Origin: a virus
Lineage: Duplodnaviria; Heunggongvirae; Uroviricota; Caudoviricetes
Direction: 5' to 3' (one strand)
Virus record (IMG/VR): IMGVR_UViG_3300043470_002422
Length of the DNA: 64,000 bases
Both the position numbers and the translations under genes were made by a program. Positions 1 to 64,000 of this stretch are shown one piece after another; within the stretch, counting starts at the first letter, position 1; every line of letters begins with the position of its first letter. The notes beneath the pieces are model-generated. The model saw only the letters and a list, made by a program, of their open reading frames with translations, ran no database searches and was not told the DNA's origin.

Positions 1-870
1 TCCTTCGGCGACAAAGCTCGTCAGCAACTAATCAATCGTCTTAAGATTGCCAAAGCTGCAAGAGGAACCACTACAGTTTCCTTGGTAGTTTCTCCAGAGA
101 CAAAAACGATTCTCGGGGTTCATAAGTCTGCCAAAGATTTAATTTCAAACGATGCGTTCATCAAATCTGCTTCACAGATTATCGACCGCTACGACCTTCA
201 AGTAAATAACTTCTCGGTTTCTCAAGAAGGTGCCTTGGTCATCAACACTTCGTCACCCAAGAACAACTGGGACATTGCAGGTCTAAAAGACGAGCAATTC
301 TTCGGAGGAGTTTCCTTCGGCAACGACTCCAAAAACGGTTACCAAGTTTCTCCTTACCTTGAGAGGTTGGTCTGCGCAAATGGAATGATTGGCAGAGCAT
401 TTGAGGAAACCATGAAGCTTGAGTCATTCTCAGCCATGGCAATGGAAGCTTTCTTCAACGAAATGGAACAGTTAGCCAAGAGGGGGTTCAAACCTTCAAT
501 GTTTGACGAGAAGGTAAAACGAGCAATCGACACCAGAGCTTCTCTTTTCGAAATGGAAACCATTCACTCAGCAATGAGAGACCTTTCAAAAACAGAATAT
601 AAAGAGTTGGAGGCTTGGGTTCCTCTAGAGTCAACCAGAGCTAAATACCACTTGGCAGGAATTGACACGGTGACAATGTCTAAGGAGCAAAAGAAAAACG
701 CCAAAACTGGAACTTCAGTTTGGGATTTGCTAAACGGGCTAACCCACTTCTCAACTCACGACAACGGCTTTGCCATCAGCGACAACGACCGTAGAAGACT
801 TCAGGTTCAAGCCGGAGGACTTTTGGTAAAAGAATTCGACATGTCCAACTTGGTGACTTCACCATTCTAA
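1..870 (+). CDS. hypothetical protein, 5' partial (reading frame is open to the window start)
   Basis: Frame 1 has no stop from position 1 and ends at TAA 870. No recognisable motif. Confidence 0.5.
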   Translation, partial: SFGDKARQQLINRLKIAKAARGTTTVSLVVSPETKTILGVHKSAKDLISNDAFIKSASQIIDRYDLQVNNFSVSQEGALVINTSSPKNNWDIAGLKDEQFFGGVSFGNDSKNGYQVSPYLERLVCANGMIGRAFEETMKLESFSAMAMEAFFNEMEQLAKRGFKPSMFDEKVKRAIDTRASLFEMETIHSAMRDLSKTEYKELEAWVPLESTRAKYHLAGIDTVTMSKEQKKNAKTGTSVWDLLNGLTHFSTHDNGFAISDNDRRRLQVQAGGLLVKEFDMSNLVTSPF

Positions 871-924
871 ACCTTATAACTTGAAAACCGGGAGGGAGTC
901 TTAGGGCTTCCTCCCTTTTCAGTT

Positions 925-940
925 GAACGTATATTCTAAT
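925..940 (+). promoter_or_regulatory. Class A upstream motif (gAACGTATATTCTAAT) 3 nt before the ATG
   Basis: One of at least 23 near-identical copies of GACCGTATATTCTAAT, each directly upstream of a start codon. Confidence 0.6.
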
Positions 941-943
941 AAT

Positions 944-1282
944 ATGATTAAAAAATTAATACAAACCCTAAAGAGCTACAGCTTCTTTGACTACTTGCTC
1001 TTCCTCTTGGTCTTCTCAGGTCTAATTTTATCCTACTCGGCATTCCGTGAAGGCGACATCGGCAGGGGATTTGATAAGTTGACCATCGCCATCCTATTTG
1101 CGAACATGTTCTTAGCCGGCAGAATGCAAGGACAATCACAATCTCTAATTGAGGATTACCGAACCTTATCCGATTTGAAGTCCGAAATCATCGACGACCA
1201 GGAAAAAGAAATTGAAGCCTTACAGCAAGAGAACGCAAAACTAAAATCAAAACCCTCATTCACCGAAGGTTTGGAGGACTAA
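944..1282 (+). CDS. hypothetical membrane-anchored coiled-coil protein
   Basis: ATG at 944 follows the class A motif, so the TTG at 923 in the ORF track is probably not the real start. N-terminal hydrophobic helix and a C-terminal heptad-like, E/K-rich segment. Confidence 0.55.
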   Translation: MIKKLIQTLKSYSFFDYLLFLLVFSGLILSYSAFREGDIGRGFDKLTIAILFANMFLAGRMQGQSQSLIEDYRTLSDLKSEIIDDQEKEIEALQQENAKLKSKPSFTEGLED

Positions 1283-1339
1283 AAAAATTAAACTAAAACT
1301 ACGACTAAAGGGGAACTCAAAAGGTTCCTCTTTTGCTGC

Positions 1340-1355
1340 GACCGTATATTCTAAT
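1340..1355 (+). promoter_or_regulatory. Class A motif GACCGTATATTCTAAT immediately 5' of ATG 1356
   Basis: Exact consensus copy. Confidence 0.6.
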
Positions 1356-1748
1356 ATGACAGACCAGGAAATTTTCGACCTAGCCAAAGACCTAGATACT
1401 ATTGGCCACCAACAGAAGGAAATCATCAGGTTTATCTTCTTAGAAAAAAGACAATCTCAAGATGATTGGTTAGATTTTATGCGCCACTTCTCAGGTAAGA
1501 GGTTAATCTCTTTGAGCCACAAATCTGTCTACTCCTCCTTTGCACATTGGTCTCCTGAAGACGAAACCGGATGGGCAGAGAGATACTATAAGGGCAGAAC
1601 TTTAGAAGGACCTTGGGCAGCAGTACTAGAGGAAATCCAAACCATCAAAGACACCTTTCCCCATCTAAAATTTATCATCAGAGAAACGGACGAACATATT
1701 TCTTATCATCGAATAGACGATATTCGTTGTCAAATTTGGACTTTGTAA
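1356..1748 (+). CDS. hypothetical protein
   Basis: ORF immediately preceded by the class A motif. Confidence 0.55.
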   Translation: MTDQEIFDLAKDLDTIGHQQKEIIRFIFLEKRQSQDDWLDFMRHFSGKRLISLSHKSVYSSFAHWSPEDETGWAERYYKGRTLEGPWAAVLEEIQTIKDTFPHLKFIIRETDEHISYHRIDDIRCQIWTL

Positions 1749-1781
1749 CTAACACGACCGTATATTCTATCACACAACACC

Positions 1782-2027
1782 ATGAAAAAAATCTTAGTCA
1801 TCGCAATCACAGCAATCGCATTCCTAACATCTTGCACAGACAACGCCAGAGCCCGCAAGTTTGGAGGAACAGAAACCATTGAAATCCCAGCAGGAAGAAT
1901 CCTAGTCAACTGCACCTGGAAAGAATCGGACCTTTGGATTTTAACCAAAGACACAGCTACCGGCGAAATGTTCTTCAATGAGAAGTCTAGCTTTGGTTTA
2001 ATGGAAGGGGAAATCAACTTCAAGTAA
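1782..2027 (+). CDS. small putative lipoprotein
   Basis: Class A motif at 1756-1770. N-terminus MKKILVIAITAIAFLTSC has a signal peptide and a lipobox-like LTSC. Confidence 0.55.
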   Translation: MKKILVIAITAIAFLTSCTDNARARKFGGTETIEIPAGRILVNCTWKESDLWILTKDTATGEMFFNEKSSFGLMEGEINFK

Positions 2028-2060
2028 GACCGTATATTCCCATACATAACAACCAACCAC

Positions 2061-2381
2061 ATGAGAAAATTACTTATCGCATTCCGCCTTTTCAATTCCA
2101 CCTACGGACCACAAGGCAATCCAAAATCTTTATTCGTTAATCTAAAAGAGGACAACACCCTAGGCTACACCTTCATCGGAGGATGGCAGAACTCAGGAAC
2201 TGGCTTTGCCATTTCAAATCTCCAACTGAAGGAGTCCCTACCACTGGGAGCCAGAAACTTTAAAACCGTCGAAGCTCTCCAGAAGAAAATCGCGGCAATT
2301 CTAGCCACAGGCTGCGGCTCAAACGAAATCAAGACTTTCGAAATTCTAAACGACCTTAACACCATATCTTCAACCAAATAA
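2061..2381 (+). CDS. hypothetical protein
   Basis: Class A motif variant at 2028-2040. Confidence 0.5.
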   Translation: MRKLLIAFRLFNSTYGPQGNPKSLFVNLKEDNTLGYTFIGGWQNSGTGFAISNLQLKESLPLGARNFKTVEALQKKIAAILATGCGSNEIKTFEILNDLNTISSTK

Positions 2382-2389
2382 CAACCACA

Positions 2390-2551
2390 ATGAACAAACC
2401 AACAATGAACAAAGCCCAGCTCCAAGCCAGAATCGTAGAAGGAGCAAGAGAGATGATGAAAGACATGAAAAGACAAGGCCAAAGCCTAACCTTCATGGAA
2501 TGCAAAATGGAAATGGCAAAAGTTTTAAAGGAGAACTTCATCATCATCTAA
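2390..2551 (+). CDS. small hypothetical protein (53 aa)
   Basis: ATG-to-TAA ORF filling the gap between neighbouring genes, below the ORF-track size cutoff. MNKPTMNKAQLQARIVEGAREMMKDMKRQGQSLTFMECKMEMAKVLKENFIII. Confidence 0.3.
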   Translation: MNKPTMNKAQLQARIVEGAREMMKDMKRQGQSLTFMECKMEMAKVLKENFIII

Positions 2552-2552
2552 T

Positions 2553-2717
2553 ATGTCTTTATCACTAATCATCTGGTACATCTTCTGCTTCTTCTACGGA
2601 AACAGAGTTGCGGACTACTTCCTCTCAGACAAACCTAAGAACAAACCAAGAACCATTCTCTTTCTTGTTCTGACCGGAGTCTTCTTCGGAGGGCTAATCT
2701 CACTGTTCTTAAATTAG
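2553..2717 (+). CDS. small two-TM membrane protein (54 aa)
   Basis: ATG 2553 to TAG 2717. Hydrophobic segments IIWYIFCFFY and ILFLVLTGVFFGGLISLF. The TAG stop abuts the class A motif at 2717-2732 and is in frame with the next gene. Confidence 0.35.
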   Translation: MSLSLIIWYIFCFFYGNRVADYFLSDKPKNKPRTILFLVLTGVFFGGLISLFLN

Positions 2718-2732
2718 ACCGTATCTTCTAAC

Positions 2733-3173
2733 ATGAACAGCAACACACCACAAATCATCAACACGGAGAAAATCTACGAAGTGGATTTCATCCAAGGCAG
2801 AAAGGGTCTCTACAGAGCAGTAATAAAAGTCCAAGCAGGCTTCATGACAGTAGTGGACGACATCGGAATCGAGAACAACTGGGGAAGACAAGATTGGAAC
2901 AAAGCCATTGATGTCTTCAGAAACTTCAAGAAGGGAGCTCTCCAAACCATCCAGTTCAAAGCAGAAGGTTCTACCCACTGGACTACCGTCTTCGCCAAAA
3001 AAGGCACCAAGATAGTTCTAATGGACACCCAACTCTTCTTAGACATGGAAGTTGGAGACATCAACCAGAACTGGACCAACACCAACCTCTATAGCCAGAA
3101 GAACTACCAAGCAGCAGGAGCTAAGACTTGGGCAGACAAAGCATTCGTCCTTAACCACCCTAAAGCAGCCTAA
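2733..3173 (+). CDS. hypothetical protein
   Basis: Class A variant GACCGTATCTTCTAAC directly upstream. Confidence 0.55.
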   Translation: MNSNTPQIINTEKIYEVDFIQGRKGLYRAVIKVQAGFMTVVDDIGIENNWGRQDWNKAIDVFRNFKKGALQTIQFKAEGSTHWTTVFAKKGTKIVLMDTQLFLDMEVGDINQNWTNTNLYSQKNYQAAGAKTWADKAFVLNHPKAA

Positions 3174-3175
3174 CC

Positions 3176-3388
3176 ATGATAGAACTTCTAGGCTACCTAG
3201 CAATGACCCTCACAATGCTCTCCTTTGCCTTCTCAGACATGAGAACGCTTAGGGGAGTAAATGTATTGGCTTGTTTACTCTGGATTGTCTACGGGCTTCT
3301 TATGAAGTCAAACCCAATCATCTTCACAAACGTGGCGATAGCTTCGGTTCACATCATCTGGTTCATTAGAAACCGCCGCAAATCATAA
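3176..3388 (+). CDS. small three-TM membrane protein
   Basis: 70 aa with three hydrophobic helices. No assignable family. Confidence 0.45.
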   Translation: MIELLGYLAMTLTMLSFAFSDMRTLRGVNVLACLLWIVYGLLMKSNPIIFTNVAIASVHIIWFIRNRRKS

Positions 3389-3418
3389 CCGTATCTTCTA
3401 ACACAACAACACAGCCAA

Positions 3419-3754
3419 ATGATATTCTCAAACACTCAAATCAAAACAAAGACCATCCTAGTTCGCTTCTACTTCTACTCAGACACAGAAAGAGGTTACG
3501 GAGATGCAGGAACAGCCAAATACTTTAAAATGAAACTTGAAGACTTCTCCATGGTGGAGAACTCCAACTACTCAAGAGGCAAGTACTACACTTACAGACT
3601 CACCGATGAAGCCCACGAGAAAATCCAGAAAGTCTTAGGCAAAAGCTGGGGATATGGAATTGGCTATGAAATGAGAACCGGAAAAGAAAGACAGCTGGAG
3701 ATAATTAAGTTGAGAGCTAAATTGGAAGCTGCAGAAGTAGTAGAAGAAATCTAA
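3419..3754 (+). CDS. hypothetical protein
   Basis: Class A variant at 3387-3402. Confidence 0.5.
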   Translation: MIFSNTQIKTKTILVRFYFYSDTERGYGDAGTAKYFKMKLEDFSMVENSNYSRGKYYTYRLTDEAHEKIQKVLGKSWGYGIGYEMRTGKERQLEIIKLRAKLEAAEVVEEI

Positions 3755-3768
3755 CCGTATATTCTAAT

Positions 3769-3933
3769 ATGAACGAAAAAGAATTTTCCGCCCAAGACAT
3801 GATTGATTTCGCTAGATGGTTTGCAGAAGACGTTGACCAAAAAGAACTTGAAGCTTTCCGAGAAGAGCAGAAGAGAAAAGAAGGAGCTGAGTACCAGAGA
3901 TATTTGGAGTTAAAAGCTAAGTACGAAAAGTAA
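3769..3933 (+). CDS. small hypothetical protein (54 aa)
   Basis: Not in the ORF track because it is under 60 aa. The consensus class A motif at 3753-3768 is immediately followed by ATG 3769, and the ORF ends at TAA 3933. Confidence 0.5.
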   Translation: MNEKEFSAQDMIDFARWFAEDVDQKELEAFREEQKRKEGAEYQRYLELKAKYEK

Positions 3934-3941
3934 ATTCCAGT

Positions 3942-4217
3942 ATGACAACAACACACAAACTCAGAAAGGGAAAATACACCCTCCACAACTACTTCAGAGG
4001 ACAATCAGTTCCTCTACCAATCGAAATCGAATCAGTCACCAAAGGGGGAATCGAATACTCTTCAGACTACAACCTAGTAAACAAAGCAGACCAAAATCCG
4101 GTCTTCAAAGGAACTCCACAGGAGGAACTAGGCTATGACCCATTCTCTTCCGACTTCACCATGGACGAGATAGAGAAGATAGAAGGCAGAAACATTTACC
4201 TAAAGACAAGAGTTTAA
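3942..4217 (+). CDS. hypothetical protein
   Basis: ORF only. Confidence 0.45.
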   Translation: MTTTHKLRKGKYTLHNYFRGQSVPLPIEIESVTKGGIEYSSDYNLVNKADQNPVFKGTPQEELGYDPFSSDFTMDEIEKIEGRNIYLKTRV

Positions 4218-4218
4218 C

Positions 4219-4452
4219 ATGAGCAATAAAAAGCAAACCGCAGTAGACTTCCTGGTCGAACAGCTGCTAAAGAAAAGTGATATCCAGTACATCAATGGTT
4301 TTGAAGCTTTAGTCGAACAAGCCAAAGCAATGGAGGAAAATCAGCACCAAATAACTTTTGATATGGGCTACGAAGAGCATATTGTTGAAACCTGGGGAGA
4401 AGAAGACCCTAAAGGATTTAAAGACTATTTTACCGAGACCTATAAGAGCTAA
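4219..4452 (+). CDS. hypothetical protein
   Basis: ORF only, tightly packed after the previous stop. Confidence 0.45.
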   Translation: MSNKKQTAVDFLVEQLLKKSDIQYINGFEALVEQAKAMEENQHQITFDMGYEEHIVETWGEEDPKGFKDYFTETYKS

Positions 4453-4467
4453 CCCGTATATTCTAAT

Positions 4468-4785
4468 ATGAACAAAGAATTTGTCCCTTACGAAGAAGCA
4501 TTAGCCTTAAAAGAATTAGGGTTTGATGAACCTTGTTTTGGTTATTATGAACCTAATAAAGAGTTTGAGTACATAAATTGGGAAACATTCAAAGATTTTC
4601 CATATCTTGCAAAAAATAGTGAATGGCAAGATTTATGTGGAGCACCACTCTACCAACAAGCATTCAGATGGTTATACCAAAAATTAGATATTGAAAAGGG
4701 GGTAATGCCTTTAGATATTGAAGCTCAACAAATGTTACTAAAAGAATTAATACTAAAAGAATTAATTCAAACTCTAAAGAAGTAA
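4468..4785 (+). CDS. hypothetical protein
   Basis: Class A motif at 4451-4467. Confidence 0.55.
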   Translation: MNKEFVPYEEALALKELGFDEPCFGYYEPNKEFEYINWETFKDFPYLAKNSEWQDLCGAPLYQQAFRWLYQKLDIEKGVMPLDIEAQQMLLKELILKELIQTLKK

Positions 4786-4811
4786 CTTCATAATCGACCG
4801 TATATTCTAAT

Positions 4812-5126
4812 ATGAACAACCAAACACCAACTCAAGACACTTACATGGGAAGATCAGTTACCAAGAGAGTAACCATCCCAGCCCAGGAAGGCGACTTCCA
4901 AACCTACCGCATGGCGGAGGACATCCTCGAAGGCCAAGGTCATCGCATCGGCAGCATGTGTTCACCTGAGCCAACCGGCTTTGCTCCAGCAGAGGAGTTC
5001 GAGTACATCGCAAAGATGAGAAACATCTCTCCATCTGAGAGACAACTACTTCACGGGGTCATAGCCAGAAAAGGCGGGGACTTCAGAAACGGCGACCTTG
5101 AAATTATTTACTTCCAAACCAAATAA
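4812..5126 (+). CDS. hypothetical protein
   Basis: Class A motif at 4796-4811. Confidence 0.55.
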   Translation: MNNQTPTQDTYMGRSVTKRVTIPAQEGDFQTYRMAEDILEGQGHRIGSMCSPEPTGFAPAEEFEYIAKMRNISPSERQLLHGVIARKGGDFRNGDLEIIYFQTK

Positions 5127-5135
5127 TTTAAGACC

Positions 5136-5393
5136 ATGAGCAACTCAATTTTAAAAGTCATCTTAGGGGTAACCATCTTCTTCTTCATCTTAGTCGTCTT
5201 CACAGCCTGCGAAAAGCAAGCTCAATCCTCAACCATCAAAGGCCACAACATCGAAGTCGAATTCCTCTTCGAGCAAGACTCAGTCAAGGTCTACAGATTC
5301 TATGATGGTTCATACCACTACTTCACCACCAGAGGCGAGACCATGAGCACAAAGACTACAGGCAAAACCTCCCACCAGGAGAACATCAAATAA
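5136..5393 (+). CDS. small putative lipoprotein / membrane protein
   Basis: N-terminal signal or TM segment ending in FTAC (lipobox-like). Confidence 0.45.
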   Translation: MSNSILKVILGVTIFFFILVVFTACEKQAQSSTIKGHNIEVEFLFEQDSVKVYRFYDGSYHYFTTRGETMSTKTTGKTSHQENIK

Positions 5394-5394
5394 A

Positions 5395-5680
5395 GACATT
5401 GTGTGTGTTGTTAAACTTAGGTCCCTCCGGGGACCTTTGTTGTGGAGTAGGGGCTAGTAAAAGGACCCCTCCAGGGTCTGTGTGTAATAGAGAGGGCCCT
5501 CCAGGGAGTGGAGGGGGACCTAATTAGGGGTCCTATTAGGGGGTTAAGGGCCCCTTATATAAGGGGTACCTTGGAGGGGGTCCTGTAACGCTGAGGGGAC
5601 CCCTACAGGGGAGATTCAAGGGGGGGCCTCACGTAGGGGGTCTGTTGGTGGCAGGTCCAGACGCTCAGCGAAGTCCAATT
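5395..5680. repeat. GC-rich G-tract and palindrome island inside an AT-rich genome
   Basis: More than 15 runs of GGGG or longer. Inverted repeats of the AGGTCCC...GGGACCT type and a perfect 16-bp palindrome CCCCTTATATAAGGGG centred on the class B core. Confidence 0.6.
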
Positions 5681-5773
5681 GGATTTCCAGGTAGTCCACT
5701 TGGGATTCTTCATAGCTTTCCTAGTCTTTCCTGGTCTTTCCTGGTTCTCCACCCTAATCTCCTTCCACAGTAG

Positions 5774-5784
5774 AATATATAGGC
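5774..5784 (+). promoter_or_regulatory. Class B motif (GAATATATAGG) 2 nt before ATG 5787
   Basis: Same GGATATATAAG-type element as upstream of the other MKH-leader genes. Confidence 0.5.
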
Positions 5785-5786
5785 AC

Positions 5787-6587
5787 ATGAAGCACATCCT
5801 AGCCTTTCCCCTATTTGAATCCGTGTCCTTGACTCCAGACCAGAAAGTCTTTCTGGAAATGTGTATGGAGAACACCAATCTCAATTCCAAGTTTGTCCAA
5901 GACCCTGCAACAGGCAAGGTGACAACTCTGGGCAAATTCGATGCCCAGTACTATTACGAATCAAGACCAAACTCCGATAAGCAGAAGATCAGGGATCTGT
6001 TTAACTCCATTCCCTTTGGAGTAGCAGAAGGGAACTTCTCAGTCAGAGGGATGTACTTGGACGCTATGGTCAATTTCCCATCTTCAGTAGAAGGAACTTT
6101 GTCCCTCAGCAGGAACTCCCTGCTAACCTTGGAGGGAATACCTAAGATGATCTATAAGGATTTGAGTCTTGAAGACAATCACCTCATCTCTCTAGAAGGC
6201 ATGGAAGAGACAGAAGTTAGAGGAACCATCTGGTTTGCAGACAACTGGATCAGAGGTCTCTGGTTGAGAGAAGATCTGACCAGAGCCAAAGCCATTGGCA
6301 CTTGGGTTCCAATCTATCTGGACATCCTCTCAGGAGAGACCTCGTTCAGTGGGATTCCAAATCCCAACGAGCAGGAAGAGGCAAAGGCATTCATCATGGA
6401 GAAGAAGACGACAAAGGCTCAGATGGAAGAAGCCATCAGGGTGGCACCAGCAGAGATGACTGTGGCTCTCAGCAGAAAGCGGACTATGCCTCAGGAGATG
6501 CAAGATCTACTTCCGACACTGAATGTTCCTGAAGGATTCTGGGATGCTCCTGATCTCATGGGGGATCTGGAGGGAGTAGGACTGTAG
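5787..6587 (+). CDS. CTS-like-leader family protein with LRR-like 22-aa repeats and a C-terminal DLEGVGL
   Basis: Real start is ATG 5787 (MKHILAFPLFES); the ORF-track start at 5679 is an alternative upstream start. Internal repeats of the form N-x-L-x-x-L-E-G-x-P. Ends GDLEGVGL. Confidence 0.6.
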   Translation: MKHILAFPLFESVSLTPDQKVFLEMCMENTNLNSKFVQDPATGKVTTLGKFDAQYYYESRPNSDKQKIRDLFNSIPFGVAEGNFSVRGMYLDAMVNFPSSVEGTLSLSRNSLLTLEGIPKMIYKDLSLEDNHLISLEGMEETEVRGTIWFADNWIRGLWLREDLTRAKAIGTWVPIYLDILSGETSFSGIPNPNEQEEAKAFIMEKKTTKAQMEEAIRVAPAEMTVALSRKRTMPQEMQDLLPTLNVPEGFWDAPDLMGDLEGVGL

Positions 6588-6605
6588 ATGTTTCCGTACC
6601 AGTGA

Positions 6606-6618
6606 GGGATATATAAAC
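6606..6618 (+). promoter_or_regulatory. Class B motif GGGATATATAAAC
   Basis: Upstream of the ferritin-like gene. Confidence 0.5.
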
Positions 6619-6634
6619 CAAAATTTAACACCCA

Positions 6635-7246
6635 ATGGCAACACTAAAAGAATTCTTAACTATGAGAGAGAACATGGAAATCCAAGCAATTGAGGTTCCT
6701 GGTCTTGAACTGCCTGCTCAGACTTCCGAGCCTGTAGTAGTAGGATCAGGAGTGCCTAAACCAAAGACTCTGTCATCAGAGATCATCTCGGCTTTAGAAG
6801 CAAGACTCAAAGATGAATACACAGCTCACTACACATACCGTAACGCAGCCAACTGGTGCAAGAACATGAACTATAAGGCAGCAGCAGCCTACTTCGAAGG
6901 CGAAGCAGCAGAGGAGTTAGAACACGCAGCTGGACTTCAGGATTACATGACCCAGTGGAACTGTTTACCACAGATCCCACCTGTAACTGTGCCTAACGAG
7001 TTTACCTCTCTTGTGCATATCATAGGACATGCCTACACTATCGAGTATGATCTGCTTCAGAAGTACTCTGCACTTCAAAGGGCCTTTGATGCTGCTCATC
7101 CTGCTACATTCAATTTCATTCAGAAGTATGTAGACATTCAGAATGAGTCTGTTGCTAGCTACTCTGATCTCCTAAATGCTCTTGAGCTCATTAACATTGA
7201 TTCCAAGCTAGACATTCTAATCTTCGAAGGAAGATATTTCGGATAA
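6635..7246 (+). CDS. ferritin-like protein with an N-terminal extension
   Basis: Di-iron ferritin signature spacing EYTAHYTY...AAEELEHAAGLQDY...TIEYDL...IQNESV. Confidence 0.6.
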   Translation: MATLKEFLTMRENMEIQAIEVPGLELPAQTSEPVVVGSGVPKPKTLSSEIISALEARLKDEYTAHYTYRNAANWCKNMNYKAAAAYFEGEAAEELEHAAGLQDYMTQWNCLPQIPPVTVPNEFTSLVHIIGHAYTIEYDLLQKYSALQRAFDAAHPATFNFIQKYVDIQNESVASYSDLLNALELINIDSKLDILIFEGRYFG

Positions 7247-7268
7247 TCTTATAACACAAACACAACAC

Positions 7269-7300
7269 GAAGGTGTCTCTACTAGGGGCACCTTCTTTGT
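7269..7300 (+). terminator. Hairpin (GAAGGTG ... CACCTTC) followed by a T-rich tract
   Basis: 7-bp stem with a 13-nt loop, then TTTGTGTGT. Confidence 0.35.
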
Positions 7301-7458
7301 GTGTCCTAGTCTTATATGTAGAATGGATTGGGGTGCCGCCGGGAGGGGATGTAAACCCAAAATTTGGGCCTGAGCTTGGGAGGCCCTAGGGGGATCGGGA
7401 GCAAAACTCAGGGGCAGGGCCCAGCGCGCTTTAAAGCACATGATTGACATTGCCTGCA

Positions 7459-7470
7459 GGGATATATAAG
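7459..7470 (+). promoter_or_regulatory. Class B motif GGGATATATAAG 3 nt before ATG 7474
   Basis: Consensus copy. Confidence 0.55.
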
Positions 7471-7473
7471 CGA

Positions 7474-8301
7474 ATGAAGCACTTGCAGACATATAGCATC
7501 TTTGAATCCAAGACGGTACTGACTGAAGACCAGGAGACGTTCTTGTCTCTCTTCGTCGAACCTCTTGAGAATTCGAAGGGGATGCCTGGGACTTGGTCCG
7601 TCAACCCAAAAACCGGCTTGGTTGACGTCAATGGAAACTTTGAGTGCCCACAAAGGGGATTGAAGGACTTTAAGGGAATCTCCTTTGGCCATGTGAGTGG
7701 AGCCTTTGACTGCGATCGAAACGAACTTGTCAGCTTGAAGGGTGCACCTCAGTTGGTGAGAGATTTCTCCTGCGATCGAAATGACCTTGTCAGTCTCGAG
7801 GGAGCACCTCAGTTTGTCAGGGGAGGCTTCTACTGCAACACCAATAGGCTGAAGAACTTAAAAGGTGGCCCGGTAGAAGTGGGAGGGGATTTCTCCTGCG
7901 TTGGCAATGACCTCAAGACCTTGGAGGGAAGTCCAAGAACGGTGGGAGGGGATTTCTACTGCTATTCAAATTCAACTTCTCTTATCTCTTTAGCAGGGGC
8001 TCCAGAAACAATCGGTGGGACTTTTCACTGCGACTGGTTTGAACTTTCCAACTGGGGGGTTCCTGGCCTGCTGGAGACCATCAAGAAGGTCAACCCCAAA
8101 GCTCAGAAGATGATTTTGGACCTCCTGACTCCTGAGAAAATACAGCAGACGATTGACAGAGAGCCTGAGAAGATGGCTGTTGAATTAAAGGGGGTTTGGA
8201 AGACCCTGAAGGCGGATCCAAAATATGCAGGGCTAAAATTTCCAGAAGGAATCCAAGGGGATGCAGAGATGCTGTCAGACCTGGACGACGTTGGTCTTTA
8301 A
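7474..8301 (+). CDS. CTS-like-leader family protein with six LRR-like 22-aa repeats and a C-terminal DLDDVGL
   Basis: ATG 7474 (MKHLQTYSIFES). Repeats of the form C-D-R-N-x-L-V-S-L-x-G-A-P-Q-x-V. Ends LSDLDDVGL. Confidence 0.65.
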   Translation: MKHLQTYSIFESKTVLTEDQETFLSLFVEPLENSKGMPGTWSVNPKTGLVDVNGNFECPQRGLKDFKGISFGHVSGAFDCDRNELVSLKGAPQLVRDFSCDRNDLVSLEGAPQFVRGGFYCNTNRLKNLKGGPVEVGGDFSCVGNDLKTLEGSPRTVGGDFYCYSNSTSLISLAGAPETIGGTFHCDWFELSNWGVPGLLETIKKVNPKAQKMILDLLTPEKIQQTIDREPEKMAVELKGVWKTLKADPKYAGLKFPEGIQGDAEMLSDLDDVGL

Positions 8302-8312
8302 GGATATATAAG
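8301..8312 (+). promoter_or_regulatory. Class B motif AGGATATATAAG
   Basis: Immediately 5' of ATG 8315. Confidence 0.55.
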
Positions 8313-8314
8313 AC

Positions 8315-9199
8315 ATGAAGCACCTACAAACTTATCGTCGATTTGAATCTCAGCATGCCCTGAATGAAGGGGATGAATATCGCAAGATGAACATGGACTA
8401 CCTCTTGAACAAATTTACTCGAGTTCCAAACAACGGGAAGTTGTACAACCCTTCGGAGGAAGACTTTGCAGATCTGCCTTGGTATCAAGCCTTGAAGGGG
8501 GCATTTCCAGATTTCAAACTGGAGAGGGTCAGAAAGAAAGGGAATGGCTACTCTTGGTTCTTCCCTGGGCCAAAACCCAAACCTCAGGCTTTCTACGAGG
8601 TTTTCAGAGAAGGTGACAGAGACTCCCCCTCTGAAGAGCCGGCCAAGATTGTATTCAACAACGATTTAATGACTTCATCTCAGACGTTCACAATTTTACT
8701 CAACGATAAAGAGTCTTGGAATGAGCTCTTTAAGCTGCTCTATTTTGCCCAGTTTGAAGGAAAAATATCAGGACCTACTTGGAGGGGATTAAAACACATT
8801 ATGGAACTCTTCTCTTCGGATTTGGAGTCTTTTTACAAGACCGGAAATCTGGGAATAGTTGGAGTGAAAAAGGATTGCAACCCTTATGGAGGACACTACG
8901 AGTCCTCAGTTGATTTTCTGAAGAACCTTCCTTATGGCATCTTTGATGATCTGAAGGCTGGATTTGTCAAGAAGATGAAAGAAGATCCTGCGGAGATTCA
9001 GTATGCAATTTCTCAGTGTCAACTTCCGAAAGGAACAGCAGAGACCGTATTTGGCACAGCTAGACTCTACCCAGAAAATGAGGTGCTGAACTTCTACAAT
9101 CTGATGAAGCAAGAAGGTTATGTTCCACCGGCCGGATTTGACGAAGAAACTGGGGAAATTTCAGATATACACAAATCTCTAGGGGACATCGGTCTGTAG
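8315..9199 (+). CDS. CTS-like-leader family protein, C-terminal LGDIGL
   Basis: MKHLQTYRRFES leader. Ends SLGDIGL at a TAG stop. Confidence 0.6.
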   Translation: MKHLQTYRRFESQHALNEGDEYRKMNMDYLLNKFTRVPNNGKLYNPSEEDFADLPWYQALKGAFPDFKLERVRKKGNGYSWFFPGPKPKPQAFYEVFREGDRDSPSEEPAKIVFNNDLMTSSQTFTILLNDKESWNELFKLLYFAQFEGKISGPTWRGLKHIMELFSSDLESFYKTGNLGIVGVKKDCNPYGGHYESSVDFLKNLPYGIFDDLKAGFVKKMKEDPAEIQYAISQCQLPKGTAETVFGTARLYPENEVLNFYNLMKQEGYVPPAGFDEETGEISDIHKSLGDIGL

Positions 9200-9210
9200 C
9201 ATATAAGGAC

Positions 9211-9252
9211 ATGAAGCACATAAAACTATTTGAAGACTACTCAGACGAAGAT
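9211..9252 (+). repeat. 42-nt exact direct repeat (second copy at 9786-9827)
   Basis: atgaagcacataaaactatttgaagactactcagacgaaga is identical at both positions. Confidence 0.8.
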
Positions 9253-9789
9253 TTAGCAGGACTAATGTCCGATCTAGATGGGGTTGGTCTTATGAATAAA
9301 GTAATTGTTAGCTTCGGGGAAAAAATTCCAATTCCTCAAGAGGTGACCCATCCATCTTGGTGGGCAGAGCCTTGGGGGAAATTTGCCATCGTGGAGATTT
9401 ACACTCCAGAGAAAGGTCCAAAGGCAGAACAACTGGCTTTCGAAAAAATTAAAAAGGGAGACTTCACTCAAGATTTATCGAAATTAGATACTGATGCTTA
9501 CAAGAACAGAATTTCCAACATTCTGAAGTTTTTTAGTTCGGAGAGAATTCAGAAGGAAGCTCAAGAATCTCGGGACGTGGTGGAATTCAAAACTCGAATT
9601 CACGAAAAGTCGGGACAGATCCTATTTAACGAATGGGAAGGTATAGTCGAGAAATATCTCGAAGGAAAATCTGAAGATTATGCGAAAGAATTTTTCAACA
9701 CGCTTTGGAAATCCACCCCCAAATCAGCCAAGCAAGAGATTGCCGGATCCACAGCAATAAAAGTTTTGCAAACCGAAGTAAATAAATGA
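9211..9789 (+). CDS. CTS-like-leader family protein, N-terminal MKHIKLFEDYSDE...SDLDGVGL
   Basis: Leader plus the DLxxVGL motif within the first 27 aa. Paralog of the next gene. Confidence 0.6.
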   Translation: MKHIKLFEDYSDEDLAGLMSDLDGVGLMNKVIVSFGEKIPIPQEVTHPSWWAEPWGKFAIVEIYTPEKGPKAEQLAFEKIKKGDFTQDLSKLDTDAYKNRISNILKFFSSERIQKEAQESRDVVEFKTRIHEKSGQILFNEWEGIVEKYLEGKSEDYAKEFFNTLWKSTPKSAKQEIAGSTAIKVLQTEVNK

Positions 9790-10358
9790 AGCACATAAAA
9801 CTATTTGAAGACTACTCAGACGAAGAAATCAAGTCCCTCATGGGGGACCTTGCCGAGGTTGGTCTGGGAAAGAAATGGAGGGTTGTTGGATCAATATCCA
9901 CAGTTACCCCAGAAGTCAACTACTATAGAAACTGGGAAGAACAAGTCCATGAGGTTTTCATTGTGGAAGTTGCTGCAGATTCAGAGAAGACGGCATATTT
10001 AGAGGCCTTTGAAAAACTTAAATCTGGAGACTTCACTCAGAAACTTTCAGATGAAATGGAAAAATGGAATAACGTTCTGAATAAAATTCCAGAGGTGGGA
10101 AAAATTCTTTCCAAAGACAACATCATCAAAGCTGCTAATGGAAAGGCAAATCAGCAGCCAATGGAGAGGAAGGACATTACAGGAAATCCAATCTATGACG
10201 GAAAAATTAGATGGGTCATGACTGTTGATCTTGTGGGTCCGACTGAAGAGGCAATTCTAAATAAGATAAAGTCCATGACAGGAGGTGTTGTTAGCCCAGA
10301 GATGGAGGAATTTGTTAACGAAAATGTGGGTTGGAACTTAAGAGCAGAAGAAATATGA
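9786..10358 (+). CDS. CTS-like-leader family protein, tandem paralog
   Basis: MKHIKLFEDYSDEEIKSLMGDLAEVGL. Shares AFEKxKxGDFTQ with the upstream gene. The ATGA start and stop overlap. Confidence 0.6.
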   Translation: MKHIKLFEDYSDEEIKSLMGDLAEVGLGKKWRVVGSISTVTPEVNYYRNWEEQVHEVFIVEVAADSEKTAYLEAFEKLKSGDFTQKLSDEMEKWNNVLNKIPEVGKILSKDNIIKAANGKANQQPMERKDITGNPIYDGKIRWVMTVDLVGPTEEAILNKIKSMTGGVVSPEMEEFVNENVGWNLRAEEI

Positions 10359-10426
10359 GACGCTTAAAGTCATATAAAATATTCGAGGCTAATAAGCCTA
10401 CAAGTCTATAACAATCGAAATTTATT

Positions 10427-10442
10427 TACCGTATCTTTCTAT
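10427..10442 (+). promoter_or_regulatory. Class A variant TACCGTATCTTTCTAT
   Basis: Upstream of ATG 10451. Confidence 0.45.
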
Positions 10443-10450
10443 AACATAAT

Positions 10451-11110
10451 ATGGAAGATCAAGAATTGTGGGATCTCATGGGAGACCTTGAAGACGTTGG
10501 GCTTGGAGATAGTATCACCAAGGCTTATTCGATTACGGGATTTTATGAAGATGGGGAAGAGCATCTCGACAACGACATTTTGACTGCTAATATCTTGAAT
10601 GCTTTTATTGAAGTCAATGAATCAGATGGGGCTGATTTATTTCTTGACAAACTAGACGAGCCAAAATCTCCTCATATGGACCCTTTAGTTTCCTCCTGGT
10701 TTGGTGACAACTACCTTATAATCAAAGGAAACTTCACCAGGGTTAGATCAGTCGAAGAAAGGCTAAGAAAAGAGTTTGTAATCGAAAAAGAGGTTGAGCT
10801 TAAAGACTATAAAAAATTAGAGCTTAGTGGAAGTTCCGGATCTTACGGTGCGACTGGAATTTCAGGAACTCCTGGAATTTCAGGAACGACTGGATATGCT
10901 GGAACTACCACGGTTGTATATTCTTCCCCAGGATTGAGCGGGTCTTGGTCCACCTCAGGAGTAACGGTTTCTGTCTCAACTCCAAAGATGATCCAAACTT
11001 CTGTCAAGATCGAAATGCCGATCAGGGAGCTAAAAGATCCACCAGAAGATGAGGTTGAGACCTACGGACATCCTCTTTGGGAAAAGATTAAAGGTAAACT
11101 AGGATTCTAA
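10451..11110 (+). CDS. protein with an N-terminal GDLEDVGL motif and a Gly/Ser/Thr collagen-like low-complexity stretch
   Basis: MEDQELWDLMGDLEDVGLGD, then GATGISGTPGISGTTGYAGTT. Confidence 0.55.
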   Translation: MEDQELWDLMGDLEDVGLGDSITKAYSITGFYEDGEEHLDNDILTANILNAFIEVNESDGADLFLDKLDEPKSPHMDPLVSSWFGDNYLIIKGNFTRVRSVEERLRKEFVIEKEVELKDYKKLELSGSSGSYGATGISGTPGISGTTGYAGTTTVVYSSPGLSGSWSTSGVTVSVSTPKMIQTSVKIEMPIRELKDPPEDEVETYGHPLWEKIKGKLGF

Positions 11111-11125
11111 ACCGTATATTCTAAT
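11111..11125 (+). promoter_or_regulatory. Class A motif ACCGTATATTCTAAT overlapping the start region
   Basis: Consensus copy. Confidence 0.55.
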
Positions 11126-11651
11126 GAATATGACAACTCAAGAATTTATAAAATTTTGCAAACATCAACACGATGTAGAATGCAACCAAAAGTATGGAAA
11201 GATCCATCCTTATTCCTTTCACCTTGATCTAGTAGCTACCCAAGCTAAAAAGTTCGAAGAACTCCTAGGTGATTTTGATCTAGACCTAGATAAAACAATT
11301 ATGGCATCATGCTACGGTCACGATCTGATCGAAGATGCCAGAGTTACCTACAACGATATCAAAGAAATGGTGGGAGAGAAGATCGCAGATATTATCTACT
11401 GTTGCACCGAAGAGAAAGGTAAAAACAGAGATCAAAGACACAGTGAGAAGTATTTTGCCGAACTGAAAGAAAACGAACTTGCAATCTTCGTTAAACTTTG
11501 CGACATCACTGCCAATGTTAAATATTCTCTTTTAACAGACTCTGGAATGTTTAAAAAATACAGAAAAGAATTTCCTAAAGTTAAAGAACATCTTTACGTA
11601 GAGAAATTCAAACCCCTGTTTGACCACCTAGAATCAATCCTTTCAATCTAA
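11124..11651 (+). CDS. HD-domain phosphohydrolase, small dNTPase-like
   Basis: H...HD...D spacing with FHLDLV and CYGHDLIEDARV. 175 aa. Confidence 0.55.
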   Translation: MNMTTQEFIKFCKHQHDVECNQKYGKIHPYSFHLDLVATQAKKFEELLGDFDLDLDKTIMASCYGHDLIEDARVTYNDIKEMVGEKIADIIYCCTEEKGKNRDQRHSEKYFAELKENELAIFVKLCDITANVKYSLLTDSGMFKKYRKEFPKVKEHLYVEKFKPLFDHLESILSI

Positions 11652-11655
11652 TCAT

Positions 11656-12027
11656 ATGAACCAAGAATTTTTATGGCTATTTATTCTGTTGATCCACTTC
11701 TTAGGAGACTTTGGACTTCAGACTCACGATCAAGCAACTAATAAATCCTCTAGTGACAAATGGCTATTTTACCACGTTGGAGTTTACTCTATCATCTGGT
11801 TCCTTGCAACCTGGATTTGGTTCGGAGCTGCAGATAAAGCATTTGCTTTTGCCATCACAACTTTCGTCTTTCACTTTCTAACAGACTTTGCAACCTCTAG
11901 GATAGGTAAGCCTTTCTGGGAGAACAAGGACTTTCACAATGGATTTGTAGTGGTTGGATTCGATCAAATTCTACACTACATTCAGCTTTATTTAACTTTT
12001 TCCCTTATTTCATCTCAAATGATCTAA
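11656..12027 (+). CDS. multi-pass membrane protein
   Basis: Three to four hydrophobic helices. Confidence 0.45.
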   Translation: MNQEFLWLFILLIHFLGDFGLQTHDQATNKSSSDKWLFYHVGVYSIIWFLATWIWFGAADKAFAFAITTFVFHFLTDFATSRIGKPFWENKDFHNGFVVVGFDQILHYIQLYLTFSLISSQMI

Positions 12028-12069
12028 CTCTGACCGTATATTCAATAAAATAACAATTAAAAAAATCAA

Positions 12070-12627
12070 ATGGAAACTAAAAAAATCATCAAGTATGCAG
12101 TAATGGGCATCATCGGACTTTTTGTATTTGGTATCTTTACCAGCATCATTTCAACCTCAAACCAAGAGGTGGATTTGAGAAACAGATTCAAACAAAAGAT
12201 GGACGAGAGAACAGCATTCTACGACAAAATGTGGAAAACTATTTCCCAGAAATCTCAAGTTGCTCTTCGAAATGACAGCTCATTTGCAAACAACGTGAAT
12301 GCAATCATGGCAGGAAGAAAGGACGCACAAGGGCTATTTATGAAATGGGTTCAGGAATCAAATCCGAATGCGAACTATGAAACCGTATCCTCTTTGTATG
12401 CCGATCTAAGCCGAACTATTGAAGGCCAGAGAGATGGATTCTTCATGGAAGAAAAAATGATCCAGTCGATAGTGCTAGAACATGATAACATCATGGGTAA
12501 ATTTCCTTCAGGGGTTATTCTTTCAACCTTCATGGGCAGAACTAAGCTAGTCTACAAACCTATAACTTCAGATGTTACCGACGAGGTCATCAAGACAGGT
12601 AAAGACAACAACACGAAAGTGTTCTAA
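12070..12627 (+). CDS. membrane-anchored hypothetical protein
   Basis: Class A motif at 12032-12046. N-terminal TM segment. Confidence 0.5.
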   Translation: METKKIIKYAVMGIIGLFVFGIFTSIISTSNQEVDLRNRFKQKMDERTAFYDKMWKTISQKSQVALRNDSSFANNVNAIMAGRKDAQGLFMKWVQESNPNANYETVSSLYADLSRTIEGQRDGFFMEEKMIQSIVLEHDNIMGKFPSGVILSTFMGRTKLVYKPITSDVTDEVIKTGKDNNTKVF

Positions 12628-12652
12628 TTCAAGCAAAATTAAAAAAACAGAT

Positions 12653-13480
12653 ATGAAAAAACTATTAGTCGTTTTAATGGCACTATTCACAGTCTTAACA
12701 GCAAGTGCCAAGTGTGATTTTTCTAAAGTTAAAGTTCAACAATGGAATCAAGGAGTCTATTATAAATGGTACACTTCAGGATGGGAAGTAGATTCTTGTA
12801 AATCGATGACCTTTCTTCTATTTGATTACCAAACCCAAAAAACCGATACACTATTTAGCTTCAGGGGTATTGTTGAAATTGCCTTTAATGCACCAGGTTC
12901 TTATAAACTTTACATTAAGCTATCTGACAGATGCAATAAATGTGATACCGCGATTTATCGAATTGTAGAAATTCAAAGATGGTACCCTAAAGCAATGTAT
13001 ACTGATAAGTTTATTACCTGTGATAGCTTAGTCGGCGAAATGGGAATTATATCTAACATTAAAGACACCTGCTACAGCTATTATTACACCATATATAGTG
13101 GAAATGAGTTAGACGAATTGACTAAGAATGATTGGGGAGCTATGAAAGATCGAGATTTGATCGATTATTATTCTTTTTCACTTGATGACATTCGATATTC
13201 TTCTTCCAATTCTAGAAGGATTAATTATAAATTCCCCAACGAAGGAAGATTTTTGATGGTAACCCAGTACTATAATAAATGTAATAACCAAGATACTTTC
13301 TTTCTAAGAAGATATAATATTGACTGCAGTACAACAGGGATTACATCCATCACTAAACAGGAACCTAAACTAATAGGTATGTTTGATGTCTTGGGAAGAC
13401 CGGTTACGTACGTTCGAGAAAATGAACTTGTAATCTACCTCTACAGTGACGGTACATACAAAAAAATAATTAGGAACTAA
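12653..13480 (+). CDS. secreted Cys-rich protein with a T9SS (Por_Secre_tail-like) C-terminal domain
   Basis: Probable start MKKLLVVLMALFTVLTASA (signal peptide). C-terminus ...PVTYVRENELVIYLYSDGTYKKIIRN is typical of the T9SS type A CTD. Confidence 0.5.
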   Translation: MKKLLVVLMALFTVLTASAKCDFSKVKVQQWNQGVYYKWYTSGWEVDSCKSMTFLLFDYQTQKTDTLFSFRGIVEIAFNAPGSYKLYIKLSDRCNKCDTAIYRIVEIQRWYPKAMYTDKFITCDSLVGEMGIISNIKDTCYSYYYTIYSGNELDELTKNDWGAMKDRDLIDYYSFSLDDIRYSSSNSRRINYKFPNEGRFLMVTQYYNKCNNQDTFFLRRYNIDCSTTGITSITKQEPKLIGMFDVLGRPVTYVRENELVIYLYSDGTYKKIIRN

Positions 13481-13499
13481 ATTTAAATTTAAACTTTAA

Positions 13500-13528
13500 A
13501 GGTCGCTAAATTTTAGCGACCTTTTTTG
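13500..13528 (+). terminator. Rho-independent terminator
   Basis: GGTCGCTAAA / TTTAGCGACC 10-bp stem followed by TTTTTTG. Confidence 0.7.
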
Positions 13529-13543
13529 TGTTTATTATTTACT

Positions 13544-13559
13544 GACCGTATATTTACTA
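13544..13559 (+). promoter_or_regulatory. Class A variant GACCGTATATTTACTA
   Basis: Upstream of ATG 13577. Confidence 0.5.
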
Positions 13560-13576
13560 AATAATAAATCAAAAAT

Positions 13577-14785
13577 ATGTTAATCTGGCTTTGTCTACTA
13601 ATTCCTCTCATTGGAGCAATCGTTCTTCTTAAATGGTACAAACACACCCTAGTCTGGTGGGAAGTTCTAGTCCCTCTAGTTTCCTGCTTCTTCTTTATCC
13701 TAATCTTCAAATTCACAGTTGAAAAGATTCAAACCAGCGACACCGAGTATAAAGGTGCTCTCATAGTTGAAGCTAGATACTACGAGTACTGGGAAACTTA
13801 TGTTAGAAAAACCTGTTATAGAACTCATAAAGTAGGGAAGACAACTATTACAACTTCCTATGATTGTTCTTATTGCGATCACAATCCGGAACACTGGACG
13901 ATGATAAATTCTTTGGGACAAGAATTCTCTATTACCAAGGAACACTACGAAAAATTAAGAAAGCTCTGGAATTCTACCCCTCAATTTTTAGAATTGAACC
14001 GTAGTATAAACCACAGCTTCTTTGGATGCGGTAAGGATGGAGATGCATACGTAATCAAATGGAATTTAAATCCTTTGACCTCCAGATCTACCACGGAATC
14101 AAACACCTACGACAATAGGGTTCAAGCTGCACATTCTGCTTTTGATTTCTTAGAAGTATCTGAGGAAGATGTAAAAAGATATAAACTATTCGAATATCCA
14201 GAAATTAAAGGTTACACCCAAGAGAATGTATTAGGTCTAGATTCTATGCCCTATATTCCAAAAAGTAAAATTGACACTTTCAAAATTTTAGCTCATTATT
14301 TGAATGGAAAGCTAGGTCCAGAAAAACACGCCAGAATTTATTTCCTCTTCTTTGAGGCTAAAGATCAGCTAACAGCATCCATGCAAGAGGCTTACTGGGA
14401 CGGAGGTAATGATAACGAATTGGTTATCTGCATAGGAATAGATCCGAAGACTCAGAACCTAAACTGGGTAAAACCCTTCTCCTGGACTCCTAATCGACAA
14501 GTGATACCGGAAATCCGAGAGGAGATTATGGAAGTAGGTAAATTTGATCCGGTAGCAATTTCTAACCGAGTGGAGGGTGTGGTTAGATCCAAATACAAAA
14601 GAAAAGACTTTAGAGAATTCTCTTATCTGACAGTAGATCCTCCAGCTTGGTCTATCTGGGTTACCGCAATTCTTACCGCAATTATTACCTTCTTATTATC
14701 CAGATGGGCGGCAATCAACGATATAGGTAACGATGGAGATATGTCAGGAGACTTTTTTAGCAGAAAGAGAACTTACAGATGGTAA
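13577..14785 (+). CDS. membrane protein (TM helices at both termini)
   Basis: Hydrophobic N- and C-terminal segments. Confidence 0.5.
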   Translation: MLIWLCLLIPLIGAIVLLKWYKHTLVWWEVLVPLVSCFFFILIFKFTVEKIQTSDTEYKGALIVEARYYEYWETYVRKTCYRTHKVGKTTITTSYDCSYCDHNPEHWTMINSLGQEFSITKEHYEKLRKLWNSTPQFLELNRSINHSFFGCGKDGDAYVIKWNLNPLTSRSTTESNTYDNRVQAAHSAFDFLEVSEEDVKRYKLFEYPEIKGYTQENVLGLDSMPYIPKSKIDTFKILAHYLNGKLGPEKHARIYFLFFEAKDQLTASMQEAYWDGGNDNELVICIGIDPKTQNLNWVKPFSWTPNRQVIPEIREEIMEVGKFDPVAISNRVEGVVRSKYKRKDFREFSYLTVDPPAWSIWVTAILTAIITFLLSRWAAINDIGNDGDMSGDFFSRKRTYRW

Positions 14786-14802
14786 TTAGACTATAATAAG
14801 AA

Positions 14803-15393
14803 ATGGCAACAATAAAAGATAAGTGGCACTGGAAATTACAAAGATGGGTTAAACACGATTTACCCTATCTGCATCTAGAATTTGCAAGGGGAATTAAAAA
14901 CCTATGGAGATGGTTTCCTGTCATTTGGAAAGACAGAGATTGGGACGATCACTACATCTTTGAAATCCTGAAGACCAAGTTGAAGAACCAAGCAGAGTAC
15001 ATCGGAACTAGAAACATTCACACTAGAGCAAAGAGAGATTCTGAGATAATGCTTCTTTGTGCTAGATTGACGGAAAAGGTTCAGGAAGAATTTTATTCAA
15101 TGGAATACATGGACTACCACGAGTCAAGATACAATTGGATCGACTCTGAAGATTTTCCAGATTCCAAACAATTAGAAATAGAGGAAATTTCTGAGAACTA
15201 TGACGAGTATCTTGCAAAACACAAATTGGCAGTAAAAAGAGTTATCTCTGATCCTAAGCATCAAATTTTCAAATTGACAGAGGATGACTATAAACAAAGA
15301 CTAGCGATGAACGTCTCCCATTATAATCACAAAAGAGCAAGAAAAATTCTTTTCGAATTAATGGAAAGAAATATTGAGGGCTGGTGGGATTGA
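14803..15393 (+). CDS. hypothetical protein
   Basis: ORF only. Confidence 0.45.
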   Translation: MATIKDKWHWKLQRWVKHDLPYLHLEFARGIKNLWRWFPVIWKDRDWDDHYIFEILKTKLKNQAEYIGTRNIHTRAKRDSEIMLLCARLTEKVQEEFYSMEYMDYHESRYNWIDSEDFPDSKQLEIEEISENYDEYLAKHKLAVKRVISDPKHQIFKLTEDDYKQRLAMNVSHYNHKRARKILFELMERNIEGWWD

Positions 15394-15813
15394 GCAGATT
15401 TCGTACCCTATATATGATATATAAATTGAATAATATTTACATATCAAGCCAAGAAAAAAACATCTACTCATTATATTTAAAAAACAACCTGCACAATTAC
15501 TAAAAAATTTTATATTGGGATTCTTTCTACATCTATTTTGGATGATGGATATTTAGGATCTGGAGTAAAATTAACCAGATCTGTTAAGAAATATGGAAAA
15601 TACAATCACATTAAAGAAATTCTAGAATACTTGAGTGATAGAGAGTCTTTATTATAATAAAAGAATTATTAGTAAACGAAGATCTAATAAATGATCCATT
15701 TTGTATGAATTTAATAGTAGGAGGAAATTTTTCGGGGCTCAATTATCGTAAAGAACACACCGAAAAAACTAAAAATAAAATTTCTTCTAAATAAAGGGAA
15801 AATAGAAAAAATT

Positions 15814-18800
15814 ATGGCTCAAAAGTATTTGAGCAAAGCTTTGGCTTTCGCTTTAACCTTGTTTGCAACACAAGGAAATCTTCATGCAGCATGCGGGAAT
15901 CTCACACCGAGTTTCAGTAATGCATCCAACAAAACCTGTGGTATACCTCAGGTAATTACACTTACCAATACTTCCACTGGAAACAGTCGAAATGTAGCCA
16001 CCTACAAGTGGTATGTGGGTACCACACTGCTGAGCACACAAGTTGGCAAATCCACCCAAAAATACACCATCAACACTGCAGGTAGCTATACCTTCAAGTT
16101 GGTGGCGATAGATACGGGTAAGGTGGGCTGTAAAGACAGCACAAGCACTACCATTACCATTTCGGCATCTGTTCCGAGAATTTTGGATGGCAATAGAGTA
16201 AATACCTATTCTCCCATTTGGGAAAATTGTATAAGTTCATTGGGGGTTCCTGACACCTTTGGTATAAATATCAAACCTCAGGATTCATTGCGAAATTACA
16301 CCATAGTTTGGGGGGATGGCACCGGTAATTCTACTGGCACTTTACTGCTTAGCAGCCAATCCCTCTACCATAAGTATAATTCACTAGGACAATTTACTTT
16401 ATTAATCATCGGAACAAAGGGAAGTTGCACTGATACCCTTCGAGGTGTGGTGTCGAATGAAAGAAATCCTGTGGCTGGAATTGTGGGTCCACCAACAGGA
16501 ACCAATGCAGGTTGTGTGCCCATTCGCATGCGTTTTATCAATAACTCTTCCTTAAGCTCACCTAGCACCACTTTTACCTGGGATTTTGGCAATGGCGAAA
16601 CCATAGTAAGGGGATTCAATACCCACAAAGACACTTTATTTTATACCTATAAGCGCTTTTTGTGTAATGGCATCGTGAAACTTACTCAAACCAATAATTG
16701 TGGTTCGAGTTTTGCCACCTGGAACCCAATCATGGCTTCCTCTAAGGATACTGCCATTATTGCGCCGACCAATCCGACCAACTGCGATCTTGCTGTACCT
16801 TTTACGTTTAACAATACCTCTCAAAATCGTTTTTGTAGCACGCCAAACAATAAGAAATACCTCTGGGTTTGGGGCGACGGAACCAATTCTGGTTGGAGTA
16901 CTTCTTCTGCTTCGCAGTCTAAAACCTACAGCAAGCGCGGTGTGTACCAGGTCTTGCTGATTGATTCAAATGGCTGCGGTAAAGATACTGCAAGGTATAC
17001 CTTGCGTATCGATAGCATGCCTACCATTTCTGCAGGCCCAGCGTCGGCTGCAGGATGCTCACCTTTGGTGGTAAACTTCAGAGACAACAGCATAAATGCA
17101 ACTTCTAGAAATTGGGATTTTGGATATGCAACACCAACAAGCAGTGCGCAAAACCCAACCCATACCTATCAAACAGGTGGTACATATAGAGCAGTGCTGA
17201 CAGTAGCCAACAATTGTGGATCATTAAAAGATACTGTCCTTATTACTGTCAAACAAAAAGTAAAGGCAAACTTCAATACACCGCTTACTGGCTGTGCTCC
17301 ATTAACACAGAAATGGACCAATACATCTGTCAAAGGATTGGCAGGAACCCCTACATATTTCTGGGATTTTGGGGACGGAACAACTTCTACCCAGGTGAAT
17401 CCTCCAGATAAAACTTACTCTACGTTAGGGACATATACCATTACACTCATTGCTACAGACTCATGCGGTAAGGATACCATTAAAAAGACGTTTACCGTCC
17501 GTGGTAAGCCCTCTGCTACAATTACTTTGTTATCTTCAAGCCGGTGTGTGGGCAGCACTTTAGATATTCGCTTTGTAACCTCACCCGTAAATACAGCTTC
17601 AGTTATCTGGGGTGATGGAACCAATGGCAGCAGTTATTTCGGATTGGGTGGTTCAGTTGACCGCACGGTTTCCAGAAAATACGACAGTCTGCGCACCTAC
17701 AGATTTGGGGTAGTTATGGTGGATCCAAGCGGTTGCCGAGACACCAATTACCTAAACATTGCAATGGATCCAAGGCCTACGATGAACTATACCTACACCA
17801 CAACCAATGGTTGTGGTCCTTTGGATGTTACATTTACCAATACCAGTGCGCACAATGGAGGGGGTAACATCAACCAAATGAAGTTCTTATGGAACTTTAG
17901 TAATGGTATATTGGCTTACAGCAAAGATACTGCAGCTAGGTTCTTGCCGTTTAAAACAAGAGACTCTATTTATCCCGTTAAATTAATTGGAACAAACGCC
18001 TTTGGCTGCAGAGATTCCATTACCAAAACGGTTCGAGTTTATCCAAAACCATTGAGTAAATTTAGTATTAGTGAAAAGGATGGTTGTGCACCTTTGGATA
18101 TTACTACTACGAACAATTCTACTCCATATGACACGGGTTCTATAAACATAATGAAGTTTATATGGGACTTTGGCAACGGCAGGAAAGCGTTTGGTAAAGA
18201 TACTGCTGCTCGATTCTTAGCCAGTAAAACAAAAGATACTGTGTATACTGTTAGTCTGATATCTATTTCTGAACATGGTTGCCGAGATACCAGTTCAACC
18301 ACAGTGCGTATTTATCCAAAACCTAAAGCCTTATTTACCAGAAGTAAAACTGAAGGTTGCAAACCACTCGGGGTTACCTATGTCAACCAAAGTGTACCCT
18401 ACGATACCGGCAATATATCAATAATGAGTTTTGCTTGGGATTTAGGAAATAGAATTACCTCATTCGCTACAGAACCTGTGGGTATCTATAATGATGCGAT
18501 AAACAAAGATACTACTTATAAGGTACGTTTGATTGCCACTAGTGAGCACGGATGCAAGGATACTGCAAATTCCACTGTACTGTTACATCCGAATCCGGTG
18601 ATTAAATTTGATATGAGCCGCACCAATGGCTGCGGTCCATTGCCTGTGAGCTTCTCGAACAAGAGCATCAACGGCGATGCATTTACTTGGGAGTTTGGCG
18701 TATATGGAACTGATACCGCAAAGAGTCCTAGTAAGGTATTCTATGGCCGCGATATTTTTGACTCAGTAGTAGTGGTGAAGCTTAGCGCGATGAGCAAATT

Positions 18801-20907
18801 TGGCTGCTTGAGTGATACGCTAAAAGACGAAGTGACGGTTTTTGGATTACCTATTGCCAACTATCTAGTTTCAACAGATACCTTCTGTTTCCCTGACCTG
18901 ACGCAGTTTTTGAACCAAAGTTTGGCTTCCTACAACTACACTTGGGATTTGGGCGATGGCACTGTAACAGGAACTACAAACCCCAAACATTTCTTCAAGA
19001 AAAGCTCAAGTCCATTTAGTGATACTACCTATTTCATCAAACTTGTTGCTACAAGCCCTTACGGATGTAAGGACACCGCAAACGGCAGTATGACCGTATT
19101 GCCTTACCCTATTCCAAAATTCAGTGTTGACAATCCTGCGGGTTGTGCGTCACACACAGTGAAGTTCAACAACCAGTCGGTAAACGTGTTGAATTACCTG
19201 TGGGTATTTGGAGATGGATATACATCAACCGATGTGAACCCTACCCATACCTTTATAAATACCGGTGCGAATGATACGGCGTATCAGGTTGTTCTTTATA
19301 CCTACTCTTTGGATTGTGTAGACTCTACTAGTATTTGGATACCAGTTTACAAGCCCTCGTATTCATTCTTCAGAACGGACCGGGTAAATCCATGTGATGC
19401 TGGATATTTTAAATTCCAGAGCTTTGGCGAAAATGCGCCAATTGTGAAGTACAATTTTGGTGATGGTAGCACATCAACTTTTCCCAACCTAACGCATTTA
19501 TTCCCAACCTCACCTTACACCGATACAAGCTTCATCGTTACACTATACACCACAAGCAATCGCGGTTGCACAGACAGCTTTAAACGCACAGTTACGCTCC
19601 CACAGCGACTTTCTATCGGAATGAAAGACACCAGTTATGCGCTATGTGCTCCGACGGTAATTCAGTTTACAAACTACACAAGGGGTGCACGCACATATAT
19701 TTGGGACTTTGGAGATAATGGAGGAAGTTCTCAGAAGAACCCAATTTATGAATACCAAAAACCGGGCTTATACGCATATAAGTTGTTTGCCTTTGACGCA
19801 AATGGGTGTATTGACAGTCAGGTTTCAAACGGCACTGTTCGTGTGGATGTGAGTCCTAAAGCGGATTTTGACTTTAGTCCTGGTAAAGGCCGCATGCCAA
19901 ATGACAACCGTATTTTCTTTACTGACAAGAGCCGCAGTGTGATACCACTGACCTATTTCTGGGATTTCTCGGATCCAGCGGGTATACCTGCAACGAGTAC
20001 GATTCAAAATGCAACCCACGATTTTAGCGACTCTGGAGACTATAAAATCTGTTTGACGGTAGATAATGGGGGTTGTAAGAATATATTTTGCAATTTTGTA
20101 CGCATCGATCCGGCATTTCCAACCCCAGATTTCTCGGTGGGTGGGGATTCGGGTTGCCCACCTCTTACCGTGCAGTTTACCAACCTTTCTGTGAACTCTG
20201 ACCGCTATATATGGTTCTTTGGTGACGGTGAAAGAAGCGAGGACAAAGACCCAGTCCATACCTATAAGTACAGCGGATATTACGACGTGATTTTGATCGC
20301 AAAAGGTCCAGGGGGTGAGGGTAAAACGGAGAAGAAGCAGTTCATAAAAGTATTGAATGCACCATTCACGTATTTCAATCTCACGCCCTCTATATTGTAC
20401 CTTCCTGATGCCAAATTCACAACTCGAAACCTGACTACTGGAGCTGTAGGATATCAGTGGAATGTGTACAACAGCAGCACTAGAAATCGAGTTGGGAATA
20501 GCCTTTTGGTGAATCCCTATTTCCAAGTAAACGATACGGGGCATTATGATGTGGAATTGATTTCAGTAAGCAGTCAGGTCTGTTATGATACCCTATTGTT
20601 GCCCAAGCCCATCTACGTGAATCCACGTGGCATATTGCATGTACCGGATGCCTTCACACCTACCAATGATGAACGCAACGATGTGTTTAAACCAAGCGCG
20701 ATAAACGTGCAAAAGGATTTCTATCTCTTCCAGATCTATAACAGATGGGGTGAAATCGTATTCGAAACCAAAGACCCCGATGAGGGTTGGGACGGCCGTA
20801 AAAAGGGCAAAATATGCCAAAGTGGAGTCTATGTATATAAAATCAATGCAAGACTCTTCAGCGGGGATGATATTTCAGCGGATGGTGTGGTTCACTTGAT
20901 TCGATAG
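15814..20907 (+). CDS. giant secreted protein (1697 aa) with PKD/Ig-like repeats and a CHU_C-type T9SS (gliding-motility-associated) C-terminal domain
   Basis: Signal peptide MAQKYLSKALAFALTLFATQGNLHAAC. At least 15 repeats of the W-D-F-G-D-G-T type. C-terminus VPDAFTPTNDERNDVFKP...IYNRWGEIVFE...GWDGR...GVYVYKI matches the TIGR04131-type CTD. GC content is higher than the surrounding genes. Confidence 0.75.
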   Translation: MAQKYLSKALAFALTLFATQGNLHAACGNLTPSFSNASNKTCGIPQVITLTNTSTGNSRNVATYKWYVGTTLLSTQVGKSTQKYTINTAGSYTFKLVAIDTGKVGCKDSTSTTITISASVPRILDGNRVNTYSPIWENCISSLGVPDTFGINIKPQDSLRNYTIVWGDGTGNSTGTLLLSSQSLYHKYNSLGQFTLLIIGTKGSCTDTLRGVVSNERNPVAGIVGPPTGTNAGCVPIRMRFINNSSLSSPSTTFTWDFGNGETIVRGFNTHKDTLFYTYKRFLCNGIVKLTQTNNCGSSFATWNPIMASSKDTAIIAPTNPTNCDLAVPFTFNNTSQNRFCSTPNNKKYLWVWGDGTNSGWSTSSASQSKTYSKRGVYQVLLIDSNGCGKDTARYTLRIDSMPTISAGPASAAGCSPLVVNFRDNSINATSRNWDFGYATPTSSAQNPTHTYQTGGTYRAVLTVANNCGSLKDTVLITVKQKVKANFNTPLTGCAPLTQKWTNTSVKGLAGTPTYFWDFGDGTTSTQVNPPDKTYSTLGTYTITLIATDSCGKDTIKKTFTVRGKPSATITLLSSSRCVGSTLDIRFVTSPVNTASVIWGDGTNGSSYFGLGGSVDRTVSRKYDSLRTYRFGVVMVDPSGCRDTNYLNIAMDPRPTMNYTYTTTNGCGPLDVTFTNTSAHNGGGNINQMKFLWNFSNGILAYSKDTAARFLPFKTRDSIYPVKLIGTNAFGCRDSITKTVRVYPKPLSKFSISEKDGCAPLDITTTNNSTPYDTGSINIMKFIWDFGNGRKAFGKDTAARFLASKTKDTVYTVSLISISEHGCRDTSSTTVRIYPKPKALFTRSKTEGCKPLGVTYVNQSVPYDTGNISIMSFAWDLGNRITSFATEPVGIYNDAINKDTTYKVRLIATSEHGCKDTANSTVLLHPNPVIKFDMSRTNGCGPLPVSFSNKSINGDAFTWEFGVYGTDTAKSPSKVFYGRDIFDSVVVVKLSAMSKFGCLSDTLKDEVTVFGLPIANYLVSTDTFCFPDLTQFLNQSLASYNYTWDLGDGTVTGTTNPKHFFKKSSSPFSDTTYFIKLVATSPYGCKDTANGSMTVLPYPIPKFSVDNPAGCASHTVKFNNQSVNVLNYLWVFGDGYTSTDVNPTHTFINTGANDTAYQVVLYTYSLDCVDSTSIWIPVYKPSYSFFRTDRVNPCDAGYFKFQSFGENAPIVKYNFGDGSTSTFPNLTHLFPTSPYTDTSFIVTLYTTSNRGCTDSFKRTVTLPQRLSIGMKDTSYALCAPTVIQFTNYTRGARTYIWDFGDNGGSSQKNPIYEYQKPGLYAYKLFAFDANGCIDSQVSNGTVRVDVSPKADFDFSPGKGRMPNDNRIFFTDKSRSVIPLTYFWDFSDPAGIPATSTIQNATHDFSDSGDYKICLTVDNGGCKNIFCNFVRIDPAFPTPDFSVGGDSGCPPLTVQFTNLSVNSDRYIWFFGDGERSEDKDPVHTYKYSGYYDVILIAKGPGGEGKTEKKQFIKVLNAPFTYFNLTPSILYLPDAKFTTRNLTTGAVGYQWNVYNSSTRNRVGNSLLVNPYFQVNDTGHYDVELISVSSQVCYDTLLLPKPIYVNPRGILHVPDAFTPTNDERNDVFKPSAINVQKDFYLFQIYNRWGEIVFETKDPDEGWDGRKKGKICQSGVYVYKINARLFSGDDISADGVVHLIR

Positions 20908-20956
20908 ACTATCTGTGTAACAAGATGGCATAATGAAAATTGTAATAATAAAAATT

Positions 20957-20970
20957 GACCGTATATTTAT
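20957..20970 (+). promoter_or_regulatory. Class A variant GACCGTATATTTAT
   Basis: 4 nt before ATG 20974. Confidence 0.5.
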
Positions 20971-20973
20971 AAA

Positions 20974-21324
20974 ATGGCAATAAAATACAAAGAGTTTAAA
21001 AAGAAATTACAAAACGAACCCCTAACCGAAGAGGAATTAACCATTATTCAGGAGACAGAAGATTATATTGACTCTGAAATTCTAAACCAATTTCCGAAGA
21101 GCAATTACGGAGAGGTTCTAATTGATTTGACTTATCCGTCTTTTACCTACTCTCATCAAAGAGGTTCTTTGATGGACTCAAATTCATATAGAAGATCCTT
21201 GATGAGATCCGAATTAGAAAAAAGATACAAATCAGCCGGATGGAAGATAGAGGTTAAATTCGACGATGGACTGGATGGACCTAATATGTCCGGTCCAGAT
21301 TATTGGATATTAAAAGGAAAGTAG
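20974..21324 (+). CDS. hypothetical protein
   Basis: ORF ending at a TAG. Confidence 0.5.
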   Translation: MAIKYKEFKKKLQNEPLTEEELTIIQETEDYIDSEILNQFPKSNYGEVLIDLTYPSFTYSHQRGSLMDSNSYRRSLMRSELEKRYKSAGWKIEVKFDDGLDGPNMSGPDYWILKGK

Positions 21325-21338
21325 GACCGTATATTTAT
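21325..21338 (+). promoter_or_regulatory. Class A variant GACCGTATATTTAT
   Basis: Upstream of ATG 21351. Confidence 0.5.
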
Positions 21339-21350
21339 AAAAATAACAAT

Positions 21351-22253
21351 ATGTTACAATTAAATTTAGCAGACTCAGATAAGTCACAGATCAAATTTAA
21401 ACCATCTGCATTTCCAGACGGCCAGCAATCAATCACTTTAGCTCTGTCCACAATCTCAGATCTAGAAATATCTTGCACAATCAAGTCCAGATTAAATTCT
21501 TTCAGGGATTTAGAACTCATAGTCTGCGCAGCAGCTGCATTGAGAGAAGCTGGAATGGAAAGAATTCACCTTTATATTCCATACTGTCTAGGCGGAAGAT
21601 CTGACATCAAATTTGAAGAAGGTGGCTTAAACTACATCAAGAGTGTAATTGCACCTATCATCAATTTACAAAAATTTACTTCTGTTACCGTCATGGATGC
21701 TCACTCGATAGCTCTAGAAAATTGCATTGATAATTTGAAAAAGCTAGACAATTCTTATCTTGCAAAATGGGCAATCAAGGATCTATCTTCAGAAGGAGGA
21801 GATTTCAAATTGGTCTCTCCTGATGCTGGAGCACTAAAGAAAATATTCTCAACAGCTAAATCTATCGGATATAAAGGAGAAATAATAGTTGCTGAAAAAG
21901 TTAGAGATTTATCTACCGGAAAAATTATTCACACCAAGGTACCTATAAACGTTTATGATGCAGATAAAGATTTTATCATTATAGATGATATCTGTGACGG
22001 TGGGAGAACATTCATAGAAATCGCCAAGGCTATAGAAGAAATGAGATCTTTAAGTTCAGTGGTTCATCCAGATAAGCACGGAAAAAATTACCTTATCGTA
22101 ACTCACGGCATCTTCAGCGCAGGATTTGAAGAACTTAGTAAATATTTTGATAGAATTTATACCACCAATTCTATCTCCGAAATAAACGAGTCTGAAAATT
22201 ACAAAGGTGCTGAATTTGATAAACAATTTGTTAAACAACTAAACGTATTCTAA
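21351..22253 (+). CDS. ribose-phosphate pyrophosphokinase (PRPP synthetase) family protein; candidate ADP-ribose diphosphokinase (Adps-like)
   Basis: PRTase motifs VMDAHS..., LVSPDAGALKK and IIIDDICDGGRTF. ATG 21351 follows the motif. Confidence 0.65.
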   Translation: MLQLNLADSDKSQIKFKPSAFPDGQQSITLALSTISDLEISCTIKSRLNSFRDLELIVCAAAALREAGMERIHLYIPYCLGGRSDIKFEEGGLNYIKSVIAPIINLQKFTSVTVMDAHSIALENCIDNLKKLDNSYLAKWAIKDLSSEGGDFKLVSPDAGALKKIFSTAKSIGYKGEIIVAEKVRDLSTGKIIHTKVPINVYDADKDFIIIDDICDGGRTFIEIAKAIEEMRSLSSVVHPDKHGKNYLIVTHGIFSAGFEELSKYFDRIYTTNSISEINESENYKGAEFDKQFVKQLNVF

Positions 22254-22254
22254 A

Positions 22255-22728
22255 ATGAAAGAAACACTAGAATTGAGAATGTATGGATTAGTTCCATATA
22301 ACTTAAGCCCCATCCAGCAAGGGATCCAATTTGGACACGCAGTTGTTGAGTATGGGTTAACCCATTTCGGAGAAAAAAATTACCGGGATTGGGCTAACAA
22401 TCATAAGACCTTTATCATTCTCAATGGAGGGACTACTAATAATTCCATAGATAAAGAAACAGGAAATCCAAAAGGAACTTTAAATCAGCATGCGGTAAAC
22501 CTTAGAGATATGGGGATTCCTTTTTGCACCTTTTATGAGCCTGACTTAGGGGATCAATTAACAGCAGTAGTTTTTCTAGTAGACGAACATGTCTTCAACA
22601 GAGAAAAATATCCGGATCCAAGAGATCCATTTAATCAGGATTGGGCTTGGTCTGAGCATCTTAGCACAGAAGAACTTTCTAGAGTTTTGCAAATGAGAGA
22701 CTTTTTAAAACAATTTAGATTAGCATAA
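22255..22728 (+). CDS. PTH2-like (peptidyl-tRNA hydrolase 2 fold) protein
   Basis: SPIQQGIQFGHAVV resembles the PTH2 GKxAAQCSHAAV motif, and the downstream segment has the matching topology. Confidence 0.4.
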   Translation: MKETLELRMYGLVPYNLSPIQQGIQFGHAVVEYGLTHFGEKNYRDWANNHKTFIILNGGTTNNSIDKETGNPKGTLNQHAVNLRDMGIPFCTFYEPDLGDQLTAVVFLVDEHVFNREKYPDPRDPFNQDWAWSEHLSTEELSRVLQMRDFLKQFRLA

Positions 22729-23249
22729 TGGAATCATACTCAGAAATAGAAGGAGATTTAATCTCATTAGCAAAGCAAGGTAAATTTGAAGTTATCACCC
22801 ATGGATGTAATTGCAGATCCCAAATGGGAGCAGGGATTGCACCACAAATGGCAAAAGCATTTGGATGCGATAAATTCGAAATGGAAACTTGGGGTCCAAC
22901 TATCGAAAAATTAGGCTGCATAGATTATGAAACTGTAGTTCTAGGAGAAAATGCAATCTGGAGTCTTCTGGATGCTAAAAATAACCGAAACGAACCTGAA
23001 TTGGCCGTTGTTAATTCTTACACCCAAAACTACTACGGAAAGAATCACTCAGATGGGGTTTCCAAACCTTTAGACTACGAGGCTTTAACCCTTTGCATGA
23101 GGAAGATCAATTCTACCTTTAGAGGCAAACACATAGGAATGCCAAAAATAGGAGCAGGATTAGCTGGAGGAGATTGGAACAGAATAAAAAAAATCATACA
23201 GACCGAATTAAAAGACTGTAAAGTAACTATAGTAATATACAACAAATAA
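22728..23249 (+). CDS. Macro-domain protein (Poa1-like ADP-ribose processing)
   Basis: ITHGCNCRSQMGAGIA matches the Poa1p HSCNCNGSWGGGIA macro signature. Confidence 0.6.
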   Translation: MESYSEIEGDLISLAKQGKFEVITHGCNCRSQMGAGIAPQMAKAFGCDKFEMETWGPTIEKLGCIDYETVVLGENAIWSLLDAKNNRNEPELAVVNSYTQNYYGKNHSDGVSKPLDYEALTLCMRKINSTFRGKHIGMPKIGAGLAGGDWNRIKKIIQTELKDCKVTIVIYNK

Positions 23250-23269
23250 ATTAAATAAAATAAAATATC

Positions 23270-23629
23270 ATGGACAATCAAATTGATGAAATGACCGGAA
23301 CCTTGGAAGAAATGAAAGGTGCATTCGTAGGCTCTTTAGTGCGTAACAACAAAAAGATCCGCGAAGACAGAGCAATCGCAATCGCAGAAGCTGCTCAAAT
23401 GCTCTACAAAAGAAAAGTTGAGGACACAGAATTAGCTATTAAACAGCTAAAAAGAGAAAGAGAATCTATGTTAGACCTTAGTCCAACAACAGCAGATTCT
23501 TTGGTAATGGCTTCAGATTTTGACGCAGAAGCTTTCATCCAAAAGGATGTAGAGATCGGTCTCAAAATTAGAAATTTAGAGATCACTCTAGAAATTGCAA
23601 GAACTCGTTACAACCACTTATTTGAATAA
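23270..23629 (+). CDS. coiled-coil hypothetical protein
   Basis: ORF with heptad-like repeats. Confidence 0.45.
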   Translation: MDNQIDEMTGTLEEMKGAFVGSLVRNNKKIREDRAIAIAEAAQMLYKRKVEDTELAIKQLKRERESMLDLSPTTADSLVMASDFDAEAFIQKDVEIGLKIRNLEITLEIARTRYNHLFE

Positions 23630-23634
23630 TCCGT

Positions 23635-24516
23635 ATGGGAAATTCAAGTTATTCTACCTATAATAGATCCATCAGATCCGAATCTTTTGGCTATCATAGC
23701 AAATCAAGAAACGAGATCTTTACCCAAAGTAAAGAGGGTAAAGCTCACGAGCAAATGAGACCTAAAGGAATCGTCTACAGAGAATGTAGAGATTCCGAGG
23801 CTCACCCGAATGCTACCCCGATTCAGCTTTATTTGGACGTTACCGGAAGCATGGGACATATTCCCCACGAAATGATTAAAGACGGTTTACCAACTTTAAT
23901 GGGGAATCTAATTCAAAGAGGTGTAGAGGATGCTTCCCTTATGTTTGGAGCTATCGGTGACCACGAATGTGACAAATCACCTCTCCAAGTTGGACAGTTT
24001 GAATCTGGTGACGAAGAATTGGACATGTGGCTTACCAGAACCTGGCTCGAAGGCGGAGGTGGTGGAAACGGCGGAGAAAGCTATCCATTAGCTTGGTATT
24101 TCGCAGGAAATCACGTTGCAACAGATGCTTGGGAGAAGAGAAACCAAAAAGGATTCGTATTCACTATCGGTGATGAGCCTTTCCTTAATTCTCTACCAAT
24201 GTCTGCAGTAAAGGAAATCATGGGGGATTCAGCATCAGGCCAATCTACTTGGGATGCTACAGTTCTTCTAGAACAAGCTCAAAAGACAAATCACGTTTTC
24301 CATATCTTCTTAGAACATGGTTACAGAAAAGTTGATTCGGCTTGGAAAGAATTAATGGGAGATCACCTTATAGTTGCAAAAGACTATAAAGATATCCCGA
24401 AAATTATCTCAGAAACAATTTTAACTATTCAAGGGGAAAGAAAACCTTCTGAGAATGCGACCGTATATTCTAGTAATACTACAGATGAAAAAGACTCTGT
24501 AGATATTATCCTATAA
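23635..24516 (+). CDS. vWA-like (MIDAS DxTGSM) domain protein
   Basis: LYLDVTGSMGHIP and a GGGGGNGG loop. Confidence 0.4.
   Translation: MGNSSYSTYNRSIRSESFGYHSKSRNEIFTQSKEGKAHEQMRPKGIVYRECRDSEAHPNATPIQLYLDVTGSMGHIPHEMIKDGLPTLMGNLIQRGVEDASLMFGAIGDHECDKSPLQVGQFESGDEELDMWLTRTWLEGGGGGNGGESYPLAWYFAGNHVATDAWEKRNQKGFVFTIGDEPFLNSLPMSAVKEIMGDSASGQSTWDATVLLEQAQKTNHVFHIFLEHGYRKVDSAWKELMGDHLIVAKDYKDIPKIISETILTIQGERKPSENATVYSSNTTDEKDSVDIIL
24459..24477 (+). promoter_or_regulatory. Class A motif embedded in the 3' end of the upstream gene
   Basis: GACCGTATATTCTAGTAAT, 40 nt before ATG 24516. Confidence 0.5.
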
Positions 24517-25574
24517 TGAATACGAGCAAAATAGTAATTGGACTAAACTACGGAGACGAAGGAAAGGGGTTAACCACCTCTTTCCTCTGTTCCCAATCTA
24601 AAAATCCCATCGTTGTTAGATTCAACGGGGGTCACCAAGCAGGTCACACAGTATCCTTCAAAGGAAAAAGACATGTGTTTTCTAGCTTTGGATCAGGAAC
24701 ACTTCAAAAAGTTCCAACGTACTGGAGCAAATATTGCACATTCTCTCCGACAGCATTTCTAAATGAATTAAAATTTCTACTGGATAAATCTTTAAAATTC
24801 CCAGGATTTTATCTTGATCCTTTATGTCCAATCACAACACCTTACGATTTATACAGCAACCGAAAAGATTCCCAGAATGTGAGTCATGGAACAGTCGGGG
24901 TAGGATTTGGATCAACTCTTAAAAGACACGAAAACTTTTATAAGCTTTATGCACAGGATATGTTCTATCCAGAAGTCTTCAAAGCAAAATTAGAAAACAT
25001 TGCTAAGTATTACGGAATGGAGGATCTCGAAATCGATAACTTTTTAGAAGACGTAACAATTGTAACTACTATAGTTCAATTGACAAATGAAAAAGTTCTT
25101 TTAAATTATTCAGATGCTATATTTGAAGGGGCTCAAGGGGTTCTTTTAGATATGGATTTTGGATTTTTTCCAAACGTTACCAGATCTAATACAACATCTA
25201 AAAATGCACTGGAAATTTCTCCTCTGCATTCAAACGAAATCTACTACATCACAAGATCTTATTTAACTAGACACGGAGCTGGATTTCTTCCAGGAGAAAA
25301 AGAACTTCCCCTAATTAATAATGAATTGGAGACAAACGTCTCTCATGAATACCAAGGAAATTTTAGAACAGCAGATTTAGATTTGGATCTTCTAAACTAT
25401 TCTTTAAAATGTGACTCTCATTTTTCTGAGGGTCAAACCAAAAATCTAGTAATTACCTGCATGGATCAATATCCAATAGATGTAGAAAAATTGCTAGAAA
25501 AATTAGAAATTAAATTCAATAAAGTGTTCGTCTCTTACGGGGATTCACTTGATAAAATACAACAATTAAAATGA
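24516..25574 (+). CDS. adenylosuccinate synthetase homolog, short archaeal/PurZ-like type (352 aa)
   Basis: P-loop GDEGKG and NGGHQAGHTV motifs. About 80 aa shorter than bacterial PurA, as in phage PurZ. Confidence 0.65.
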   Translation: MNTSKIVIGLNYGDEGKGLTTSFLCSQSKNPIVVRFNGGHQAGHTVSFKGKRHVFSSFGSGTLQKVPTYWSKYCTFSPTAFLNELKFLLDKSLKFPGFYLDPLCPITTPYDLYSNRKDSQNVSHGTVGVGFGSTLKRHENFYKLYAQDMFYPEVFKAKLENIAKYYGMEDLEIDNFLEDVTIVTTIVQLTNEKVLLNYSDAIFEGAQGVLLDMDFGFFPNVTRSNTTSKNALEISPLHSNEIYYITRSYLTRHGAGFLPGEKELPLINNELETNVSHEYQGNFRTADLDLDLLNYSLKCDSHFSEGQTKNLVITCMDQYPIDVEKLLEKLEIKFNKVFVSYGDSLDKIQQLK

Positions 25575-26044
25575 AAATAACAGAAAAATATGTCTTCTTT
25601 TGGAACGGGATTTATTCTCAGTGGCACAAAGCAAAAATGACAATCGACGGTGTTGAGTATAGCTCTTGTGAGCAATATATGATGCATCAAAAAGCTATCG
25701 TCTTCAGCGACTTTTATATTGCATCTCAGATACTTCTGACAGAGAATCCGAAAGAGCAAAAAGCACTCGGAAGACAAATTCAAGGGTTTGATAAAAACAT
25801 TTGGGATTCGGTTTGCTTGAGCATAGTCTATAAAGGAAATCTAGCTAAATTTTCTCAAAATGAGGATCTAAAATCAGATCTTCTTTCCACCGAGAATAGA
25901 ATCCTGGTAGAAGCTTCACCCTTGGATCAAATTTGGGGAATTGGAATGGCAGAGGATCATCCAAATATAGAATCTCCAGAACACTGGAGGGGACTGAACT
26001 TGCTTGGATGGGCGTTAAACTTAGTAAAAAAAGAATTAAATTAA
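25571..26044 (+). CDS. NADAR / YbiA (DUF1768) domain protein
   Basis: FFW...SQW......YSSCEQYMMHQKA...F...NPKEQKALGRQIQGF....W...L..KF.QN..L...LL.T....L.E.SP.D..WGIG. Confidence 0.6.
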   Translation: MKITEKYVFFWNGIYSQWHKAKMTIDGVEYSSCEQYMMHQKAIVFSDFYIASQILLTENPKEQKALGRQIQGFDKNIWDSVCLSIVYKGNLAKFSQNEDLKSDLLSTENRILVEASPLDQIWGIGMAEDHPNIESPEHWRGLNLLGWALNLVKKELN

Positions 26045-26284
26045 ATGAAAAGTACAGAATTTGCATATTGGTTACAAGGGTTCTTCGAACTTAGCGAAAC
26101 TAACACCTTGTCGGAAAGACAGGTCGAAACTATTAAAAATCATTTGAAGCTGGTTTTCTATCATGAGATAGATCCTTCCTATTCTACAGATCCTGTAGTA
26201 CAGGAAACCATGCAAAAAATTCACGACGGAGAACCTCAAAAGAGAACTCCGAGAAATTCTAACCCAAGAACTATAAAATGTTAA
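26045..26284 (+). CDS. small hypothetical protein (tandem paralog A)
   Basis: F..WL.GFFE...T..L.ERQVETIKNHL is shared with the next ORF. Confidence 0.45.
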   Translation: MKSTEFAYWLQGFFELSETNTLSERQVETIKNHLKLVFYHEIDPSYSTDPVVQETMQKIHDGEPQKRTPRNSNPRTIKC

Positions 26285-26547
26285 CCATGGAAGAAACAAG
26301 AAATTTTGTTATCTGGCTTGATGGATTTCTAGAAGCTTGCGGGCCAACTCCAACTAAGGAGCAGGTCGAAAAAATAAAATCCAGGCTGAATGGAATTTTT
26401 GAGCATGTTGCAGAAATCCCAGCTAAGGAGAACGAAAAACCGTCTCTAGAGGAATTAGGACAAGAACATGGATTTAATGTATATCCCGGATTTCCTGGAT
26501 CAGGATTTCCTTTTAGAGATGAAGGTGGTGGTTTATTAAGATGCTAA
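26278..26547 (+). CDS. small hypothetical protein (tandem paralog B)
   Basis: FVIWLDGFLEA...PTKEQVEKIKSRL. Confidence 0.45.
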   Translation: MLTMEETRNFVIWLDGFLEACGPTPTKEQVEKIKSRLNGIFEHVAEIPAKENEKPSLEELGQEHGFNVYPGFPGSGFPFRDEGGGLLRC

Positions 26548-26892
26548 ATGAGTAGAGTAATTTATATAGCTTCTCCTTATTCTAATCCCGACCCTGATGT
26601 TACCGAGGAGAACTTTAAAAAAGTCTCGAGGCTTGCGGCTAAGCTTTGCTCAGAGGGTCAGGTTGCAATTTCCCCTATTACTTATGGTCACACGCTGGTT
26701 GGATTTAAACCAATGCCAATTGACTGGCCATTCTGGGAGAATTTTTGTCTTTCCATTCTCCAGGCTTGTGACGAAATCATAGTTTATAAAATGGAAGGTT
26801 GGGATAGATCGAGAGGTGTTGCAGAAGAGGTCGAATTTGCCAGAAGAAAAGGAATCCAGATCACGTATATGGAATATGATCCTTCTATCTAA
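26548..26892 (+). CDS. nucleoside 2-deoxyribosyltransferase-like superfamily protein
   Basis: IYIASPYS...V.SPI....W...CDEII.....W..S.G...E...A...G matches the Rossmann-like NDT/DNPH1 pattern. Confidence 0.5.
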   Translation: MSRVIYIASPYSNPDPDVTEENFKKVSRLAAKLCSEGQVAISPITYGHTLVGFKPMPIDWPFWENFCLSILQACDEIIVYKMEGWDRSRGVAEEVEFARRKGIQITYMEYDPSI

Positions 26893-26906
26893 CCGTATAT
26901 TTAAAT
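26891..26906 (+). promoter_or_regulatory. Class A variant AACCGTATATTTAAAT
   Basis: Upstream of ATG 26918. Confidence 0.5.
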
Positions 26907-26917
26907 AAAATACCTTT

Positions 26918-27361
26918 ATGGAATTAAGAGAATATTTCGAAACAAATCCGGACTCTATCCCTTATCTAGAAAGACTAGAAAGTGAATGGGAACAGTATGG
27001 AAAGATAATCATCGGATGTGATTATGACGACACAATTTCCCCATGGAAGATGGAGAATTTTAATCCAGAAAGGGTTCTAGAAGTTCTAAAGGTTGCTAGA
27101 GAAACCGGAGCTTACATCGTAATCTTTACTTCTTGTGACAAAGCAAGATATCCAGAAATCGAAGACTATTGTAAAAGCATTGGCCTCACAATCGACTCGA
27201 TCAATAAAAATCCAATCGACTTACCTTACGGTAAAAAAGGTAAAATCTATGCCAACATTTTCCTGGATGACAGAGGTGGAATGAATGAATCCCTAAACAT
27301 TCTAGAAATGGCAACGTATAGAATTAGAGGAAAAAGAAGAGTTTTAGGAATCAACGTATAA
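26918..27361 (+). CDS. HAD-superfamily phosphatase-like protein
   Basis: Motif I CDYDDTI and a late IFLDDR motif. Confidence 0.45.
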   Translation: MELREYFETNPDSIPYLERLESEWEQYGKIIIGCDYDDTISPWKMENFNPERVLEVLKVARETGAYIVIFTSCDKARYPEIEDYCKSIGLTIDSINKNPIDLPYGKKGKIYANIFLDDRGGMNESLNILEMATYRIRGKRRVLGINV

Positions 27362-27541
27362 TTAAGAAAATGAAAATGAACCCAAAAGAAAAAGAATTGG
27401 AAAATATCCAATCCCAACAAAACCCTTCAAAAGAGGTTAATCCAACCGAGTCTGTAATAATAAAACAGATCGAGGATGATTTTGAATATCAAGAATATTA
27501 TTCAGAAAATTCTCCTAATTTCGACGTAGATTAATCAGGAG

Positions 27542-27556
27542 GACCGTATATTCAAT
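27542..27556 (+). promoter_or_regulatory. Class A variant GACCGTATATTCAAT
   Basis: Upstream of ATG 27572. Confidence 0.5.
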
Positions 27557-27571
27557 AAAATAATAAATATT

Positions 27572-29101
27572 ATGTTTAAATGTAATTCACTATTCTACAC
27601 AGACGGCTACAAAATTGGCCACAAAAGAATGCTAGCACCAGGAACAACTCGTTTATACGGAACCTGGATTCCACGAAGTATTAAACACGCTCCAAAAGGA
27701 GTTAAAAAAATCGTATCGTTTGGCCAGCAACTAGCTGTTAAATGGTTACACGATGAATTCGAAGAAAATTTCTTCAAGCTTCCTTTAGAAGAAGCAATGG
27801 AATTCGGAAATGATATGGCAATGTATCTCGGCCTCGAGTATGATGCTTCTCATTTCGAAGCTCTCCACAAATTAGGTTACTTGCCTATCAAAGTTAAATC
27901 TTTACCAGAAGGTATCGAAACTCTTCCAAATGTTCCACACATGACCTTCATTAATACCGTGGATGGATTTGCTTGGTTAACCCTTTATTTGGAAACCATC
28001 ATCTCTTCATTAGCTTGGAAGCCTTCAACATCAGCTACAATCGCTTTACAGTACAAAAGAAACCTGATCGAATGGGTAAGAAAAACAGACCCTAAAAACA
28101 TCTGGTTAGTTCCTTTCCTAGCTCACGACTTCTCGGCTAGAGGTTTGTCTCCTTGGGACATGTTAGCAAGCGGTTTAGGACACGCTACATCATTCAGAGG
28201 TTCAGACACAATAGTTTGTATCCCAGCAGCTCGATACTTCTACAACGAGCCTAAAAACGAGGTCTGCATCAATTCTGTAAACGCTTCAGAACACTCAGTA
28301 TCTACCACCAAAATTTTCACAGTCGGCGAACAACAAATGATAGCAGACTGGTTAAGAGAATTCGACAAAGGTATCCTTTCAATCGTTTCAGACACATTCG
28401 ATTTATGGACACTAATCACCAAATATTTACCTGCCAACAAAGAGGCTATCATGGCCAGAGACGGTAAATTGGTTATCAGACCTGACTCAGGAGACCCAGT
28501 AGATATTATTTGCGGATTAGAAAATAAAGTTCTTGAGGAAGGAGTGGGATATAAAGAAGAATACAAAGAAAGCCCAGAATACAAAGGAGTTATCGAATTA
28601 CTTTGGGACATCTTCGGAGGTACAATCAACGAAGAAGGTTACAAAGTACTTGATCCTCACATCGGAGCAATCTACGGGGACTCTATTACCTTGGACAGAC
28701 AAATCCAAATCTACGAAAGATTAGCAGCTAAAGGATTTGCAACTACCAATATCGTTTTAGGTATCGGTTCTTACACCTACCAAATGAACACCAGAGACAC
28801 CTTAGGCTTCGCAGCTAAAGGAGCATGGTTCGAAGTAGAAGAAAACGGTACTAAAGTAGGCTACGACATCTACAAAGATCCTATCACAGACGATGGAACT
28901 AAGAAATCCTTAAAAGGACTTATTAGAGTCGATGAAGTTTCAGTAACTTCCGAGGAAACTGGAATTACTTATACTAAGTATGAAGTAAAAACCCAATGTA
29001 CCCCAGAACAAGAAGAAGGAGGCATCTTACAAACCATCTACGAAAATGGTAAATTCTACAATCAAACTACATTAACTGAAGTTAGATCAAAATTAAACTA
29101 A
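27572..29101 (+). CDS. nadV: nicotinamide phosphoribosyltransferase (NAMPT/NadV) family; candidate Namat
   Basis: 509 aa with the N-terminus MFKCNSLFYTDGYKIGH, typical of NAMPT. Confidence 0.7.
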   Translation: MFKCNSLFYTDGYKIGHKRMLAPGTTRLYGTWIPRSIKHAPKGVKKIVSFGQQLAVKWLHDEFEENFFKLPLEEAMEFGNDMAMYLGLEYDASHFEALHKLGYLPIKVKSLPEGIETLPNVPHMTFINTVDGFAWLTLYLETIISSLAWKPSTSATIALQYKRNLIEWVRKTDPKNIWLVPFLAHDFSARGLSPWDMLASGLGHATSFRGSDTIVCIPAARYFYNEPKNEVCINSVNASEHSVSTTKIFTVGEQQMIADWLREFDKGILSIVSDTFDLWTLITKYLPANKEAIMARDGKLVIRPDSGDPVDIICGLENKVLEEGVGYKEEYKESPEYKGVIELLWDIFGGTINEEGYKVLDPHIGAIYGDSITLDRQIQIYERLAAKGFATTNIVLGIGSYTYQMNTRDTLGFAAKGAWFEVEENGTKVGYDIYKDPITDDGTKKSLKGLIRVDEVSVTSEETGITYTKYEVKTQCTPEQEEGGILQTIYENGKFYNQTTLTEVRSKLN

Positions 29102-29112
29102 AAAAATCGGTA

Positions 29113-29135
29113 TCACCGGGGGGTTTCCCCGGTGA
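29113..29135 (+). terminator. Strong GC hairpin (TCACCGGGG / CCCCGGTGA) overlapping the next class A motif
   Basis: 9-bp perfect stem after the NAMPT stop. No T-run, and it merges into GACCGTATATCACC. Confidence 0.4.
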
Positions 29136-29176
29136 CCGTATATCACCAAGAACAATTAATCAATAAAAAATAAAAA

Positions 29177-31099
29177 ATGACAATCCAATTAGCTTTAAGC
29201 TACGCATGGGTATTAATCCCGCTCCTAGCAATTGTGTTTTACAAATTCACATTGCGAGTATTCTTCGGTATGATCATCATCCCGGAAGACAAAATCGGTC
29301 TAGTTACAAAGAAATTCGTTCTCTTTGGTTCTAATAGATCTCTACCAGACGGTAAAATTATCGCACTTAATGGAGAAGCAGGTTTCCAAGCAGATCCATT
29401 AGCTCCTGGTTTGTATTGGTTCTACTGGGTATGGCAGTATTCTGTCGATGAAGCTTCATTAACCGTTATCCCACAAGGAAAAATTGGTCTATTATCAGCT
29501 AAAGACGGTAATCCACTTCCAACCGGTTCGATTTTAGCCCGTCACGTAGAATGTGATAATTATCAGGATACCAGATCTTTCTTAACACAAGGTGGACAAA
29601 GAGGTAAACAGGTAGGTTATCTTAACAACGGTGTATATCGTATTAACACTTTCTTATTTGACATCTCAGTTACTGAAATCACTTATATCGAAGATGGAAT
29701 GGTAGGTGTAGTAACAGCTTTAGATGGTATTCCACTAGGTCCAGGTAGCATTGCAGGTAACCAAATCGAAGGTCACAACAACTTCCAGGACTTTGATAAA
29801 TTCTTAGGAGCCGGCGGTCAAAGGGGTTTACAGACTCAAGTTATCCAGGCAGGTTCTTACTCACTTAACCCTTGGGCAGTAGAGATTGAGAAAAAAGAAA
29901 TGACTCAAATTCCTATCGGTCACGTTGGGGTAGTAATCTCATTCGTTGGAGAAGAAGGAGTAGACACAAGTGGAGAGACCTTCAAACATGGTAATATCGT
30001 TAAGAAGGGTCAAAGAGGGGTATGGGCAACACCATTAGATCCAGGTAAATACGCAATCAACCCTTACACTCAAAAAATCGAGATCGTACCAACCACTAAC
30101 TTGGTTCTTAACTGGGCAAATGCTCGTAACGAATCTCACAATCTGGACAAGAACTTAAGTACAATTACAGTTCGTTCCAAAGACGGTTTTCCATTCAATA
30201 TCGATGTATCTCAGATCATCCACATACCAGCAAATGAAGCACCCAAGGTAATCGCAAGATTTGGATCAATGGCTAACCTAGTATCTCAGGTTCTAGAACC
30301 AACGATCGGTAACTACTTCCGTAACTCTGCACAAGACTCAGATGTTATTGCTTTCTTGGCAACTCGTCAGCAACGTCAAAATGCGGCCAAAGACAATATT
30401 TCTAAAGTATTGGATGAATACAACGTTCATGCAGTAGATACACTAATTGGGGATATCGTTCCCCCTGAATCTCTAATGAAAACCCTAACCGATCGTAAGA
30501 TTGCACAGGAAGAAGAGATAACATTCGAAACTCAACGTAAAGCCCAAGACCAACGTAAGACTTTACAGTCAGCTAAAGCTCTAGCAGATATGCAAGGAGA
30601 GATGGTAAAAGCACAACAGTCAGTTGAAATTGCACAACGTGAAGCAGAAGCAGCAGTTAAGAAATCTGAAGGATCTGCTAAAGCGTTAGAATTAACCGCT
30701 GGTGGTAACGCTAAAGCTCTAGAATTAAAAGCTAATGCAGAAGCTAAAGCTAAGAAAGTAATGGCAGAAGCAGAAGCCCAACAAATCAAATTGACCGGTG
30801 AAGCTCAAGCTTTATCTATCGAGGCAATTGGTAAATCAACAGCCGAGTCTTACAGATTACAAGTAGAAGCAATGGGAGGCGACAACTTTGCTAACTTCAA
30901 AATCACTGAAGCAATCGGAGAAAACAAAATCAAAATTATCCCTGAATTCCTAATCGTAGGAGGTAACGGAGAAGCTAACCCAATGTCAGGACTATTAGGC
31001 CTTGAATTACTTAAAAAGTTCCAAGGTAAAGACCAAGACAATTCGGTTAAAACGATCGAGGTTAAATCAGAGGTTAAAGAAGAACCTAAAAAGAAATAA
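29177..31099 (+). CDS. flotillin-like SPFH/Band-7 membrane protein with three N-terminal ~60-aa repeats and an EA-rich coiled coil
   Basis: N-terminal TM. Repeats of the form G.....G..L..G.I.......NFQD...FL..GGQRG.Q. C-terminal AEAEAKAKK-type repeats. Confidence 0.55.
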   Translation: MTIQLALSYAWVLIPLLAIVFYKFTLRVFFGMIIIPEDKIGLVTKKFVLFGSNRSLPDGKIIALNGEAGFQADPLAPGLYWFYWVWQYSVDEASLTVIPQGKIGLLSAKDGNPLPTGSILARHVECDNYQDTRSFLTQGGQRGKQVGYLNNGVYRINTFLFDISVTEITYIEDGMVGVVTALDGIPLGPGSIAGNQIEGHNNFQDFDKFLGAGGQRGLQTQVIQAGSYSLNPWAVEIEKKEMTQIPIGHVGVVISFVGEEGVDTSGETFKHGNIVKKGQRGVWATPLDPGKYAINPYTQKIEIVPTTNLVLNWANARNESHNLDKNLSTITVRSKDGFPFNIDVSQIIHIPANEAPKVIARFGSMANLVSQVLEPTIGNYFRNSAQDSDVIAFLATRQQRQNAAKDNISKVLDEYNVHAVDTLIGDIVPPESLMKTLTDRKIAQEEEITFETQRKAQDQRKTLQSAKALADMQGEMVKAQQSVEIAQREAEAAVKKSEGSAKALELTAGGNAKALELKANAEAKAKKVMAEAEAQQIKLTGEAQALSIEAIGKSTAESYRLQVEAMGGDNFANFKITEAIGENKIKIIPEFLIVGGNGEANPMSGLLGLELLKKFQGKDQDNSVKTIEVKSEVKEEPKKK

Positions 31100-31114
31100 C
31101 CAAAGCTAACTAAT

Positions 31115-31147
31115 AAAAATCCCAGTAGCAATGCTGGGATTTTTTGT
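31115..31147 (+). terminator. Rho-independent terminator
   Basis: AAAAATCCCAG / CTGGGATTTTT stem followed by a T-run. Confidence 0.65.
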
Positions 31148-31203
31148 TGTGAAACATAGGAGGTAAGACAATCTATAATACTTAAACATTATAAATAAAC
31201 ATT

Positions 31204-31683
31204 ATGGCAAAAGTAATCAAACCAACAGACTCAGATCAAGAAGTAGAATTTTATCCGGCAGTATTTTTAGCAGGATCCATCGAAATGGGAAAAGCTGAAG
31301 ACTGGCAAAAAACAGTTGAGAAAGAATTAGAAAAATTAGACGTTACAATTTTTAATCCTAGAAGAGATGACTGGGATAGCTCATGGACTCAAGAGCAATC
31401 TAATCCACAATTTAATCATCAGGTTAATTGGGAGTTGAACAAATTGGAAAGATGTGATGCCATCTTCATGTACTTCTCTCCAGAAACACAATCTCCAATA
31501 TCTCTACTAGAACTAGGAAGATATTCCACATACGGAAAAATGATTGTTTGTTGTCCTAAAGGATTCTGGAGAAAAGGAAACGTAGATATCCTTTGCACCA
31601 GAGAAAATATTCCAGTATTTGAGGATCTACAATCTGCTATCGGGGCTTTGAAAACTAGAATCAACCAACAAATAATAGATTAA
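31204..31683 (+). CDS. nucleoside 2-deoxyribosyltransferase-like (Nuc_deoxyri_tr2-type) protein
   Basis: VFLAGSIEMG...FNPRRDDW...CDAIFMYF...S.ISLLELG. An AGGAGG Shine-Dalgarno-like sequence lies upstream. Confidence 0.5.
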   Translation: MAKVIKPTDSDQEVEFYPAVFLAGSIEMGKAEDWQKTVEKELEKLDVTIFNPRRDDWDSSWTQEQSNPQFNHQVNWELNKLERCDAIFMYFSPETQSPISLLELGRYSTYGKMIVCCPKGFWRKGNVDILCTRENIPVFEDLQSAIGALKTRINQQIID

Positions 31684-31724
31684 TAGAATTAAATAATCCT
31701 CCTTTGTAAGATCTATTCATTATC

Positions 31725-31739
31725 GACCGTATATTTAAT
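31725..31739 (+). promoter_or_regulatory. Class A variant GACCGTATATTTAAT
   Basis: Upstream of ATG 31753. Confidence 0.5.
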
Positions 31740-31752
31740 AAACAAGAAATAA

Positions 31753-32202
31753 ATGGCAGTAATCGGAATTAATTACGAGGGGGGAAATTACCACGACGAG
31801 GAAGACAATTTAGTTGAAGATGAGATTATTTACGAATTTGTTTATCTTCACACCTCGGAAAAAGAAATGATTTTTAACAGTGGAAATTTTCCCAAGGACT
31901 GGTATGATGCTAAGAAAGCTTTCATAACTTTACAGGAAGAAAATCCAAATGACCCTAATTATTTTCATTTATCTGGATCCTCTACATGCGATCATTTTAT
32001 CATGGATGGTGCAAAATTTGACTCGGCTTACCTGCACGTGGAGGGAGAAACCCCCGTTCTAAAATACTGTATTCCGTATGAGCATCCACCTTCAATCGAG
32101 ACGATGGTCGAAAACAGATCAATTTATGAAGGAGGTTGGGAATTCTTTGTTCCAGAAGGAACTAAACCAACCTGGGAAGAATTAAAAGAATCATTTAAAT
32201 AA
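31753..32202 (+). CDS. hypothetical protein
   Basis: ORF after the motif. Confidence 0.5.
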   Translation: MAVIGINYEGGNYHDEEDNLVEDEIIYEFVYLHTSEKEMIFNSGNFPKDWYDAKKAFITLQEENPNDPNYFHLSGSSTCDHFIMDGAKFDSAYLHVEGETPVLKYCIPYEHPPSIETMVENRSIYEGGWEFFVPEGTKPTWEELKESFK

Positions 32203-32211
32203 AAAATCAGC

Positions 32212-32943
32212 ATGTTTAAATTTTATGAAGTTGGAGGAAAAATAAGAGACGAAATTTTAGAATTATCTTCTAAAGATGTTGATTATGTAGCAGTTCCGAA
32301 AGAAGAATTACTAGATACAGTTGAGAAGGCAGAAGATATGTTCAGCATGTTAGAATCTTTTCTAAGAGTAGAAAAATTTGAGATCTTCTTGGTAACCCCA
32401 GACTGTTTTACAATTAGAGCAAAATTCCCAGCAGGACACAAATACTCAGGGGTTGCAGACTTTGTAATGGCCAGAAAGGAAATTGGTTATATTCCAGGAA
32501 CTAGAACCCCAATTGTTAAGCCGGGAACCCTATTTGACGATCTTCAGAGAAGAGATTTTACCCTAAACGCTTTAGCAAAAGACGAGGACGGAACCATAAT
32601 CGATTTCTTTGGAGGAATAGAGGATCTAAAGAAAAACCGTTTAAAAACTCCACTAGACTGCAAAATAACTTTTGATGACGATCCGCTTAGAATTCTTAGG
32701 GCCATCAGATTTTGTATAACTAAAGGGTTTTGGATTGGACCCTATATGGACGGGGTAATTCAGGATTACGACTACGAAGGAAAAATGGGGGTAGTTTCTA
32801 TGGAGAGAATAAGAGAAGAATTGTTCAAATGTTTCAAACACGATACATTAAAAACCCTCAAAACACTTCACGAATACCCAGCCCTAAGAAACTACATTTT
32901 TGAAAAAAATACACTTTGGTTAAAACCCACAATGGAGCAATAA
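32212..32943 (+). CDS. tRNA nucleotidyltransferase / poly(A) polymerase family head domain (CCA-adding enzyme-like, lacks a C-terminal HD)
   Basis: FYEVGGKIRDEILELSSKDVDYV and RRDFTLNALA are class II nucleotidyltransferase head motifs. Confidence 0.6.
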   Translation: MFKFYEVGGKIRDEILELSSKDVDYVAVPKEELLDTVEKAEDMFSMLESFLRVEKFEIFLVTPDCFTIRAKFPAGHKYSGVADFVMARKEIGYIPGTRTPIVKPGTLFDDLQRRDFTLNALAKDEDGTIIDFFGGIEDLKKNRLKTPLDCKITFDDDPLRILRAIRFCITKGFWIGPYMDGVIQDYDYEGKMGVVSMERIREELFKCFKHDTLKTLKTLHEYPALRNYIFEKNTLWLKPTMEQ

Positions 32944-32948
32944 AATAT

Positions 32949-33635
32949 ATGATTTACGTATCAATAGACATCGAAACTACAGGACTAAATCCTGAAACTT
33001 GCCAAATCCTTTCTATAGGAGCAGTTATAGAGGACACTCAAAAACAATTGGCTTTCGAGGAAATTCCGAAATTCCATTGCGCAATACTGAAAAATGAAAG
33101 GGATATAATCTCCGGTGAGATTTATGCTTTGAATATGAATAGGGATTTGATAGAAAGCATCACCTACTATTCTACAGCTAAAGATCAAGATGAAAAGAAT
33201 GATCTAGTTCATTTTACAGGAATGCAGTTTGTTAGAGAAGAAGATATTGCAGAACATTTTTTCCAATTCCTTTATCGGAACGGATTCAAGCCAAACGAGT
33301 CTGATCTACCCCTGAATAAAAAAATTAAAATAATAAATGGAATATCTTATCCTGTTTTGGATTCTTCTGTAAAGCCAATCACCATAAATGTAGCTGGGAA
33401 AAATTTCTCTGGATTTGATAGAAAATTTCTAGATTTACTTCCTAGATGGAAGCAACTAATCAGAACAAGAAGTAGAGTTATAGATCCAGGTGTATTGTTT
33501 GTAGACTGGGAAAATGATGACGCAGTTCCTTCTTTAGATTCCTGCAAAAAAAGAGCACTAATAGAAGGAGTGGTTACCCATAATGCTTTAGAGGATGCTT
33601 GGGATGTTATTCAAGTCTTAAGAACAAAATACTAA
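32949..33635 (+). CDS. DEDD-family 3'-5' exonuclease (DnaQ/RNase T-like)
   Basis: Exo I motif SIDIETTGL and Exo III motif HNALEDAWD. ATG 32949 is the likely start. Confidence 0.6.
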   Translation: MIYVSIDIETTGLNPETCQILSIGAVIEDTQKQLAFEEIPKFHCAILKNERDIISGEIYALNMNRDLIESITYYSTAKDQDEKNDLVHFTGMQFVREEDIAEHFFQFLYRNGFKPNESDLPLNKKIKIINGISYPVLDSSVKPITINVAGKNFSGFDRKFLDLLPRWKQLIRTRSRVIDPGVLFVDWENDDAVPSLDSCKKRALIEGVVTHNALEDAWDVIQVLRTKY

Positions 33636-34219
33636 TGAAAATAATCTATTTAGACATAGACGGAGTTCTTAATTGTGAAAAAGCATACCGAGATGGATTT
33701 TGCAAATATCAAGAATGGCCAGATACCAAAAGGGAGGATGGTAAAAATTACCACCAGACTTTTTATCCCCCGGCTAAGGACCTTCTAAATAAGCTTATTC
33801 TAGAAACAGGTGCTAAGGTTGTTGTCTCTTCTACCTGGAGACATTCGGGTTTAGAATTTATTAAAAACGTTTGGACTCAAGAGAAAATGGAAGGAGAAAT
33901 CATAGGGATAACCCCTTCCTTTAGAGGAGACATTGAAGGGTATACAATTCCTAGAGGATGTGAGATTGAATATCACCTTGAAAAAGAATTAGGATTTCAT
34001 CACATCAATTGGGACAAAGACACTCAGCAAGAATATATTGACAAATCTAACGTCGATAATTACATTATCATAGACGACGATTCAGATATGTTGTACACGC
34101 AAAGAAATCATTTTGTTCATGTCTTACCTTCTCCTAGGAACAAAGAGGGATTTAACGAAAAATATTTTGAAGAAGCACTAAAAAAATTATCAAAAACAGT
34201 TATAGATTTGAACTACTGA
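33635..34219 (+). CDS. HAD-superfamily phosphatase
   Basis: Motif I YLDIDGVLN, then VVSSTWR and IIIDDDSDM. The TAATG start and stop overlap. Confidence 0.5.
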   Translation: MKIIYLDIDGVLNCEKAYRDGFCKYQEWPDTKREDGKNYHQTFYPPAKDLLNKLILETGAKVVVSSTWRHSGLEFIKNVWTQEKMEGEIIGITPSFRGDIEGYTIPRGCEIEYHLEKELGFHHINWDKDTQQEYIDKSNVDNYIIIDDDSDMLYTQRNHFVHVLPSPRNKEGFNEKYFEEALKKLSKTVIDLNY

Positions 34220-34233
34220 CCGTATATTTAAAT
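34218..34233 (+). promoter_or_regulatory. Class A motif GACCGTATATTTAAAT 15 nt upstream of the tRNA-like gene
   Basis: The same element that precedes protein-coding genes here precedes an RNA gene. Confidence 0.5.
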
Positions 34234-34248
34234 GTAACAAAAACAAAT

Positions 34249-34332
34249 GCTCTGAGAAATTAATTTGACATTGGTAGTCAAGCCAGCTTCTAAACCTGGT
34301 TTTTAGGGGTTCGATACCTCTTCAGAGCACCA
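34249..34332 (+). tRNA. tRNA-like gene with a CUA (amber-reading) anticodon, encoded 3'-CCA and a non-canonical extended acceptor-to-D linker
   Basis: Perfect 7-bp acceptor stem GCUCUGA/UCAGAGC. T-arm AGGGG-UUCGAUA-CCUCU. Anticodon arm CCAGC-UUCUAAA-CCUGG, so the anticodon is CUA. Discriminator A then CCA. There are 9 nt where 2 nt are expected between the acceptor and D stems. Confidence 0.5.
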
Positions 34333-34373
34333 AAGATGAAACTTTTAAAACAAAAAGATATATAATAAACAAT

Positions 34374-34736
34374 ATGAAATAGATTAACAAATTTCAAGAA
34401 ACAAAACTGGTAACTATTACCAGATCCGATATCCATCCAGGATATCAAATTCCTCAAACTGCTCACTCTATCGCAGATTTTGCATACGAGCATCCGGAAG
34501 CATTTAAAGAATGGAAAGAGACATCAAACTCTGTCATCTGCTTATCCGTACCATCAGAGGAAAAACTACTCGACCTTTATTCAAAATTATCAGGACAAAC
34601 TCCGACGACCAAGTTCTTCGAGCCTGACATCAACCAATGGACTTCTATCTGTTTATACGGAAGCCCCGAGGTTAGGAAAAAACTTTCACATTTACCATTA
34701 GCACTTAAAAAAATCGAAGACTATGTTATAGATTAA
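34374..34736 (+). CDS. pth2: peptidyl-tRNA hydrolase PTH2 with an in-frame TAG at codon 3 (needs amber suppression or a non-canonical start)
   Basis: ATG-AAA-TAG, then an open frame to TAA 34736. The translation KLVTITRSDIHPGYQIPQTAHSIADF...PEAFKEW...ICLSVPSEEKLLDLYSKL aligns with human PTRH2 [26 protein letters not shown]...PEMLKQW...VVVKAPDEETLIALLAHA. There is no ATG, GTG or TTG after the TAG. Confidence 0.5.
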
Positions 34737-34755
34737 TAACAAGAAAGAACTACTT

Positions 34756-35307
34756 GTGGCCATGAAATCTTGTCCACAAACAGAAACCCAATCTGTTCTA
34801 GATCACGGATTTTCTGTTAAGAATTACCTATTCGATCTTCTGGATCATTTAGAAAAAGGAACCCCTTTGAAGTTCGAATGGAAACTTCCAGAATGGATCT
34901 ACGAGGAGAAAGAATTTATTCTTAAGACCTTACCCTCAAGACAAACTTTAAAGATATACACGGTGTTTCACGACTGTGGTAAGCCTCAGTGTTTAACCAT
35001 CGACGAGGAGGGCAAAAGACACTTCCCTAATCACGCAGAGGCTTCGTACAATACTTTCATCAATCTCTTTGATGATAATGCAGCAGCGGACTTAATACGC
35101 AGAGATATGGACATTCATTTACTTAAGTCCGAAGGTGTATCTGACTTCTGTAAAAATCCCAATGCAATAGCATCTTTAATTACTGGACTTGCAGAGATTC
35201 ACTCTAACGCTGAAATGTTTGGAGGGATCGAGAGCACTAGCTTTAAGATTAAGTGGAAGTGCATCTCCAAGAGAGGAAAACAAATTATTCAAACCATAAA
35301 AAAATAA
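34756..35307 (+). CDS. HD-domain protein (CCA-enzyme-type HD phosphohydrolase-like)
   Basis: VLDHGFSV...FHDCGKP...FPNHAE. Confidence 0.5.
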   Translation: MAMKSCPQTETQSVLDHGFSVKNYLFDLLDHLEKGTPLKFEWKLPEWIYEEKEFILKTLPSRQTLKIYTVFHDCGKPQCLTIDEEGKRHFPNHAEASYNTFINLFDDNAAADLIRRDMDIHLLKSEGVSDFCKNPNAIASLITGLAEIHSNAEMFGGIESTSFKIKWKCISKRGKQIIQTIKK

Positions 35308-35311
35308 AAAA

Positions 35312-35941
35312 ATGACAACAAAAGAATTTATCAAAATGCTCCAAGATGCAGATCCTACAGGGGAATCACACATCAGAATGGAAGGAGGGATCCCGATGTA
35401 CGCAGAAAGAAAACCAGGTTACTGGGATGGACCTTACAGTTACTTCGACGAGGAGGGAAACTGGGTGTATAGCACAGGGGCATCTAAAGTAGACATCTAC
35501 TGCGTAGACAGATATGACTATGTGTCTGATATGTTCAGCACTTATAATATTCCTACTTGGGAAGAAGTCCTTTCTAAGTTTAAATTTAGCCTGGGGTATT
35601 CTATTGAATCTCAAAGAAAAGAAAGAGAAGAGGGTAGTCTGAAGGATGCCAAAGAATCTTATGAACACTCGGTTGAGATGCATCAAAGATTTAGAAAAGA
35701 AGGAGAAGAACTGGCATTATCTAGATCGGAAAAGGGATGGACTTGGTTTCAGAATAAGTTGGTAGACGACACTTCTCTTAGACCAAACATGCACCACTAC
35801 TATACCTGGATAGCTCTGGACGAGAATGGAAAGGATCAGGGATCTAATCTTCATAACGTCGAAGCAGTTTATAAGTCAGGTCTATTTGAAAAACACGACA
35901 ATGGAGTCAAAAAAGGCTATTACCAATGGATAAAAAAATAA
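35312..35941 (+). CDS. hypothetical protein
   Basis: ORF only. Confidence 0.45.
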   Translation: MTTKEFIKMLQDADPTGESHIRMEGGIPMYAERKPGYWDGPYSYFDEEGNWVYSTGASKVDIYCVDRYDYVSDMFSTYNIPTWEEVLSKFKFSLGYSIESQRKEREEGSLKDAKESYEHSVEMHQRFRKEGEELALSRSEKGWTWFQNKLVDDTSLRPNMHHYYTWIALDENGKDQGSNLHNVEAVYKSGLFEKHDNGVKKGYYQWIKK

Positions 35942-35968
35942 CAATAAAAAAAATAACAATAAAAAATC

Positions 35969-36298
35969 ATGAAAACAATCGAACAAAAAAGAGAAGATGC
36001 TATAAAGTATCTAAGACAAACTTCAAAACACTTATTTATGGATAAGAAAGAAACCCTAGTAAGAGTAGTTGAAATCGGACCAGAGGAATTTGAAAGAGTT
36101 ACCTTGACTAAAGAGGGAAAAGAAGACAAGAGAAAAATTGGACTCGAACATTTCTTTAAGTACTATCCAAATGATCCAAAGAACATTTGCAAAGTAAACC
36201 TATTTCCAAAGGATCACGGACTAAAATCAGTCAAGATGAAGCTGCTAAAAAAATACCAGCAGATGGAAACAATTCCAGATGCTGACCGTATAATTTAA
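35969..36298 (+). CDS. hypothetical protein
   Basis: ORF only. Confidence 0.45.
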   Translation: MKTIEQKREDAIKYLRQTSKHLFMDKKETLVRVVEIGPEEFERVTLTKEGKEDKRKIGLEHFFKYYPNDPKNICKVNLFPKDHGLKSVKMKLLKKYQQMETIPDADRII

Positions 36299-36299
36299 T
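36284..36299 (+). promoter_or_regulatory. Class A variant GACCGTATAATTTAAT
   Basis: Upstream of ATG 36315. Confidence 0.45.
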
Positions 36300-36314
36300 A
36301 AGAAAAAAAACTTA

Positions 36315-37256
36315 ATGGCAAAAAAATCAGATAGCGTTTACCAAAACGAAATTACCCCAACAGAAATTCTAACCACAAGATCAGCCATTCCGGCAGACTA
36401 TCACACGGATGATTTCACAGAAAATTTTCTAGGAGAAATCTTTGATCTAAAGAGTGGAAAGTACTACAGTCAGAATGCTAGATCTAGATACTACCCAAAG
36501 CAAGAGGACAAGCATCTTTGTCCAGGTCACTGGCAAGGCTACAGATGGGCAATTCAGAATTTGACTGAACCTGGAGATTGGGTTTTTGATCCAACTTGCG
36601 GAACTGGAACCACTCTAGTTGAGGCTTATAATCACGGTAGAAATTCAGCAGGAGTTGAATTAGAATTTCCTAAAATCGCTAGGGCAAACATAGATCACCA
36701 AAGAGCTAGAACAGATGTATCTGCAAATCTAATGCAAGGTGATGCTAGAGAAACTGCTAAGAATTTGGATTCATTGGGAATTAAAAAAGGTCAACTAAGT
36801 CTGGTTATTAACGGAACACCATATCCAAAAATCAGTGGTAAATCTTCGGATGCTCCGGAAAGAAAGAAACTTGTTAAGAAAGTAGAAGGTGAGGAAGAAG
36901 CTCCAGAAATGGTTGATAACACTTTTGATTATCAAAATCCTAACAACATCGGTTTAACAAAAGGAACTGAATATTGGGGATTGGTTAATTCGATGTATAC
37001 CCAAGCCATTGAGTATTTAAAACCAGGTGGATATTTCGTTATCTTAATTAAGGACATGATTCAGAACAAGAAGCCATACCTTTTAAGCAGCATGATTGCC
37101 AACGAAGTTCTAGAGAACAATCCTGATGTTGAATACCACGGTTTGTATCTTCACAGACACATTCCAGAAACAATGTTTATGAGAACTTACCCTAAAATGT
37201 ATCCGGGTGTTCCAGTTCCTTCTTACCAAGCAGGAATAGTTCTAAGAAAAAAATAA
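36315..37256 (+). CDS. putative SAM-dependent DNA (N6-adenine / N4-cytosine type) methyltransferase
   Basis: Motif I FDPTCGTGTTLVEA and a downstream NGTPYP, a degenerate (D/N)PPY. Confidence 0.45.
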   Translation: MAKKSDSVYQNEITPTEILTTRSAIPADYHTDDFTENFLGEIFDLKSGKYYSQNARSRYYPKQEDKHLCPGHWQGYRWAIQNLTEPGDWVFDPTCGTGTTLVEAYNHGRNSAGVELEFPKIARANIDHQRARTDVSANLMQGDARETAKNLDSLGIKKGQLSLVINGTPYPKISGKSSDAPERKKLVKKVEGEEEAPEMVDNTFDYQNPNNIGLTKGTEYWGLVNSMYTQAIEYLKPGGYFVILIKDMIQNKKPYLLSSMIANEVLENNPDVEYHGLYLHRHIPETMFMRTYPKMYPGVPVPSYQAGIVLRKK

Positions 37257-37276
37257 TTTAAAACTAAAACTATGAA

Positions 37277-37305
37277 GCTCTAGATTTTCGGATCTAGAGT
37301 TTTTT
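37277..37305 (+). terminator. Rho-independent terminator
   Basis: CTCTAGAT / ATCTAGAG stem with a TTTCGG loop, followed by TTTTTTT. Confidence 0.7.
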
Positions 37306-37342
37306 TGTGAAATATAAATTCGGATTTAATCTATAACGGGTA

Positions 37343-38302
37343 GTGAAAATTACCGAGCACATTAAGAAAGGAAAAGAGAATAAAAAGACCCTGTTCTCTT
37401 TTGAAATACTTCCCCCTGTAAAAGGACAAGATATAAATTCAATCTACAATGCAATAGATGGACTTTTGGAATTTAACCCATCATTTATAGATGTTACTTA
37501 TCATAGGGAAGAATATGCTTTCAGAAAGAATCCCGATGGATCTCTAGTTAAATATTCAACCAAGAAGAGACCAGGAACAGTTGCTATCTGCTCGGCAATC
37601 CAAAACAAATACAATATAGATTCTGTTCCACATTTGATCTGTGGGGGATTTACTAAAGAGGAAACTGAAAATGCCCTTATAGATTTAAATTTTTTAGGAA
37701 TTGATAATATTCTAGCTCTCCGTGGGGATTCTATTAAAGGGGAATCTTCTTACTTGGCAAATCCAGAAGGAAATAAAAATTCAGTCGAGCTAATGTCTCA
37801 GATAAGGGATCTCAATGGAGGAAAATATCTCCTCGATGGATTTGAAGGGGACAAGTCCGATTTCTGCTACGGCGGAGCTTGCTACCCGGAAAAATATTCA
37901 GAATCTCCAAATATGGAATTTGATATAGAATGGATGAAGAAAAAAGTGGAATTAGGGTCAGAATACTTCGTTACTCAGATGTTCTTCGATAATAAAGTCT
38001 ACTGGAAATTTGTTCAAAAGTGCAGAGAGAATGGAATAGACGTTCCAATTATCCCAGGAATAAAACCAATCACAGCACAGAGTCAAATTTGGGGTTTACC
38101 CAAGATCTTTGGAATTCATCTTCCTTACGAGTTATCAAATGATCTAAGAAAAACCGGAACTAATTCCGAAGCTGCTGAGATTGGAATCAAATGGGCTGTT
38201 GAGCAGTGCAAAGATCTAATTAGAGGGGGAGCTCCAGTTCTTCATTTCTACACGATGTCAAAATCCAAATCAACTGCAGCTATCTGCAAGAAGATTTTCT
38301 AA
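37343..38302 (+). CDS. metF: 5,10-methylenetetrahydrofolate reductase (MetF family)
   Basis: Collinear matches to E. coli MetF: FSFEILPP, FIDVTYH, VPHLICGG, ILALRGD, YFVTQMFFD, GIDVPIIPGIKP, HFYTMSK. The start appears to be GTG. Confidence 0.75.
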   Translation: MKITEHIKKGKENKKTLFSFEILPPVKGQDINSIYNAIDGLLEFNPSFIDVTYHREEYAFRKNPDGSLVKYSTKKRPGTVAICSAIQNKYNIDSVPHLICGGFTKEETENALIDLNFLGIDNILALRGDSIKGESSYLANPEGNKNSVELMSQIRDLNGGKYLLDGFEGDKSDFCYGGACYPEKYSESPNMEFDIEWMKKKVELGSEYFVTQMFFDNKVYWKFVQKCRENGIDVPIIPGIKPITAQSQIWGLPKIFGIHLPYELSNDLRKTGTNSEAAEIGIKWAVEQCKDLIRGGAPVLHFYTMSKSKSTAAICKKIF

Positions 38303-38308
38303 TTCGTT

Positions 38309-38321
38309 GGATATATAGGGG
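38309..38321 (+). promoter_or_regulatory. Class B motif GGATATATAGGGG
   Basis: Upstream of ATG 38341. Confidence 0.5.
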
Positions 38322-38340
38322 ATAAAAATTACTCCCTTAA

Positions 38341-39453
38341 ATGGCTAAAACGTTATTACCCTTTGCTCTCTATGAAGAGCTTGAAAAGATAGAATCTTTA
38401 AATCCAGATGAAATGAGAAATTTCTTGTCTTCTCTTCAGAAGTATTGTGAATCTACAGGAAAAGATTTTACTAAAGTTTGTACTGACATTGGACTTGAAG
38501 CTCCTTCCTGGGCAGGAAAATTGACCCACAAACAGAATGTATTACTAAACTCCCTTATCTCAAGGGATTATTACAGTGAAGAAGATGAAGGAACCTCTTG
38601 GTCAATAAATCCCGAAACCGAAAGACTTGATGTAATTGGGAAATTTAAAATATCATCTTACAATAAAGAGAAATGGGGGGAATTAATAGAAATGGGGATA
38701 AAAATTGGTAAGGTAAAAGGTTATTTCGACGTTTCCGATTGTGGCATTGATTCATCAGAGGGATTCCCTACTGAAGTAACTGGGGATTTTAATATCAGTG
38801 GTAATAAATTAACCAATCTAGTTGGATGTCCCGTAAAAGTAGGGGGTAAATACAAATGTGATAGAAATAAATTAACCTCTTTAGAAGGAGCACCAGAACT
38901 ATCAGACAATTTTGATTGCAGCGACAATAGTGGTCTAAGAAACTTAAAAGGAGGACCTAAGGAAGTAACCTCTATTTATTATGCTAATAGATGTAATCTG
39001 GATTCTCTAGAAGGGTTTCCTAGTATAATAAGTCCTTCTATATCCATTTATGTAGACAGTAATAATCTTTATACACTAGAGGGTATTCCTCTAAGCCCTG
39101 CAATTTCTCCTTATAGAATCAGATGCAACAAGAACCCATTAAAAAGTTCAGTTTTAACAAATGCTTACAAAGAAGCAGCTAGAACTGGAAGCTGGGCAGT
39201 TGGATATCTAAGTATGTTTACCGATCCTGAATTCATCAAAACCGGAAAAGCTCCAAAGGATCCAATTAGAGAAAAATTATCTCCTGCGAATTTAAAGAAA
39301 GAAATTGAAACCAACGGGGAAGCTTTTGTAGTTGGTCTTAAATCAATCTGGAAGGATTTCAGGGTTCAAAAAATTCTAAAAGGAATTGAAATCCCAGAGG
39401 ACACCAAAGCAGACGCAGAATTGCTAGCAGATTTAGATGACGTTGGACTTTAA
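38341..39453 (+). CDS. LRR-like 22-aa repeat protein with a C-terminal DLDDVGL (same family as 7474-8301)
   Basis: Repeats of the form C-D-R-N-K-L-T-S-L-E-G-A-P. Ends ELLADLDDVGL. Confidence 0.6.
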   Translation: MAKTLLPFALYEELEKIESLNPDEMRNFLSSLQKYCESTGKDFTKVCTDIGLEAPSWAGKLTHKQNVLLNSLISRDYYSEEDEGTSWSINPETERLDVIGKFKISSYNKEKWGELIEMGIKIGKVKGYFDVSDCGIDSSEGFPTEVTGDFNISGNKLTNLVGCPVKVGGKYKCDRNKLTSLEGAPELSDNFDCSDNSGLRNLKGGPKEVTSIYYANRCNLDSLEGFPSIISPSISIYVDSNNLYTLEGIPLSPAISPYRIRCNKNPLKSSVLTNAYKEAARTGSWAVGYLSMFTDPEFIKTGKAPKDPIREKLSPANLKKEIETNGEAFVVGLKSIWKDFRVQKILKGIEIPEDTKADAELLADLDDVGL

Positions 39454-39460
39454 TTAATAA

Positions 39461-39991
39461 ATGAAGTATCTAGAACTATTCGAAGCATTTAATCCCTCCG
39501 GGGATAAATTGGGATTTGGAAAACAAATTCAATCCCATATACAACAATTAGTTGGGAAGAATTTCGGAACCCCTTATGTGGTTACTTCAGCAGAGGTAAC
39601 AAGAGCTGAAAGTGAAGGGTTTGCAGATCAAAGCGGACAAGGGGATTTAGTTCTAACTTTCAAAAAAGAATCTCCGGATGAGCTGGACGAACTTATTTCT
39701 GATTTAACCTCTGTAGGATTATCAGAAGAAAGGAAGATAGAATTTGGGTGGGACGTTATTGCTACGATGGAAACAGAATCTTCTCCAGACGGAGACCCTC
39801 TTTGGGATTTAACCTATAACATCTATACAGACTCCCCCGTAGTTTTTCTACAGTTCCCTGAAATATTCAGGGGTGAAGTAAAACACCTCTACGACATGTC
39901 TTATGGAGTTGGCAGCGTAATCAAAGGGTTAATAGAGAAAACAATAAATCGTTTAGTATACGAATCTAAAATGGGTAATAAGAACAAGTAA
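39461..39991 (+). CDS. CTS-like-leader family protein (MKYLELFEAF) with an internal DLTSVGL
   Basis: Leader and motif as in the 9211 and 9786 paralogs. Confidence 0.55.
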   Translation: MKYLELFEAFNPSGDKLGFGKQIQSHIQQLVGKNFGTPYVVTSAEVTRAESEGFADQSGQGDLVLTFKKESPDELDELISDLTSVGLSEERKIEFGWDVIATMETESSPDGDPLWDLTYNIYTDSPVVFLQFPEIFRGEVKHLYDMSYGVGSVIKGLIEKTINRLVYESKMGNKNK

Positions 39992-39996
39992 TACCT

Positions 39997-40332
39997 ATGA
40001 ATCAAACAGTAAACCTACTTAAGACCGGATCCGAATATATTTTAGCTCTTCCGAGAGGGAAAAGACTAGAAAAAGGAGATTTTGCAATAGGGGTGTCCAA
40101 CTCTTATTCAAAGGTTTCTTCTGTTAAAGAAGGGGATTATTTTGATGCTAGAATTTACTATCTTGAAGATGGTAGCTGTCTAGTAAACCCAATTAAAATT
40201 GTGGGATTTGAATCCGATATAGATCCAGAGGTTCTAACAAAAATAAAGGAACTTAAAGAAGTTCCTTTGTATATCGAGATCGTAGAAAACCAGATCGTTC
40301 GTGAATCTGGTAAGATTAAAGTTATTTATTAA
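39997..40332 (+). CDS. hypothetical protein
   Basis: ORF whose stop is convergent with the minus-strand operon. Confidence 0.45.
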   Translation: MNQTVNLLKTGSEYILALPRGKRLEKGDFAIGVSNSYSKVSSVKEGDYFDARIYYLEDGSCLVNPIKIVGFESDIDPEVLTKIKELKEVPLYIEIVENQIVRESGKIKVIY

Positions 40333-41291
40333 ACAAAGTTTCCTTTGCTGTCCATCGGAACGTGAATGTATTTACCAAATGGAGGTACGTTGAAATTCTT
40401 TCCTTTTTCGCAAATAAACCAGAAAACTCTCTTTACGTAATTGTTAATTCCATAGGAGGATTTATCAGGATATTCGGCAAATGAATCTGTCAAGTAAATT
40501 ACTACAGATGGATTAATTTTCTGCTTCTGAATCCAAGCAAACGGTGGAATAAATCCTTTAGCATTACCTCCAGTAGAAGCAATCTTTCCAAAGTCTGGTT
40601 TACCACCTTTTTTAACAATATCAATAGAATCTATATCGTCTGAACAGTAGATGATATAGGTTGTGTCTATATCCATCTTTGTGGAAAGATAAAGAACTTC
40701 AGAGATAAAGGTTTTGATTTGTTCCTTAGAAATAGATCCCGAGGTATCTACAGGAAGAACTAAAGTTCTAAGAGTATCTTTACCTGCTCTCTTTCTTCCG
40801 TATAAAATATCACCAGATCCTAAAAATCTTCTATTTGGTAGTGTTTCTTCCCATTTATTCAAGGCACTATCCATGAACTTTTTAAGTTCTTTTTTCCAGT
40901 CAATCTTTGGCTTGGTTGTTCTTAAATCTATCAATAGTCTTCTTCCTTTTTCAGAAAGAGATGCTCCTGCAGAAGACATAGCTGCTCTTGTTGCATTTTC
41001 CCACATCGCGGAAACTTTTGATTTGCTTCCGCCCGATCCCATAGCTTGCTTAGAGGTATAGGACTTGGTAGATGTTTTGGGTCCCTGTGATGGATTTCTC
41101 TCGTAACCTGGACCTGTTTTTGCATTTGGATCTAATTTAGGGGTTTCCACGTCTTCAGGAGCTTTTTCTAATTCCTGTGGTGAACTTGTTCCTTCTTTTT
41201 TATCCCCAGCTTGAGGTTTCTGTTGCCCTGGTTCTACAGTGTCAACATCTACTATAACGAATTCTCCTTTTTTAACTTGCATTTTATTCAA
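40329..41291 (-). CDS. vWA (MIDAS) domain protein, third gene of the MoxR-peptidase-vWA operon
   Basis: VLPVDTSGSI is a DxSGS MIDAS motif. Low-complexity N-terminal half. Confidence 0.6.
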   Translation of the reverse strand: MNKMQVKKGEFVIVDVDTVEPGQQKPQAGDKKEGTSSPQELEKAPEDVETPKLDPNAKTGPGYERNPSQGPKTSTKSYTSKQAMGSGGSKSKVSAMWENATRAAMSSAGASLSEKGRRLLIDLRTTKPKIDWKKELKKFMDSALNKWEETLPNRRFLGSGDILYGRKRAGKDTLRTLVLPVDTSGSISKEQIKTFISEVLYLSTKMDIDTTYIIYCSDDIDSIDIVKKGGKPDFGKIASTGGNAKGFIPPFAWIQKQKINPSVVIYLTDSFAEYPDKSSYGINNYVKRVFWFICEKGKNFNVPPFGKYIHVPMDSKGNFV

Positions 41292-42309
41292 CTATTATAT
41301 CTCCGTTAGGAAGAACACTTTTTACTACCCCTATTTTACCTGCGTTGGGACCTACCGTAATTCTAACTCTTTTACCAACTATGCTCTGCTCTCCTTCTCC
41401 TGGTTTGTCTCCTTCTCCTGGTTTGTCTCCCGGTTTTCCCTTCCCCTCTTCTTCACCTGGCATATCCCCTGGTTTATCTCCTGGCATATCCCCTGGTTTA
41501 TCTCCTGGCATATCCCCCGGTTTATCTCCTGGTTTATCTCCTCCTTCTCCCATTTCTTTTTCTTCTTCTGCCTGATCGTCTCTAACGTCCTGAACTACAG
41601 AATTTTCTGAATCCGGTTCTGATAAATCTTCATCAGAATCAATAACGTGGGTTCCAGATTCCTCGGATTCACCAGAATCCTCAGTTGCTTTTTTCTGCTG
41701 TTCTCTGTCTTCTTTTAGAAGATCGTAAATATCTTCAGCTCTCATACCGACATATTTCTCTTCGAACAATCCCATTCTGCTTCCATCTGGTTGTTTTGGC
41801 CACTCGAATTGTCCAGGAACTACTTCTTCATTTAAGATTGGATTGATTGCGTAATCTGCTGCATAGTTCCAAAGTAAAGGATTTCTATTTCCTCTTCTGG
41901 TCATGTGATCACCTACACAATGTAGAATCTCGTGGCATAAAACAAATCTGATAGCTGCGTCCGATTGGCTTAAAACGAAATCCGGATGATATTGAATGTT
42001 TAGACCGTTAGTACACATAGTTGTGTATCTTGGATCAGAACTTCCGTAGATGTTTAATTTTGCTAGTAGCTGAGCGAAGAATCCTTTCTTAGAATTGATC
42101 CATAAAAGATTTCTATTTACTTTTACTCTTGCTTGATTTTCTTTATCAGCATCTCCCTCAAAAAGTTCGTAACTGTTTTTCTCGACCACATATTGGCCAA
42201 ATTTTTCAATTACTTTAATTCCTTTAGTAGAATTTCTGTTTGATTCTAGGGTAACATGAAACTTAGCAAACGAGTCTATGATATCGGTATGTATTTTCTT
42301 AAATTCCAT
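41284..42309 (-). CDS. HExxH zinc metallopeptidase-like protein (DUF2201_N-type) with a C-terminal PGDKPGDM tandem repeat and a KOW-like tail
   Basis: VLCHEILHCVGDH. Repeat GDKPGDMPGDKPGDM... C-terminal GKRVRITVGPNAGKIGVV. Confidence 0.6.
   Translation of the reverse strand: MEFKKIHTDIIDSFAKFHVTLESNRNSTKGIKVIEKFGQYVVEKNSYELFEGDADKENQARVKVNRNLLWINSKKGFFAQLLAKLNIYGSSDPRYTTMCTNGLNIQYHPDFVLSQSDAAIRFVLCHEILHCVGDHMTRRGNRNPLLWNYAADYAINPILNEEVVPGQFEWPKQPDGSRMGLFEEKYVGMRAEDIYDLLKEDREQQKKATEDSGESEESGTHVIDSDEDLSEPDSENSVVQDVRDDQAEEEKEMGEGGDKPGDKPGDMPGDKPGDMPGDKPGDMPGEEEGKGKPGDKPGEGDKPGEGEQSIVGKRVRITVGPNAGKIGVVKSVLPNGDIIVE
41400..41555 (-). repeat. In-frame 24-nt tandem repeats encoding (PGDKPGDM)n
   Basis: catatcccctggtttatctcctgg is repeated three times in tandem and is flanked by degenerate copies. 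Confidence 0.7.
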
Positions 42310-42319
42310 TAGCTAGAAA

Positions 42320-43873
42320 TTATACTAAACCTTTATCTTTCATTCCACCTTTTACCATCATTGCTGCTTCAATTCTAAGCTTTCCTTCCGGTGTATCTTT
42401 AATTTTTAGTGTTTCTTCGTTTACTCCAAATTCAGGATATTTTTCTTTGATTCTAGCATAAACCCATGATAGGATTTCAAGATTGCTTAAACCTTGGTAG
42501 TATTTCATGATATTGAATAGATCCTGATCTGTTGCTTTTCCTCCTGACATTTCTTCAGCTTTTCTTAAAGCCATTTCAAATACTCCATAAGCTACTGAAG
42601 AGAAATCTGCTCCTTTTGAAAGTGGTTTAGCTTTTTCTGGATTCTTAACAATATCTTCCAAATCTCTATCTGAAATTCTTCTAATAACATCAAGATAAGC
42701 TTTTAATTTACCTGCCGCTGATGGACCGATAGCATCTGAGTAGATGTTGTAGATCGTATCTGTTGGTAGGTCTCTCCAATTTGTAGCTCCCTCGTCTTCC
42801 ATTTCATCCTTAAGAGATGCTGCTGCATCTGTCCAAGATCTAGGGGTTGGGAATTTAAGAGTTGCTTTTTCTGTATCTAAGTAGTGGAATAATTCTGGAT
42901 TTCTTTCTACGAATCCAACAATTTCTGGTTCGAAATCCCCTGGTTTTGATTTAGCCCATTTAGACCAAGATTCAACGTCAGGAACAAAGTTAACGATATT
43001 GAATCTGTCTGCCATAGCAAAGTCAAATTCTGCAACTTCTCCAGATCCGCTAACGTCTTCTGGTCTGTTACCAGCTGCTACGATAACCCATTTATCAGGT
43101 AATTGATAAGTTCCAACTCTACCCATTTGAACGAACTGCATGATAGCATTCAAAATATATTTGTTTGCTCTGTTCATCTCGTCCATGAATATAAATCCAC
43201 CTTTACCTTCTGGTCCATTGTCCGTAGGTAAAACGATAGGAGGATTTGATCTTGTTATTCCTTTACCTGCAGAAATTAATCTTCCTTCTTCTCCATATTT
43301 AGGTTCTTCAATATCAACAACTTTAGGTATTCCTAAAAAGTCTTCCGGTGACATAAATTGCAAGTCTAAGTTAAGCATAGGAACTCCGGCTGCTTGAGCT
43401 GCTTGACCAACGATTTGGGTTTTTCCTATACCTGGAGCTCCGTAGATGAAGATAGGTTTTGCTCTACCTCCTCTTTGTTTAGATCTGTAAAGTTTACCTA
43501 ACATGCTCTTAAGTTCAGTAGCGTCCACGTTTCTAACTGTTTGATCTTCTCCTGTATATTCCAGAGGAACTTGAGCTTCATCTAGGTCAGATATTAAAGA
43601 CTCATTGACAGGATTCATCTTTGCAAATTCTGTTCCTTTATATAGATTATTAATCTGAGAAACTATATTTCCGTTTGCTGGGTCAAAATAAGTAACTGAA
43701 GGTGTTCCTTTTTTTGGACCTGCAGGAATCATTTTGATAATACCATCTTTGATAGCCTTTGCGATTCTAGCTATCCATCCACCGGCTTTAGAGAGAAAAT
43801 CTCCAAATCTTGATTCGTTTGTTGTGCTTCTGTTGTTTACATAATCATCGAAGCTAAATACTCTTTTTCCCAT
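42320..43873 (-). CDS. MoxR-like AAA+ ATPase (AAA_5)
   Basis: Walker A GAPGIGKT and Walker B IFMDEMNRA. First gene of the minus-strand operon. Confidence 0.7.
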   Translation of the reverse strand: MGKRVFSFDDYVNNRSTTNESRFGDFLSKAGGWIARIAKAIKDGIIKMIPAGPKKGTPSVTYFDPANGNIVSQINNLYKGTEFAKMNPVNESLISDLDEAQVPLEYTGEDQTVRNVDATELKSMLGKLYRSKQRGGRAKPIFIYGAPGIGKTQIVGQAAQAAGVPMLNLDLQFMSPEDFLGIPKVVDIEEPKYGEEGRLISAGKGITRSNPPIVLPTDNGPEGKGGFIFMDEMNRANKYILNAIMQFVQMGRVGTYQLPDKWVIVAAGNRPEDVSGSGEVAEFDFAMADRFNIVNFVPDVESWSKWAKSKPGDFEPEIVGFVERNPELFHYLDTEKATLKFPTPRSWTDAAASLKDEMEDEGATNWRDLPTDTIYNIYSDAIGPSAAGKLKAYLDVIRRISDRDLEDIVKNPEKAKPLSKGADFSSVAYGVFEMALRKAEEMSGGKATDQDLFNIMKYYQGLSNLEILSWVYARIKEKYPEFGVNEETLKIKDTPEGKLRIEAAMMVKGGMKDKGLV

Positions 43874-43905
43874 TTTGGTTTTATTGATTTTTTAATTTTT
43901 AATTT

Positions 43906-43917
43906 GGGATATATATC
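43906..43917. promoter_or_regulatory. Palindromic class B motif GGGATATATATC in a divergent intergenic region (bidirectional promoter candidate)
   Basis: Reads as the class B motif on both strands, between minus gene 42320-43873 and plus gene 43936. Confidence 0.5.
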
Positions 43918-43935
43918 AACAAACAAAAACGAATT

Positions 43936-44328
43936 ATGAAAAACATTAAATTTTTTGAGGACTTTAATTCCGAAGTTCCATCCCAAGAAATCCACGAAGG
44001 ACACGGAGAAATGCAGAACTACATGTTCTTTCAAAATCTTCACACGCTTAAAAATGCAATTGAAGAATTGATTGAATTAGATCCTGTTAAAGTCGATGGT
44101 ATTCTTGCAGACGGTCACGGATGGGCTTTAGATCACATTGCTACATCAGTAGATGACGTTGAGGAGGTTTATCACTTCTTATCTAACTCTATTGAAATGG
44201 GACATGAAGGGGAAGAACACGGGGAAGACCACGAAGAAGGTCACGAAGAAATGGGGATGGAAATCCAAGTTTCACCAGACGAGGTAGAAGTTGAAACTGA
44301 AGACGAAGACGAAGAAGACGAAGACTAA
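43936..44328 (+). CDS. acidic His/Glu-rich protein with a CTS-like leader (MKNIKFFEDF)
   Basis: Leader matches the family. C-terminal HEGEEHGEDHEEGHEE and poly-acidic tail. Confidence 0.55.
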   Translation: MKNIKFFEDFNSEVPSQEIHEGHGEMQNYMFFQNLHTLKNAIEELIELDPVKVDGILADGHGWALDHIATSVDDVEEVYHFLSNSIEMGHEGEEHGEDHEEGHEEMGMEIQVSPDEVEVETEDEDEEDED

Positions 44329-44334
44329 TTAAAA

Positions 44335-45219
44335 ATGCCAGATCAGCCAAGCATACTAGGGGATGGAAACATCCAAGTTAAATATGGTCCTGAGATGGAA
44401 AATATTTACCCCTTTCTTACCACATTATCTGGTGAGAAAAGGGTTCTCTTTATTACCACTAGCAATCGTGGTGAATACATTTCAAGCAAGGGAGAAAAAC
44501 CAAAATCGACTAGACTCGCAGAGCACTTAGCAGATCTTCTAAAAGAAAAAGGAGTAGAGGTAGTAACAATGGATGCTGCCAAACTTAAAATCTACAATTG
44601 TCTTGGATGTGTTAGTGAGCTGAAGGGGAATATGTGTGGATCTCCTAAATCTAAATTAAAGGATCCTGAAAAAAATCCCCATGGTCATTTGAAATGCTGG
44701 GCCTCTCTGGATCATAAAGACGACGAATTATGGAAAATAGCAAATGAATTGTATAACTCTGATGCTGTTATATTCTTTGCTTCCAACAGATGGGGAAATC
44801 CAAATGCAATTTATCAAAAATTAATCGAAAGACTTGACTGGATAGAAAGCTCTTATACAACATATAATGGCCAAAATACAGTTAAAAATAAAAAAGCAGG
44901 AATGGTTCTGCTAGGCCAAAATTGGAGAGTTCAAGAATCTTTAGAGGTTCAGTATCACGTTTTGAATTTCTTCGGATTTGAAACACCCGAAGAACTATTT
45001 ATGGGATGGCAATTCACTAGAGATACAGACGACGAAGAACAAAGATCGTACCAGGAATCTTCAAGTTCTTTTGAACAATCTTGGGGGATGGAAATTCCAA
45101 ACAAAGAAGAAACCATTAAAAAAGAAGGTGGTTTGGTTAAAGAATCCACCGAGAGTAAATTTACTAACGTCAAGGTTTCAGACTTTAGCAGTTTTATATC
45201 TAAATTAAACTGGAAATAA
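44335..45219 (+). CDS. flavodoxin-like NAD(P)H-dependent FMN reductase / iron-sulfur-flavoprotein-like protein
   Basis: RVLFITTSNRGEY and CLGC...C motifs. Confidence 0.5.
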   Translation: MPDQPSILGDGNIQVKYGPEMENIYPFLTTLSGEKRVLFITTSNRGEYISSKGEKPKSTRLAEHLADLLKEKGVEVVTMDAAKLKIYNCLGCVSELKGNMCGSPKSKLKDPEKNPHGHLKCWASLDHKDDELWKIANELYNSDAVIFFASNRWGNPNAIYQKLIERLDWIESSYTTYNGQNTVKNKKAGMVLLGQNWRVQESLEVQYHVLNFFGFETPEELFMGWQFTRDTDDEEQRSYQESSSSFEQSWGMEIPNKEETIKKEGGLVKESTESKFTNVKVSDFSSFISKLNWK

Positions 45220-45420
45220 ATGATCAGAAAAGATACTCATATCTTTAAGGTCAAAGTCGACGGAAGTGAGGATCCTCACATCATCAAAGACATTTATATT
45301 ACTGAACCTGGGCATATTCTAGTTTCAGTTTACAACGAAAAAAAGAAGGTGTGTACTAATTACACCGTGTCTAAAATTCAGGAAGTTCTTCCTGACAAAA
45401 TCAAAATTATTAAGAATTAA
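45220..45420 (+). CDS. small hypothetical protein
   Basis: ORF only. Confidence 0.4.
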   Translation: MIRKDTHIFKVKVDGSEDPHIIKDIYITEPGHILVSVYNEKKKVCTNYTVSKIQEVLPDKIKIIKN

Positions 45421-46175
45421 AGATCTGGTAAACCACCAATCTTTTTAGCTCTATTCTTATAGAGAGTGTAGATTTCTTGTTTCTTGTTAGCAGGAACAAT
45501 TCCTTTAGCTATTCTATCATTTAAGAATTTGATGATCATTTCTTGAAAAGGTCTTTTTCTAGTTTTTGCCTCTGCATAGATTCCATGTAGATTAGCATCA
45601 ACCTCATCTTTTAGTTTATAGTACTTATAATAGTTTTCTGGATTTGATTGGATTTTAATCCTCTGAGCATAATTTCTCTTCATTGCCTTAGCAGGAATAG
45701 TATTCCATCCTCTCTGGGTTAAATGCTCTATCTCATGTCTGATTAAATTTCTCAACTCTGGTGCAAGTTCTACATAACATTGAGGTTCAGTAGCAGGATT
45801 TACAGTAAGTTCAATATAGAGAATTGCTGGGTCCTCGTCTGCATTACCGTCCAGAATAAAAGATTCGGTGTATGTAGGAGCTTCGTCCCTTACGATAACC
45901 AATTTAACAAAGACGTCAAGATTTGTACCCGGATCTAAATAGTTTCCAACGTCCAAGAATTGCATGTCGTCTATTAGAGTTTCAAAACTTGGAACATCGT
46001 CTTTTTCGGTGTACCTAATTTTTACTCCTTCATATTCACCATTTGGTGTATTACTATCTTTTATGAGTTTCATAGCATCGGCTGAAATTTGACCAACTAA
46101 TCTGTCATACTTTCCTTCGAAAAGAAAACCCTCAGATTCGGAAATAAAATCAGCAAAAGACTTAGTGAAACTCAT
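45417..46175 (-). CDS. hypothetical protein
   Basis: Minus-strand ORF in an operon with the next two genes. Confidence 0.5.
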   Translation of the reverse strand: MSFTKSFADFISESEGFLFEGKYDRLVGQISADAMKLIKDSNTPNGEYEGVKIRYTEKDDVPSFETLIDDMQFLDVGNYLDPGTNLDVFVKLVIVRDEAPTYTESFILDGNADEDPAILYIELTVNPATEPQCYVELAPELRNLIRHEIEHLTQRGWNTIPAKAMKRNYAQRIKIQSNPENYYKYYKLKDEVDANLHGIYAEAKTRKRPFQEMIIKFLNDRIAKGIVPANKKQEIYTLYKNRAKKIGGLPDL

Positions 46176-46587
46176 CCAATTTTTTAATTTTAAAAATTAA
46201 AGATTCCATGGCTCCCGGATATTTTCCGTTGTCGCTAGATCTCTCTGGATATTCGGTTAAATAAGGATCTTCTAATTTCACTTTCTTACCTTTATGATTA
46301 GAAACGGTTTTATCCTCGTAGTAAAGAAGATCTAAATCCATTAGGGATCCAAGCATTTTATCAACTTCAAAATCTTCTTCTTCTAAACCGGTTAGATTTA
46401 TAAACATTTCTATGGCATATTTCGGATCTATCCAACCCATCCCAGAAGTAACTATATCAATGATATTATCTGTAGCGGATTTAGGATCCATAGATTCGTT
46501 CAAAAACTCACCATATTCTTTAATATTGATTCCCATTTTTATAAAAGTTTTTTTGCTTCTTCGAAATCTTCTGCAGTTAAATTCCAT
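46162..46587 (-). CDS. hypothetical protein
   Basis: Overlaps its neighbours by a few codons. Confidence 0.5.
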   Translation of the reverse strand: MEFNCRRFRRSKKTFIKMGINIKEYGEFLNESMDPKSATDNIIDIVTSGMGWIDPKYAIEMFINLTGLEEEDFEVDKMLGSLMDLDLLYYEDKTVSNHKGKKVKLEDPYLTEYPERSSDNGKYPGAMESLIFKIKKLDEFH

Positions 46588-47285
46588 CCAGCTATTTTTT
46601 CTTTGATGAATTTCTTAGCTTCTGGATATGTTGCGTCAGTGTTATCTTTTAAATATGCTAACAATTTTTCTCTAATCGCCGGATGAATTCCTTCAGATTC
46701 TAAAATTTCTTCCGGAAACTCAAATTCTAAGCTTTCGGTTGTCAATTTAATTTCTGATAAAATCTTTTTCAATTCCTCCTGGACTTTTATTTTATCTCTT
46801 CTAGATGCTCCTCCTTGACCGATGAAAACATTAAATTCTTCGATCATATCATCGGTTAATTCCTCATCCAGTTCAACTAATGGTTTTTCTGAATTTTCCC
46901 AATCGTCTGTTCCAAATCCTATTTCCATCACCGGAACGTCGTTAGCAGCAGCTTCTATTCCCATTGAATCTGGATCTTGGTATTCTTGAGCATCTTCGTC
47001 CCAAATCTTGTAATTTTCCTCGAACTCCGGAGAGGTTGAATCAAAATAGAAAATGTAGTTTTTACCTGTTTTTTGATCTTTTAATGTTGCAAACTCAAGA
47101 AAATCTGTAGATGTTAATTTTAAGTTGTGCTTGGAGGGATTGATTCCTCTAAGATCCTCAACTTCTCTATAATCATCTTCTCTGTACCCGGGAGGGAGGT
47201 TTCCGGATGGAGAGGTAGTTACACCAAATAAGTCTGCCTCGTTATTTTTTAGATGAAATTCATCGAAAGATAAAATTTTTGCCAT
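46539..47285 (-). CDS. hypothetical acidic protein
   Basis: Class B motif on the minus strand (47302-47314) upstream of its ATG. Confidence 0.5.
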   Translation of the reverse strand: MAKILSFDEFHLKNNEADLFGVTTSPSGNLPPGYREDDYREVEDLRGINPSKHNLKLTSTDFLEFATLKDQKTGKNYIFYFDSTSPEFEENYKIWDEDAQEYQDPDSMGIEAAANDVPVMEIGFGTDDWENSEKPLVELDEELTDDMIEEFNVFIGQGGASRRDKIKVQEELKKILSEIKLTTESLEFEFPEEILESEGIHPAIREKLLAYLKDNTDATYPEAKKFIKEKIAGWNLTAEDFEEAKKLL

Positions 47286-47301
47286 TGATTTAAATTAATT
47301 T

Positions 47302-47314
47302 GTTTATATATCCC
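47302..47314 (-). promoter_or_regulatory. Class B motif (GGGATATATAAAC on the minus strand)
   Basis: Reverse complement of GTTTATATATCCC. Confidence 0.5.
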
Positions 47315-47454
47315 AGTCACATCAAAATCTTTTGTTTGAAATATTTCAATTATTTTTTAATTTTAAGAAACTTTTCTATAAAAACCATCTAAAAGAATTA
47401 CTTATATTCCCTGGAGAAGTATCTATTATTATCTAGGAGCCGCCGTTAAGGTCT

Positions 47455-47487
47455 CAACAAAAAACCCAAACTCGAAAGTCTGGGTTT
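47455..47487 (-). terminator. Rho-independent terminator on the minus strand
   Basis: Minus strand reads AAACCCAGACT-TTCG-AGTTTGGGTTT followed by TTTTTTG. Confidence 0.6.
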
Positions 47488-47505
47488 ACATAAGGTCTAT
47501 TCTTC

Positions 47506-48081
47506 TTATTTTAAACTTAGAAGGTATTTAGTTTGATCTATCAGACTCAAAATTTCCTGAATTATATTAAAGATTTCCGGATCTTTATTTTCATCGAATG
47601 CAGAGATACATTCTTCTCTGTAACAAACATCTAAATGAGCTATGAATCTAGGAAGTCCGTCTGGGGATTCTGGAGAATCGTAGTTATCTAATTTTAATGT
47701 TCTTTCCGAATCATTAAAAACGGGTCTACCATATTTTCCCATGATTGATTCTATCAAAGTATCTGAGATTTCAATAAACTCTTCAAAGAAATTATCTAAA
47801 GCTTTGTGCTCGGAATATGAATTGGTCTGCCAATGCAAAAGTTTTGCTTGAGTCATATTTTGAAGAACCCTACTTGCAACCTGGCTTGTTTTAGAGCTAG
47901 GGGTTTGGGTCTTATCTGGAGCTGCACTAGGAGTTTTGGGAATACTAATAGGTTTTAGAGGGATAATTTCCGCATCAGTCTCTACCTCCGGACCTTTGGG
48001 TTGTTCTGGGTTATATTTTCTTTTACCTGCAGGTTCTATAATTTCACCAAAGGCACTTAGATTTAATACGTTGTCCGCCAT
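47506..48081 (-). CDS. hypothetical protein
   Basis: Likely ATG start at 48081 (MADNVLNL); the ORF track extends to a TTG at 48111. Class B-like GATATATAAC sits upstream on the minus strand. Confidence 0.5.
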   Translation of the reverse strand: MADNVLNLSAFGEIIEPAGKRKYNPEQPKGPEVETDAEIIPLKPISIPKTPSAAPDKTQTPSSKTSQVASRVLQNMTQAKLLHWQTNSYSEHKALDNFFEEFIEISDTLIESIMGKYGRPVFNDSERTLKLDNYDSPESPDGLPRFIAHLDVCYREECISAFDENKDPEIFNIIQEILSLIDQTKYLLSLK

Positions 48082-48127
48082 ATATTTTTTTTCTTTTTTG
48101 TTATATATCAAGTACGACCGAAATTTT

Positions 48128-48141
48128 TTTAAAAATGCCGT
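48128..48141 (+). promoter_or_regulatory. Class A variant GCCGTATATTAAAT in a divergent promoter region
   Basis: Upstream of ATG 48155. The minus-strand class B-like motif at 48101-48113 is adjacent. Confidence 0.45.
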
Positions 48142-48154
48142 ATATTAAATAGAA

Positions 48155-48622
48155 ATGGAACAGATGTTTGACGAATGGAGAAGTCTAGGTGATCGTAAGA
48201 AAATTGATCCTATGAAACACCTAGCAGAATGGACTTTAGTAAATCCTGACTACAAGATTTACATTGGTTGTGACTCAAGTAATATGGGTGACAAGACCAC
48301 GTATGCTACCGTAATTGTTCTACACAAGGAGAATAAAGGTGGACACGTTATCTACAGCAGAAAGTCGGAGCCCAGAATTAAATCCAGATATGAGAGATTA
48401 TGGAAAGAAGTTGAACTCAGTGTTTCTGCTGCTCATCTGTTAGAAATGTGGGGATTCGGAAAACCGGACTTCATTGATATTGATTTAAACCCAGATCCTA
48501 GATACCAATCTAATACTTTACTAGCTTCTGCAGTTGGTATGGTGGAATCACTTGGAATCAAGGCTAGATGGAAATCTAAATCACCTTGGGCAATTTCTAT
48601 TGCTGACTCAATTTGCAGATAG
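48155..48622 (+). CDS. RNase H-like fold protein (YkuK/DUF458-like)
   Basis: IYIGCDSS...TYATVIVL pattern. Confidence 0.35.
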   Translation: MEQMFDEWRSLGDRKKIDPMKHLAEWTLVNPDYKIYIGCDSSNMGDKTTYATVIVLHKENKGGHVIYSRKSEPRIKSRYERLWKEVELSVSAAHLLEMWGFGKPDFIDIDLNPDPRYQSNTLLASAVGMVESLGIKARWKSKSPWAISIADSICR

Positions 48623-48654
48623 GGGAATATATAGTTTAAATCCATTAAAAAACT

Positions 48655-48915
48655 ATGGAATTAAACAAACCAGATCTTGATTTTTCCAATCCGCAAGAAG
48701 TCTTTAATACTACAGATAGAATAATCACAAATATAAAATCTCTAGAAAAGGAATTAGAAGCTATCCAATCTGCTTGTCCTCATCCAGACTACACGGTTAA
48801 AAATTTTAACATCCATGGAAATAATAATTTTTCTGTGAAGAAAGTTTGTGATCTGTGTCAAGCAGATATTGGATACCCAACCCAAGAGGAAGTAAATTCC
48901 TGGATTAGATCCTAA
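48655..48915 (+). CDS. small Zn-ribbon-like protein
   Basis: C..H spacing and CDLC. Confidence 0.4.
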   Translation: MELNKPDLDFSNPQEVFNTTDRIITNIKSLEKELEAIQSACPHPDYTVKNFNIHGNNNFSVKKVCDLCQADIGYPTQEEVNSWIRS

Positions 48916-48964
48916 TAAAATGAATCATTATGGATCATCTGATCTATAATAAAGAAATATAATT

Positions 48965-51094
48965 ATGACTGAAAACAATATAATTGGAGAGAACTTATTG
49001 GGAGATATCTTATACACTCCTCCTAAAATTTCAATGGGACCTATCGATGACGATGATATTGATGATGTTCCAAGCTACAAATCTAATCCAACCTCTTCAA
49101 CCACTCCTGCCCTAGATTCTTTTAGCAGGGATTTAACAGCTCTAGCTGCAAAGGGAGAACTTGATCCAATTGTAGGAAGAGATTCTGAGATCGAAAGAGT
49201 TTCTCAAATTCTAGGTCGTAGGAAAAAGAACAATCCAGTTCTAATAGGGGAACCCGGGGTTGGTAAATCAGCAATTGCCGAAGGACTAGCACTTAGAATT
49301 TTCCAAAGAAAGGTTTCTAGAAATCTACTAAATAAGAGAGTAGTTAGTTTGGATATGGGTCTAATTGTTGCCGGAACTAAATACAGGGGTCAGTTTGAAG
49401 AGAGAATGAAGTCCATTATGGATGAGCTAAGAAAAAATCCAGATGTAATTATTTTCATCGATGAATTGCACACTCTAGTTGGTGCCGGTGGTTCATCAGG
49501 ATCTTTGGATGCTTCTAACATGGTAAAACCTGCACTAGCAAGAGGGGAATTTCAATGTGTTGGAGCAACAACTCTAAATGAATATAGACAGTATATCGAG
49601 AAAGACGGAGCACTAGAAAGAAGATTTCAAAAAGTTATCATTGAAGCTCCAACTGCAGACGAGACAATTATAATTCTAAACAATATCAAGGCTAAGTACG
49701 AGGATCATCATAATGTTCAATACACTGACGATGCTATCATCAATTGTGTTAAGTTAACAGAAAGATACATTACCGACAGAAACTTCCCAGACAAAGCTCT
49801 AGATGCTTTAGACGAAGCGGGTAGCAGATCTCAATTAACCCAAGTTAAGGTTCCTGATGCATTGGTTAATTTAGAGAAGAATCTAGAGAAAACTACAGAG
49901 GAGAAAAAGAAGTGTGTTACCAAACAGGACTATGAAGGAGCTGCCAAATATAGAGATCTGGAAAGAAAGATTAAAGCTGGCATCGAATCGGAAACTAAAG
50001 CCTGGGAGCAAAAGCTAAAAGAGAAGAAGAAAATCGTAGACGGTGAAAAAGTTGCTGAAGTAGTTTCTTTGATGACTGGGATTCCTCTACAAAAGATCAG
50101 TCAGGACGAAAACGAAAGACTTGCTAAAATGGCTGAAGCTTTAAGAGATAGAGTTATTGGACAAAATGAAGCAGTTGAAAAAATATCAAAGGCAATTTTA
50201 AGAAATAGAATCGGTTTAAAAGACCCAAATCGTCCAATCGGATCATTTGTTTTTCTAGGACCTACCGGAGTTGGTAAAACCCAATTGGCTAAGGAATTGG
50301 CTAAAATGGTATTCGGTGATGCCGATGCAATGATTAGAGTTGATATGTCCGAGTACATGGAGAAATTCAATTCAACCAAATTGATTGGAGCTCCTCCAGG
50401 ATATGTTGGACACGAAGATGGTGGTCAATTAACAGAGAAAGTTAGAAGAAAGCCATATTCAGTAGTTCTATTTGACGAGATTGAAAAGGCCCATCCGGAT
50501 ATTTTCAACTCTCTATTACAAATTCTAGACGAGGGTATGATTACCGATGGATTAGGAAGAAAGATTAATTTTAAAAATTGTTTAATCATCTTGACTTCTA
50601 ACGTTGGTCAAAGAAAGGCTGCCGAATTTGGAGGAGGTGTAGGATTCAAATCTTTAGATAAGAGCAATGTGGAAAAAGAATCAAAGATCACGATCAGAAA
50701 AGAATTGGAAAAAACTTTCTCTCCGGAATTTCTAAACAGAATAGATGAAATTATAAACTTTAATTCTCTAACTCAAGATGATCTAATTAAGATTATAGAC
50801 GTTGAAATTAAAAAGATGACTCCGAGATTTGAAGATCTAGGGTTTAAATTAGTCATCTCTAAGGATCTAAAAGAAAAGATAGCAGAAAGAGGATATGACC
50901 CCAAATTTGGAGCAAGACCTCTGAAAAGACTTCTTCAAAAATATATCGAAGACACTATTGCAGAGCTCTTTATCCAAAAGAAAGTTGAATCAGGTTCTAA
51001 GATTACTCTATCCCTAGATTCTTCCAAAGATGCTGAGATCGAACCCCCAGTAAAGGTAAGAATCACAAATCCAAAAAAGGGCTCAGAAGAGTAA
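48965..51094 (+). CDS. ClpC/ClpA-family double-AAA+ unfoldase with a UVR-like insertion and no N-terminal Clp_N domain
   Basis: D1 Walker A GEPGVGKS and D2 Walker A GPTGVGKT. A UVR-like KKCVTKQDYEGAAKYRDLERKIK lies between them. Confidence 0.7.
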   Translation: MTENNIIGENLLGDILYTPPKISMGPIDDDDIDDVPSYKSNPTSSTTPALDSFSRDLTALAAKGELDPIVGRDSEIERVSQILGRRKKNNPVLIGEPGVGKSAIAEGLALRIFQRKVSRNLLNKRVVSLDMGLIVAGTKYRGQFEERMKSIMDELRKNPDVIIFIDELHTLVGAGGSSGSLDASNMVKPALARGEFQCVGATTLNEYRQYIEKDGALERRFQKVIIEAPTADETIIILNNIKAKYEDHHNVQYTDDAIINCVKLTERYITDRNFPDKALDALDEAGSRSQLTQVKVPDALVNLEKNLEKTTEEKKKCVTKQDYEGAAKYRDLERKIKAGIESETKAWEQKLKEKKKIVDGEKVAEVVSLMTGIPLQKISQDENERLAKMAEALRDRVIGQNEAVEKISKAILRNRIGLKDPNRPIGSFVFLGPTGVGKTQLAKELAKMVFGDADAMIRVDMSEYMEKFNSTKLIGAPPGYVGHEDGGQLTEKVRRKPYSVVLFDEIEKAHPDIFNSLLQILDEGMITDGLGRKINFKNCLIILTSNVGQRKAAEFGGGVGFKSLDKSNVEKESKITIRKELEKTFSPEFLNRIDEIINFNSLTQDDLIKIIDVEIKKMTPRFEDLGFKLVISKDLKEKIAERGYDPKFGARPLKRLLQKYIEDTIAELFIQKKVESGSKITLSLDSSKDAEIEPPVKVRITNPKKGSEE

Positions 51095-51104
51095 TATATA
51101 GAGC

Positions 51105-51299
51105 ATGATTTTTATAGATTTAAAGAAGGAGAAATCTCTGGATTCAGCTTTAAAGAAGCTAAAAAATAAATTTTCTGAACGTAAGACAAAAGACGAACTT
51201 AACGAGAGAAGAGAATTCACCAAACCATCTGTGAGAAGAAGAAATCAAATAAGAGACGCAAAGTATAGGCAATCTATCCGTACGTCCGAGATAAATTAA
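51105..51299 (+). CDS. rpsU: phage-encoded ribosomal protein bS21 homolog
   Basis: LDSALKKLKNKFSERKTKDELNERREFTKPSVRRRNQIRDA compares to E. coli bS21 [41 protein letters not shown]. Confidence 0.6.
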   Translation: MIFIDLKKEKSLDSALKKLKNKFSERKTKDELNERREFTKPSVRRRNQIRDAKYRQSIRTSEIN

Positions 51300-51301
51300 A
51301 T

Positions 51302-52168
51302 TTGAAAAATATAATTCTATATGAGGAATTTTCCGACGGATTGAACCGTTTGAGATCGATTTTCGAATCTCTAGAATCAAATCCTATTGCTAACATAGAG
51401 GTTTATAACCGAAATATGGAAGCATCCTATCCGGATAAATTATTCTTTTTAGATATTATAAATCCGGATGTTATCGTAGATTTTGGGTGTGCAGACGGAA
51501 CGATCCTTTCCAAGATGAAGGAGAAAAATCCAGATGTTAAATTGATAGGATACGATCTTAGTAAAGCTATGCTTGCTAAAGCAAGAGCTAAACTAGGACC
51601 AGACGTTTTATTAACCGATTCTTGGAGTGAGGTTCAATCTGAATTGGAATCTTATGATAAACCAGCTCTTGTATTATCTTCGGTAATTCACGAAGTTTAT
51701 TCTTATTCTCATCCTAAAGAAGTTAAAAAATTCTGGGAGGATAGAGTATTTGGTGGAGACTTTAAATGGATAGTAATCAGAGACATGATTCCTTCTGTTG
51801 AAATGAGTAGAAAAGAAGCATCCGAATTCCAGGACGATGTTGACAAAGTTAAATCTGCGGCAGATCCAAAATACTTAAAGTCTTACGAAGAAAAGTGGGA
51901 TGATATTGGAAGCAGCTATAAATTCTTAGCTCACTTTTTACTAAAATATAAATTCACAGATAACTGGACTAGAGAAGTAGCAGAAAACTATCTTCCTCTT
52001 TCTCTTGAAACTCTATACAAGAAAATACCTCCGGGATATGAAATTATTTTTGAAGATAATTTTGTTCTTCCCTATCTAAAAAAAGAAGTCAAAAAGGACT
52101 TCGATGTAGACATTAAGCACACTACACATGCTAAAATGATTATAGAAAATAAAAATTTTGAAAAATGA
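51302..52168 (+). CDS. class I SAM-dependent methyltransferase with a CTS-like leader (MKNIILYEEF)
   Basis: Motif I VVDFGCADGT. Confidence 0.5.
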   Translation: MKNIILYEEFSDGLNRLRSIFESLESNPIANIEVYNRNMEASYPDKLFFLDIINPDVIVDFGCADGTILSKMKEKNPDVKLIGYDLSKAMLAKARAKLGPDVLLTDSWSEVQSELESYDKPALVLSSVIHEVYSYSHPKEVKKFWEDRVFGGDFKWIVIRDMIPSVEMSRKEASEFQDDVDKVKSAADPKYLKSYEEKWDDIGSSYKFLAHFLLKYKFTDNWTREVAENYLPLSLETLYKKIPPGYEIIFEDNFVLPYLKKEVKKDFDVDIKHTTHAKMIIENKNFEK

Positions 52169-52464
52169 AAAATCTAGCACTCTATGAATCTTTCACCGAA
52201 TCTTTAAACGAATCAAGAACAAGAAAGAATCTAATGCACGAACTTCTTAACATTCCAGAAGATAAAAAAATCTCTGACATTTATAAGAGCGGTAAGAAAT
52301 TAGCAGAAGAATTGGTTGCAGCAATCAAGAAGAGCAACATAGTTCCAGAAAAAGAGGTTCAGAAAAAAGCTACCTCGATGCTAGCCTTTGTTGGTAACTG
52401 GCCTAATGATCCTAAGAATTCCGTTTTTGATGTTGCTCTGAGACACGTCAAATCTCTCTTTTAA
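52165..52464 (+). CDS. small protein with a CTS-like leader (MKNLALYESF)
   Basis: Leader only. Confidence 0.45.
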   Translation: MKNLALYESFTESLNESRTRKNLMHELLNIPEDKKISDIYKSGKKLAEELVAAIKKSNIVPEKEVQKKATSMLAFVGNWPNDPKNSVFDVALRHVKSLF

Positions 52465-52499
52465 GAAACTTATCTTTCTTTTCCTGGTATAAATCAAAT

Positions 52500-53255
52500 A
52501 TGATCAAAGATTCAGACATAGTTTTTGTTACCCCTTCTTTATCCACTAAATGGATAAATTATCAACAGAGTATATTAAAATCAAATTTTCCTGAAAGTTC
52601 CTTCATTGTCGTCGACGGAAGAGGGGGATGGCCAAAGTCCTGGTTTCTTTGGATAAATGAGGTTAAGAAAACAAATCAAAAATGGTATATCCATATCGAT
52701 GAAGATTGCTTCATCGAAAATAAATCTGAAGTAATTAAACTCCTTGAAAAAATGGAAATGGAAGATATTGGGATTTCTGCTATTTCTGAAGCATATTGTC
52801 ATTTCAGAGGAAACAATCCAGTAGCTTTCAACTCTTTCTTTTTGGCTGGTAGGGTTGAAGATTTGCAGCATGTCAATTTAGATATTAAAAATATCGATTT
52901 CAAATACGATGGACAAAATTGGAAGAATTCTTTAGGAATTCATTTTAAGAAAGAATATTTGGATGATTTCATATATCCTCACGATAAAATCTGGCCTCAT
53001 GATAATATAGAATCTGAATGCGAACCTTTTTATCTTTTCTGCTGGCTGATGAAGGAGAACAAAATAAAAATTCATTATCTTTACCCTTACTTTGATTCCA
53101 GATTTAAGTCAACCAATCCAAGGATTGAGAAAGATTCTCCTGACATAGCAATTCACATGTGGTACACTAGATTGTGCGACAGTCCTATGGACGTACACGG
53201 TCTTCCTAATAATGAAAGATATCGTAGATTGGAAGATTACCTTAATTCTAAATAA
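52500..53255 (+). CDS. hypothetical protein at the start of the glycosylation cluster
   Basis: ORF only. Confidence 0.45.
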   Translation: MIKDSDIVFVTPSLSTKWINYQQSILKSNFPESSFIVVDGRGGWPKSWFLWINEVKKTNQKWYIHIDEDCFIENKSEVIKLLEKMEMEDIGISAISEAYCHFRGNNPVAFNSFFLAGRVEDLQHVNLDIKNIDFKYDGQNWKNSLGIHFKKEYLDDFIYPHDKIWPHDNIESECEPFYLFCWLMKENKIKIHYLYPYFDSRFKSTNPRIEKDSPDIAIHMWYTRLCDSPMDVHGLPNNERYRRLEDYLNSK

Positions 53256-53292
53256 ATTCTAAATAAATTTGGATCTTTGATACATATTTTAT

Positions 53293-53514
53293 ATGCCAAA
53301 GAAAAAAATTAAGGAGGGGGAACTTTCTAGAAGAGAGCAAATGCTCATGAAAGAAAATGCTATCATCAAAGGAAAATTAGGATTTGCCCTTGGTGTATTG
53401 GAAACTGTTCAAATCTTAACTAGAAACGTAAGTCCTGAAATACTAGAGAAAAATCTGGAGCATCTGAGATTGACAATCCCGAGATCTCTAGAGGACCTTA
53501 GATCTGGTCTTTAA
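53293..53514 (+). CDS. small hypothetical protein
   Basis: ORF only. Confidence 0.4.
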   Translation: MPKKKIKEGELSRREQMLMKENAIIKGKLGFALGVLETVQILTRNVSPEILEKNLEHLRLTIPRSLEDLRSGL

Positions 53515-54068
53515 TCAACTTTAATCAGTTTAATTGTAGCACCTTTATATCCCTCTGCTTCTTTAGCAAGAGTTAAATTTTCTTGGCTATCATCAAAGAA
53601 AGTCAAATGCTTAAATCCTAAATCAATTAAATCTTTTATTGCTTCCTTTTTTCTATCTGCAATGGTTCCTTTATAACCATACTGAGGATCACTTATAGCA
53701 ATTACAAGTTGTGGATGTATGTCAATCCCATTTTCTAAAAAGAAGTCCCTCACGAGCTTGCTAGAGCTTCTAGCAGTCACAATAGCAACAGGGATTCCTC
53801 TCTTATAGTAGCTTTTGAGCTTGTTAAATATCTCATGGATAAATCTTCCCTGTCTTAGAATTTCAGGGTTTAGAAAATCCCCAAAATCCAGAACGTGCTT
53901 AGATGGTTTAGATTCGAATGTGTTGAATTCCTGAGGGGTTAAGGACTTGATAATTTTCCCGGTTTTTCTGTCTACAATTTTTATCTTTGCATCAGTTCTG
54001 ACAATAGTATCATCTAAATCAAAAATAACTAATCTGTTACCGGTATCTATTCCTTTAATTTCTATCAC
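53511..54068 (-). CDS. HAD-superfamily phosphatase
   Basis: Motif I FDLDDTIV, motif II VTARS, motif IV FFDDS. Confidence 0.55.
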   Translation of the reverse strand: MIEIKGIDTGNRLVIFDLDDTIVRTDAKIKIVDRKTGKIIKSLTPQEFNTFESKPSKHVLDFGDFLNPEILRQGRFIHEIFNKLKSYYKRGIPVAIVTARSSSKLVRDFFLENGIDIHPQLVIAISDPQYGYKGTIADRKKEAIKDLIDLGFKHLTFFDDSQENLTLAKEAEGYKGATIKLIKVD

Positions 54069-54096
54069 TCTTTGGGATAATTTCCCTTATATATTT

Positions 54097-54765
54097 TTAA
54101 ATTTTAACTTTTACGATTCTAGTTTTATCTGAGATCTTCCTTTCTTCTAAGATTTCATATTTTAGAGTTGTTAATCCATCCGAATTTATTTTTTCCATCG
54201 CATTTTTTTGCCCTTCAGGGGAGCTAAATGAGAAATATTTTTTAAGATTCTCGTCATATAAATCTTTGACAATATTTCTTTCGTGAGCTAACGATCTATA
54301 TCTTCCATTTTTCCTAGATGTTGGGATCCCATTTAAAATGCATCTCAACATAACGTCGTCATCCTCTGCTCCCCACCCCCAGTAATCGTTAGAATATCCA
54401 TTTGCCTTGATAAAGGAATGCTTATCGAAAATGGTAACCCCTCCGAAATACTTATGGTAAGGGAGTTTGTATCCAAATTGCTCCGCTTCAGCTGCTAAAT
54501 GGGTTGGATTCGGGGTATAAGTATAATCCGATGTTATTGGTAACATATCAACGTCATGGAAACAATAGTAATCTGCAGAAGGTGATTCAAGTGCTCCGAC
54601 GTTTAATAATTTTCCTCTGTTGAAAGGTTTATCGTCCTGTTCAACAATTACAATCTCGTAATCCAAATCCCTTAAGAATTCTGAATTCTCCATATGGGGA
54701 ACAAATTTTTTTAAATGTTCTTCTCTGTCCCTATATGGAACTATGATAGATAATTTTTTAGACAT
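54097..54765 (-). CDS. beta-1,4-galactosyltransferase-like (GT7 / GT-A) glycosyltransferase
   Basis: FNRGKLLNVG, HDVDMLP and WGWGAEDDD are hallmarks of the beta4GalT family. Confidence 0.6.
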   Translation of the reverse strand: MSKKLSIIVPYRDREEHLKKFVPHMENSEFLRDLDYEIVIVEQDDKPFNRGKLLNVGALESPSADYYCFHDVDMLPITSDYTYTPNPTHLAAEAEQFGYKLPYHKYFGGVTIFDKHSFIKANGYSNDYWGWGAEDDDVMLRCILNGIPTSRKNGRYRSLAHERNIVKDLYDENLKKYFSFSSPEGQKNAMEKINSDGLTTLKYEILEERKISDKTRIVKVKI

Positions 54766-54842
54766 CAGATATTTTAGTTCATACTTTTGTTAAAGTTTCC
54801 GAAACATTATTCTTCTTCCCCGGTATAATTTTAAATTATTCT

Positions 54843-55691
54843 ATGATTTATTTTAGAAGCATCGGCTACATGGGAAGGCTTGGAAATCAGATGTTCCAGC
54901 TTGCTTCAACAGTAGGAATAGCAAAAGAAAGAGGATTTGGTGCCGGAATTCCTATTGAGAATTGCACCAGAAAAATTGGAAGCGGACCAATTGACGTTAA
55001 AACCGGATTACAGACGAATGTTAAGTGCGATCTTTTAGATTGTTTCAATATCCCGTCAAAATATTTAATTCCGTTCAGTGAGGTAAAACCTCAGTACATT
55101 TACTACGAGGGGGATTTTAAATTCAATCCTCAGGTTCTATCTTTGGAACCATATACAGATTTATCTGGATACTTTCAAACCGAGGAATATTTTAAAAAAT
55201 ATAGGGAAGAAATTCTAGAAATCTTTACTTTTAAAAAAGAAGATGAAGAAGAAGCAAGAAATTTTCTATTAGAGAAGGTTCATTCTCTATCATCAAATAA
55301 GAATGTAATTTCTATTCACGTAAGAAGGGGGGATTATACGCTATATCCAAACCATCATCCGGTTTGTTCCGATGACTATTATAAATCTGCAATTGAAAAA
55401 TTCGATCTAAAAAATTCTGTGTTTCTAGTTTTTTCTGACGATATCGAATGGTGCAAGAAAAAATTTGAAGGAGACAGTTTTATATTTTCAGAAACTAACA
55501 ATCCATATGTGGATCTTGCAATTATGACAATGTGTGACCATCACATTATTGCAAACTCTTCTTTTAGCTGGTGGGGTGCCTGGTTAAATAGATCTAAGGA
55601 CAAGAGAGTTATAGCTCCTTCCAGATGGTTTGGTCCTTCTTTACCTAAAGACACGAGTGACATATATTGCGAGGGATGGGAAATAATATGA
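54843..55691 (+). CDS. alpha-1,2-fucosyltransferase (GT11)
   Basis: N-terminal GRLGNQMFQLA and C-terminal HHIIANSSFSWWGAWL motifs. Confidence 0.65.
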   Translation: MIYFRSIGYMGRLGNQMFQLASTVGIAKERGFGAGIPIENCTRKIGSGPIDVKTGLQTNVKCDLLDCFNIPSKYLIPFSEVKPQYIYYEGDFKFNPQVLSLEPYTDLSGYFQTEEYFKKYREEILEIFTFKKEDEEEARNFLLEKVHSLSSNKNVISIHVRRGDYTLYPNHHPVCSDDYYKSAIEKFDLKNSVFLVFSDDIEWCKKKFEGDSFIFSETNNPYVDLAIMTMCDHHIIANSSFSWWGAWLNRSKDKRVIAPSRWFGPSLPKDTSDIYCEGWEII

Positions 55692-56446
55692 GCAACAACT
55701 TCTTTTCCATAACGATAAACACCTTTAATCACGAGAATTGGATAGAGGGATGTCTATACAGCTGTTTAAACCAGGATTATGATAACTTTGAAGTTATCGT
55801 TATAGACGACATTTCAACCGATAAGACTTTTGAGATATGCTCCAGGATACAAAAAGAATTTCCAGGAAAATTAAGAGCTATAAGAAATGAGAATAAAATA
55901 TTCTCGCAGGTCCGAAATATTCTAGAGCTCACTCTTCTTTCTAAGGAAAATTCTATAGTGGTTTCTGTCGATGGGGATGATTGTTTAAAAAACAACCAGG
56001 TTCTAAAAAAACTAAATGAGGTCTATAATTCCGGAGAAGTCTGGATGACCTATGGAAGATATGAAGAATATCCTTATAACGACGTTTCTGGAAGTTATTA
56101 TGCTTACCCAGATCATATAATACAAGGAAATTTATTTAGGGAATACAGATGGATGGCTTCTCATCTAAGAACTTATAGAAGAGAATTGTTTTTGAAAATC
56201 AAGGAAGAGGACTTTAAATTACCCGATGGTGAATGGCTTGACGTAACAGGGGATCAGGCATTTATGCTTCCAATGTTGGAGATGTCAAAAGAGAGAAGCA
56301 GATTTATTCCTGATATTCTTTATGTTTATAACGTAGCTAATCCCACAAGGGACGGAGCAACTAAAGTTCATAGACAAGAAGAGGTAGCAAGATACATTAG
56401 ATCAAAAGAAAAATACACCAGATTAGAAACATTAAATGAAAGATAA
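55688..56446 (+). CDS. GT2-family glycosyltransferase
   Basis: FSITINTFNHE...VIVIDDISTD...VSVDGDD, a GT-A fold with DxD. The ATGA start and stop overlap. Confidence 0.55.
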   Translation: MSNNFFSITINTFNHENWIEGCLYSCLNQDYDNFEVIVIDDISTDKTFEICSRIQKEFPGKLRAIRNENKIFSQVRNILELTLLSKENSIVVSVDGDDCLKNNQVLKKLNEVYNSGEVWMTYGRYEEYPYNDVSGSYYAYPDHIIQGNLFREYRWMASHLRTYRRELFLKIKEEDFKLPDGEWLDVTGDQAFMLPMLEMSKERSRFIPDILYVYNVANPTRDGATKVHRQEEVARYIRSKEKYTRLETLNER

Positions 56447-57131
56447 ATTTTTTATGGCTATTCTTTCTCATAAGGGAAGTAAGCACAGGGATGAACAAAA
56501 AAAACATCTCCTAGAAACAAACAACGGTGATATTATATTCTATTATTTTATAGGAGATTTAAATCTAGACTCGGAATATAAAGTAGACGAAGAGAACAAA
56601 ATAGTCTATCTAAAAGTTCCTGATAACTACGAATCTCTTCCCTTAAAAACACAAGCAGCTGTTTCTTTTGTGAATGAAAATTATTCCGACTCGATTAAAG
56701 GAATGATAAAAACAGACGATGATATAGAACTGGATATCGAAAAGATTTATTCTTGCCTTTCTATTCACGGAGATAAAGATTATTTTGGAATAGTTACACA
56801 GATAACTAACCCTGAAAACGTATCGACCTGGCACATGGGAAAATGTGAATCCGCAGAGATGAATAGAACCCCAGTAAGAGTTCCTCTTTGTACCTATTGT
56901 GGTGGTGGAGGATATTACTTAAGTAAAGAATCTATCTCTAAAATTTCCCAATCAAAGGAAAAATATTCCACCATGGTATTTGAAGACGCAGCTACCGGAT
57001 ACGTTTTAAATTCATTTGGAATCTATCCAACGTTTATTCACATGGGACAGAATGGATTCGATTGGCCTAATATGGTACCTCCTTCTCCTCCAGAATCTAA
57101 GGTTCAAGTCAATCCAATGTTAATAAGATAA
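56436..57131 (+). CDS. Fringe-like / GT31 beta-1,3-glycosyltransferase-like protein
   Basis: KTDDDIELD and CTYCGGGGYYLSKE. Confidence 0.5.
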   Translation: MKDKFFMAILSHKGSKHRDEQKKHLLETNNGDIIFYYFIGDLNLDSEYKVDEENKIVYLKVPDNYESLPLKTQAAVSFVNENYSDSIKGMIKTDDDIELDIEKIYSCLSIHGDKDYFGIVTQITNPENVSTWHMGKCESAEMNRTPVRVPLCTYCGGGGYYLSKESISKISQSKEKYSTMVFEDAATGYVLNSFGIYPTFIHMGQNGFDWPNMVPPSPPESKVQVNPMLIR

Positions 57132-57132
57132 G

Positions 57133-57816
57133 ATGATATCAATTTGTATACCTTGTTACGAGATGCACGGGAGAGGAAAGGATTTTCTAGACTTTAATTT
57201 GGAAAAAATTAAAGAACAGACCTATCAAGACTTTGAAGTTGTAATTTCAGACCACAGCCAAAACGAGGAGATTAAATCTGTATGCGAGAAATATTCATCA
57301 TTGGGTATGGATGTTAAATATTTTAAAAACGAAAATAATAGGGGGAATTCCTCTAGTAATATTAATAATGCAATTTCTAATTCTACTGGTGAAATAATTA
57401 AAATTATTTTCCAGGACGATTTTCTATATCACATTAATTCTCTAAAAGAAATAAGAGATTCTTTTTCTTCTAATGATATAGACTGGCTGGTAACAGCTTC
57501 TTGTCACACTACAGATGGAATTAACTTCGAGAGATTTTATTATCCAAGATATACAGAAGACATTATGACGGGGAATAATTTAATAAGCTCTCCGAGTGTT
57601 TTAAGTTTTAAAAATACCGGAGATGTTTGGTTTGACTCAAATTTAATCTGGCTAATGGACTGCGATATGTACAAAAGACTCTATATGAGATATGGGGATC
57701 CTTTCTATTTAAATCGAATTAATGTTGTTAACAGAACTTGGGAAGGTCAGTATAATAATCACATCCCTTGGGAAAGAAAAAAATGGGAAATAGAATACGG
57801 GAGACATAAATACTAA
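57133..57816 (+). CDS. GT2-family glycosyltransferase
   Basis: ISICIPCYE...EVVISDHSQ...IFQDDF. Confidence 0.5.
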   Translation: MISICIPCYEMHGRGKDFLDFNLEKIKEQTYQDFEVVISDHSQNEEIKSVCEKYSSLGMDVKYFKNENNRGNSSSNINNAISNSTGEIIKIIFQDDFLYHINSLKEIRDSFSSNDIDWLVTASCHTTDGINFERFYYPRYTEDIMTGNNLISSPSVLSFKNTGDVWFDSNLIWLMDCDMYKRLYMRYGDPFYLNRINVVNRTWEGQYNNHIPWERKKWEIEYGRHKY

Positions 57817-57832
57817 TAATATATAAAATAAA

Positions 57833-58396
57833 ATGAATAATTTAGAACAAATTTACCTTAATAAATGCGCTACTGCATTAGACATCAACGAGCATTTACC
57901 TACTTTAAGGAGATACACAGAAGAATGCGACGTTGTTATCGAAATGGGGGTTAGAAGCATAGTTTCAACCTGGGCTTTTTTACTAGGGCAGCCAAAAAAA
58001 TTAATCTCTGTGGACATCGTTCATCCTAAAACTTATATCAATCATGACCCGTCTGGATGCAATTTAGATTTGGTTTATGAAATTGCAGAAGAGAGAGAAA
58101 TTGAATTTGAATTTATAGAGTCAGATACCTTAAAAATGGATCCCATTGAATGTGATTTTTTATTCATCGATACCCTTCATGATTACGATCAACTAAAGGA
58201 AGAATTAAGAATCCATTCGCCTTCTGTTAAAAAATACATAGGCCTTCACGATACAGAAACTTTTGCAATCAAAGGAGAAACCCCAGGAAAAGAAGGAATC
58301 TGGAGAGCAGTGGAGGAATTCCTATCTGAAGGAGAATGGAGAATTGGAGAAAGGTTTACAAACAATAACGGACTTACTATTCTATCTAGGATTTAA
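57833..58396 (+). CDS. class I SAM-dependent methyltransferase (Methyltransf_24-like)
   Basis: VIEMGVRSIVSTWAFL...FIDTLHDYD. Confidence 0.45.
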   Translation: MNNLEQIYLNKCATALDINEHLPTLRRYTEECDVVIEMGVRSIVSTWAFLLGQPKKLISVDIVHPKTYINHDPSGCNLDLVYEIAEEREIEFEFIESDTLKMDPIECDFLFIDTLHDYDQLKEELRIHSPSVKKYIGLHDTETFAIKGETPGKEGIWRAVEEFLSEGEWRIGERFTNNNGLTILSRI

Positions 58397-58418
58397 TGAA
58401 CAACCCCCGAAATAAGAT

Positions 58419-59084
58419 ATGCTTAAACTAGAAAACGTAACTCTCATAGCTTTAACAAGCGTTAGAATCCCTCAGACAATAAAAGCTCTGGAATATAGTT
58501 GCAGGGGAATCCAATTTGGAGATGTTAAATTAGCTTCCGATATAAAACCAGAAAATTTACCTGCTTTCATAAAACATGAGTATACCGAAAGAAGTTCAAA
58601 TATTGATGAGTGGAATTATAATATAATTTATAATCTATCCAAACATATAGAAACAGATTATGCAATTCTCATTCACGATGATGGTTTTATAGTAAATCCG
58701 GAATCTTGGAGGAATGAATTTTTAGAATATGATTACATAGGAGCTCCTTGGGCTTTACCTTCAGATGATTATTCGTACCGTGATATAAATGGAGAAATCG
58801 TTCGCCAGGGAAATAGTGTTTCTCTAAGAAGTAAAAAATTAATAGATATTCCAAATAAATTAAATCTGGAATGGAAGTCTTTCTATGGATTTACAAATGA
58901 AGACGGATTTATATGTGCGCATTATAGGCATAGGTATATAGAAGAAGGATGTAAATTTGCAGACATTGATGTTGCCAAATACTTCTCACACGAAACAATG
59001 ATACCAGAAATAGAAGGAATAAAACCATTTGCATTTCATAGACACTTTGGTACCAATTCGATTTACCCTAATTATGGAAGATAA
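58419..59084 (+). CDS. hypothetical protein (putative glycosyltransferase-associated)
   Basis: ORF within the cluster. Confidence 0.4.
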   Translation: MLKLENVTLIALTSVRIPQTIKALEYSCRGIQFGDVKLASDIKPENLPAFIKHEYTERSSNIDEWNYNIIYNLSKHIETDYAILIHDDGFIVNPESWRNEFLEYDYIGAPWALPSDDYSYRDINGEIVRQGNSVSLRSKKLIDIPNKLNLEWKSFYGFTNEDGFICAHYRHRYIEEGCKFADIDVAKYFSHETMIPEIEGIKPFAFHRHFGTNSIYPNYGR

Positions 59085-59763
59085 AGAATTGGTGATATCC
59101 GCTTATGATAAACCAATCGATTGGTTGTCGTTAATTGATGATAATGTTAAAAAAACAATTTATCGAAAGGGAAATGCACTCCCATTGTCTAGTGGTGAAA
59201 TTTTAATTGAACCAAATATTGGCAGATGCGTACATAGTTTTTTCAATCATATTAAAAATAATTATTACAATTTATCCGATTATACATTTTTTGCTCAGGA
59301 TTACCCATTTGATCATTGGGAAGATTTAATCTATGTTGTTAATGGTAATATTGAAACCTTTATAAATCGTTCAGCATTGAATATTGGTGGGTATTATGGA
59401 TATCACTTTAATACTATTAAGGTTCCCTCAGAAAGAGGGGGGGTAATGCACACGATGCATCCGTCACAGCATCACGGGAAAGGTAATGTAATCTCCTGTT
59501 ATAGCAACGGGATGCCTCATGACCACAATCCAAATATCAACGTTGATGTGTACTGGGATTTATTATTTGATGAACCCAGGCCAAATATGTATGAATTCAT
59601 ACCAGGGGGTCATTTCGGAATATCCAAAGAACATGTTCATTTAAGATCCCTTGATTTTTATATAAAAGTGACTTCTTTATTGGAAGAAAACGAAACAGCC
59701 CCGTGGTTAATTGAAAGACTTGAATGCTACATATTTAATTCAAAATACAAGACAAAATTATGA
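59074..59763 (+). CDS. hypothetical protein
   Basis: Likely ATG at 59074 (MEDKELVISAYD). The ORF track starts at an upstream alternative codon. Confidence 0.4.
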   Translation: MEDKELVISAYDKPIDWLSLIDDNVKKTIYRKGNALPLSSGEILIEPNIGRCVHSFFNHIKNNYYNLSDYTFFAQDYPFDHWEDLIYVVNGNIETFINRSALNIGGYYGYHFNTIKVPSERGGVMHTMHPSQHHGKGNVISCYSNGMPHDHNPNINVDVYWDLLFDEPRPNMYEFIPGGHFGISKEHVHLRSLDFYIKVTSLLEENETAPWLIERLECYIFNSKYKTKL

Positions 59764-60620
59764 GTAAAGTACAAATAATTTCTATTTTTGATAAACATGA
59801 AGATTTTATTAAATTACAATATGAGAGTATTGTAAATCACGTTGAAGGAGATTATGAATACATTATTTTTAATAATGCTTCTGATGAATTGCAAGCAATT
59901 CAAAATAAAAAAATGTGTGAAGAATTAGATATCAAATGTATTAGAATTCAAGTTAACTACAACTTAGACCCATCAAATATTGCTGGGGCTGCTCTTAACG
60001 AAGCTTTTAGTTATTTTTCAGAAGAATCAGTTTTTAAAATTGATTCTGATATGTTTTTTATTTCAAATATTAACCTGACTGAACTTTTTGAATCTTCAGA
60101 CCTGATATACATACCAAATTATGTTCTGGGCTTGGAAATCATGTGGAGTGGTGTTTTTGGGATAAATATGAAAAAAATTGATATCTCATTAAATTTTAAG
60201 CCAAGCGTTATACCACAAACAGACACGTTTGACCAGTCATCATTATTGACAAAAAATAACAAATATATTAAAAAAATATTTAAACTATATTCTATTCAAA
60301 ATATAACGGATAATGTTGTTATTTCTTCTTTAAATAATGATTGTGGAATCTATATAAAGGACAATGAAATAATATTCAACGAAAAGCCAGAATATTATTC
60401 AGATAAAGAAACCTTGGTAAATTTAAATGATAAAATTTTGGGGATTTTAAATATTATGAAATTATATGAATTTCCAGTACCATACAATGTAGATATGATT
60501 GAAATTAACGGGGTTAATTTCATGTTTCATTTTAAATCCTCTAATTGGTGTCCCTGGTATACAGACCAATATGTTACACTAAAAAAAGACTCCTTAATAA
60601 AATACTTAAAAAATAATTAA
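59760..60620 (+). CDS. hypothetical protein (putative glycosyltransferase)
   Basis: The ATGA start and stop overlap. Confidence 0.4.
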   Translation: MSKVQIISIFDKHEDFIKLQYESIVNHVEGDYEYIIFNNASDELQAIQNKKMCEELDIKCIRIQVNYNLDPSNIAGAALNEAFSYFSEESVFKIDSDMFFISNINLTELFESSDLIYIPNYVLGLEIMWSGVFGINMKKIDISLNFKPSVIPQTDTFDQSSLLTKNNKYIKKIFKLYSIQNITDNVVISSLNNDCGIYIKDNEIIFNEKPEYYSDKETLVNLNDKILGILNIMKLYEFPVPYNVDMIEINGVNFMFHFKSSNWCPWYTDQYVTLKKDSLIKYLKNN

Positions 60621-61436
60621 ATGAAGAAAAAAATAGCATTGGTGACAATGGCAAAAGATGAAGACTTGTATATTCAAGAGTGGATCGATTATCATTTGAA
60701 ATTAGGATTTGATAGTATATTCATCTATCAAAACAATTGGAGATTTAATAGTGAAGACTTGGATGAAAGAGTTCATCTTTTAGAGTGGGATATAGATTCC
60801 CCAGGTGATATGGATAACACCCCATGGTTATCAAATAGAATTGCTATGGCTTACACTCATTTTGGAAAAACATATCACGATCAATTTGAATGGGCTGCTT
60901 TTATTGATGTCGACGGGTTTCTGGTATTGAAGCAAACGAACGATGTCAAAGAGTTTATTGCTAAATTTGACAACGTTCCCCAAAGACAAGTTGTAATCAA
61001 TCTAGCACAATTTGGTGATAATGGTCATACCGAGTTTGATCCGAACAACGCAAGTGTATTGGAAAGATTTACTAAAAGATGGGGTAAACCTTATACTCAC
61101 ACCTACTATCATGTTGGACCAATATGCAAATTACACGAAAACTTTGATAAGCATGGGGTTCATATGGTACACGATGAAGAATGGATTGATGTAGATGGTG
61201 TAGTAGGCATAGGTACTTCAACTATTTTGAATTGCTCAAGAAAGGTATCATACGATACAGCACAACTAAACCACTATTATACAAAGACTCTACCAGAATG
61301 GCTTAATAAATGTAATAGAACTCGTCCAGAGGGTGATCAGTATAGGAGTACGATTGAAGGTTTTTTTGAACACAACCACAACGATGTAGAAGACTTTCAT
61401 GCTTTAAACTTTTTTAGAAATCAACAAACTTTGTAG
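60621..61436 (+). CDS. GT-A-fold glycosyltransferase (GT92/DUF23-like)
   Basis: VTMAKDEDLYIQEWIDYHLKLGFDSIFIYQNN and FIDVDGF. Confidence 0.45.
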   Translation: MKKKIALVTMAKDEDLYIQEWIDYHLKLGFDSIFIYQNNWRFNSEDLDERVHLLEWDIDSPGDMDNTPWLSNRIAMAYTHFGKTYHDQFEWAAFIDVDGFLVLKQTNDVKEFIAKFDNVPQRQVVINLAQFGDNGHTEFDPNNASVLERFTKRWGKPYTHTYYHVGPICKLHENFDKHGVHMVHDEEWIDVDGVVGIGTSTILNCSRKVSYDTAQLNHYYTKTLPEWLNKCNRTRPEGDQYRSTIEGFFEHNHNDVEDFHALNFFRNQQTL

Positions 61437-61439
61437 ATT

Positions 61440-62180
61440 ATGGATATTATAAATACAAATTTGAATGTGCAAAAGATTAGTGATCCGTATGATATATGGA
61501 TTATTGATAATTTTTTAAAAGAACATACTTTGAAAGGTATTAAAGATGCATGGCCATCTTATGAAAATGATGCTTGGTATGTTGGACACCCTGAAATAGA
61601 CGGTAAAAAGAATATATTAGAACAGGGTATGCTAGGAATTAGTAAAGTAGGGGAAATGCCTGAATTCATTAGCAATGTTATGAGTTATATCCACACAAAA
61701 GAGTTTACAGAAAGGATATCTAACCTTTTAAATTTACAAAACCTATTTCCAGATGAGCATATGAGATGGTCAGGTATGAGAACAATGCTTCCAAATTCAT
61801 TCCAATTGATTCATAGTGATGCTAGAAAATCACCTAATTCAGGAATGCGTAAAGAGGTAACTTGTTTATTGTATCTGAATGAGAACTATAATAAAGAAAA
61901 TGATGGCGGTTGTTTAGAAGTCTGGTCCGATGATATGTCAACTTGTATGCATGAAATTGAACCTATCTCAAATAGGTTTGTTGCTTTTTTAAACAGCGAT
62001 ACTTCCTACCATGGTGTACCAACTGTAAAATCAGAAAGAAAGTTAATTACATTCTCTATTTTAGCAAATGATAGTTCTACCGATCGATATAAAGCTCTAT
62101 TCGTTGCAAGACCTACCGATTCTGTTGAAGTTGGAATCGAAGGTGTTAAAAGGTCACAAATAAAAGATATTAAAAAATAA
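61440..62180 (+). CDS. 2-oxoglutarate/Fe(II)-dependent oxygenase (prolyl-4-hydroxylase-like)
   Basis: HSD...YHGV facial triad spacing. Confidence 0.5.
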   Translation: MDIINTNLNVQKISDPYDIWIIDNFLKEHTLKGIKDAWPSYENDAWYVGHPEIDGKKNILEQGMLGISKVGEMPEFISNVMSYIHTKEFTERISNLLNLQNLFPDEHMRWSGMRTMLPNSFQLIHSDARKSPNSGMRKEVTCLLYLNENYNKENDGGCLEVWSDDMSTCMHEIEPISNRFVAFLNSDTSYHGVPTVKSERKLITFSILANDSSTDRYKALFVARPTDSVEVGIEGVKRSQIKDIKK

Positions 62181-62184
62181 AAAT

Positions 62185-63330
62185 ATGGAAGTAAAAAATT
62201 ATCCTATATTCAAGGTTCATGTCGATGTAGATGGAGCTTTAGAAAATTTAAAAACGGTATTAACTAGTGGTTTTTTGAATGAAGGTGAGTGCGTAACACA
62301 ATTTACCGATTTTTTAAATAATTATCTAAACCATAAAAATGTAGTTTTATTAAATAGCTGTACATCAGCACTTACGTTAGCATTAAAATTGGCTGGGGTT
62401 TCTCCTAATGATGAAGTTATTACGACGTCGATGACGTGTGTTGCTACTGTCACCCCAATATCTAATTTAGCAGCAAAAGTAGTTTGGTGTGATATTGATT
62501 ACAAAACAGGAAACATAGACCCGTTGAAGATAGAGTCATTAATCACCAAAAAAACCAAAGCTATTCTGTGTGTGAATTGGGCTGGTATTCCGTGTGATTT
62601 GGAAATGCTACAAGCAATCTGCAAAAAACATGGCATCAAACTTATACAAGATGCAGCACATTCCTTTGGCGCAAAGTATAATGGAGAGTCCATATGCCAC
62701 TATGCAGACTATACTTGTTTTAGTTTTCAAGCTATTAAGCATATAACTACCGGGGATGGAGGAGCTTTGATCTGCAAATCTGAACAGGATTTTGAAAGGG
62801 CTAAAAAATTAAAATGGTTTGGTATTGATAGAGATGCTACTAAAAATGAAAAGGGTGAGTGGAAAGGTCAGAGATGGGAAGTAAATATATTGGAAGCTGG
62901 ATATAAGTTTCATATGAATAACGTATCGGCTGCTATTGGATTGTCCCAAATTCCCCATATTGATAACATAATACAATCTCACATCGATAATGCAAATATT
63001 TATGATAATTTATTTAAAGACAATCCACACATAAAACCTTTAAAAATTAATAAAAATACACAACCGACATATTGGGTATACACTGTAATACTGGATGAAA
63101 GTATTAATCGTAATGATGTTTTAGAAAAAATGAACAAACAAGGCATAGCTGCAGGGTTAGTACATATTCCATGTGATGGATATCAGTGTTTTGAAGATAG
63201 TAAAACAGACCTACCACATACAAAGTATTTTTACGAGCATCAGCTATCTCTTCCGTGTGGGTGGTGGTTAAATTCAGAAGATATTAATTTCATAACCAAT
63301 ACACTAATTAAAATTCTACACAATGAATAA
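62185..63330 (+). CDS. DegT/DnrJ/EryC1-family PLP-dependent sugar aminotransferase
   Basis: NSCTSALTLAL and QDAAHSFGAKY. Confidence 0.65.
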   Translation: MEVKNYPIFKVHVDVDGALENLKTVLTSGFLNEGECVTQFTDFLNNYLNHKNVVLLNSCTSALTLALKLAGVSPNDEVITTSMTCVATVTPISNLAAKVVWCDIDYKTGNIDPLKIESLITKKTKAILCVNWAGIPCDLEMLQAICKKHGIKLIQDAAHSFGAKYNGESICHYADYTCFSFQAIKHITTGDGGALICKSEQDFERAKKLKWFGIDRDATKNEKGEWKGQRWEVNILEAGYKFHMNNVSAAIGLSQIPHIDNIIQSHIDNANIYDNLFKDNPHIKPLKINKNTQPTYWVYTVILDESINRNDVLEKMNKQGIAAGLVHIPCDGYQCFEDSKTDLPHTKYFYEHQLSLPCGWWLNSEDINFITNTLIKILHNE

Positions 63331-64000
63331 CATTCACAGTACTTCATTCATAGATCCATATATTCAGCTCGGAAAATTTAATCACGTTGGGAAAAATGTA
63401 CAAATCAAGTACCTTGACGAAAATAACAAGCCATCCGTTGTAATCGGAGATAATAACATTATCAACGATAATACAAGAATCTTAATAGGGGAAAATCCAC
63501 TGAGTATAGGAGATTGGAATGTTTTTCATAACGACATGCTAGTTATGGTTGGTAAAAAGATTGACATTGGTCATAATTGTTGGTTCGGTCAAAATACAAT
63601 TTTAGATGGATCCGGAGGACTTTCTATAGCTAACGGGGTTAGAGTTGGAATGTATTCTCAAATATGGACACACGTTGCTAGCGGTGAATTAATAGAGGGA
63701 TGCTTATTGTTTGGAGACAGTAAGACAAACATCGAAGACGATGTTTGGTTAGTTGGAAGCTGTACAGTTTCTCCAGGGGTTTGTTTAAGAAAAAAATCAG
63801 TTTTTTTAATAGGATCCATAGTAACAAAGGACTCGGAAATCGAAAAGGTATACTCAGGAACACCAGCCACTATTAATGATAAAATAAAAGCTTGGAAAGA
63901 GATCTATCCTGTTGATAAATTAAAAATGCTACTTGAATGGAGTGAGATTTTTTGTATCGGTAAAAAATACGAAATTGACAATCAAATCGAATCGGGATAC
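63323..64000 (+). CDS. left-handed beta-helix (hexapeptide-repeat) acetyltransferase, 3' partial
   Basis: Not in the ORF track because it runs off the window. ATG 63323 overlaps the DegT stop. Repeats include VVIGDNNII, ILIGENPLSIGD and ANGVRVGMYSQI. Confidence 0.55.
   Translation, partial: MNNIHSTSFIDPYIQLGKFNHVGKNVQIKYLDENNKPSVVIGDNNIINDNTRILIGENPLSIGDWNVFHNDMLVMVGKKIDIGHNCWFGQNTILDGSGGLSIANGVRVGMYSQIWTHVASGELIEGCLLFGDSKTNIEDDVWLVGSCTVSPGVCLRKKSVFLIGSIVTKDSEIEKVYSGTPATINDKIKAWKEIYPVDKLKMLLEWSEIFCIGKKYEIDNQIESGY

Follow-up and report, generated by a model that had tools for sequence, protein, structure and literature searches.

Ribosomal protein bS21, carried by phages, is the commonest viral ribosomal protein, and to our knowledge the function of a phage-encoded bS21 has never been demonstrated in a Bacteroidota system. 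The presence of bS21 in huge phages of freshwater Bacteroidota, in clades a to e, has already been published (Chen et al. 2022, ISME Commun, PMC9723584), and the hosts of bS21 phages are mostly Bacteroidia (PMC9723584). The clade a to e phages are uncultivated, with predicted Bacteroidota hosts, genomes of 293-331 kb and 5-25 tRNAs per genome. Their bS21, about 60-66 aa long and aromatic at position 54, is encoded on the reverse strand within the structural module, some five genes from those for TerL, portal, prohead protease and MCP. An earlier example is the Pelagibacter phage HTVC008M, in which a phage-borne bS21 was proposed to act as a substitute for the host protein (Mizuno et al. 2019, PMC6375957); that protein is reported to enter E. 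coli ribosomes, as cited in PMC9976891. Huge phages carrying both bS21 and ClpC-like ATPases are also on record: LR756501 and LR756503 (735 kb) and LR756502 (642 kb), which are associated with Al-Shayeb et al. 2020. Among cellular systems, the structure and function of Flavobacterium johnsoniae bS21 have been described (7JIL; Jha et al. 2021; McNutt et al. 2023, PMC9976891), and the bS21 paralogues of Francisella tularensis give, according to PMC9578407, a precedent, backed by experiment, for ribosomes specialised through bS21, in which the alternative copy alters ribosome composition and gene expression; that system is cellular and gammaproteobacterial, and its translation uses Shine-Dalgarno (SD) sequences.

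The window studied here (the whole 64,000-nt stretch of DNA that was analysed) shares with clades a to e the predicted Bacteroidota host, the size of bS21 and its aromatic residue 54, the uncultivated huge-phage character of the source, and a complement including a chaperone ATPase, a DegT aminotransferase, FkbM methyltransferases and sugar and LPS-type genes (Table 1). It differs from them in that bS21 shares the orientation of its neighbours and sits between a ClpC-type gene, immediately before it, and a glycosyltransferase island; in that no structural gene was found over at least 50 kb upstream and 20 kb downstream of it; in that no tRNA was seen in the 64-kb window; and in that related contigs reach 400-406 kb. 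The related contigs include Ga0620986_00291 (406,192 bp), Ga0620987_00175 (399,968 bp) and IMGVR_UViG_3300017917_004998 (123 kb); for the samples, coded KRAE22-1, GROS21-1, MEHR18-2 and JGI 33000xxxxx, a lake origin is a guess of ours. Only the lineage, and this position of bS21 directly behind a ClpC-type gene, are new here. The other phage systems are more distant. HTVC008M has an alphaproteobacterial marine host and a viral bS21 that is not of the Tyr54 Bacteroidota type, and gave no detectable match to the window bS21 by tblastn against phage records. Four phage records in INPHARED matched the window bS21, LR756501, LR756502 and LR756503 being three of them, and the S21 proteins of these three are only 37-40% identical to it. 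Near-identical DNA was not found in GenBank phage records, where the best match covers 557 bp of the ClpC gene at 73% (LR756502).

Table 1. Positions of the bS21 gene and associated features in the window
Feature	Position	Strand	Basis or remark
Homologues of PTm1 gp155 and gp157	12070..12627, 13577..14785	+	tblastn, same order
1697-aa PKD-repeat protein with C-terminal CHU_C T9SS sorting domain	15814..20907	+	Pfam
Class-1 motif CCGTATAT, nearest 5′ of S21	48138..48145	+	before RNaseH-like gene at 48155
ClpC-type double AAA+ unfoldase without N-terminal adaptor domain	48965..51094	+	Pfam, phmmer
Class-2 promoter-like motif AATATATAG	51093..51101	+	over-representation, kept in relatives
bS21 CDS, Bacteroidota type, 64 aa	51105..51299	+	HMM, PDB match, dN/dS, Tyr54
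Variable cassette: SAM-dependent methyltransferase, 99-aa ORF, 251-aa ORF	51302..53255	+	Methyltransf_12/25
Glycosyltransferase/sugar-modification island after the S21 cassette	54097..64000		precomputed Pfam, syntenic contigs

On balance we favour the reading that this gene probably encodes a functional, Bacteroidota-type bS21 of an uncultivated huge-phage lineage (at least 400 kb) that infects Bacteroidota. The preliminary description had taken the 64-aa basic ORF to be bS21 along its length and had suggested aligning it with the Pfam Ribosomal_S21 model; both the assignment and the alignment hold. An ATG-to-TAA frame has exactly the bounds given in Table 1, and its product contains 11 K and 9 R against 10 D/E, with a pI of 10.4. 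It matches PF01165 significantly (41.3 bits, E=1.2e-10, gathering cut-off 27), residues 4-56 aligning with profile positions 2-54 of 55, and it also exceeds the curated cut-off of the NCBIfam equivalog model TIGR00030 S21p (34.3 bits, cut-off 28.95); the match to PHROG 21469, ‘ribosomal protein S21’, is weak (E=0.014). The core that the preliminary description quoted, ALKKLK and ERREFTKPSVRRR...A, is present in the ORF on conserved columns. The best PDB match is F. johnsoniae bS21 (7JIL chain z, E=1.8e-8), aligned without gaps over residues 1-61.

All 85 homologues in the database are proteins of 56-66 aa with PF01165, the gene differs from that of the related contig L012 by 13 synonymous and no non-synonymous changes, and dN/dS is 0.03-0.17 in pairs with unsaturated dS. 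Judged on these sequence comparisons, the ORF is a real coding gene and no chance reading frame, and it is under strong purifying selection. An identical protein is listed in 59 blocks of the assembly collection, S21 proteins from other IMG/VR contexts (L009-L011) are 47-48% identical to that of the window, and the nearest cellular S21 proteins, in a search covering only genomes with exact peptide words in common (e.g. SVRRRNQI), are all from Bacteroidota and at most 54% identical. The AlphaFold2 model of the protein is a plausible two-helix hairpin (helices 12-37 and 41-63) of moderate confidence (mean pLDDT 76.8); such an isolated two-helix model is a poor query for Foldseek, which gave one weak match in the PDB, 7unr_u, a chain in a P. 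aeruginosa 70S ribosome entry (E=1.3, TM 0.43).

The sequence places the ORF among bS21 proteins of Bacteroidota type by its Tyr54 and its short, weakly basic C-terminus. Tyr54 (F. johnsoniae numbering) is a Bacteroidota bS21 signature residue (PMC7797042), which in F. johnsoniae stacks on A1534 of 16S rRNA and helps to keep the anti-SD (ASD) tail off mRNA (PMC7797042, PMC9976891). The phage Tyr54 aligns with Tyr54 of 7JIL_z, is invariant across the phage and Bacteroidota sequences of our alignment (A1), and 84 of the 86 lineage sequences have Tyr at position 54. Compared with other phyla, Bacteroidota bS21 has a short C-terminus of far weaker basicity (PMC7797042); that of the phage protein, past Tyr54, is RQSIRTSEIN, of net charge about +1, and ends at residue 64. 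The phage and F. johnsoniae proteins are both 64 aa long, with K40, S42, R46 and A52 kept as well as Tyr54 and with the same kind of C-terminus, but they are only about 41% identical: the residue after Tyr54 is Ile55 in F. johnsoniae and Arg in the phage protein, and the N-terminal half of the latter reads IDLKKEKSLDSALKKLK.KF...K against a cellular consensus of V.VKENESIDKALKRFKKKFEKTG. This N-terminal half is near-invariant within the lineage and unlike that of every cellular sequence compared.

Upstream of the gene, the class-2 motif shares sequence with the ClpC stop codon (51092..51094), and 3 nt separate its end from the S21 ATG. The window contains 13 copies of the form RATATATAR, where 4.2 +/- 1.9 would be expected, and each points the same way as the gene downstream of it; the motif that precedes S21 also precedes window genes without an assigned function. 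Motif and spacing are kept in relatives, as GATATATAAA-N3-ATG in L004, L119 and L121 and as AATATATAAAAG-ATG in L008, and in diverged relatives the flanking sequence and the position of the ClpC stop shift around an unchanged motif. That this short, AT-rich element is a promoter, and that the mRNA starting there is leaderless, are guesses of ours from the spacing. There are also ATGs preceded by CCGTATATTCTAAT. The class-1 motif CCGTATAT is found in 18 copies in the window, all on the plus strand, against 0.84 expected; its consensus is gACCGTATATTcTAAt, and the -35 region is not conserved. The nearest copy upstream of S21 may be the start of a transcript that continues across ClpC into S21; a terminator scan found no terminator-like site between the two genes, and the sigma-70 and terminator scans gave nothing relevant. 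The late genes of an abundant cluster of phages with a 604-aa TerL have a similar motif, (A/G)ATATATAA, which is not clear in the Tenacibaculum jumbo phage PTm1 (NC_049340); we therefore do not take the similarity as grounds for calling the S21 motif a late promoter.

The phage gene also differs from F. johnsoniae rpsU in lacking both an SD-based autoregulatory leader of the kind found before Flavobacteriales rpsU and the Bacteroidota TAnnTTTG promoter, which stands in front of the cellular rpsU genes examined. The missing leader is uninformative as a contrast, because the Cytophagales and Saprospiraceae rpsU genes retrieved lack it too. Across the window, an SD 4-mer at -20..-4 precedes only 6/92 ORFs, against 10.9 +/- 3.1 at random positions, and this bears out the earlier statement that an SD is missing from almost all genes. 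The accompanying statement, that almost every gene begins 0-30 nt from a promoter motif, was too strong: the 45 nt ahead of the start contain one or other of the two motifs with statistical support in 29/92 ORFs, or in 39/92 when a looser third class is added. Separately, 39 ORFs begin no more than 12 nt from a co-directional gene before them.

We propose that during infection phage bS21 would be made from the phage-specific promoter-like element abutting its start codon, on an mRNA that is leaderless or has a leader of a few nucleotides, and/or by read-through from ClpC. The protein could then take the bS21 site on host 30S subunits, where the conserved C-terminal helix would keep the ASD sequestered in the bS21/bS18/bS6 pocket, as would fit SD-less phage mRNAs, and where the N-terminal half, being unlike the cellular sequences compared, may shift mRNA preference. 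Mizuno et al. 2019 (PMC6375957) and Chen et al. 2022 (PMC9723584) put this model forward, and an initiation bias towards SD-less phage mRNAs is a published hypothesis that, by analogy, may extend to this locus.

Alternatively, the bS21 homologue could act off the ribosome or indirectly, either packaged in the virion, which Chen et al. raise as possible (PMC9723584), or as an RNA-binding regulator of phage mRNAs, or it could provide a plain supply of bS21, once host synthesis is shut off, with no change in selectivity. A bS21 in a non-ribosomal RNP is reported in PMC12054373, and bS21 is essential in F. johnsoniae (PMC9976891), so that a phage shutting down host expression would gain from plain supply alone. 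However, the ribosome-contacting C-terminal helix and Tyr54 are conserved, as an on-ribosome role predicts, and an N-terminal half that is near-invariant in the lineage yet non-cellular argues for a specialised function and not generic supply. We regard such off-ribosome or supply roles as unlikely.

The fixed position of bS21 behind ClpC invites the suggestion that the two genes form a ribosome-remodelling module, in which the phage ClpC, with a ClpP partner that is either the host's or the phage's own, would extract or degrade host bS21 and so make room for the phage copy. The ClpC gene has the Pfam domains AAA, AAA_lid_9, UVR, AAA_2 and ClpB_D2-small, and matches S. aureus ClpC by phmmer (E=1.8e-226; query 43-686 to ClpC 156-798), lacking the regulatory N-domain but retaining the VGF ClpP-docking loop (GGGVGFKS). 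Its stop codon is 10 nt from the S21 start, and the ClpC-S21 order is kept in every relative examined, at 56-100% S21 identity and with a gap of 10-17 nt, while the genes 3′ of S21 turn over. In the window the next gene encodes a methyltransferase (matching Methyltransf_12/25, starting at 51302 or 51416 and ending at 52168), but in relatives this slot is filled by a methyltransferase or a Tlde1-domain protein, or is empty; the gene content of the island beyond (GT7, GT11, GT2, Galactosyl_T, DUF5672, DUF3431, a 2OG-Fe(II) oxygenase and a DegT aminotransferase) differs among relatives as well. McNutt et al. 2023 also speculated about a bS21-phage protease directed against host bS21 (PMC9976891).

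Set against this, ClpC is far older and more widespread in the phage group than S21. IMG/VR holds 591 stretches that encode a ClpC relative, and none of the 80 ClpC-bearing loci fetched (0/80) has an S21 within 10 kb, leading us to reject ClpC-S21 coupling as a general rule. The closest sister contigs, L022 and L023 (ClpC 70% identical), have a terminator after ClpC and lack both S21 and the cassette, and in LR756502 the ClpC-like and S21 matches are about 118 kb apart. S21 has its own promoter-like motif, and insertion at the edge of a variable region would explain the adjacency equally well. To us bS21 has the look of a gene acquired by this lineage, equipped with its own expression signal and placed where conserved ClpC borders the variable island; a remodelling module seems quite unlikely. 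The fuller version of this idea, which we hold to be distinctly improbable, is a ribosome-conversion module: a constitutively active ClpC unfoldase would strip or degrade host bS21, the phage bS21, from its leaderless (ATATATA start) message, would replace it, and the converted ribosomes would favour phage mRNAs that are leaderless or have short CA/A-rich leaders over those of the host. If true, it would show concretely, for the first time, how a viral ribosomal protein is exchanged for its host counterpart.

Our preferred reading, of a bS21 serving a phage on host ribosomes, also depends on the source being viral, and here the preliminary description's term ‘phage-encoded’ finds support that is indirect, since terminase, capsid and portal genes were not found in the window or its flanks. 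PHROG and Pfam searches of essentially all ORFs in the 64 kb gave no terminase, capsid, portal or tail gene, nor was any of these seen in about 30 kb of flanking sequence on related contigs (read as 10-kb flanks); this hallmark scan used concatenated pseudo-proteins for 0-42 kb and precomputed Pfam matches on syntenic contigs for 40-64 kb and the flanks. What does point to a phage is a set of PHROG-type auxiliary genes (NAMPT, a MoxR+DUF2201 module that is also in Bacillus phage G, PA5oct and others, and the ClpC-like ATPase), a run, upstream, of more than 40 small orphan ORFs that all point the same way, have nearly one CCGTATAT motif each and are accompanied by a homing endonuclease, the syntenic IMG/VR viral contig L008, and the PTm1 homologues. 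The latter match by tblastn at 31% identity (E=2e-16) for gp155, annotated as a virion structural protein in PTm1, and 33% (E=1.8e-60) for gp157, and the pair includes a match to phrog_2087 (E=2.9e-33). In addition, 42 ClpC-anchored IMG/VR loci have a TerL homologue within 10 kb. The TerL of this lineage was not found among the 120 PTm1 TerL matches listed, and the 604-aa TerL cluster mentioned above (P0158, L128) was rejected as a candidate: it belongs to unrelated smaller phages with no window genes in common, and its 80 IMG/VR contigs include no ClpC-S21 contig.

The host is supported by sequence features as a member of the Bacteroidota. The type IX secretion system (T9SS) is confined to Bacteroidota and close relatives, and the 1697-aa protein of the window has PKD_4 (8 stretches) and PKD domains and a CHU_C sorting domain (E=2.8e-15); a Bacteroidota lipoprotein family, DUF4884, is also encoded. 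Together with Tyr54 and the exclusively Bacteroidota origin of the nearest cellular S21 proteins, these argue for a Bacteroidota host, to which the homologues from the Tenacibaculum phage PTm1 point also. The window further carries metabolic genes, for NAMPT, MTHFR, an adenylosuccinate-synthetase-like protein, ferritin and glycosyltransferases. A reading of the 352-aa adenylosuccinate-synthetase-like gene and an HD-domain gene as signs of a Z-genome (PurZ/DatZ) is not supported, because in the PDB they match best to ordinary PurA and to hydrolase domains of RelA/SpoT type.

The many metabolic genes, the unseen capsid, terminase and portal genes and related contigs that reach 400 kb could also suit a cellular Bacteroidota chromosome or plasmid, on which the ORF would be an ordinary rpsU or a paralogue. 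We find this very improbable: no other ribosomal or housekeeping genes, tRNAs or Rfam families were found in the 64 kb, orphans make up the majority of its ORFs and include the small co-oriented array with its homing endonuclease, the TAnnTTTG promoter of the cellular rpsU genes examined is missing, the cellular S21 proteins found are no closer than the identity given above, and the PTm1 homologues, the syntenic L008 and the ClpC loci close to terminase homologues all speak for a phage. That the element is a giant eukaryotic virus (Nucleocytoviricota-like) with an acquired bacterial S21, as its size of about 400 kb and the eukaryote-flavoured GT7, GT11, GT92, Exostosin and RXYLT1 families might suggest, is hardly credible given the T9SS sorting domain and Bacteroidota lipoprotein family, the MoxR+DUF2201 and other tailed-phage PHROG families, the PTm1 homologues, the Terminase_6N-type TerL genes adjoining IMG/VR ClpC relatives, and a Bacteroidota-specific Tyr54 that would be purposeless in a eukaryotic host. 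A virus of the 400-kb class that infects Bacteroidota is very probably the source.

In itself the finding confirms more than it surprises. The ClpC gene, the motif and bS21 form a compact cassette that could be transferred to the F. johnsoniae rpsU-depletion system. For the biology of phage-borne bS21, the lineage adds a widespread example that is decoupled from the structural module, has its own start-proximal motif and is fixed beside ClpC.

The 64-codon ORF directly behind clpC encodes a ribosomal protein bS21 (S21), and the identification and coordinates of the preliminary description are confirmed exactly. The Pfam Ribosomal_S21 profile (PF01165), which that description had proposed as the check, matched at 41.3 bits (E=1.2e-10; gathering cut-off 27 bits) over profile positions 2-54 of 55, and a second match, to the NCBIfam equivalog TIGR00030, scored 34.3 bits (cut-off 28.95). 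Among the sequences of solved structures, Flavobacterium johnsoniae bS21 (ribosome structure 7JIL, chain z) came first with E=1.8e-8; it too is 64 residues long, and residues 1-61 align gaplessly to the phage protein. The next best was a 63-aa bS21 (9I5V). The PHROG family of phage S21 matched weakly (E=0.014). The product is basic (11 Lys and 9 Arg vs 10 acidic residues; pI 10.4). All 85 homologues from a search of 5.8 billion proteins are 56-66 aa long, carry PF01165 and are 97% to ~60% identical, and 59 blocks of the assembly collection list a protein identical to that of the window. Selection on the gene is evident: window and L012, a related contig, differ by 13 synonymous and 0 non-synonymous changes, dN/dS is 0.03-0.17 in all comparisons with unsaturated dS, and 22 columns are invariant across the lineage.

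Features of the window, and of the related locus L123, discussed in the text
Feature	Coordinates	Strand	Remarks
bS21 ORF	51105..51299	+	ATG at 51105, stop at 51297-51299
ClpC without N-domain, 709 aa	48965..51094	+	stop codon 10 nt ahead of S21 start
Class-2 copy of S21, AATATATAG	51093..51101	+	overlaps ClpC stop codon; ends 3 nt ahead of ATG
Other class-2 sites	5774, 6608, 7461, 8303, 15416, 34357, 38310, 47304(-), 48101(-), 48626, 54087(-), 57818		
Class-1 motif	1342..48145		21 sites, e.g. 1342, 4454, 4798, 11112, 20959, 27544, 48138
Class-1 motif, L123	1..20393		24 sites
HD-domain protein	11124..11651	+	resembles RelA/SpoT hydrolase domains
PTm1 gp155 homologue	12070..12627		31% identity, E=2e-16
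PTm1 gp157 homologue	13577..14785		33% identity, E=1.8e-60
1697-aa protein	15814..20907	+	eight PKD repeats; C-terminal CHU_C type IX secretion sorting domain
PRPP-synthetase-like	21303..22253		true start probably ATG near 21351, immediately past class-1 motif
Adenylosuccinate-synthetase-like, 352 aa	24516..25574	+	matches PHROG family used for PurZ-type enzymes
NADAR	25571..26044		
Nucleoside 2-deoxyribosyltransferase-like	26548..26892, 31204..31683		two proteins
NAMPT	27572..29101		
MoxR-type AAA+ ATPase, DUF2201_N metallopeptidase, DUF2201 VWA proteins	40329..43873 (-) and 43936 (+)		
DLxxVGL-type family	5790?, 7475?, 8315, 9211, 9786, 10451, 38341, 39461, 43936, 52165; possibly 51302		
Glycosyltransferase/sugar-modification island	54097..64000		hypervariable; downstream of S21; also in L012, L016, L019, L121, L122

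The features that anchor bS21 to the ribosome are conserved. When lineage members, other viral S21, two solved Bacteroidota bS21 and Cytophagales/Saprospiraceae rpsU products were aligned, M1, A15, L16, K40, S42, R46, A52 and Y54 were invariant; across the lineage Tyr54 is found in 84 of 86 sequences (the exceptions being one His and one Ser). Tyr54 is the Bacteroidetes signature residue of Jha et al., stacking on A1534 where the 16S 3′ tail diverts into the bS21/bS18/bS6 pocket, so that the anti-SD is sequestered, and the C-terminal part of Bacteroidetes bS21 is far less basic than in other phyla (PMC7797042). Both traits are found in the phage protein, which ends ten residues past Tyr54 with a tail of net charge ~+1. 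Its N-terminal half is almost fixed across the lineage (IDLKKEKSLDSALKKLK.KF) and differs from the cellular consensus (V.VKENESIDKALKRFKKKFEKTG), the same pattern as in the phage bS21 of Chen et al. (PMC9723584). An AlphaFold2 model from 37 lineage sequences (pLDDT 76.8) has two long helices, 12-37 and 41-63; Foldseek against the PDB gave a single weak match, a P. aeruginosa ribosome-entry chain (E=1.3), too weak to be informative.

The closest cellular S21 among GTDB species representatives belong to Bacteroidota only (Saprospiraceae 54% identical; Dawidia, Ohtaekwangia, Cyclobacteriaceae and Fulvivirgaceae 45-48%), in a scan that is limited to genomes with exact matches to short peptides such as SVRRRNQI and therefore cannot rank host classes. 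The CHU_C domain of the 1697-aa protein and the DUF4884 on a small window ORF are both characteristic of Bacteroidota. The 1697-aa product would be a phage-encoded substrate of the host T9SS and perhaps remodels the cell surface; the segment holding its gene has a G+C of 0.43, above its surroundings. The statement that almost all window genes lack an SD also held, as SD motifs precede 6 of 92 genes, against 10.9 +/- 3.1 at random positions, a depletion to be expected of genes translated by Bacteroidota ribosomes.

Two motif classes, both strongly over-represented, accompany gene starts. Of class 1 (consensus gACCGTATATTcTAAt), the form CCGTATAT occurs 18 times in the window, on the + strand only, against 0.84 expected, and the relaxed form CCGTAT[AC]T 21 times on the + strand and once on the -. 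A 20-kb small-ORF region overlapping the window's left end and reaching upstream holds 24 copies, the upstream array having about one per gene, typically laid out as stop codon, motif and start codon (TAA-CCGTATATTCTAAT-ATG). The 8-mer ends 4-33 nt ahead of start codons, many copies lying exactly 6 nt from the ATG; longer spacers are CA-rich (for example acacaacaaccac) or A-rich, and there is no conserved -35-like sequence at these sites. Class 1 looks like a single-element phage promoter yielding leaderless or short-leader mRNAs, or it may act at the RNA level.

Class 2 (RATATATAR) has 13 copies in the window against 4.2 +/- 1.9 expected, always oriented as the downstream gene and lying 3-5 nt or ~20 nt from the ATG. 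Ahead of S21, diverged sub-lineages keep GATATATAAA-N3-ATG despite a shifted ClpC stop and an altered spacer sequence, and L008, a 123-kb IMG/VR viral contig, has AATATATAAAAG-ATG. A class-2-like motif, (A/G)ATATATAA, precedes the late structural genes of L128, a freshwater phage contig of unrelated lineage, and is not clearly present ahead of those of the Tenacibaculum phage PTm1. No terminator-like site lies between ClpC and S21, sigma-70-type sites are not enriched, and the Bacteroidota TAnnTTTG element that precedes the cellular rpsU genes retrieved is absent ahead of phage S21. The rpsU genes of Cytophagales and relatives (L102..L115) all carry cTATATTTGcagccctaa, which is this -7 element, ~20-25 nt upstream of their start codons and have no SD, unlike Flavobacteriales rpsU, for which an extended SD is reported. 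We infer that two routes can yield S21, upstream transcription that runs on into the gene and a phage-specific promoter of its own, whose transcript would be leaderless or nearly so. A promoter motif 0-30 nt from the start of nearly every gene, as had been suggested, is an overstatement: within 45 nt upstream of ORFs, class 1 is found at 17 and class 2 at 12, a loosely defined TATAAT-like class precedes ten more, and 53 ORFs have no motif of any class; at 39 ORFs the start is no more than 12 nt away from the co-directional gene before it.

The neighbouring ClpC aligns over residues 43-686 with residues 156-798 of S. aureus ClpC (E=1.8e-226), retaining both AAA+ rings, the UVR-type middle domain and the VGF ClpP-docking loop (GGGVGFKS) and lacking the ~150-residue N-terminal adaptor-binding and repressor domain. 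The ClpC-S21 order is kept in every relative examined (S21 identities 97, 82, 73, 69, 67 and 56%); the slot after S21 holds a SAM methyltransferase in the window and a Tlde1-domain protein in other relatives, or is empty. Two IMG/VR loci, L022 and L023, have a ClpC 70-71% identical and the same downstream genes, with a hairpin-plus-T-run terminator behind ClpC and no trace of S21, and none of the 80 ClpC-anchored IMG/VR loci fetched has S21 within 10 kb of ClpC. ClpC relatives at up to 70% identity occur in at least 591 IMG/VR stretches, and a homologue of the terminase large subunit (TerL) lies 6-9 kb from ClpC in 42 of those 80 loci, so that the N-domain-less ClpC appears to be a common gene in a large family of huge phages. 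On the most economical view, S21 entered this sub-lineage a single time, at the point where a conserved gene meets a plastic region, and was retained thereafter.

That region is the island downstream, which holds eukaryote-flavoured families (GT7 beta-1,4-GalT, GT11 fucosyltransferase, GT17, GT92, Exostosin/RXYLT1) with FkbM methyltransferases, DegT aminotransferases and epimerases, and whose gene content varies even among otherwise near-identical contigs. Assemblies tend to break there; a 399,968-bp contig stops ~80 bp past S21.

The window very likely belongs to a huge tailed phage. Its ORFs are tightly packed, mainly on the + strand, the majority without a Pfam or PHROG match, and scans found no tRNA or Rfam family in it. 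The genes that can be recognised make up the kind of auxiliary repertoire usual in very large phages: ferritin, a PRPP-synthetase-like protein adjoining NAMPT, NADAR, an adenylosuccinate-synthetase-like and two nucleoside deoxyribosyltransferase-like proteins, a CCA-adding-type nucleotidyltransferase, an RNase T-like exonuclease, a HAD phosphatase, a DNA methyltransferase, MTHFR, an SPFH/Band-7 protein, the MoxR ATPase with its DUF2201 metallopeptidase/VWA pair and the ClpC-like ATPase. Upstream of the window, related contigs carry more than 40 co-oriented, family-less ORFs of 50-120 aa and, on the opposite strand, a NUMOD3 homing endonuclease. The gp155 and gp157 homologues stand in the same order as in PTm1 (NC_049340), a cultured jumbo myophage whose gp155 is annotated in RefSeq as a virion structural protein. 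L008 repeats the order MoxR, ClpC (78% identical), S21 (56%), glycosyltransferases; a TerL homologue lies within 10 kb in 43 of the IMG/VR loci tested (L008-L101), namely the 42 ClpC-anchored loci and the S21 locus L009; and contigs with close S21 relatives reach 406,192, 399,968 and 399,492 bp. Against this context, no terminase, portal, capsid or tail gene was found in the window or the readable flanks of related contigs, so that the assignment, though very likely, has indirect support.

Five of the auxiliary genes (PRPP-synthetase-like, NAMPT, NADAR and the two deoxyribosyltransferase-like) form an NAD+ and nucleotide salvage cluster. PurZ and DatZ identities are not supported for the adenylosuccinate-synthetase-like and HD-domain proteins, the former having ordinary PurA as best solved relatives (E. 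coli, 2e-28) and the latter, a possible small alarmone hydrolase by its similarity, lying nearer RelA/SpoT; the solved relatives of the two give no support for a diaminopurine genome. The MoxR/DUF2201 module, common to the window and Bacillus phage G, PA5oct-like and N4-like phages, diverges from a palindromic GGATATATATC element at 43908, and its DUF2201_N metallopeptidase has a low-complexity (GDKPGDMP)n tract and a KOW motif. A paralogous family without Pfam or PHROG match shares the N-terminus MKHIKLFEDYSDE..L..L..DL..VGL, and the same peptide (…DLDDVGL*, …GDIGL*) closes several ORFs directly preceding its members. For the ORFs given TTG starts at 5679 and 7444, ATGs at ~5790 and ~7475, right behind class-2 motifs, fit family members better, and the TTG starts are probably incorrect.

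That huge phages of freshwater Bacteroidota carry bS21 with an aromatic residue at position 54 is already established (PMC9723584), and the huge-phage records LR756501-LR756503 also have bS21. Viral S21 outside the lineage are at most 56% identical to ours, and the clades of Chen et al. have genomes of 293-331 kb, against at least 400 kb here. The main difference is genomic context: the bS21 of those clades is part of the structural module and oppositely oriented, whereas the window's S21 is co-directional behind ClpC, outside the structural module and at the edge of the glycosyltransferase island. The Clp association is not wholly new, since in ~50 of 900 published genomes Chen et al. found Clp ATPase families no more than ten genes away from bS21 (PMC9723584).

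On the 30S platform bS21 lies against the 16S 3′ end, and in Bacteroidia it helps to occlude the anti-SD; ribosomes without bS21 or without its C-terminal region acquire SD recognition and alter their mRNA preference (PMC7797042; PMC9976891). E. coli ribosomes take up the bS21 of HTVC008M (Mizuno et al. 2019, as cited in PMC9976891), and freshwater phage bS21 is transcribed alongside late genes (Chen et al. 2022, PMC9723584). A more adventurous suggestion is that the adjoining ClpC drives bS21 exchange, for which McNutt et al. speculated on an unidentified phage protease (PMC9976891); the conserved ClpC-S21 adjacency is compatible with this, but two facts weaken the idea: among related phages ClpC is widely found without S21, and in LR756502 the two lie far apart. 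By analogy with the published work, the phage bS21 most likely replaces or supplements that of the host; the anti-SD would then remain sequestered, consistent with the SD-less phage genes, and the divergent N-terminal helix may modify the choice of mRNA.

Follow-up and report, generated by a model that had tools for sequence, protein, structure and literature searches.

Chloroviruses (PBCV-1 A64R and others) and Mimiviridae encode the glycosylation of their own virions, the Mimiviridae making fibril glycans through viosamine, bacillosamine and rhamnose pathways, and these viruses pair soluble glycosyltransferases with nucleotide-sugar pathways in which a 4,6-dehydratase, an aminotransferase and an acetyltransferase lead to amino-deoxy sugars of bacterial type. 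Among phages, mycobacteriophage glycosyltransferases and methyltransferases modify phage structural proteins in the cytoplasm, according to the work of Freeman et al. (2023) as cited in PMC12619734. In jumbo cyanomyoviruses (P-SSM2, S-SCSM1, S-SCSM2R), "LPS" or cell-wall clusters have been catalogued (Iyer et al., 2021, PMC7824862; PMC12801897), and comparable clusters of jumbo phages have been inferred to modify host polysaccharide (PMC7824862). Moraphages, large aquatic phages with predicted Flavobacteriia hosts and phylogenetically near Lak phages, encode chaperones and, in at least 80% of them, four putative glycosyltransferase families; the account of these phages makes no mention of ClpB, NAMPT or a type IX secretion system (PMC12619734). 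The island described here extends the set of polysaccharide clusters known from cyanophages and jumbo phages.

Phage identity and extent of the island

The stretch analysed (the window, 64,000 nucleotides) appears from its genes to belong to a large lytic phage related to viral contigs of 90-434 kb. The host is probably a member of the Bacteroidota, one clue being that the phage encodes a protein in which a signal peptide is combined with a CHU_C type IX secretion domain. It is scarcely credible that the window is instead a bacterial chromosome segment with a capsule or O-antigen locus, or giant-virus DNA. Such an origin would fit the lack of any tRNA, terminase or capsid gene among those found in the window, its host-like genes (ClpB, bS21, NAMPT and the type IX secretion cargo) and the occurrence of some GT7 relatives in MAG bins. 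However, one window gene product is homologous to a protein annotated as structural in the virions of jumbo phages (Tenacibaculum, Lak, Erwinia), the window matches many PHROG-only families, UvsX-like and DnaB-like genes lie downstream of the island, IMG/VR holds a contig identical to the window, and there is synteny with viral contigs of 373-434 kb on which the virion-protein homologue and the GT7 island co-occur. Bacterial housekeeping operons are also lacking, and gene packing is dense, with the stop codon of one gene often overlapping the start codon of the next.

The island comprises about 23 genes over about 17 kb, predicted to serve the synthesis of rare sugars and their linkage into a complex glycan (Table 1). 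It begins at about 51.3/52.5 kb and ends at a point equivalent to about 69 kb, and therefore extends beyond the window end, continuing for about 5 kb in contig L007, on which the downstream extension is based and which agrees with the window at every one of the 4558 nt that the two share. Spacing between genes within g07-g18 is -56 to +22 nt, with no terminator-like site on the + strand in that interval, and on this basis the island genes look like one operon. No cluster enzyme contains a hydrophobic 19-mer above 1.6, and profile searches matched none of them to the Wzx, Wzy, phosphoglycosyl-transferase or ligase families and revealed no flippase, polymerase or initiating transferase in the cluster; all island enzymes appear to be soluble, forming a self-contained machinery that would work in the infected cell's cytoplasm. 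The flanks consist of host-takeover genes (ClpB, bS21, NAD salvage) on one side and replication genes (UvsX, DnaB) on the other, and no structural gene adjoins the island.

Table 1. Genes of the island, with window coordinates, predicted products and supporting scores or motifs.
Gene	Position	Strand	Predicted product	Support
g01	51302..52168	+	class I SAM methyltransferase	Methyltransf_12 34.5 bits (cutoff 30)
g02	52165..52464	+	99-aa protein	no Pfam family
g03	52500..53255	+	GT-A fold glycosyltransferase	family without Pfam model
g04	53293..53514	+	conserved 73-aa protein	
g05	53511..54068	-	HAD-superfamily phosphatase	DLDDT motif I; HAD_2 20.7 bits, TIGR01681 26 bits, both under curated cutoffs
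g06	54097..54765	-	GT7 beta-1,4-galactosyltransferase-like catalytic domain	Glyco_transf_7C 82 bits, 7N 65 bits
g07	54843..55691	+	GT11 alpha-1,2-fucosyltransferase-like	Glyco_transf_11 122 bits; HVRRGDY motif
g08	55667..56446	+	GT2	Glycos_transf_2 66 bits
g09	56436..57131	+	GT31, beta-3-glycosyltransferase type	Galactosyl_T 57 bits; DDD motif
g10	57133..57816	+	GT2	Glycos_transf_2 59 bits
g11	57833..58396	+	probable SAM methyltransferase	Methyltransf_24 15 bits, under cutoff
g12	58419..59084	+	DUF5672 protein, possibly glycosyltransferase	DUF5672 44 bits; IHDDGF motif
g13	59029..59763	+	DUF3431 protein; likely start 59074	37 bits
g14	59760..60620	+	weakly GT2-like	Glycos_transf_2 19 bits, under cutoff; DSD motif
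g15	60621..61436	+	GT-A glycosyltransferase	Glyco_tranf_2_4 38 bits; GT92 23.4 bits (cutoff 23)
g16	61440..62180	+	Fe(II)/2OG oxygenase, linked to nucleotide-sugar module	2OG-FeII_Oxy_3 54 bits
g17	62185..63330	+	PLP-dependent sugar 4-aminotransferase (DegT; PseC/PglE-like)	DegT 326 bits
g18	63323..64000	+	left-handed beta-helix acetyltransferase; cut by window end, 289 aa in L007	Hexapep 28 bits
g19	beyond window end (L007)		PseB/PglF-like 4,6-dehydratase	PseB model 262 bits, Polysacc_synt_2 268 bits
	beyond window end (L007)		second GT11	
	beyond window end (L007)		GT17	
g22	beyond window end (L007)		E1-type 3-dehydrase	268 bits to Yersinia E1
g23	beyond window end (L007)		RmlD-like reductase	

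Across the related loci the position is fixed and the core conserved, whereas the periphery varies. ClpB (68-78% identity), g04, GT7 (56-61%) and GT11 (45-56%) are syntenic in at least seven of them, and the relatives keep the ClpB-bS21-GT7-GT11 edge while other enzymes take the place of the remaining island genes, the downstream replacements including GMD, GT6, GT10, GT25, FkbM methyltransferases and UDP-Galp mutase. Homologues of g04 (44-46%) adjoin GT7 in eight related viral loci, those of g05 (64-67%) are found in L013-L016, and those of g02 (51-52%) hold the equivalent position in L013 and L018. The methyltransferase gene g01, a variable accessory gene at the left edge, has no homologue in the related loci.

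Predicted enzymes and their distribution

A preliminary description had placed a contiguous glycan-biosynthesis cluster of this phage at 52500-64000; the cluster is there, its enzyme identities backed by profile searches, but g01 lies upstream of that interval and the L007 genes downstream of it. Pfam supports the GT7 (beta4GalT-like), GT11, two GT2 and GT31 transferases that had been proposed, and the 2OG/Fe(II) oxygenase, the DegT-family sugar aminotransferase and the hexapeptide-repeat acetyltransferase, the last also matched by many NCBIfam models and PDB left-handed beta-helix acetyltransferases, were recovered as named. Other assignments stood in part. GT31 membership of g09 was upheld while its likeness to Fringe was not, there being no PF02434 match; the "GT92-like" g15 is a GT-A enzyme whose GT92 score lies so near the cutoff (Table 1) that this assignment is therefore borderline, and it has no sequence match in the PDB. 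Only one of two HAD phosphatases is present in the cluster (g05, with its motif and sub-cutoff scores), and of two SAM methyltransferases one is g01, outside the interval, and the other the weakly matching g11. A homologue of g11 (50%) adjoins an SDR-2OG pair in L101, and L121 has a gene with a weak Methyltransf_24 match that is comparable to g11 by position only. A DUF5672 protein and a DUF3431 protein had been missed, as had the GT-A enzyme g03, whose fold neighbours include the protein-glycan enzymes Fringe, PBCV-1 A64R, LH3 and mimivirus R699.

The GT7 enzyme g06 (222 aa, with no hydrophobic segment and neither membrane anchor nor stem) matches human B4GALT1 at 141 bits (E 3e-40, 38% identity over 203 residues) and keeps the DVD and WGWGAEDDD motifs, whereas g07 is 40-41% identical to cyanophage GT11s (P-SSM2, S-CAM9). 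That GT7, GT11 and GT31 are rare in phages held for two of the three: tblastn gave zero matches to GT7 and GT31 in 50,697 deposited phage records, but GT11 matched 103 and is common in cyanophages. GT17 occurs in 7 phage records, the island copy being 32% identical to Synechococcus phage GT17s. The view that GT7 is typical of animals and giant viruses was not borne out, as it was found at 31 IMG/VR loci and 53 loci in bacterial genomes, with 6,076 cluster representatives of which more than 150 score above human B4GALT1; g06 belongs to a large, environmental clade of stand-alone domains of about 205-235 aa. Bacterial chromosomes carry homologues of GT7 and of the 2OG-SDR pair, the Prochlorococcus copy lying among rml and GT41 surface-glycan genes. 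The suggestion of a distinct origin for 59-63 kb from a GC content of around 30% was overstated, and the argument is weak: GC is 0.320 there, 0.331 in the whole cluster and 0.365 (sd 0.023) at 21-52.5 kb, and the GC3 ranges of the cluster genes (0.21-0.34) and the other genes (0.25-0.42) overlap, truly low GC being confined to one gene, g14 (0.254, the cluster minimum).

Two nucleotide-sugar modules can be proposed. In one, the g19 dehydratase, g17 aminotransferase and g18 acetyltransferase would convert UDP-GlcNAc to a 2,4-diacetamido-2,4,6-trideoxyhexose, and in the other the g22 dehydrase and g23 reductase would yield a 3,6-dideoxyhexose, both sugars, like the linkages considered below, being predicted at family-level specificity only. 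The PglE/PglD-like reading of the DegT-hexapeptide pair holds, and the missing PglF/PseB-type 4,6-dehydratase, g19, is encoded just past the window end. The catalytic Lys of g17 is present in SFQAIKH, and g22 has the His-for-Lys substitution and the Cys motif; PseB, PseC and RfbH model scores are all under equivalog cutoffs (for PseC, 284 bits against 423). In the sequence available (window and extension) there is no PglC-type initiating transferase, nonulosonate synthase or E3, and likewise no cytidylyltransferase or CDP-glucose dehydratase. The g16 oxygenase may then tailor the trideoxyhexose, with an outcome that is not predictable. Its fold is prolyl-hydroxylase-like; however, its conserved neighbours are sugar-nucleotide enzymes, and it therefore lends no real support to a protein acceptor.

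Possible targets of the glycan

The best reading, a tentative one to which a probability of roughly 0.4 may be given, is that virion proteins are decorated by a glycan assembly line in the cytoplasm. Nine to twelve glycosyltransferases (GT7, two GT11s, two or three GT2s, GT31, GT17, the GT92-like enzyme, the new GT-A family and perhaps the DUF5672 and DUF3431 proteins) would assemble a hetero-oligosaccharide, in which the GT7 and GT11 pair may build a Fuc-alpha1,2-Gal-beta1,4-type motif, and one or two methyltransferases would decorate the product. This glycan would be joined directly to virion proteins, as in chloroviruses, mimiviruses and mycobacteriophages, and the swappable part of the island could give related phages differing glycan types. 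In all lytic viruses known to us with a tested multi-gene soluble glycan pathway (chlorovirus, mimivirus, mycobacteriophages), the target is the virion. No protein-initiating glycosyltransferase or acceptor protein was identified. The position of the island between host-takeover and replication genes, with no structural neighbour, counts against virion decoration, as do the homologues on bacterial chromosomes and the surface-glycan surroundings of the Prochlorococcus copy.

Nearly as likely is a remodelling of the host envelope, in which the phage transferases and sugar modules would modify undecaprenyl-linked O-antigen, capsule or Bacteroidota general O-glycan intermediates, and host flippases and ligases would export the altered glycan; the changed surface of the infected cell might, for example, block superinfection or keep progeny from adsorbing to debris. 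Bacterial O-antigen and capsule pathways normally employ soluble glycosyltransferases that act on lipid-linked acceptors. The chromosomal homologues just mentioned, the location among early, host-takeover-type genes and the hypervariability at a fixed locus fit this possibility, as does the type IX secretion cargo protein, by which the phage therefore places products on the cell surface, and jumbo cyanophage clusters have been interpreted in the same way from inter-phage polymorphism (PMC7824862; PMC12801897). However, transmembrane segments are absent from all cluster enzymes, the island lacks a Gtr-type membrane protein and an ABC exporter as well as an initiating phosphoglycosyl transferase, flippase, polymerase and ligase, and 9-12 glycosyltransferases with two de novo sugar pathways amount to a whole new oligosaccharide rather than a modification, which host Wzx and ligase would have to accept. 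We know of no experimental demonstration of such a role for any lytic phage cluster of this kind. There is an outside chance that the island yields not a surface glycan but a secondary metabolite or another glycoconjugate, soluble or linked to lipid, a secondary-metabolite reading being raised by Iyer et al. for a second cyanophage cluster with 2OG oxygenases, HAD phosphatases and O-methyltransferases (PMC7824862), but oligosaccharide-chain-type transferases dominate the present cluster, which lacks an exporter and any aglycone-building enzyme (PKS, NRPS, halogenase, carbamoyltransferase). Glycosylation of hydroxymethylated phage bases, evading restriction, is more improbable still. The DNA glycans described to our knowledge are short (one to few sugars), made by few glycosyltransferases and without diamino- or dideoxy-sugar pathways. 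In favour, genes for nucleotide metabolism and for an N6/N4 DNA methylase occur in the window, the more distant relatives L098 and L099 have two thymidylate-synthase homologues close to their ClpB-SDR-2OG genes, and diverse glycans are indeed placed on 5hmC and 5hmU DNA by GT-A and GT-B enzymes of phages (bioRxiv 10.1101/2023.12.21.572611). However, such pathways normally cluster with a 5mYOX/TET and C5-methyltransferase pair or a ThyS-like hydroxymethylase (bioRxiv 10.1101/2023.12.21.572611), and neither these nor a TET/JBP or thymidylate-synthase-like gene was found in profile searches of most ORFs of at least 100 aa in the window and the ten larger ORFs of the extension. Because these searches revealed no base-hydroxymethylation gene, DNA appears the least likely of the three targets (virion proteins, host surface, DNA) named in the preliminary description.

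Comparison with known systems

Like chloroviruses and Mimiviridae, the island combines soluble virus-encoded glycosyltransferases with nucleotide-sugar pathways; however, those viruses infect eukaryotes and their glycans are demonstrated on capsid or fibrils, whereas the window appears to belong to a tailed phage, and its enzymes resemble theirs at fold level only (7-12% identity). The mycobacteriophage systems, as cited, comprise few genes, in a different host phylum and with different glycosyltransferase families, and virion glycosylation has been demonstrated there by experiment. The sugar modules follow bacterial pathways, g19 being PseB-like, g17 PseC-like and g18 a left-handed beta-helix enzyme like PglD (Pgl/Pse: PglF/E/D, PseB/C/H), and g22 resembling the Yersinia E1 of the CDP-3,6-dideoxyhexose pathway (E1/RfbH), with the difference that a 2OG oxygenase is tightly linked here. 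With the animal Golgi enzymes B4GALT1 and B4GALT7, g06 shares both Pfam halves and the DVD and WGWG(A/G)EDDD motifs, and it conserves the Tyr that selects UDP-Gal in B4GALT1 (in LPYHKYFGG), although it has no cytoplasmic tail, membrane anchor or stem. Moraphages, as described, resemble the present phage in their aquatic metagenomes, predicted Bacteroidota host, nearness to Lak phages, glycosyltransferase families and chaperones (PMC12619734). The cyanomyovirus clusters are likewise large multi-gene blocks in lytic phages, polymorphic among relatives, with SDR epimerase/dehydratases, DegT enzymes, HAD phosphatases, methyltransferases, 2OG oxygenases and many soluble glycosyltransferases of several families (GT2, GT10, GT11, GT25). 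In contrast to them, the present island has a host that is probably a member of the Bacteroidota rather than a cyanobacterium, contains GT7, GT31 and an unannotated GT-A family, and occupies a fixed locus beside ClpB/bS21 with a conserved GT7-GT11 core.

Content and extent of the glycan island

Co-oriented soluble sugar-nucleotide enzymes and 9-12 glycosyltransferases stand together in a large phage, in a dense gene array that ORF calling places from ~51.3 kb to the window end (genes g01-g18, in window order). Metagenome contigs with exactly identical proteins were found, the longest on record with these genes measuring 126.8 kb, and contig L007, identical to the window across all 4558 shared bases, continues past the window end with the complete 289-aa hexapeptide transferase (g18), a 4,6-dehydratase (g19), a divergent second GT11 (g20), a GT17 (101 bits), a second DegT-family protein (g22) and an RmlD-like reductase (g23). 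On the basis of this continuation the island, which the preliminary description had put at 12 kb between 52500 and 64000, is therefore ~17 kb long, with ~23 genes. On its 3' side lie a 702-aa peptidoglycan-binding protein and, further on, a UvsX-like recombinase and a DnaB-like helicase. Within the window the island genes run on the plus strand, save g05 and g06 on the minus strand, and from g07 to g18 the intergenic spacing is -56 to +22 nt with no terminator-like site on that strand within the stretch, an arrangement that fits a single operon. A sigma-70 scan, which does not cover Bacteroidota-type promoters, returned promoter-like sites at the shuffled expectation, and terminator-like sites were fewer than expected, with none at an operon boundary.

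Features of the window with their positions, strands and profile matches
Feature	Position (nt)	Strand	Remarks
1697-aa protein	15814-20907	+	signal peptide (MAQKYLSKALAFALTLFATQGNLHA|AC), PKD domains (8 matched stretches), C-terminal CHU_C type IX secretion sorting domain
PRPP synthetase	21303-22253		nucleotide-NAD block (21303-29101)
PurA/PurZ-like adenylosuccinate synthetase, short (352 aa)	24516-25574		phrog_1211; best PDB match E. coli PurA
NAMPT	27572-29101		nucleotide-NAD block
MoxR-type AAA ATPase (517 aa), then DUF2201_N metallopeptidase-domain and KOW-motif protein	40329-43873	-	
bS21 homologue (64 aa)	51105-51299	+	Ribosomal_S21, 41 bits
g03	52500-53255	+	no Pfam family
g05, HAD	53511-54068	-	below threshold; DLDDT motif
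g06, GT7	54097-54765	-	Glyco_transf_7C 82 bits, 7N 65 bits; cutoffs 23 and 27
g07, GT11	54843-55691	+	Glyco_transf_11, 122 bits
GT2	55667-56446	+	66 bits
g09, GT31	56436-57131	+	Galactosyl_T (PF01762), 57 bits; DDD motif
GT2	57133-57816	+	59 bits
g14	59760-60620	+	GC 0.254
g15, GT-A enzyme	60621-61436	+	Glyco_tranf_2_4, 38 bits
g16, 2OG oxygenase	61440-62180	+	2OG-FeII_Oxy_3, 54 bits
g17, DegT aminotransferase	62185-63330	+	326 bits
g18, hexapeptide transferase	63323 to window end	+	28 bits

Pfam searches bear out most of the enzymes named in the preliminary description, namely GT7, GT11, both GT2 enzymes, the 2OG oxygenase, the DegT aminotransferase and the hexapeptide transferase. Its "Fringe-like GT31" holds as a GT31, and the Fringe label was dropped, as g09 has no PF02434 match at E<=0.1. 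The "GT92-like" g15 stands as a GT-A enzyme; its GT92 score is borderline (23.4 bits against a cutoff of 23), the Glyco_transf_92 match covers only profile positions 15-141 of 249, and Glyco_tranf_2_4 fits better. Of the two HAD phosphatases claimed, one was found; as for a second, the HAD_SAK_2 match belongs to an ORF scanned outside the cluster. One of the two claimed methyltransferases begins at 51302, upstream of the 12-kb region, and the other is weak (15 bits). The GDP-fucose motif HxRRxD is present in g07 as HVRRGDY, and g20 (32 bits) has a divergent FRGGEY motif. The GC content, given previously as ~30% at 59-63 kb, measured 0.320 there and 0.331 over the whole cluster, against 0.365 +/- 0.023 at 21-52.5 kb. 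The distinct origin read from it was overstated, since GC3 in the cluster genes (0.21-0.34) overlaps that of other window genes (0.25-0.42) and only g14 is truly low in GC; foreign origin on this ground was rejected.

Transferase families and sugar-nucleotide modules

The GT7 enzyme g06 shares 38% identity with human B4GALT1 over 203 residues, with conservation of HDVDMLP (including the metal-binding DVD), WGWGAEDDD and LPYHKYFGG with its UDP-Gal-selecting Tyr; HDVDMLP and WGWGAEDDD do not vary across the phage family alignment. The protein is 222 aa long, its residue 4 aligns to residue 66 of the B4GALT1 crystal construct, and its maximum 19-residue hydropathy is 0.18. To judge by this alignment, g06 is a minimal beta-4-galactosyltransferase catalytic domain of predicted activity, without anchor or stem, in contrast to animal GT7 enzymes, which have a type II membrane topology with an N-terminal anchor and stem. 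GT7, GT11 and GT31 had been described as typical of animals and giant viruses and rare in phages. As far as deposited phages go, rarity holds for GT7 and GT31, with zero matches in 50,697 records, but not for GT11, with 103 matches in the same records, mostly from cyanomyoviruses; GT17 has 7, in Synechococcus phages and a 642-kb uncultured phage. Relatives of GT7 were found at 31 IMG/VR loci and at 53 loci in bacterial genomes, many of them single-cell genomes of SAR11 (30-36% identity), and a library of 1.84 billion proteins contains 6,076 cluster representatives of the family, of which more than 150, many of them stand-alone proteins of ~205-235 aa, outscore human B4GALT1 against the phage protein. 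The family label was right, but the phage enzyme falls in a large microbial and viral clade, and g06 is, on this distribution, evidently not a recent import from an animal or giant virus. A Pfam census around the bacterial homologues was mixed (GT1, GT2, GT4, ABC transporters, housekeeping genes) and not decisive for role, and a literature search on phage GT7 or fucosyltransferase clusters in huge phages returned nothing specific. Some GT7 relatives (loci L027-L041) have a second architecture: at 470-495 aa they are longer, resemble GT7 over the N-terminal 150 residues, and are encoded in tandem, as two or three paralogues, on viral contigs 30-310 kb in length.

The structure model of g03 (pLDDT 94.9) predicts a GT-A fold, its nearest fold neighbours being Manic Fringe (top), PBCV-1 A64R, the LH3 GT domain and mimivirus R699. 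The protein belongs to a family of ~254-aa proteins (P0121-P0220) that has no Pfam model and whose contigs reach 577 kb; its homologues lie inside glycan islands in both contexts inspected, the related loci L120 and L121. Comparison by hhalign of DUF5672 (g12) and DUF3431 (g13) with the g03 and GT7 profiles gave probabilities below 2%, so neither protein was assigned to a family of transferases.

The PglE/PglD-like steps proposed earlier for the aminotransferase and acetyltransferase are upheld by the contiguity of g17 and g18 with the dehydratase g19. The latter matches Polysacc_synt_2 at 268 bits and TIGR03589 (PseB) at 262 (cutoff 407.75); in g17 the catalytic Lys is retained, and its score is 284 against the PseC cutoff of 423.5. 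These three enzymes are predicted to convert UDP-GlcNAc into a 2,4-diacetamido-2,4,6-trideoxyhexose by the classical dehydratase/aminotransferase/acetyltransferase route. The scores, being below the equivalog cutoffs, do not fix the stereochemistry. No nonulosonate synthase or Bac_transf (PglC-type) match was found in the cluster. In g22, which matches Yersinia E1 at 268 bits and the RfbH model at 364 against a cutoff of 423, His replaces the PLP Lys (SFYPAHHI) and the 2Fe-2S Cys motif WGRDCYC...TC is conserved with Yersinia E1, features that identify it as a putative E1-type sugar 3-dehydrase, not an aminotransferase. Together with the reductase g23 it points to a 3,6-dideoxyhexose. In the sequence available (window plus extension), E3, a cytidylyltransferase and a CDP-glucose 4,6-dehydratase are absent; so are any nucleotidyltransferase and GDP-mannose dehydratase, and host precursors would therefore be needed.

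The 2OG oxygenase g16 has the HxD...H iron triad and the 2OG-binding basic residue in a DSBH fold of OGFOD1/PHD-like type, and its 245-aa family shows 46-74% identity across 219 homologues. In 18 of the 22 other loci, the homologue stands beside a g17-like DegT gene (52-81% identical) and/or a Polysacc_synt_2 dehydratase. One such locus is on the chromosome of Prochlorococcus sp. MIT 0916, among rml and GT41 surface-glycan genes, and most of the remaining loci are IMG/VR viral contigs of 7-193 kb; on phage-like contigs of 255-265 kb the g16 homologue overlaps the dehydratase gene directly after ClpB. Because these neighbourhoods consist of sugar-nucleotide enzymes, g16 is placed with the sugar module, and the idea that prolyl hydroxylation hints at a protein acceptor was dropped. 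We conclude that oxygenase, aminotransferase and dehydratase form a conserved sugar-nucleotide module, a separate lead to new sugar chemistry. In two more distant relatives (L098 and L099, contigs of 255-265 kb), two thymidylate-synthase homologues flank the ClpB, dehydratase and 2OG genes, along with a ClpP protease gene and a small CHU_C ORF, and L099 has a collagen-repeat protein as well; one of the thymidylate-synthase copies could be a base hydroxymethylase.

The phage genome and related islands

By its gene content the window is a large phage: its ORFs match several PHROG families; one of its proteins is homologous to an annotated virion structural protein from Tenacibaculum jumbo phages, which occurs also in Lak and Erwinia jumbo phages; and auxiliary genes of the large-phage kind are present (NAMPT, PRPP synthetase, a PurA/PurZ-like enzyme, a ClpB-like ATPase, MoxR with DUF2201, bS21). 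Megablast of the region against phage records found no deposited phage similar at the DNA level. An identical contig is present in IMG/VR, which also speaks for a phage, and was the only one returned by single-sequence scans with g16 and with the 702-aa downstream protein. The 1697-aa protein is likely cargo of a host secretion system, and its CHU_C domain is the clue to a probable Bacteroidota host. If the PurA-like enzyme is a PurZ, 2-aminoadenine DNA would be implied. Elsewhere in the window, ORFs match NADAR, nucleoside 2-deoxyribosyltransferase-like, MTHFR, Macro, polyA/CCA polymerase head and HAD_SAK_2 domains. The pair of MoxR and DUF2201_N/KOW genes is kept in the related locus L121, and a VWA-like DUF2201 domain is matched by one scanned ORF, possibly the adjacent 40329-41291. 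Two peptide motifs recur within 5679-11110, 38341-39453 and 51302-52464: '[LM]xDL[EDA][DGE]VGL' stands at the extreme C-terminus of three ORFs and, in variant form, of a fourth, and three more have it near the N-terminus; the motif 'MK[HN][IL]xx[YF]xxF[ES]' begins several ORFs, including g01 and g02. Paralogy of these ORFs could explain the motifs, as could a signal for targeting or cleavage that they have in common. GC is unusually high (0.47-0.48) in the ORFs at 5-9 kb, which also contain LRR-like repeats of 22 aa.

The bS21 gene lies between the ClpB-like gene and the island, an arrangement repeated in L121. The left edge is syntenic in at least 7 related loci on viral contigs of 110-434 kb and on an 89-kb metagenome contig, with the order ClpB, bS21 (where annotated), g03 (some loci), g04, GT7 and GT11, and with identities of 68-78% for ClpB, 56-61% for GT7 and 45-56% for GT11; the virion-protein homologue and the GT7 island occur together on four IMG/VR contigs of 373-434 kb, further evidence of a phage. 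Downstream, the relatives differ (GDP-mannose dehydratase, epimerases, GT6, GT10, GT25, GT47, FkbM methyltransferases, nucleotidyltransferases, UDP-galactopyranose mutase), and three of them (L013, L118 and L121) have different subsets of the window's genes in common. The syntenic edge and the differing downstream genes describe a glycan island that keeps a fixed position, conserved in its core and hypervariable elsewhere. In L014, L017-L020 and L120, animal-type GT6, GT10 and GT47 (exostosin) enzymes occur with GT25, GDP-mannose dehydratase and UDP-galactopyranose mutase.

Proposed nature and destination of the glycan

The model that can be constructed proposes that the island enzymes build a complex hetero-oligosaccharide, which may contain a di-N-acetylated amino-deoxy sugar, a dideoxyhexose, Gal, Fuc or a related deoxyhexose, and O-methyl groups. 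Going by family-level specificity, the GT7 and GT11 pair would form a Fuc-alpha1,2-Gal-beta1,4 motif, which GT6 and GT10 of the relatives may extend; these four families, if their predicted activities hold, would be an enzyme set for blood-group- or Lewis-like structures.

As to where such a glycan goes, phage (virion) proteins are the favoured target, tentatively and with a probability of roughly 40%. This reading is preferred because the machinery is self-contained and cytoplasmic and because every membrane step of envelope polysaccharide export is missing: in g01-g23, no Pfam family match was found to an initiating phosphoglycosyl transferase, flippase, ABC exporter, polymerase or ligase, no protein has a hydrophobic 19-mer >=1.6 (transmembrane grade), and the membrane components of a Wzx/Wzy- or ABC-dependent O-antigen/capsule locus are lacking. 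It is preferred also because the virion is the target in those lytic viruses in which such a pathway was tested, always so to our knowledge (chloroviruses, mimiviruses, mycobacteriophages). Alternatively, the enzymes may remodel host-envelope glycans by way of host lipid-linked pathways, a scenario considered almost as likely, as the genes around the island are of host-takeover and replication type rather than structural, the phage has a further gene for a protein predicted to be surface-secreted, and the same inference has been published for analogous jumbo-phage clusters (PMC7824862; PMC12801897). DNA is a very improbable acceptor. Glycosyltransferases that act on DNA normally cluster with TET (5mYOX) and C5-methyltransferase genes, or with ThyS-like genes (bioRxiv 10.1101/2023.12.21.572611), and hypermodification is so poorly rated because a profile search of most window ORFs >=100 aa and ten larger extension ORFs found no Tet_JBP or Thymidylat_synt match. 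The number of glycosyltransferases and the rare-sugar modules, moreover, exceed what is seen in any DNA glycan that we know of, these having fewer transferases and no such modules. The island offers a defined test case, with a fixed locus by ClpB/bS21, a conserved GT7-GT11 core and exchangeable cassettes across phages of 90-434 kb, and its enzymes are soluble and should be easy to express.

That lytic phages have large glycan clusters of many genes has been clear from sequence ever since cyanomyovirus genomes first appeared, and we know of no such cluster whose target has been demonstrated. Polysaccharide clusters of jumbo cyanophages, including their polymorphism, have been described computationally, with SDRs, DegT, several GT families, HADs, methyltransferases and 2OG oxygenases (PMC7824862), and as its make-up is the same, the present island belongs to a known kind of phage cluster. 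Worth recording are the presence of GT7, GT31 and the unannotated GT-A family, which are absent from deposited phage genomes, the probable Bacteroidota host, the fixed locus with its conserved GT7-GT11 core and the recurrent 2OG/aminotransferase/dehydratase module. A glycan on the cell would give direct evidence of the surface remodelling that lytic phages have long been assumed to perform. If instead it sits on virions, large aquatic phages would join giant viruses and mycobacteriophages as viruses that encode complex protein glycosylation, and the island would be a source of anchor-free GT7, GT11, GT17 and GT31 enzymes.

A bolder proposal, unlikely as a whole, is that the virion may be coated with a eukaryote-like fucosylated Gal-beta1,4 glycan (blood-group- or Lewis-like in the GT6/GT10 relatives), made in the cytoplasm by anchor-less Golgi-type transferases, with the swappable half of the island setting a strain 'glycotype'. 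Such a glycan could bait SusC/D-type glycan-capture systems of the Bacteroidota host, and the 2OG module, which Prochlorococcus and numerous marine viral contigs also have, might supply an undescribed nucleotide sugar. Mimivirus has a glycan coat, and the bait glycan would be its proposed phage counterpart.
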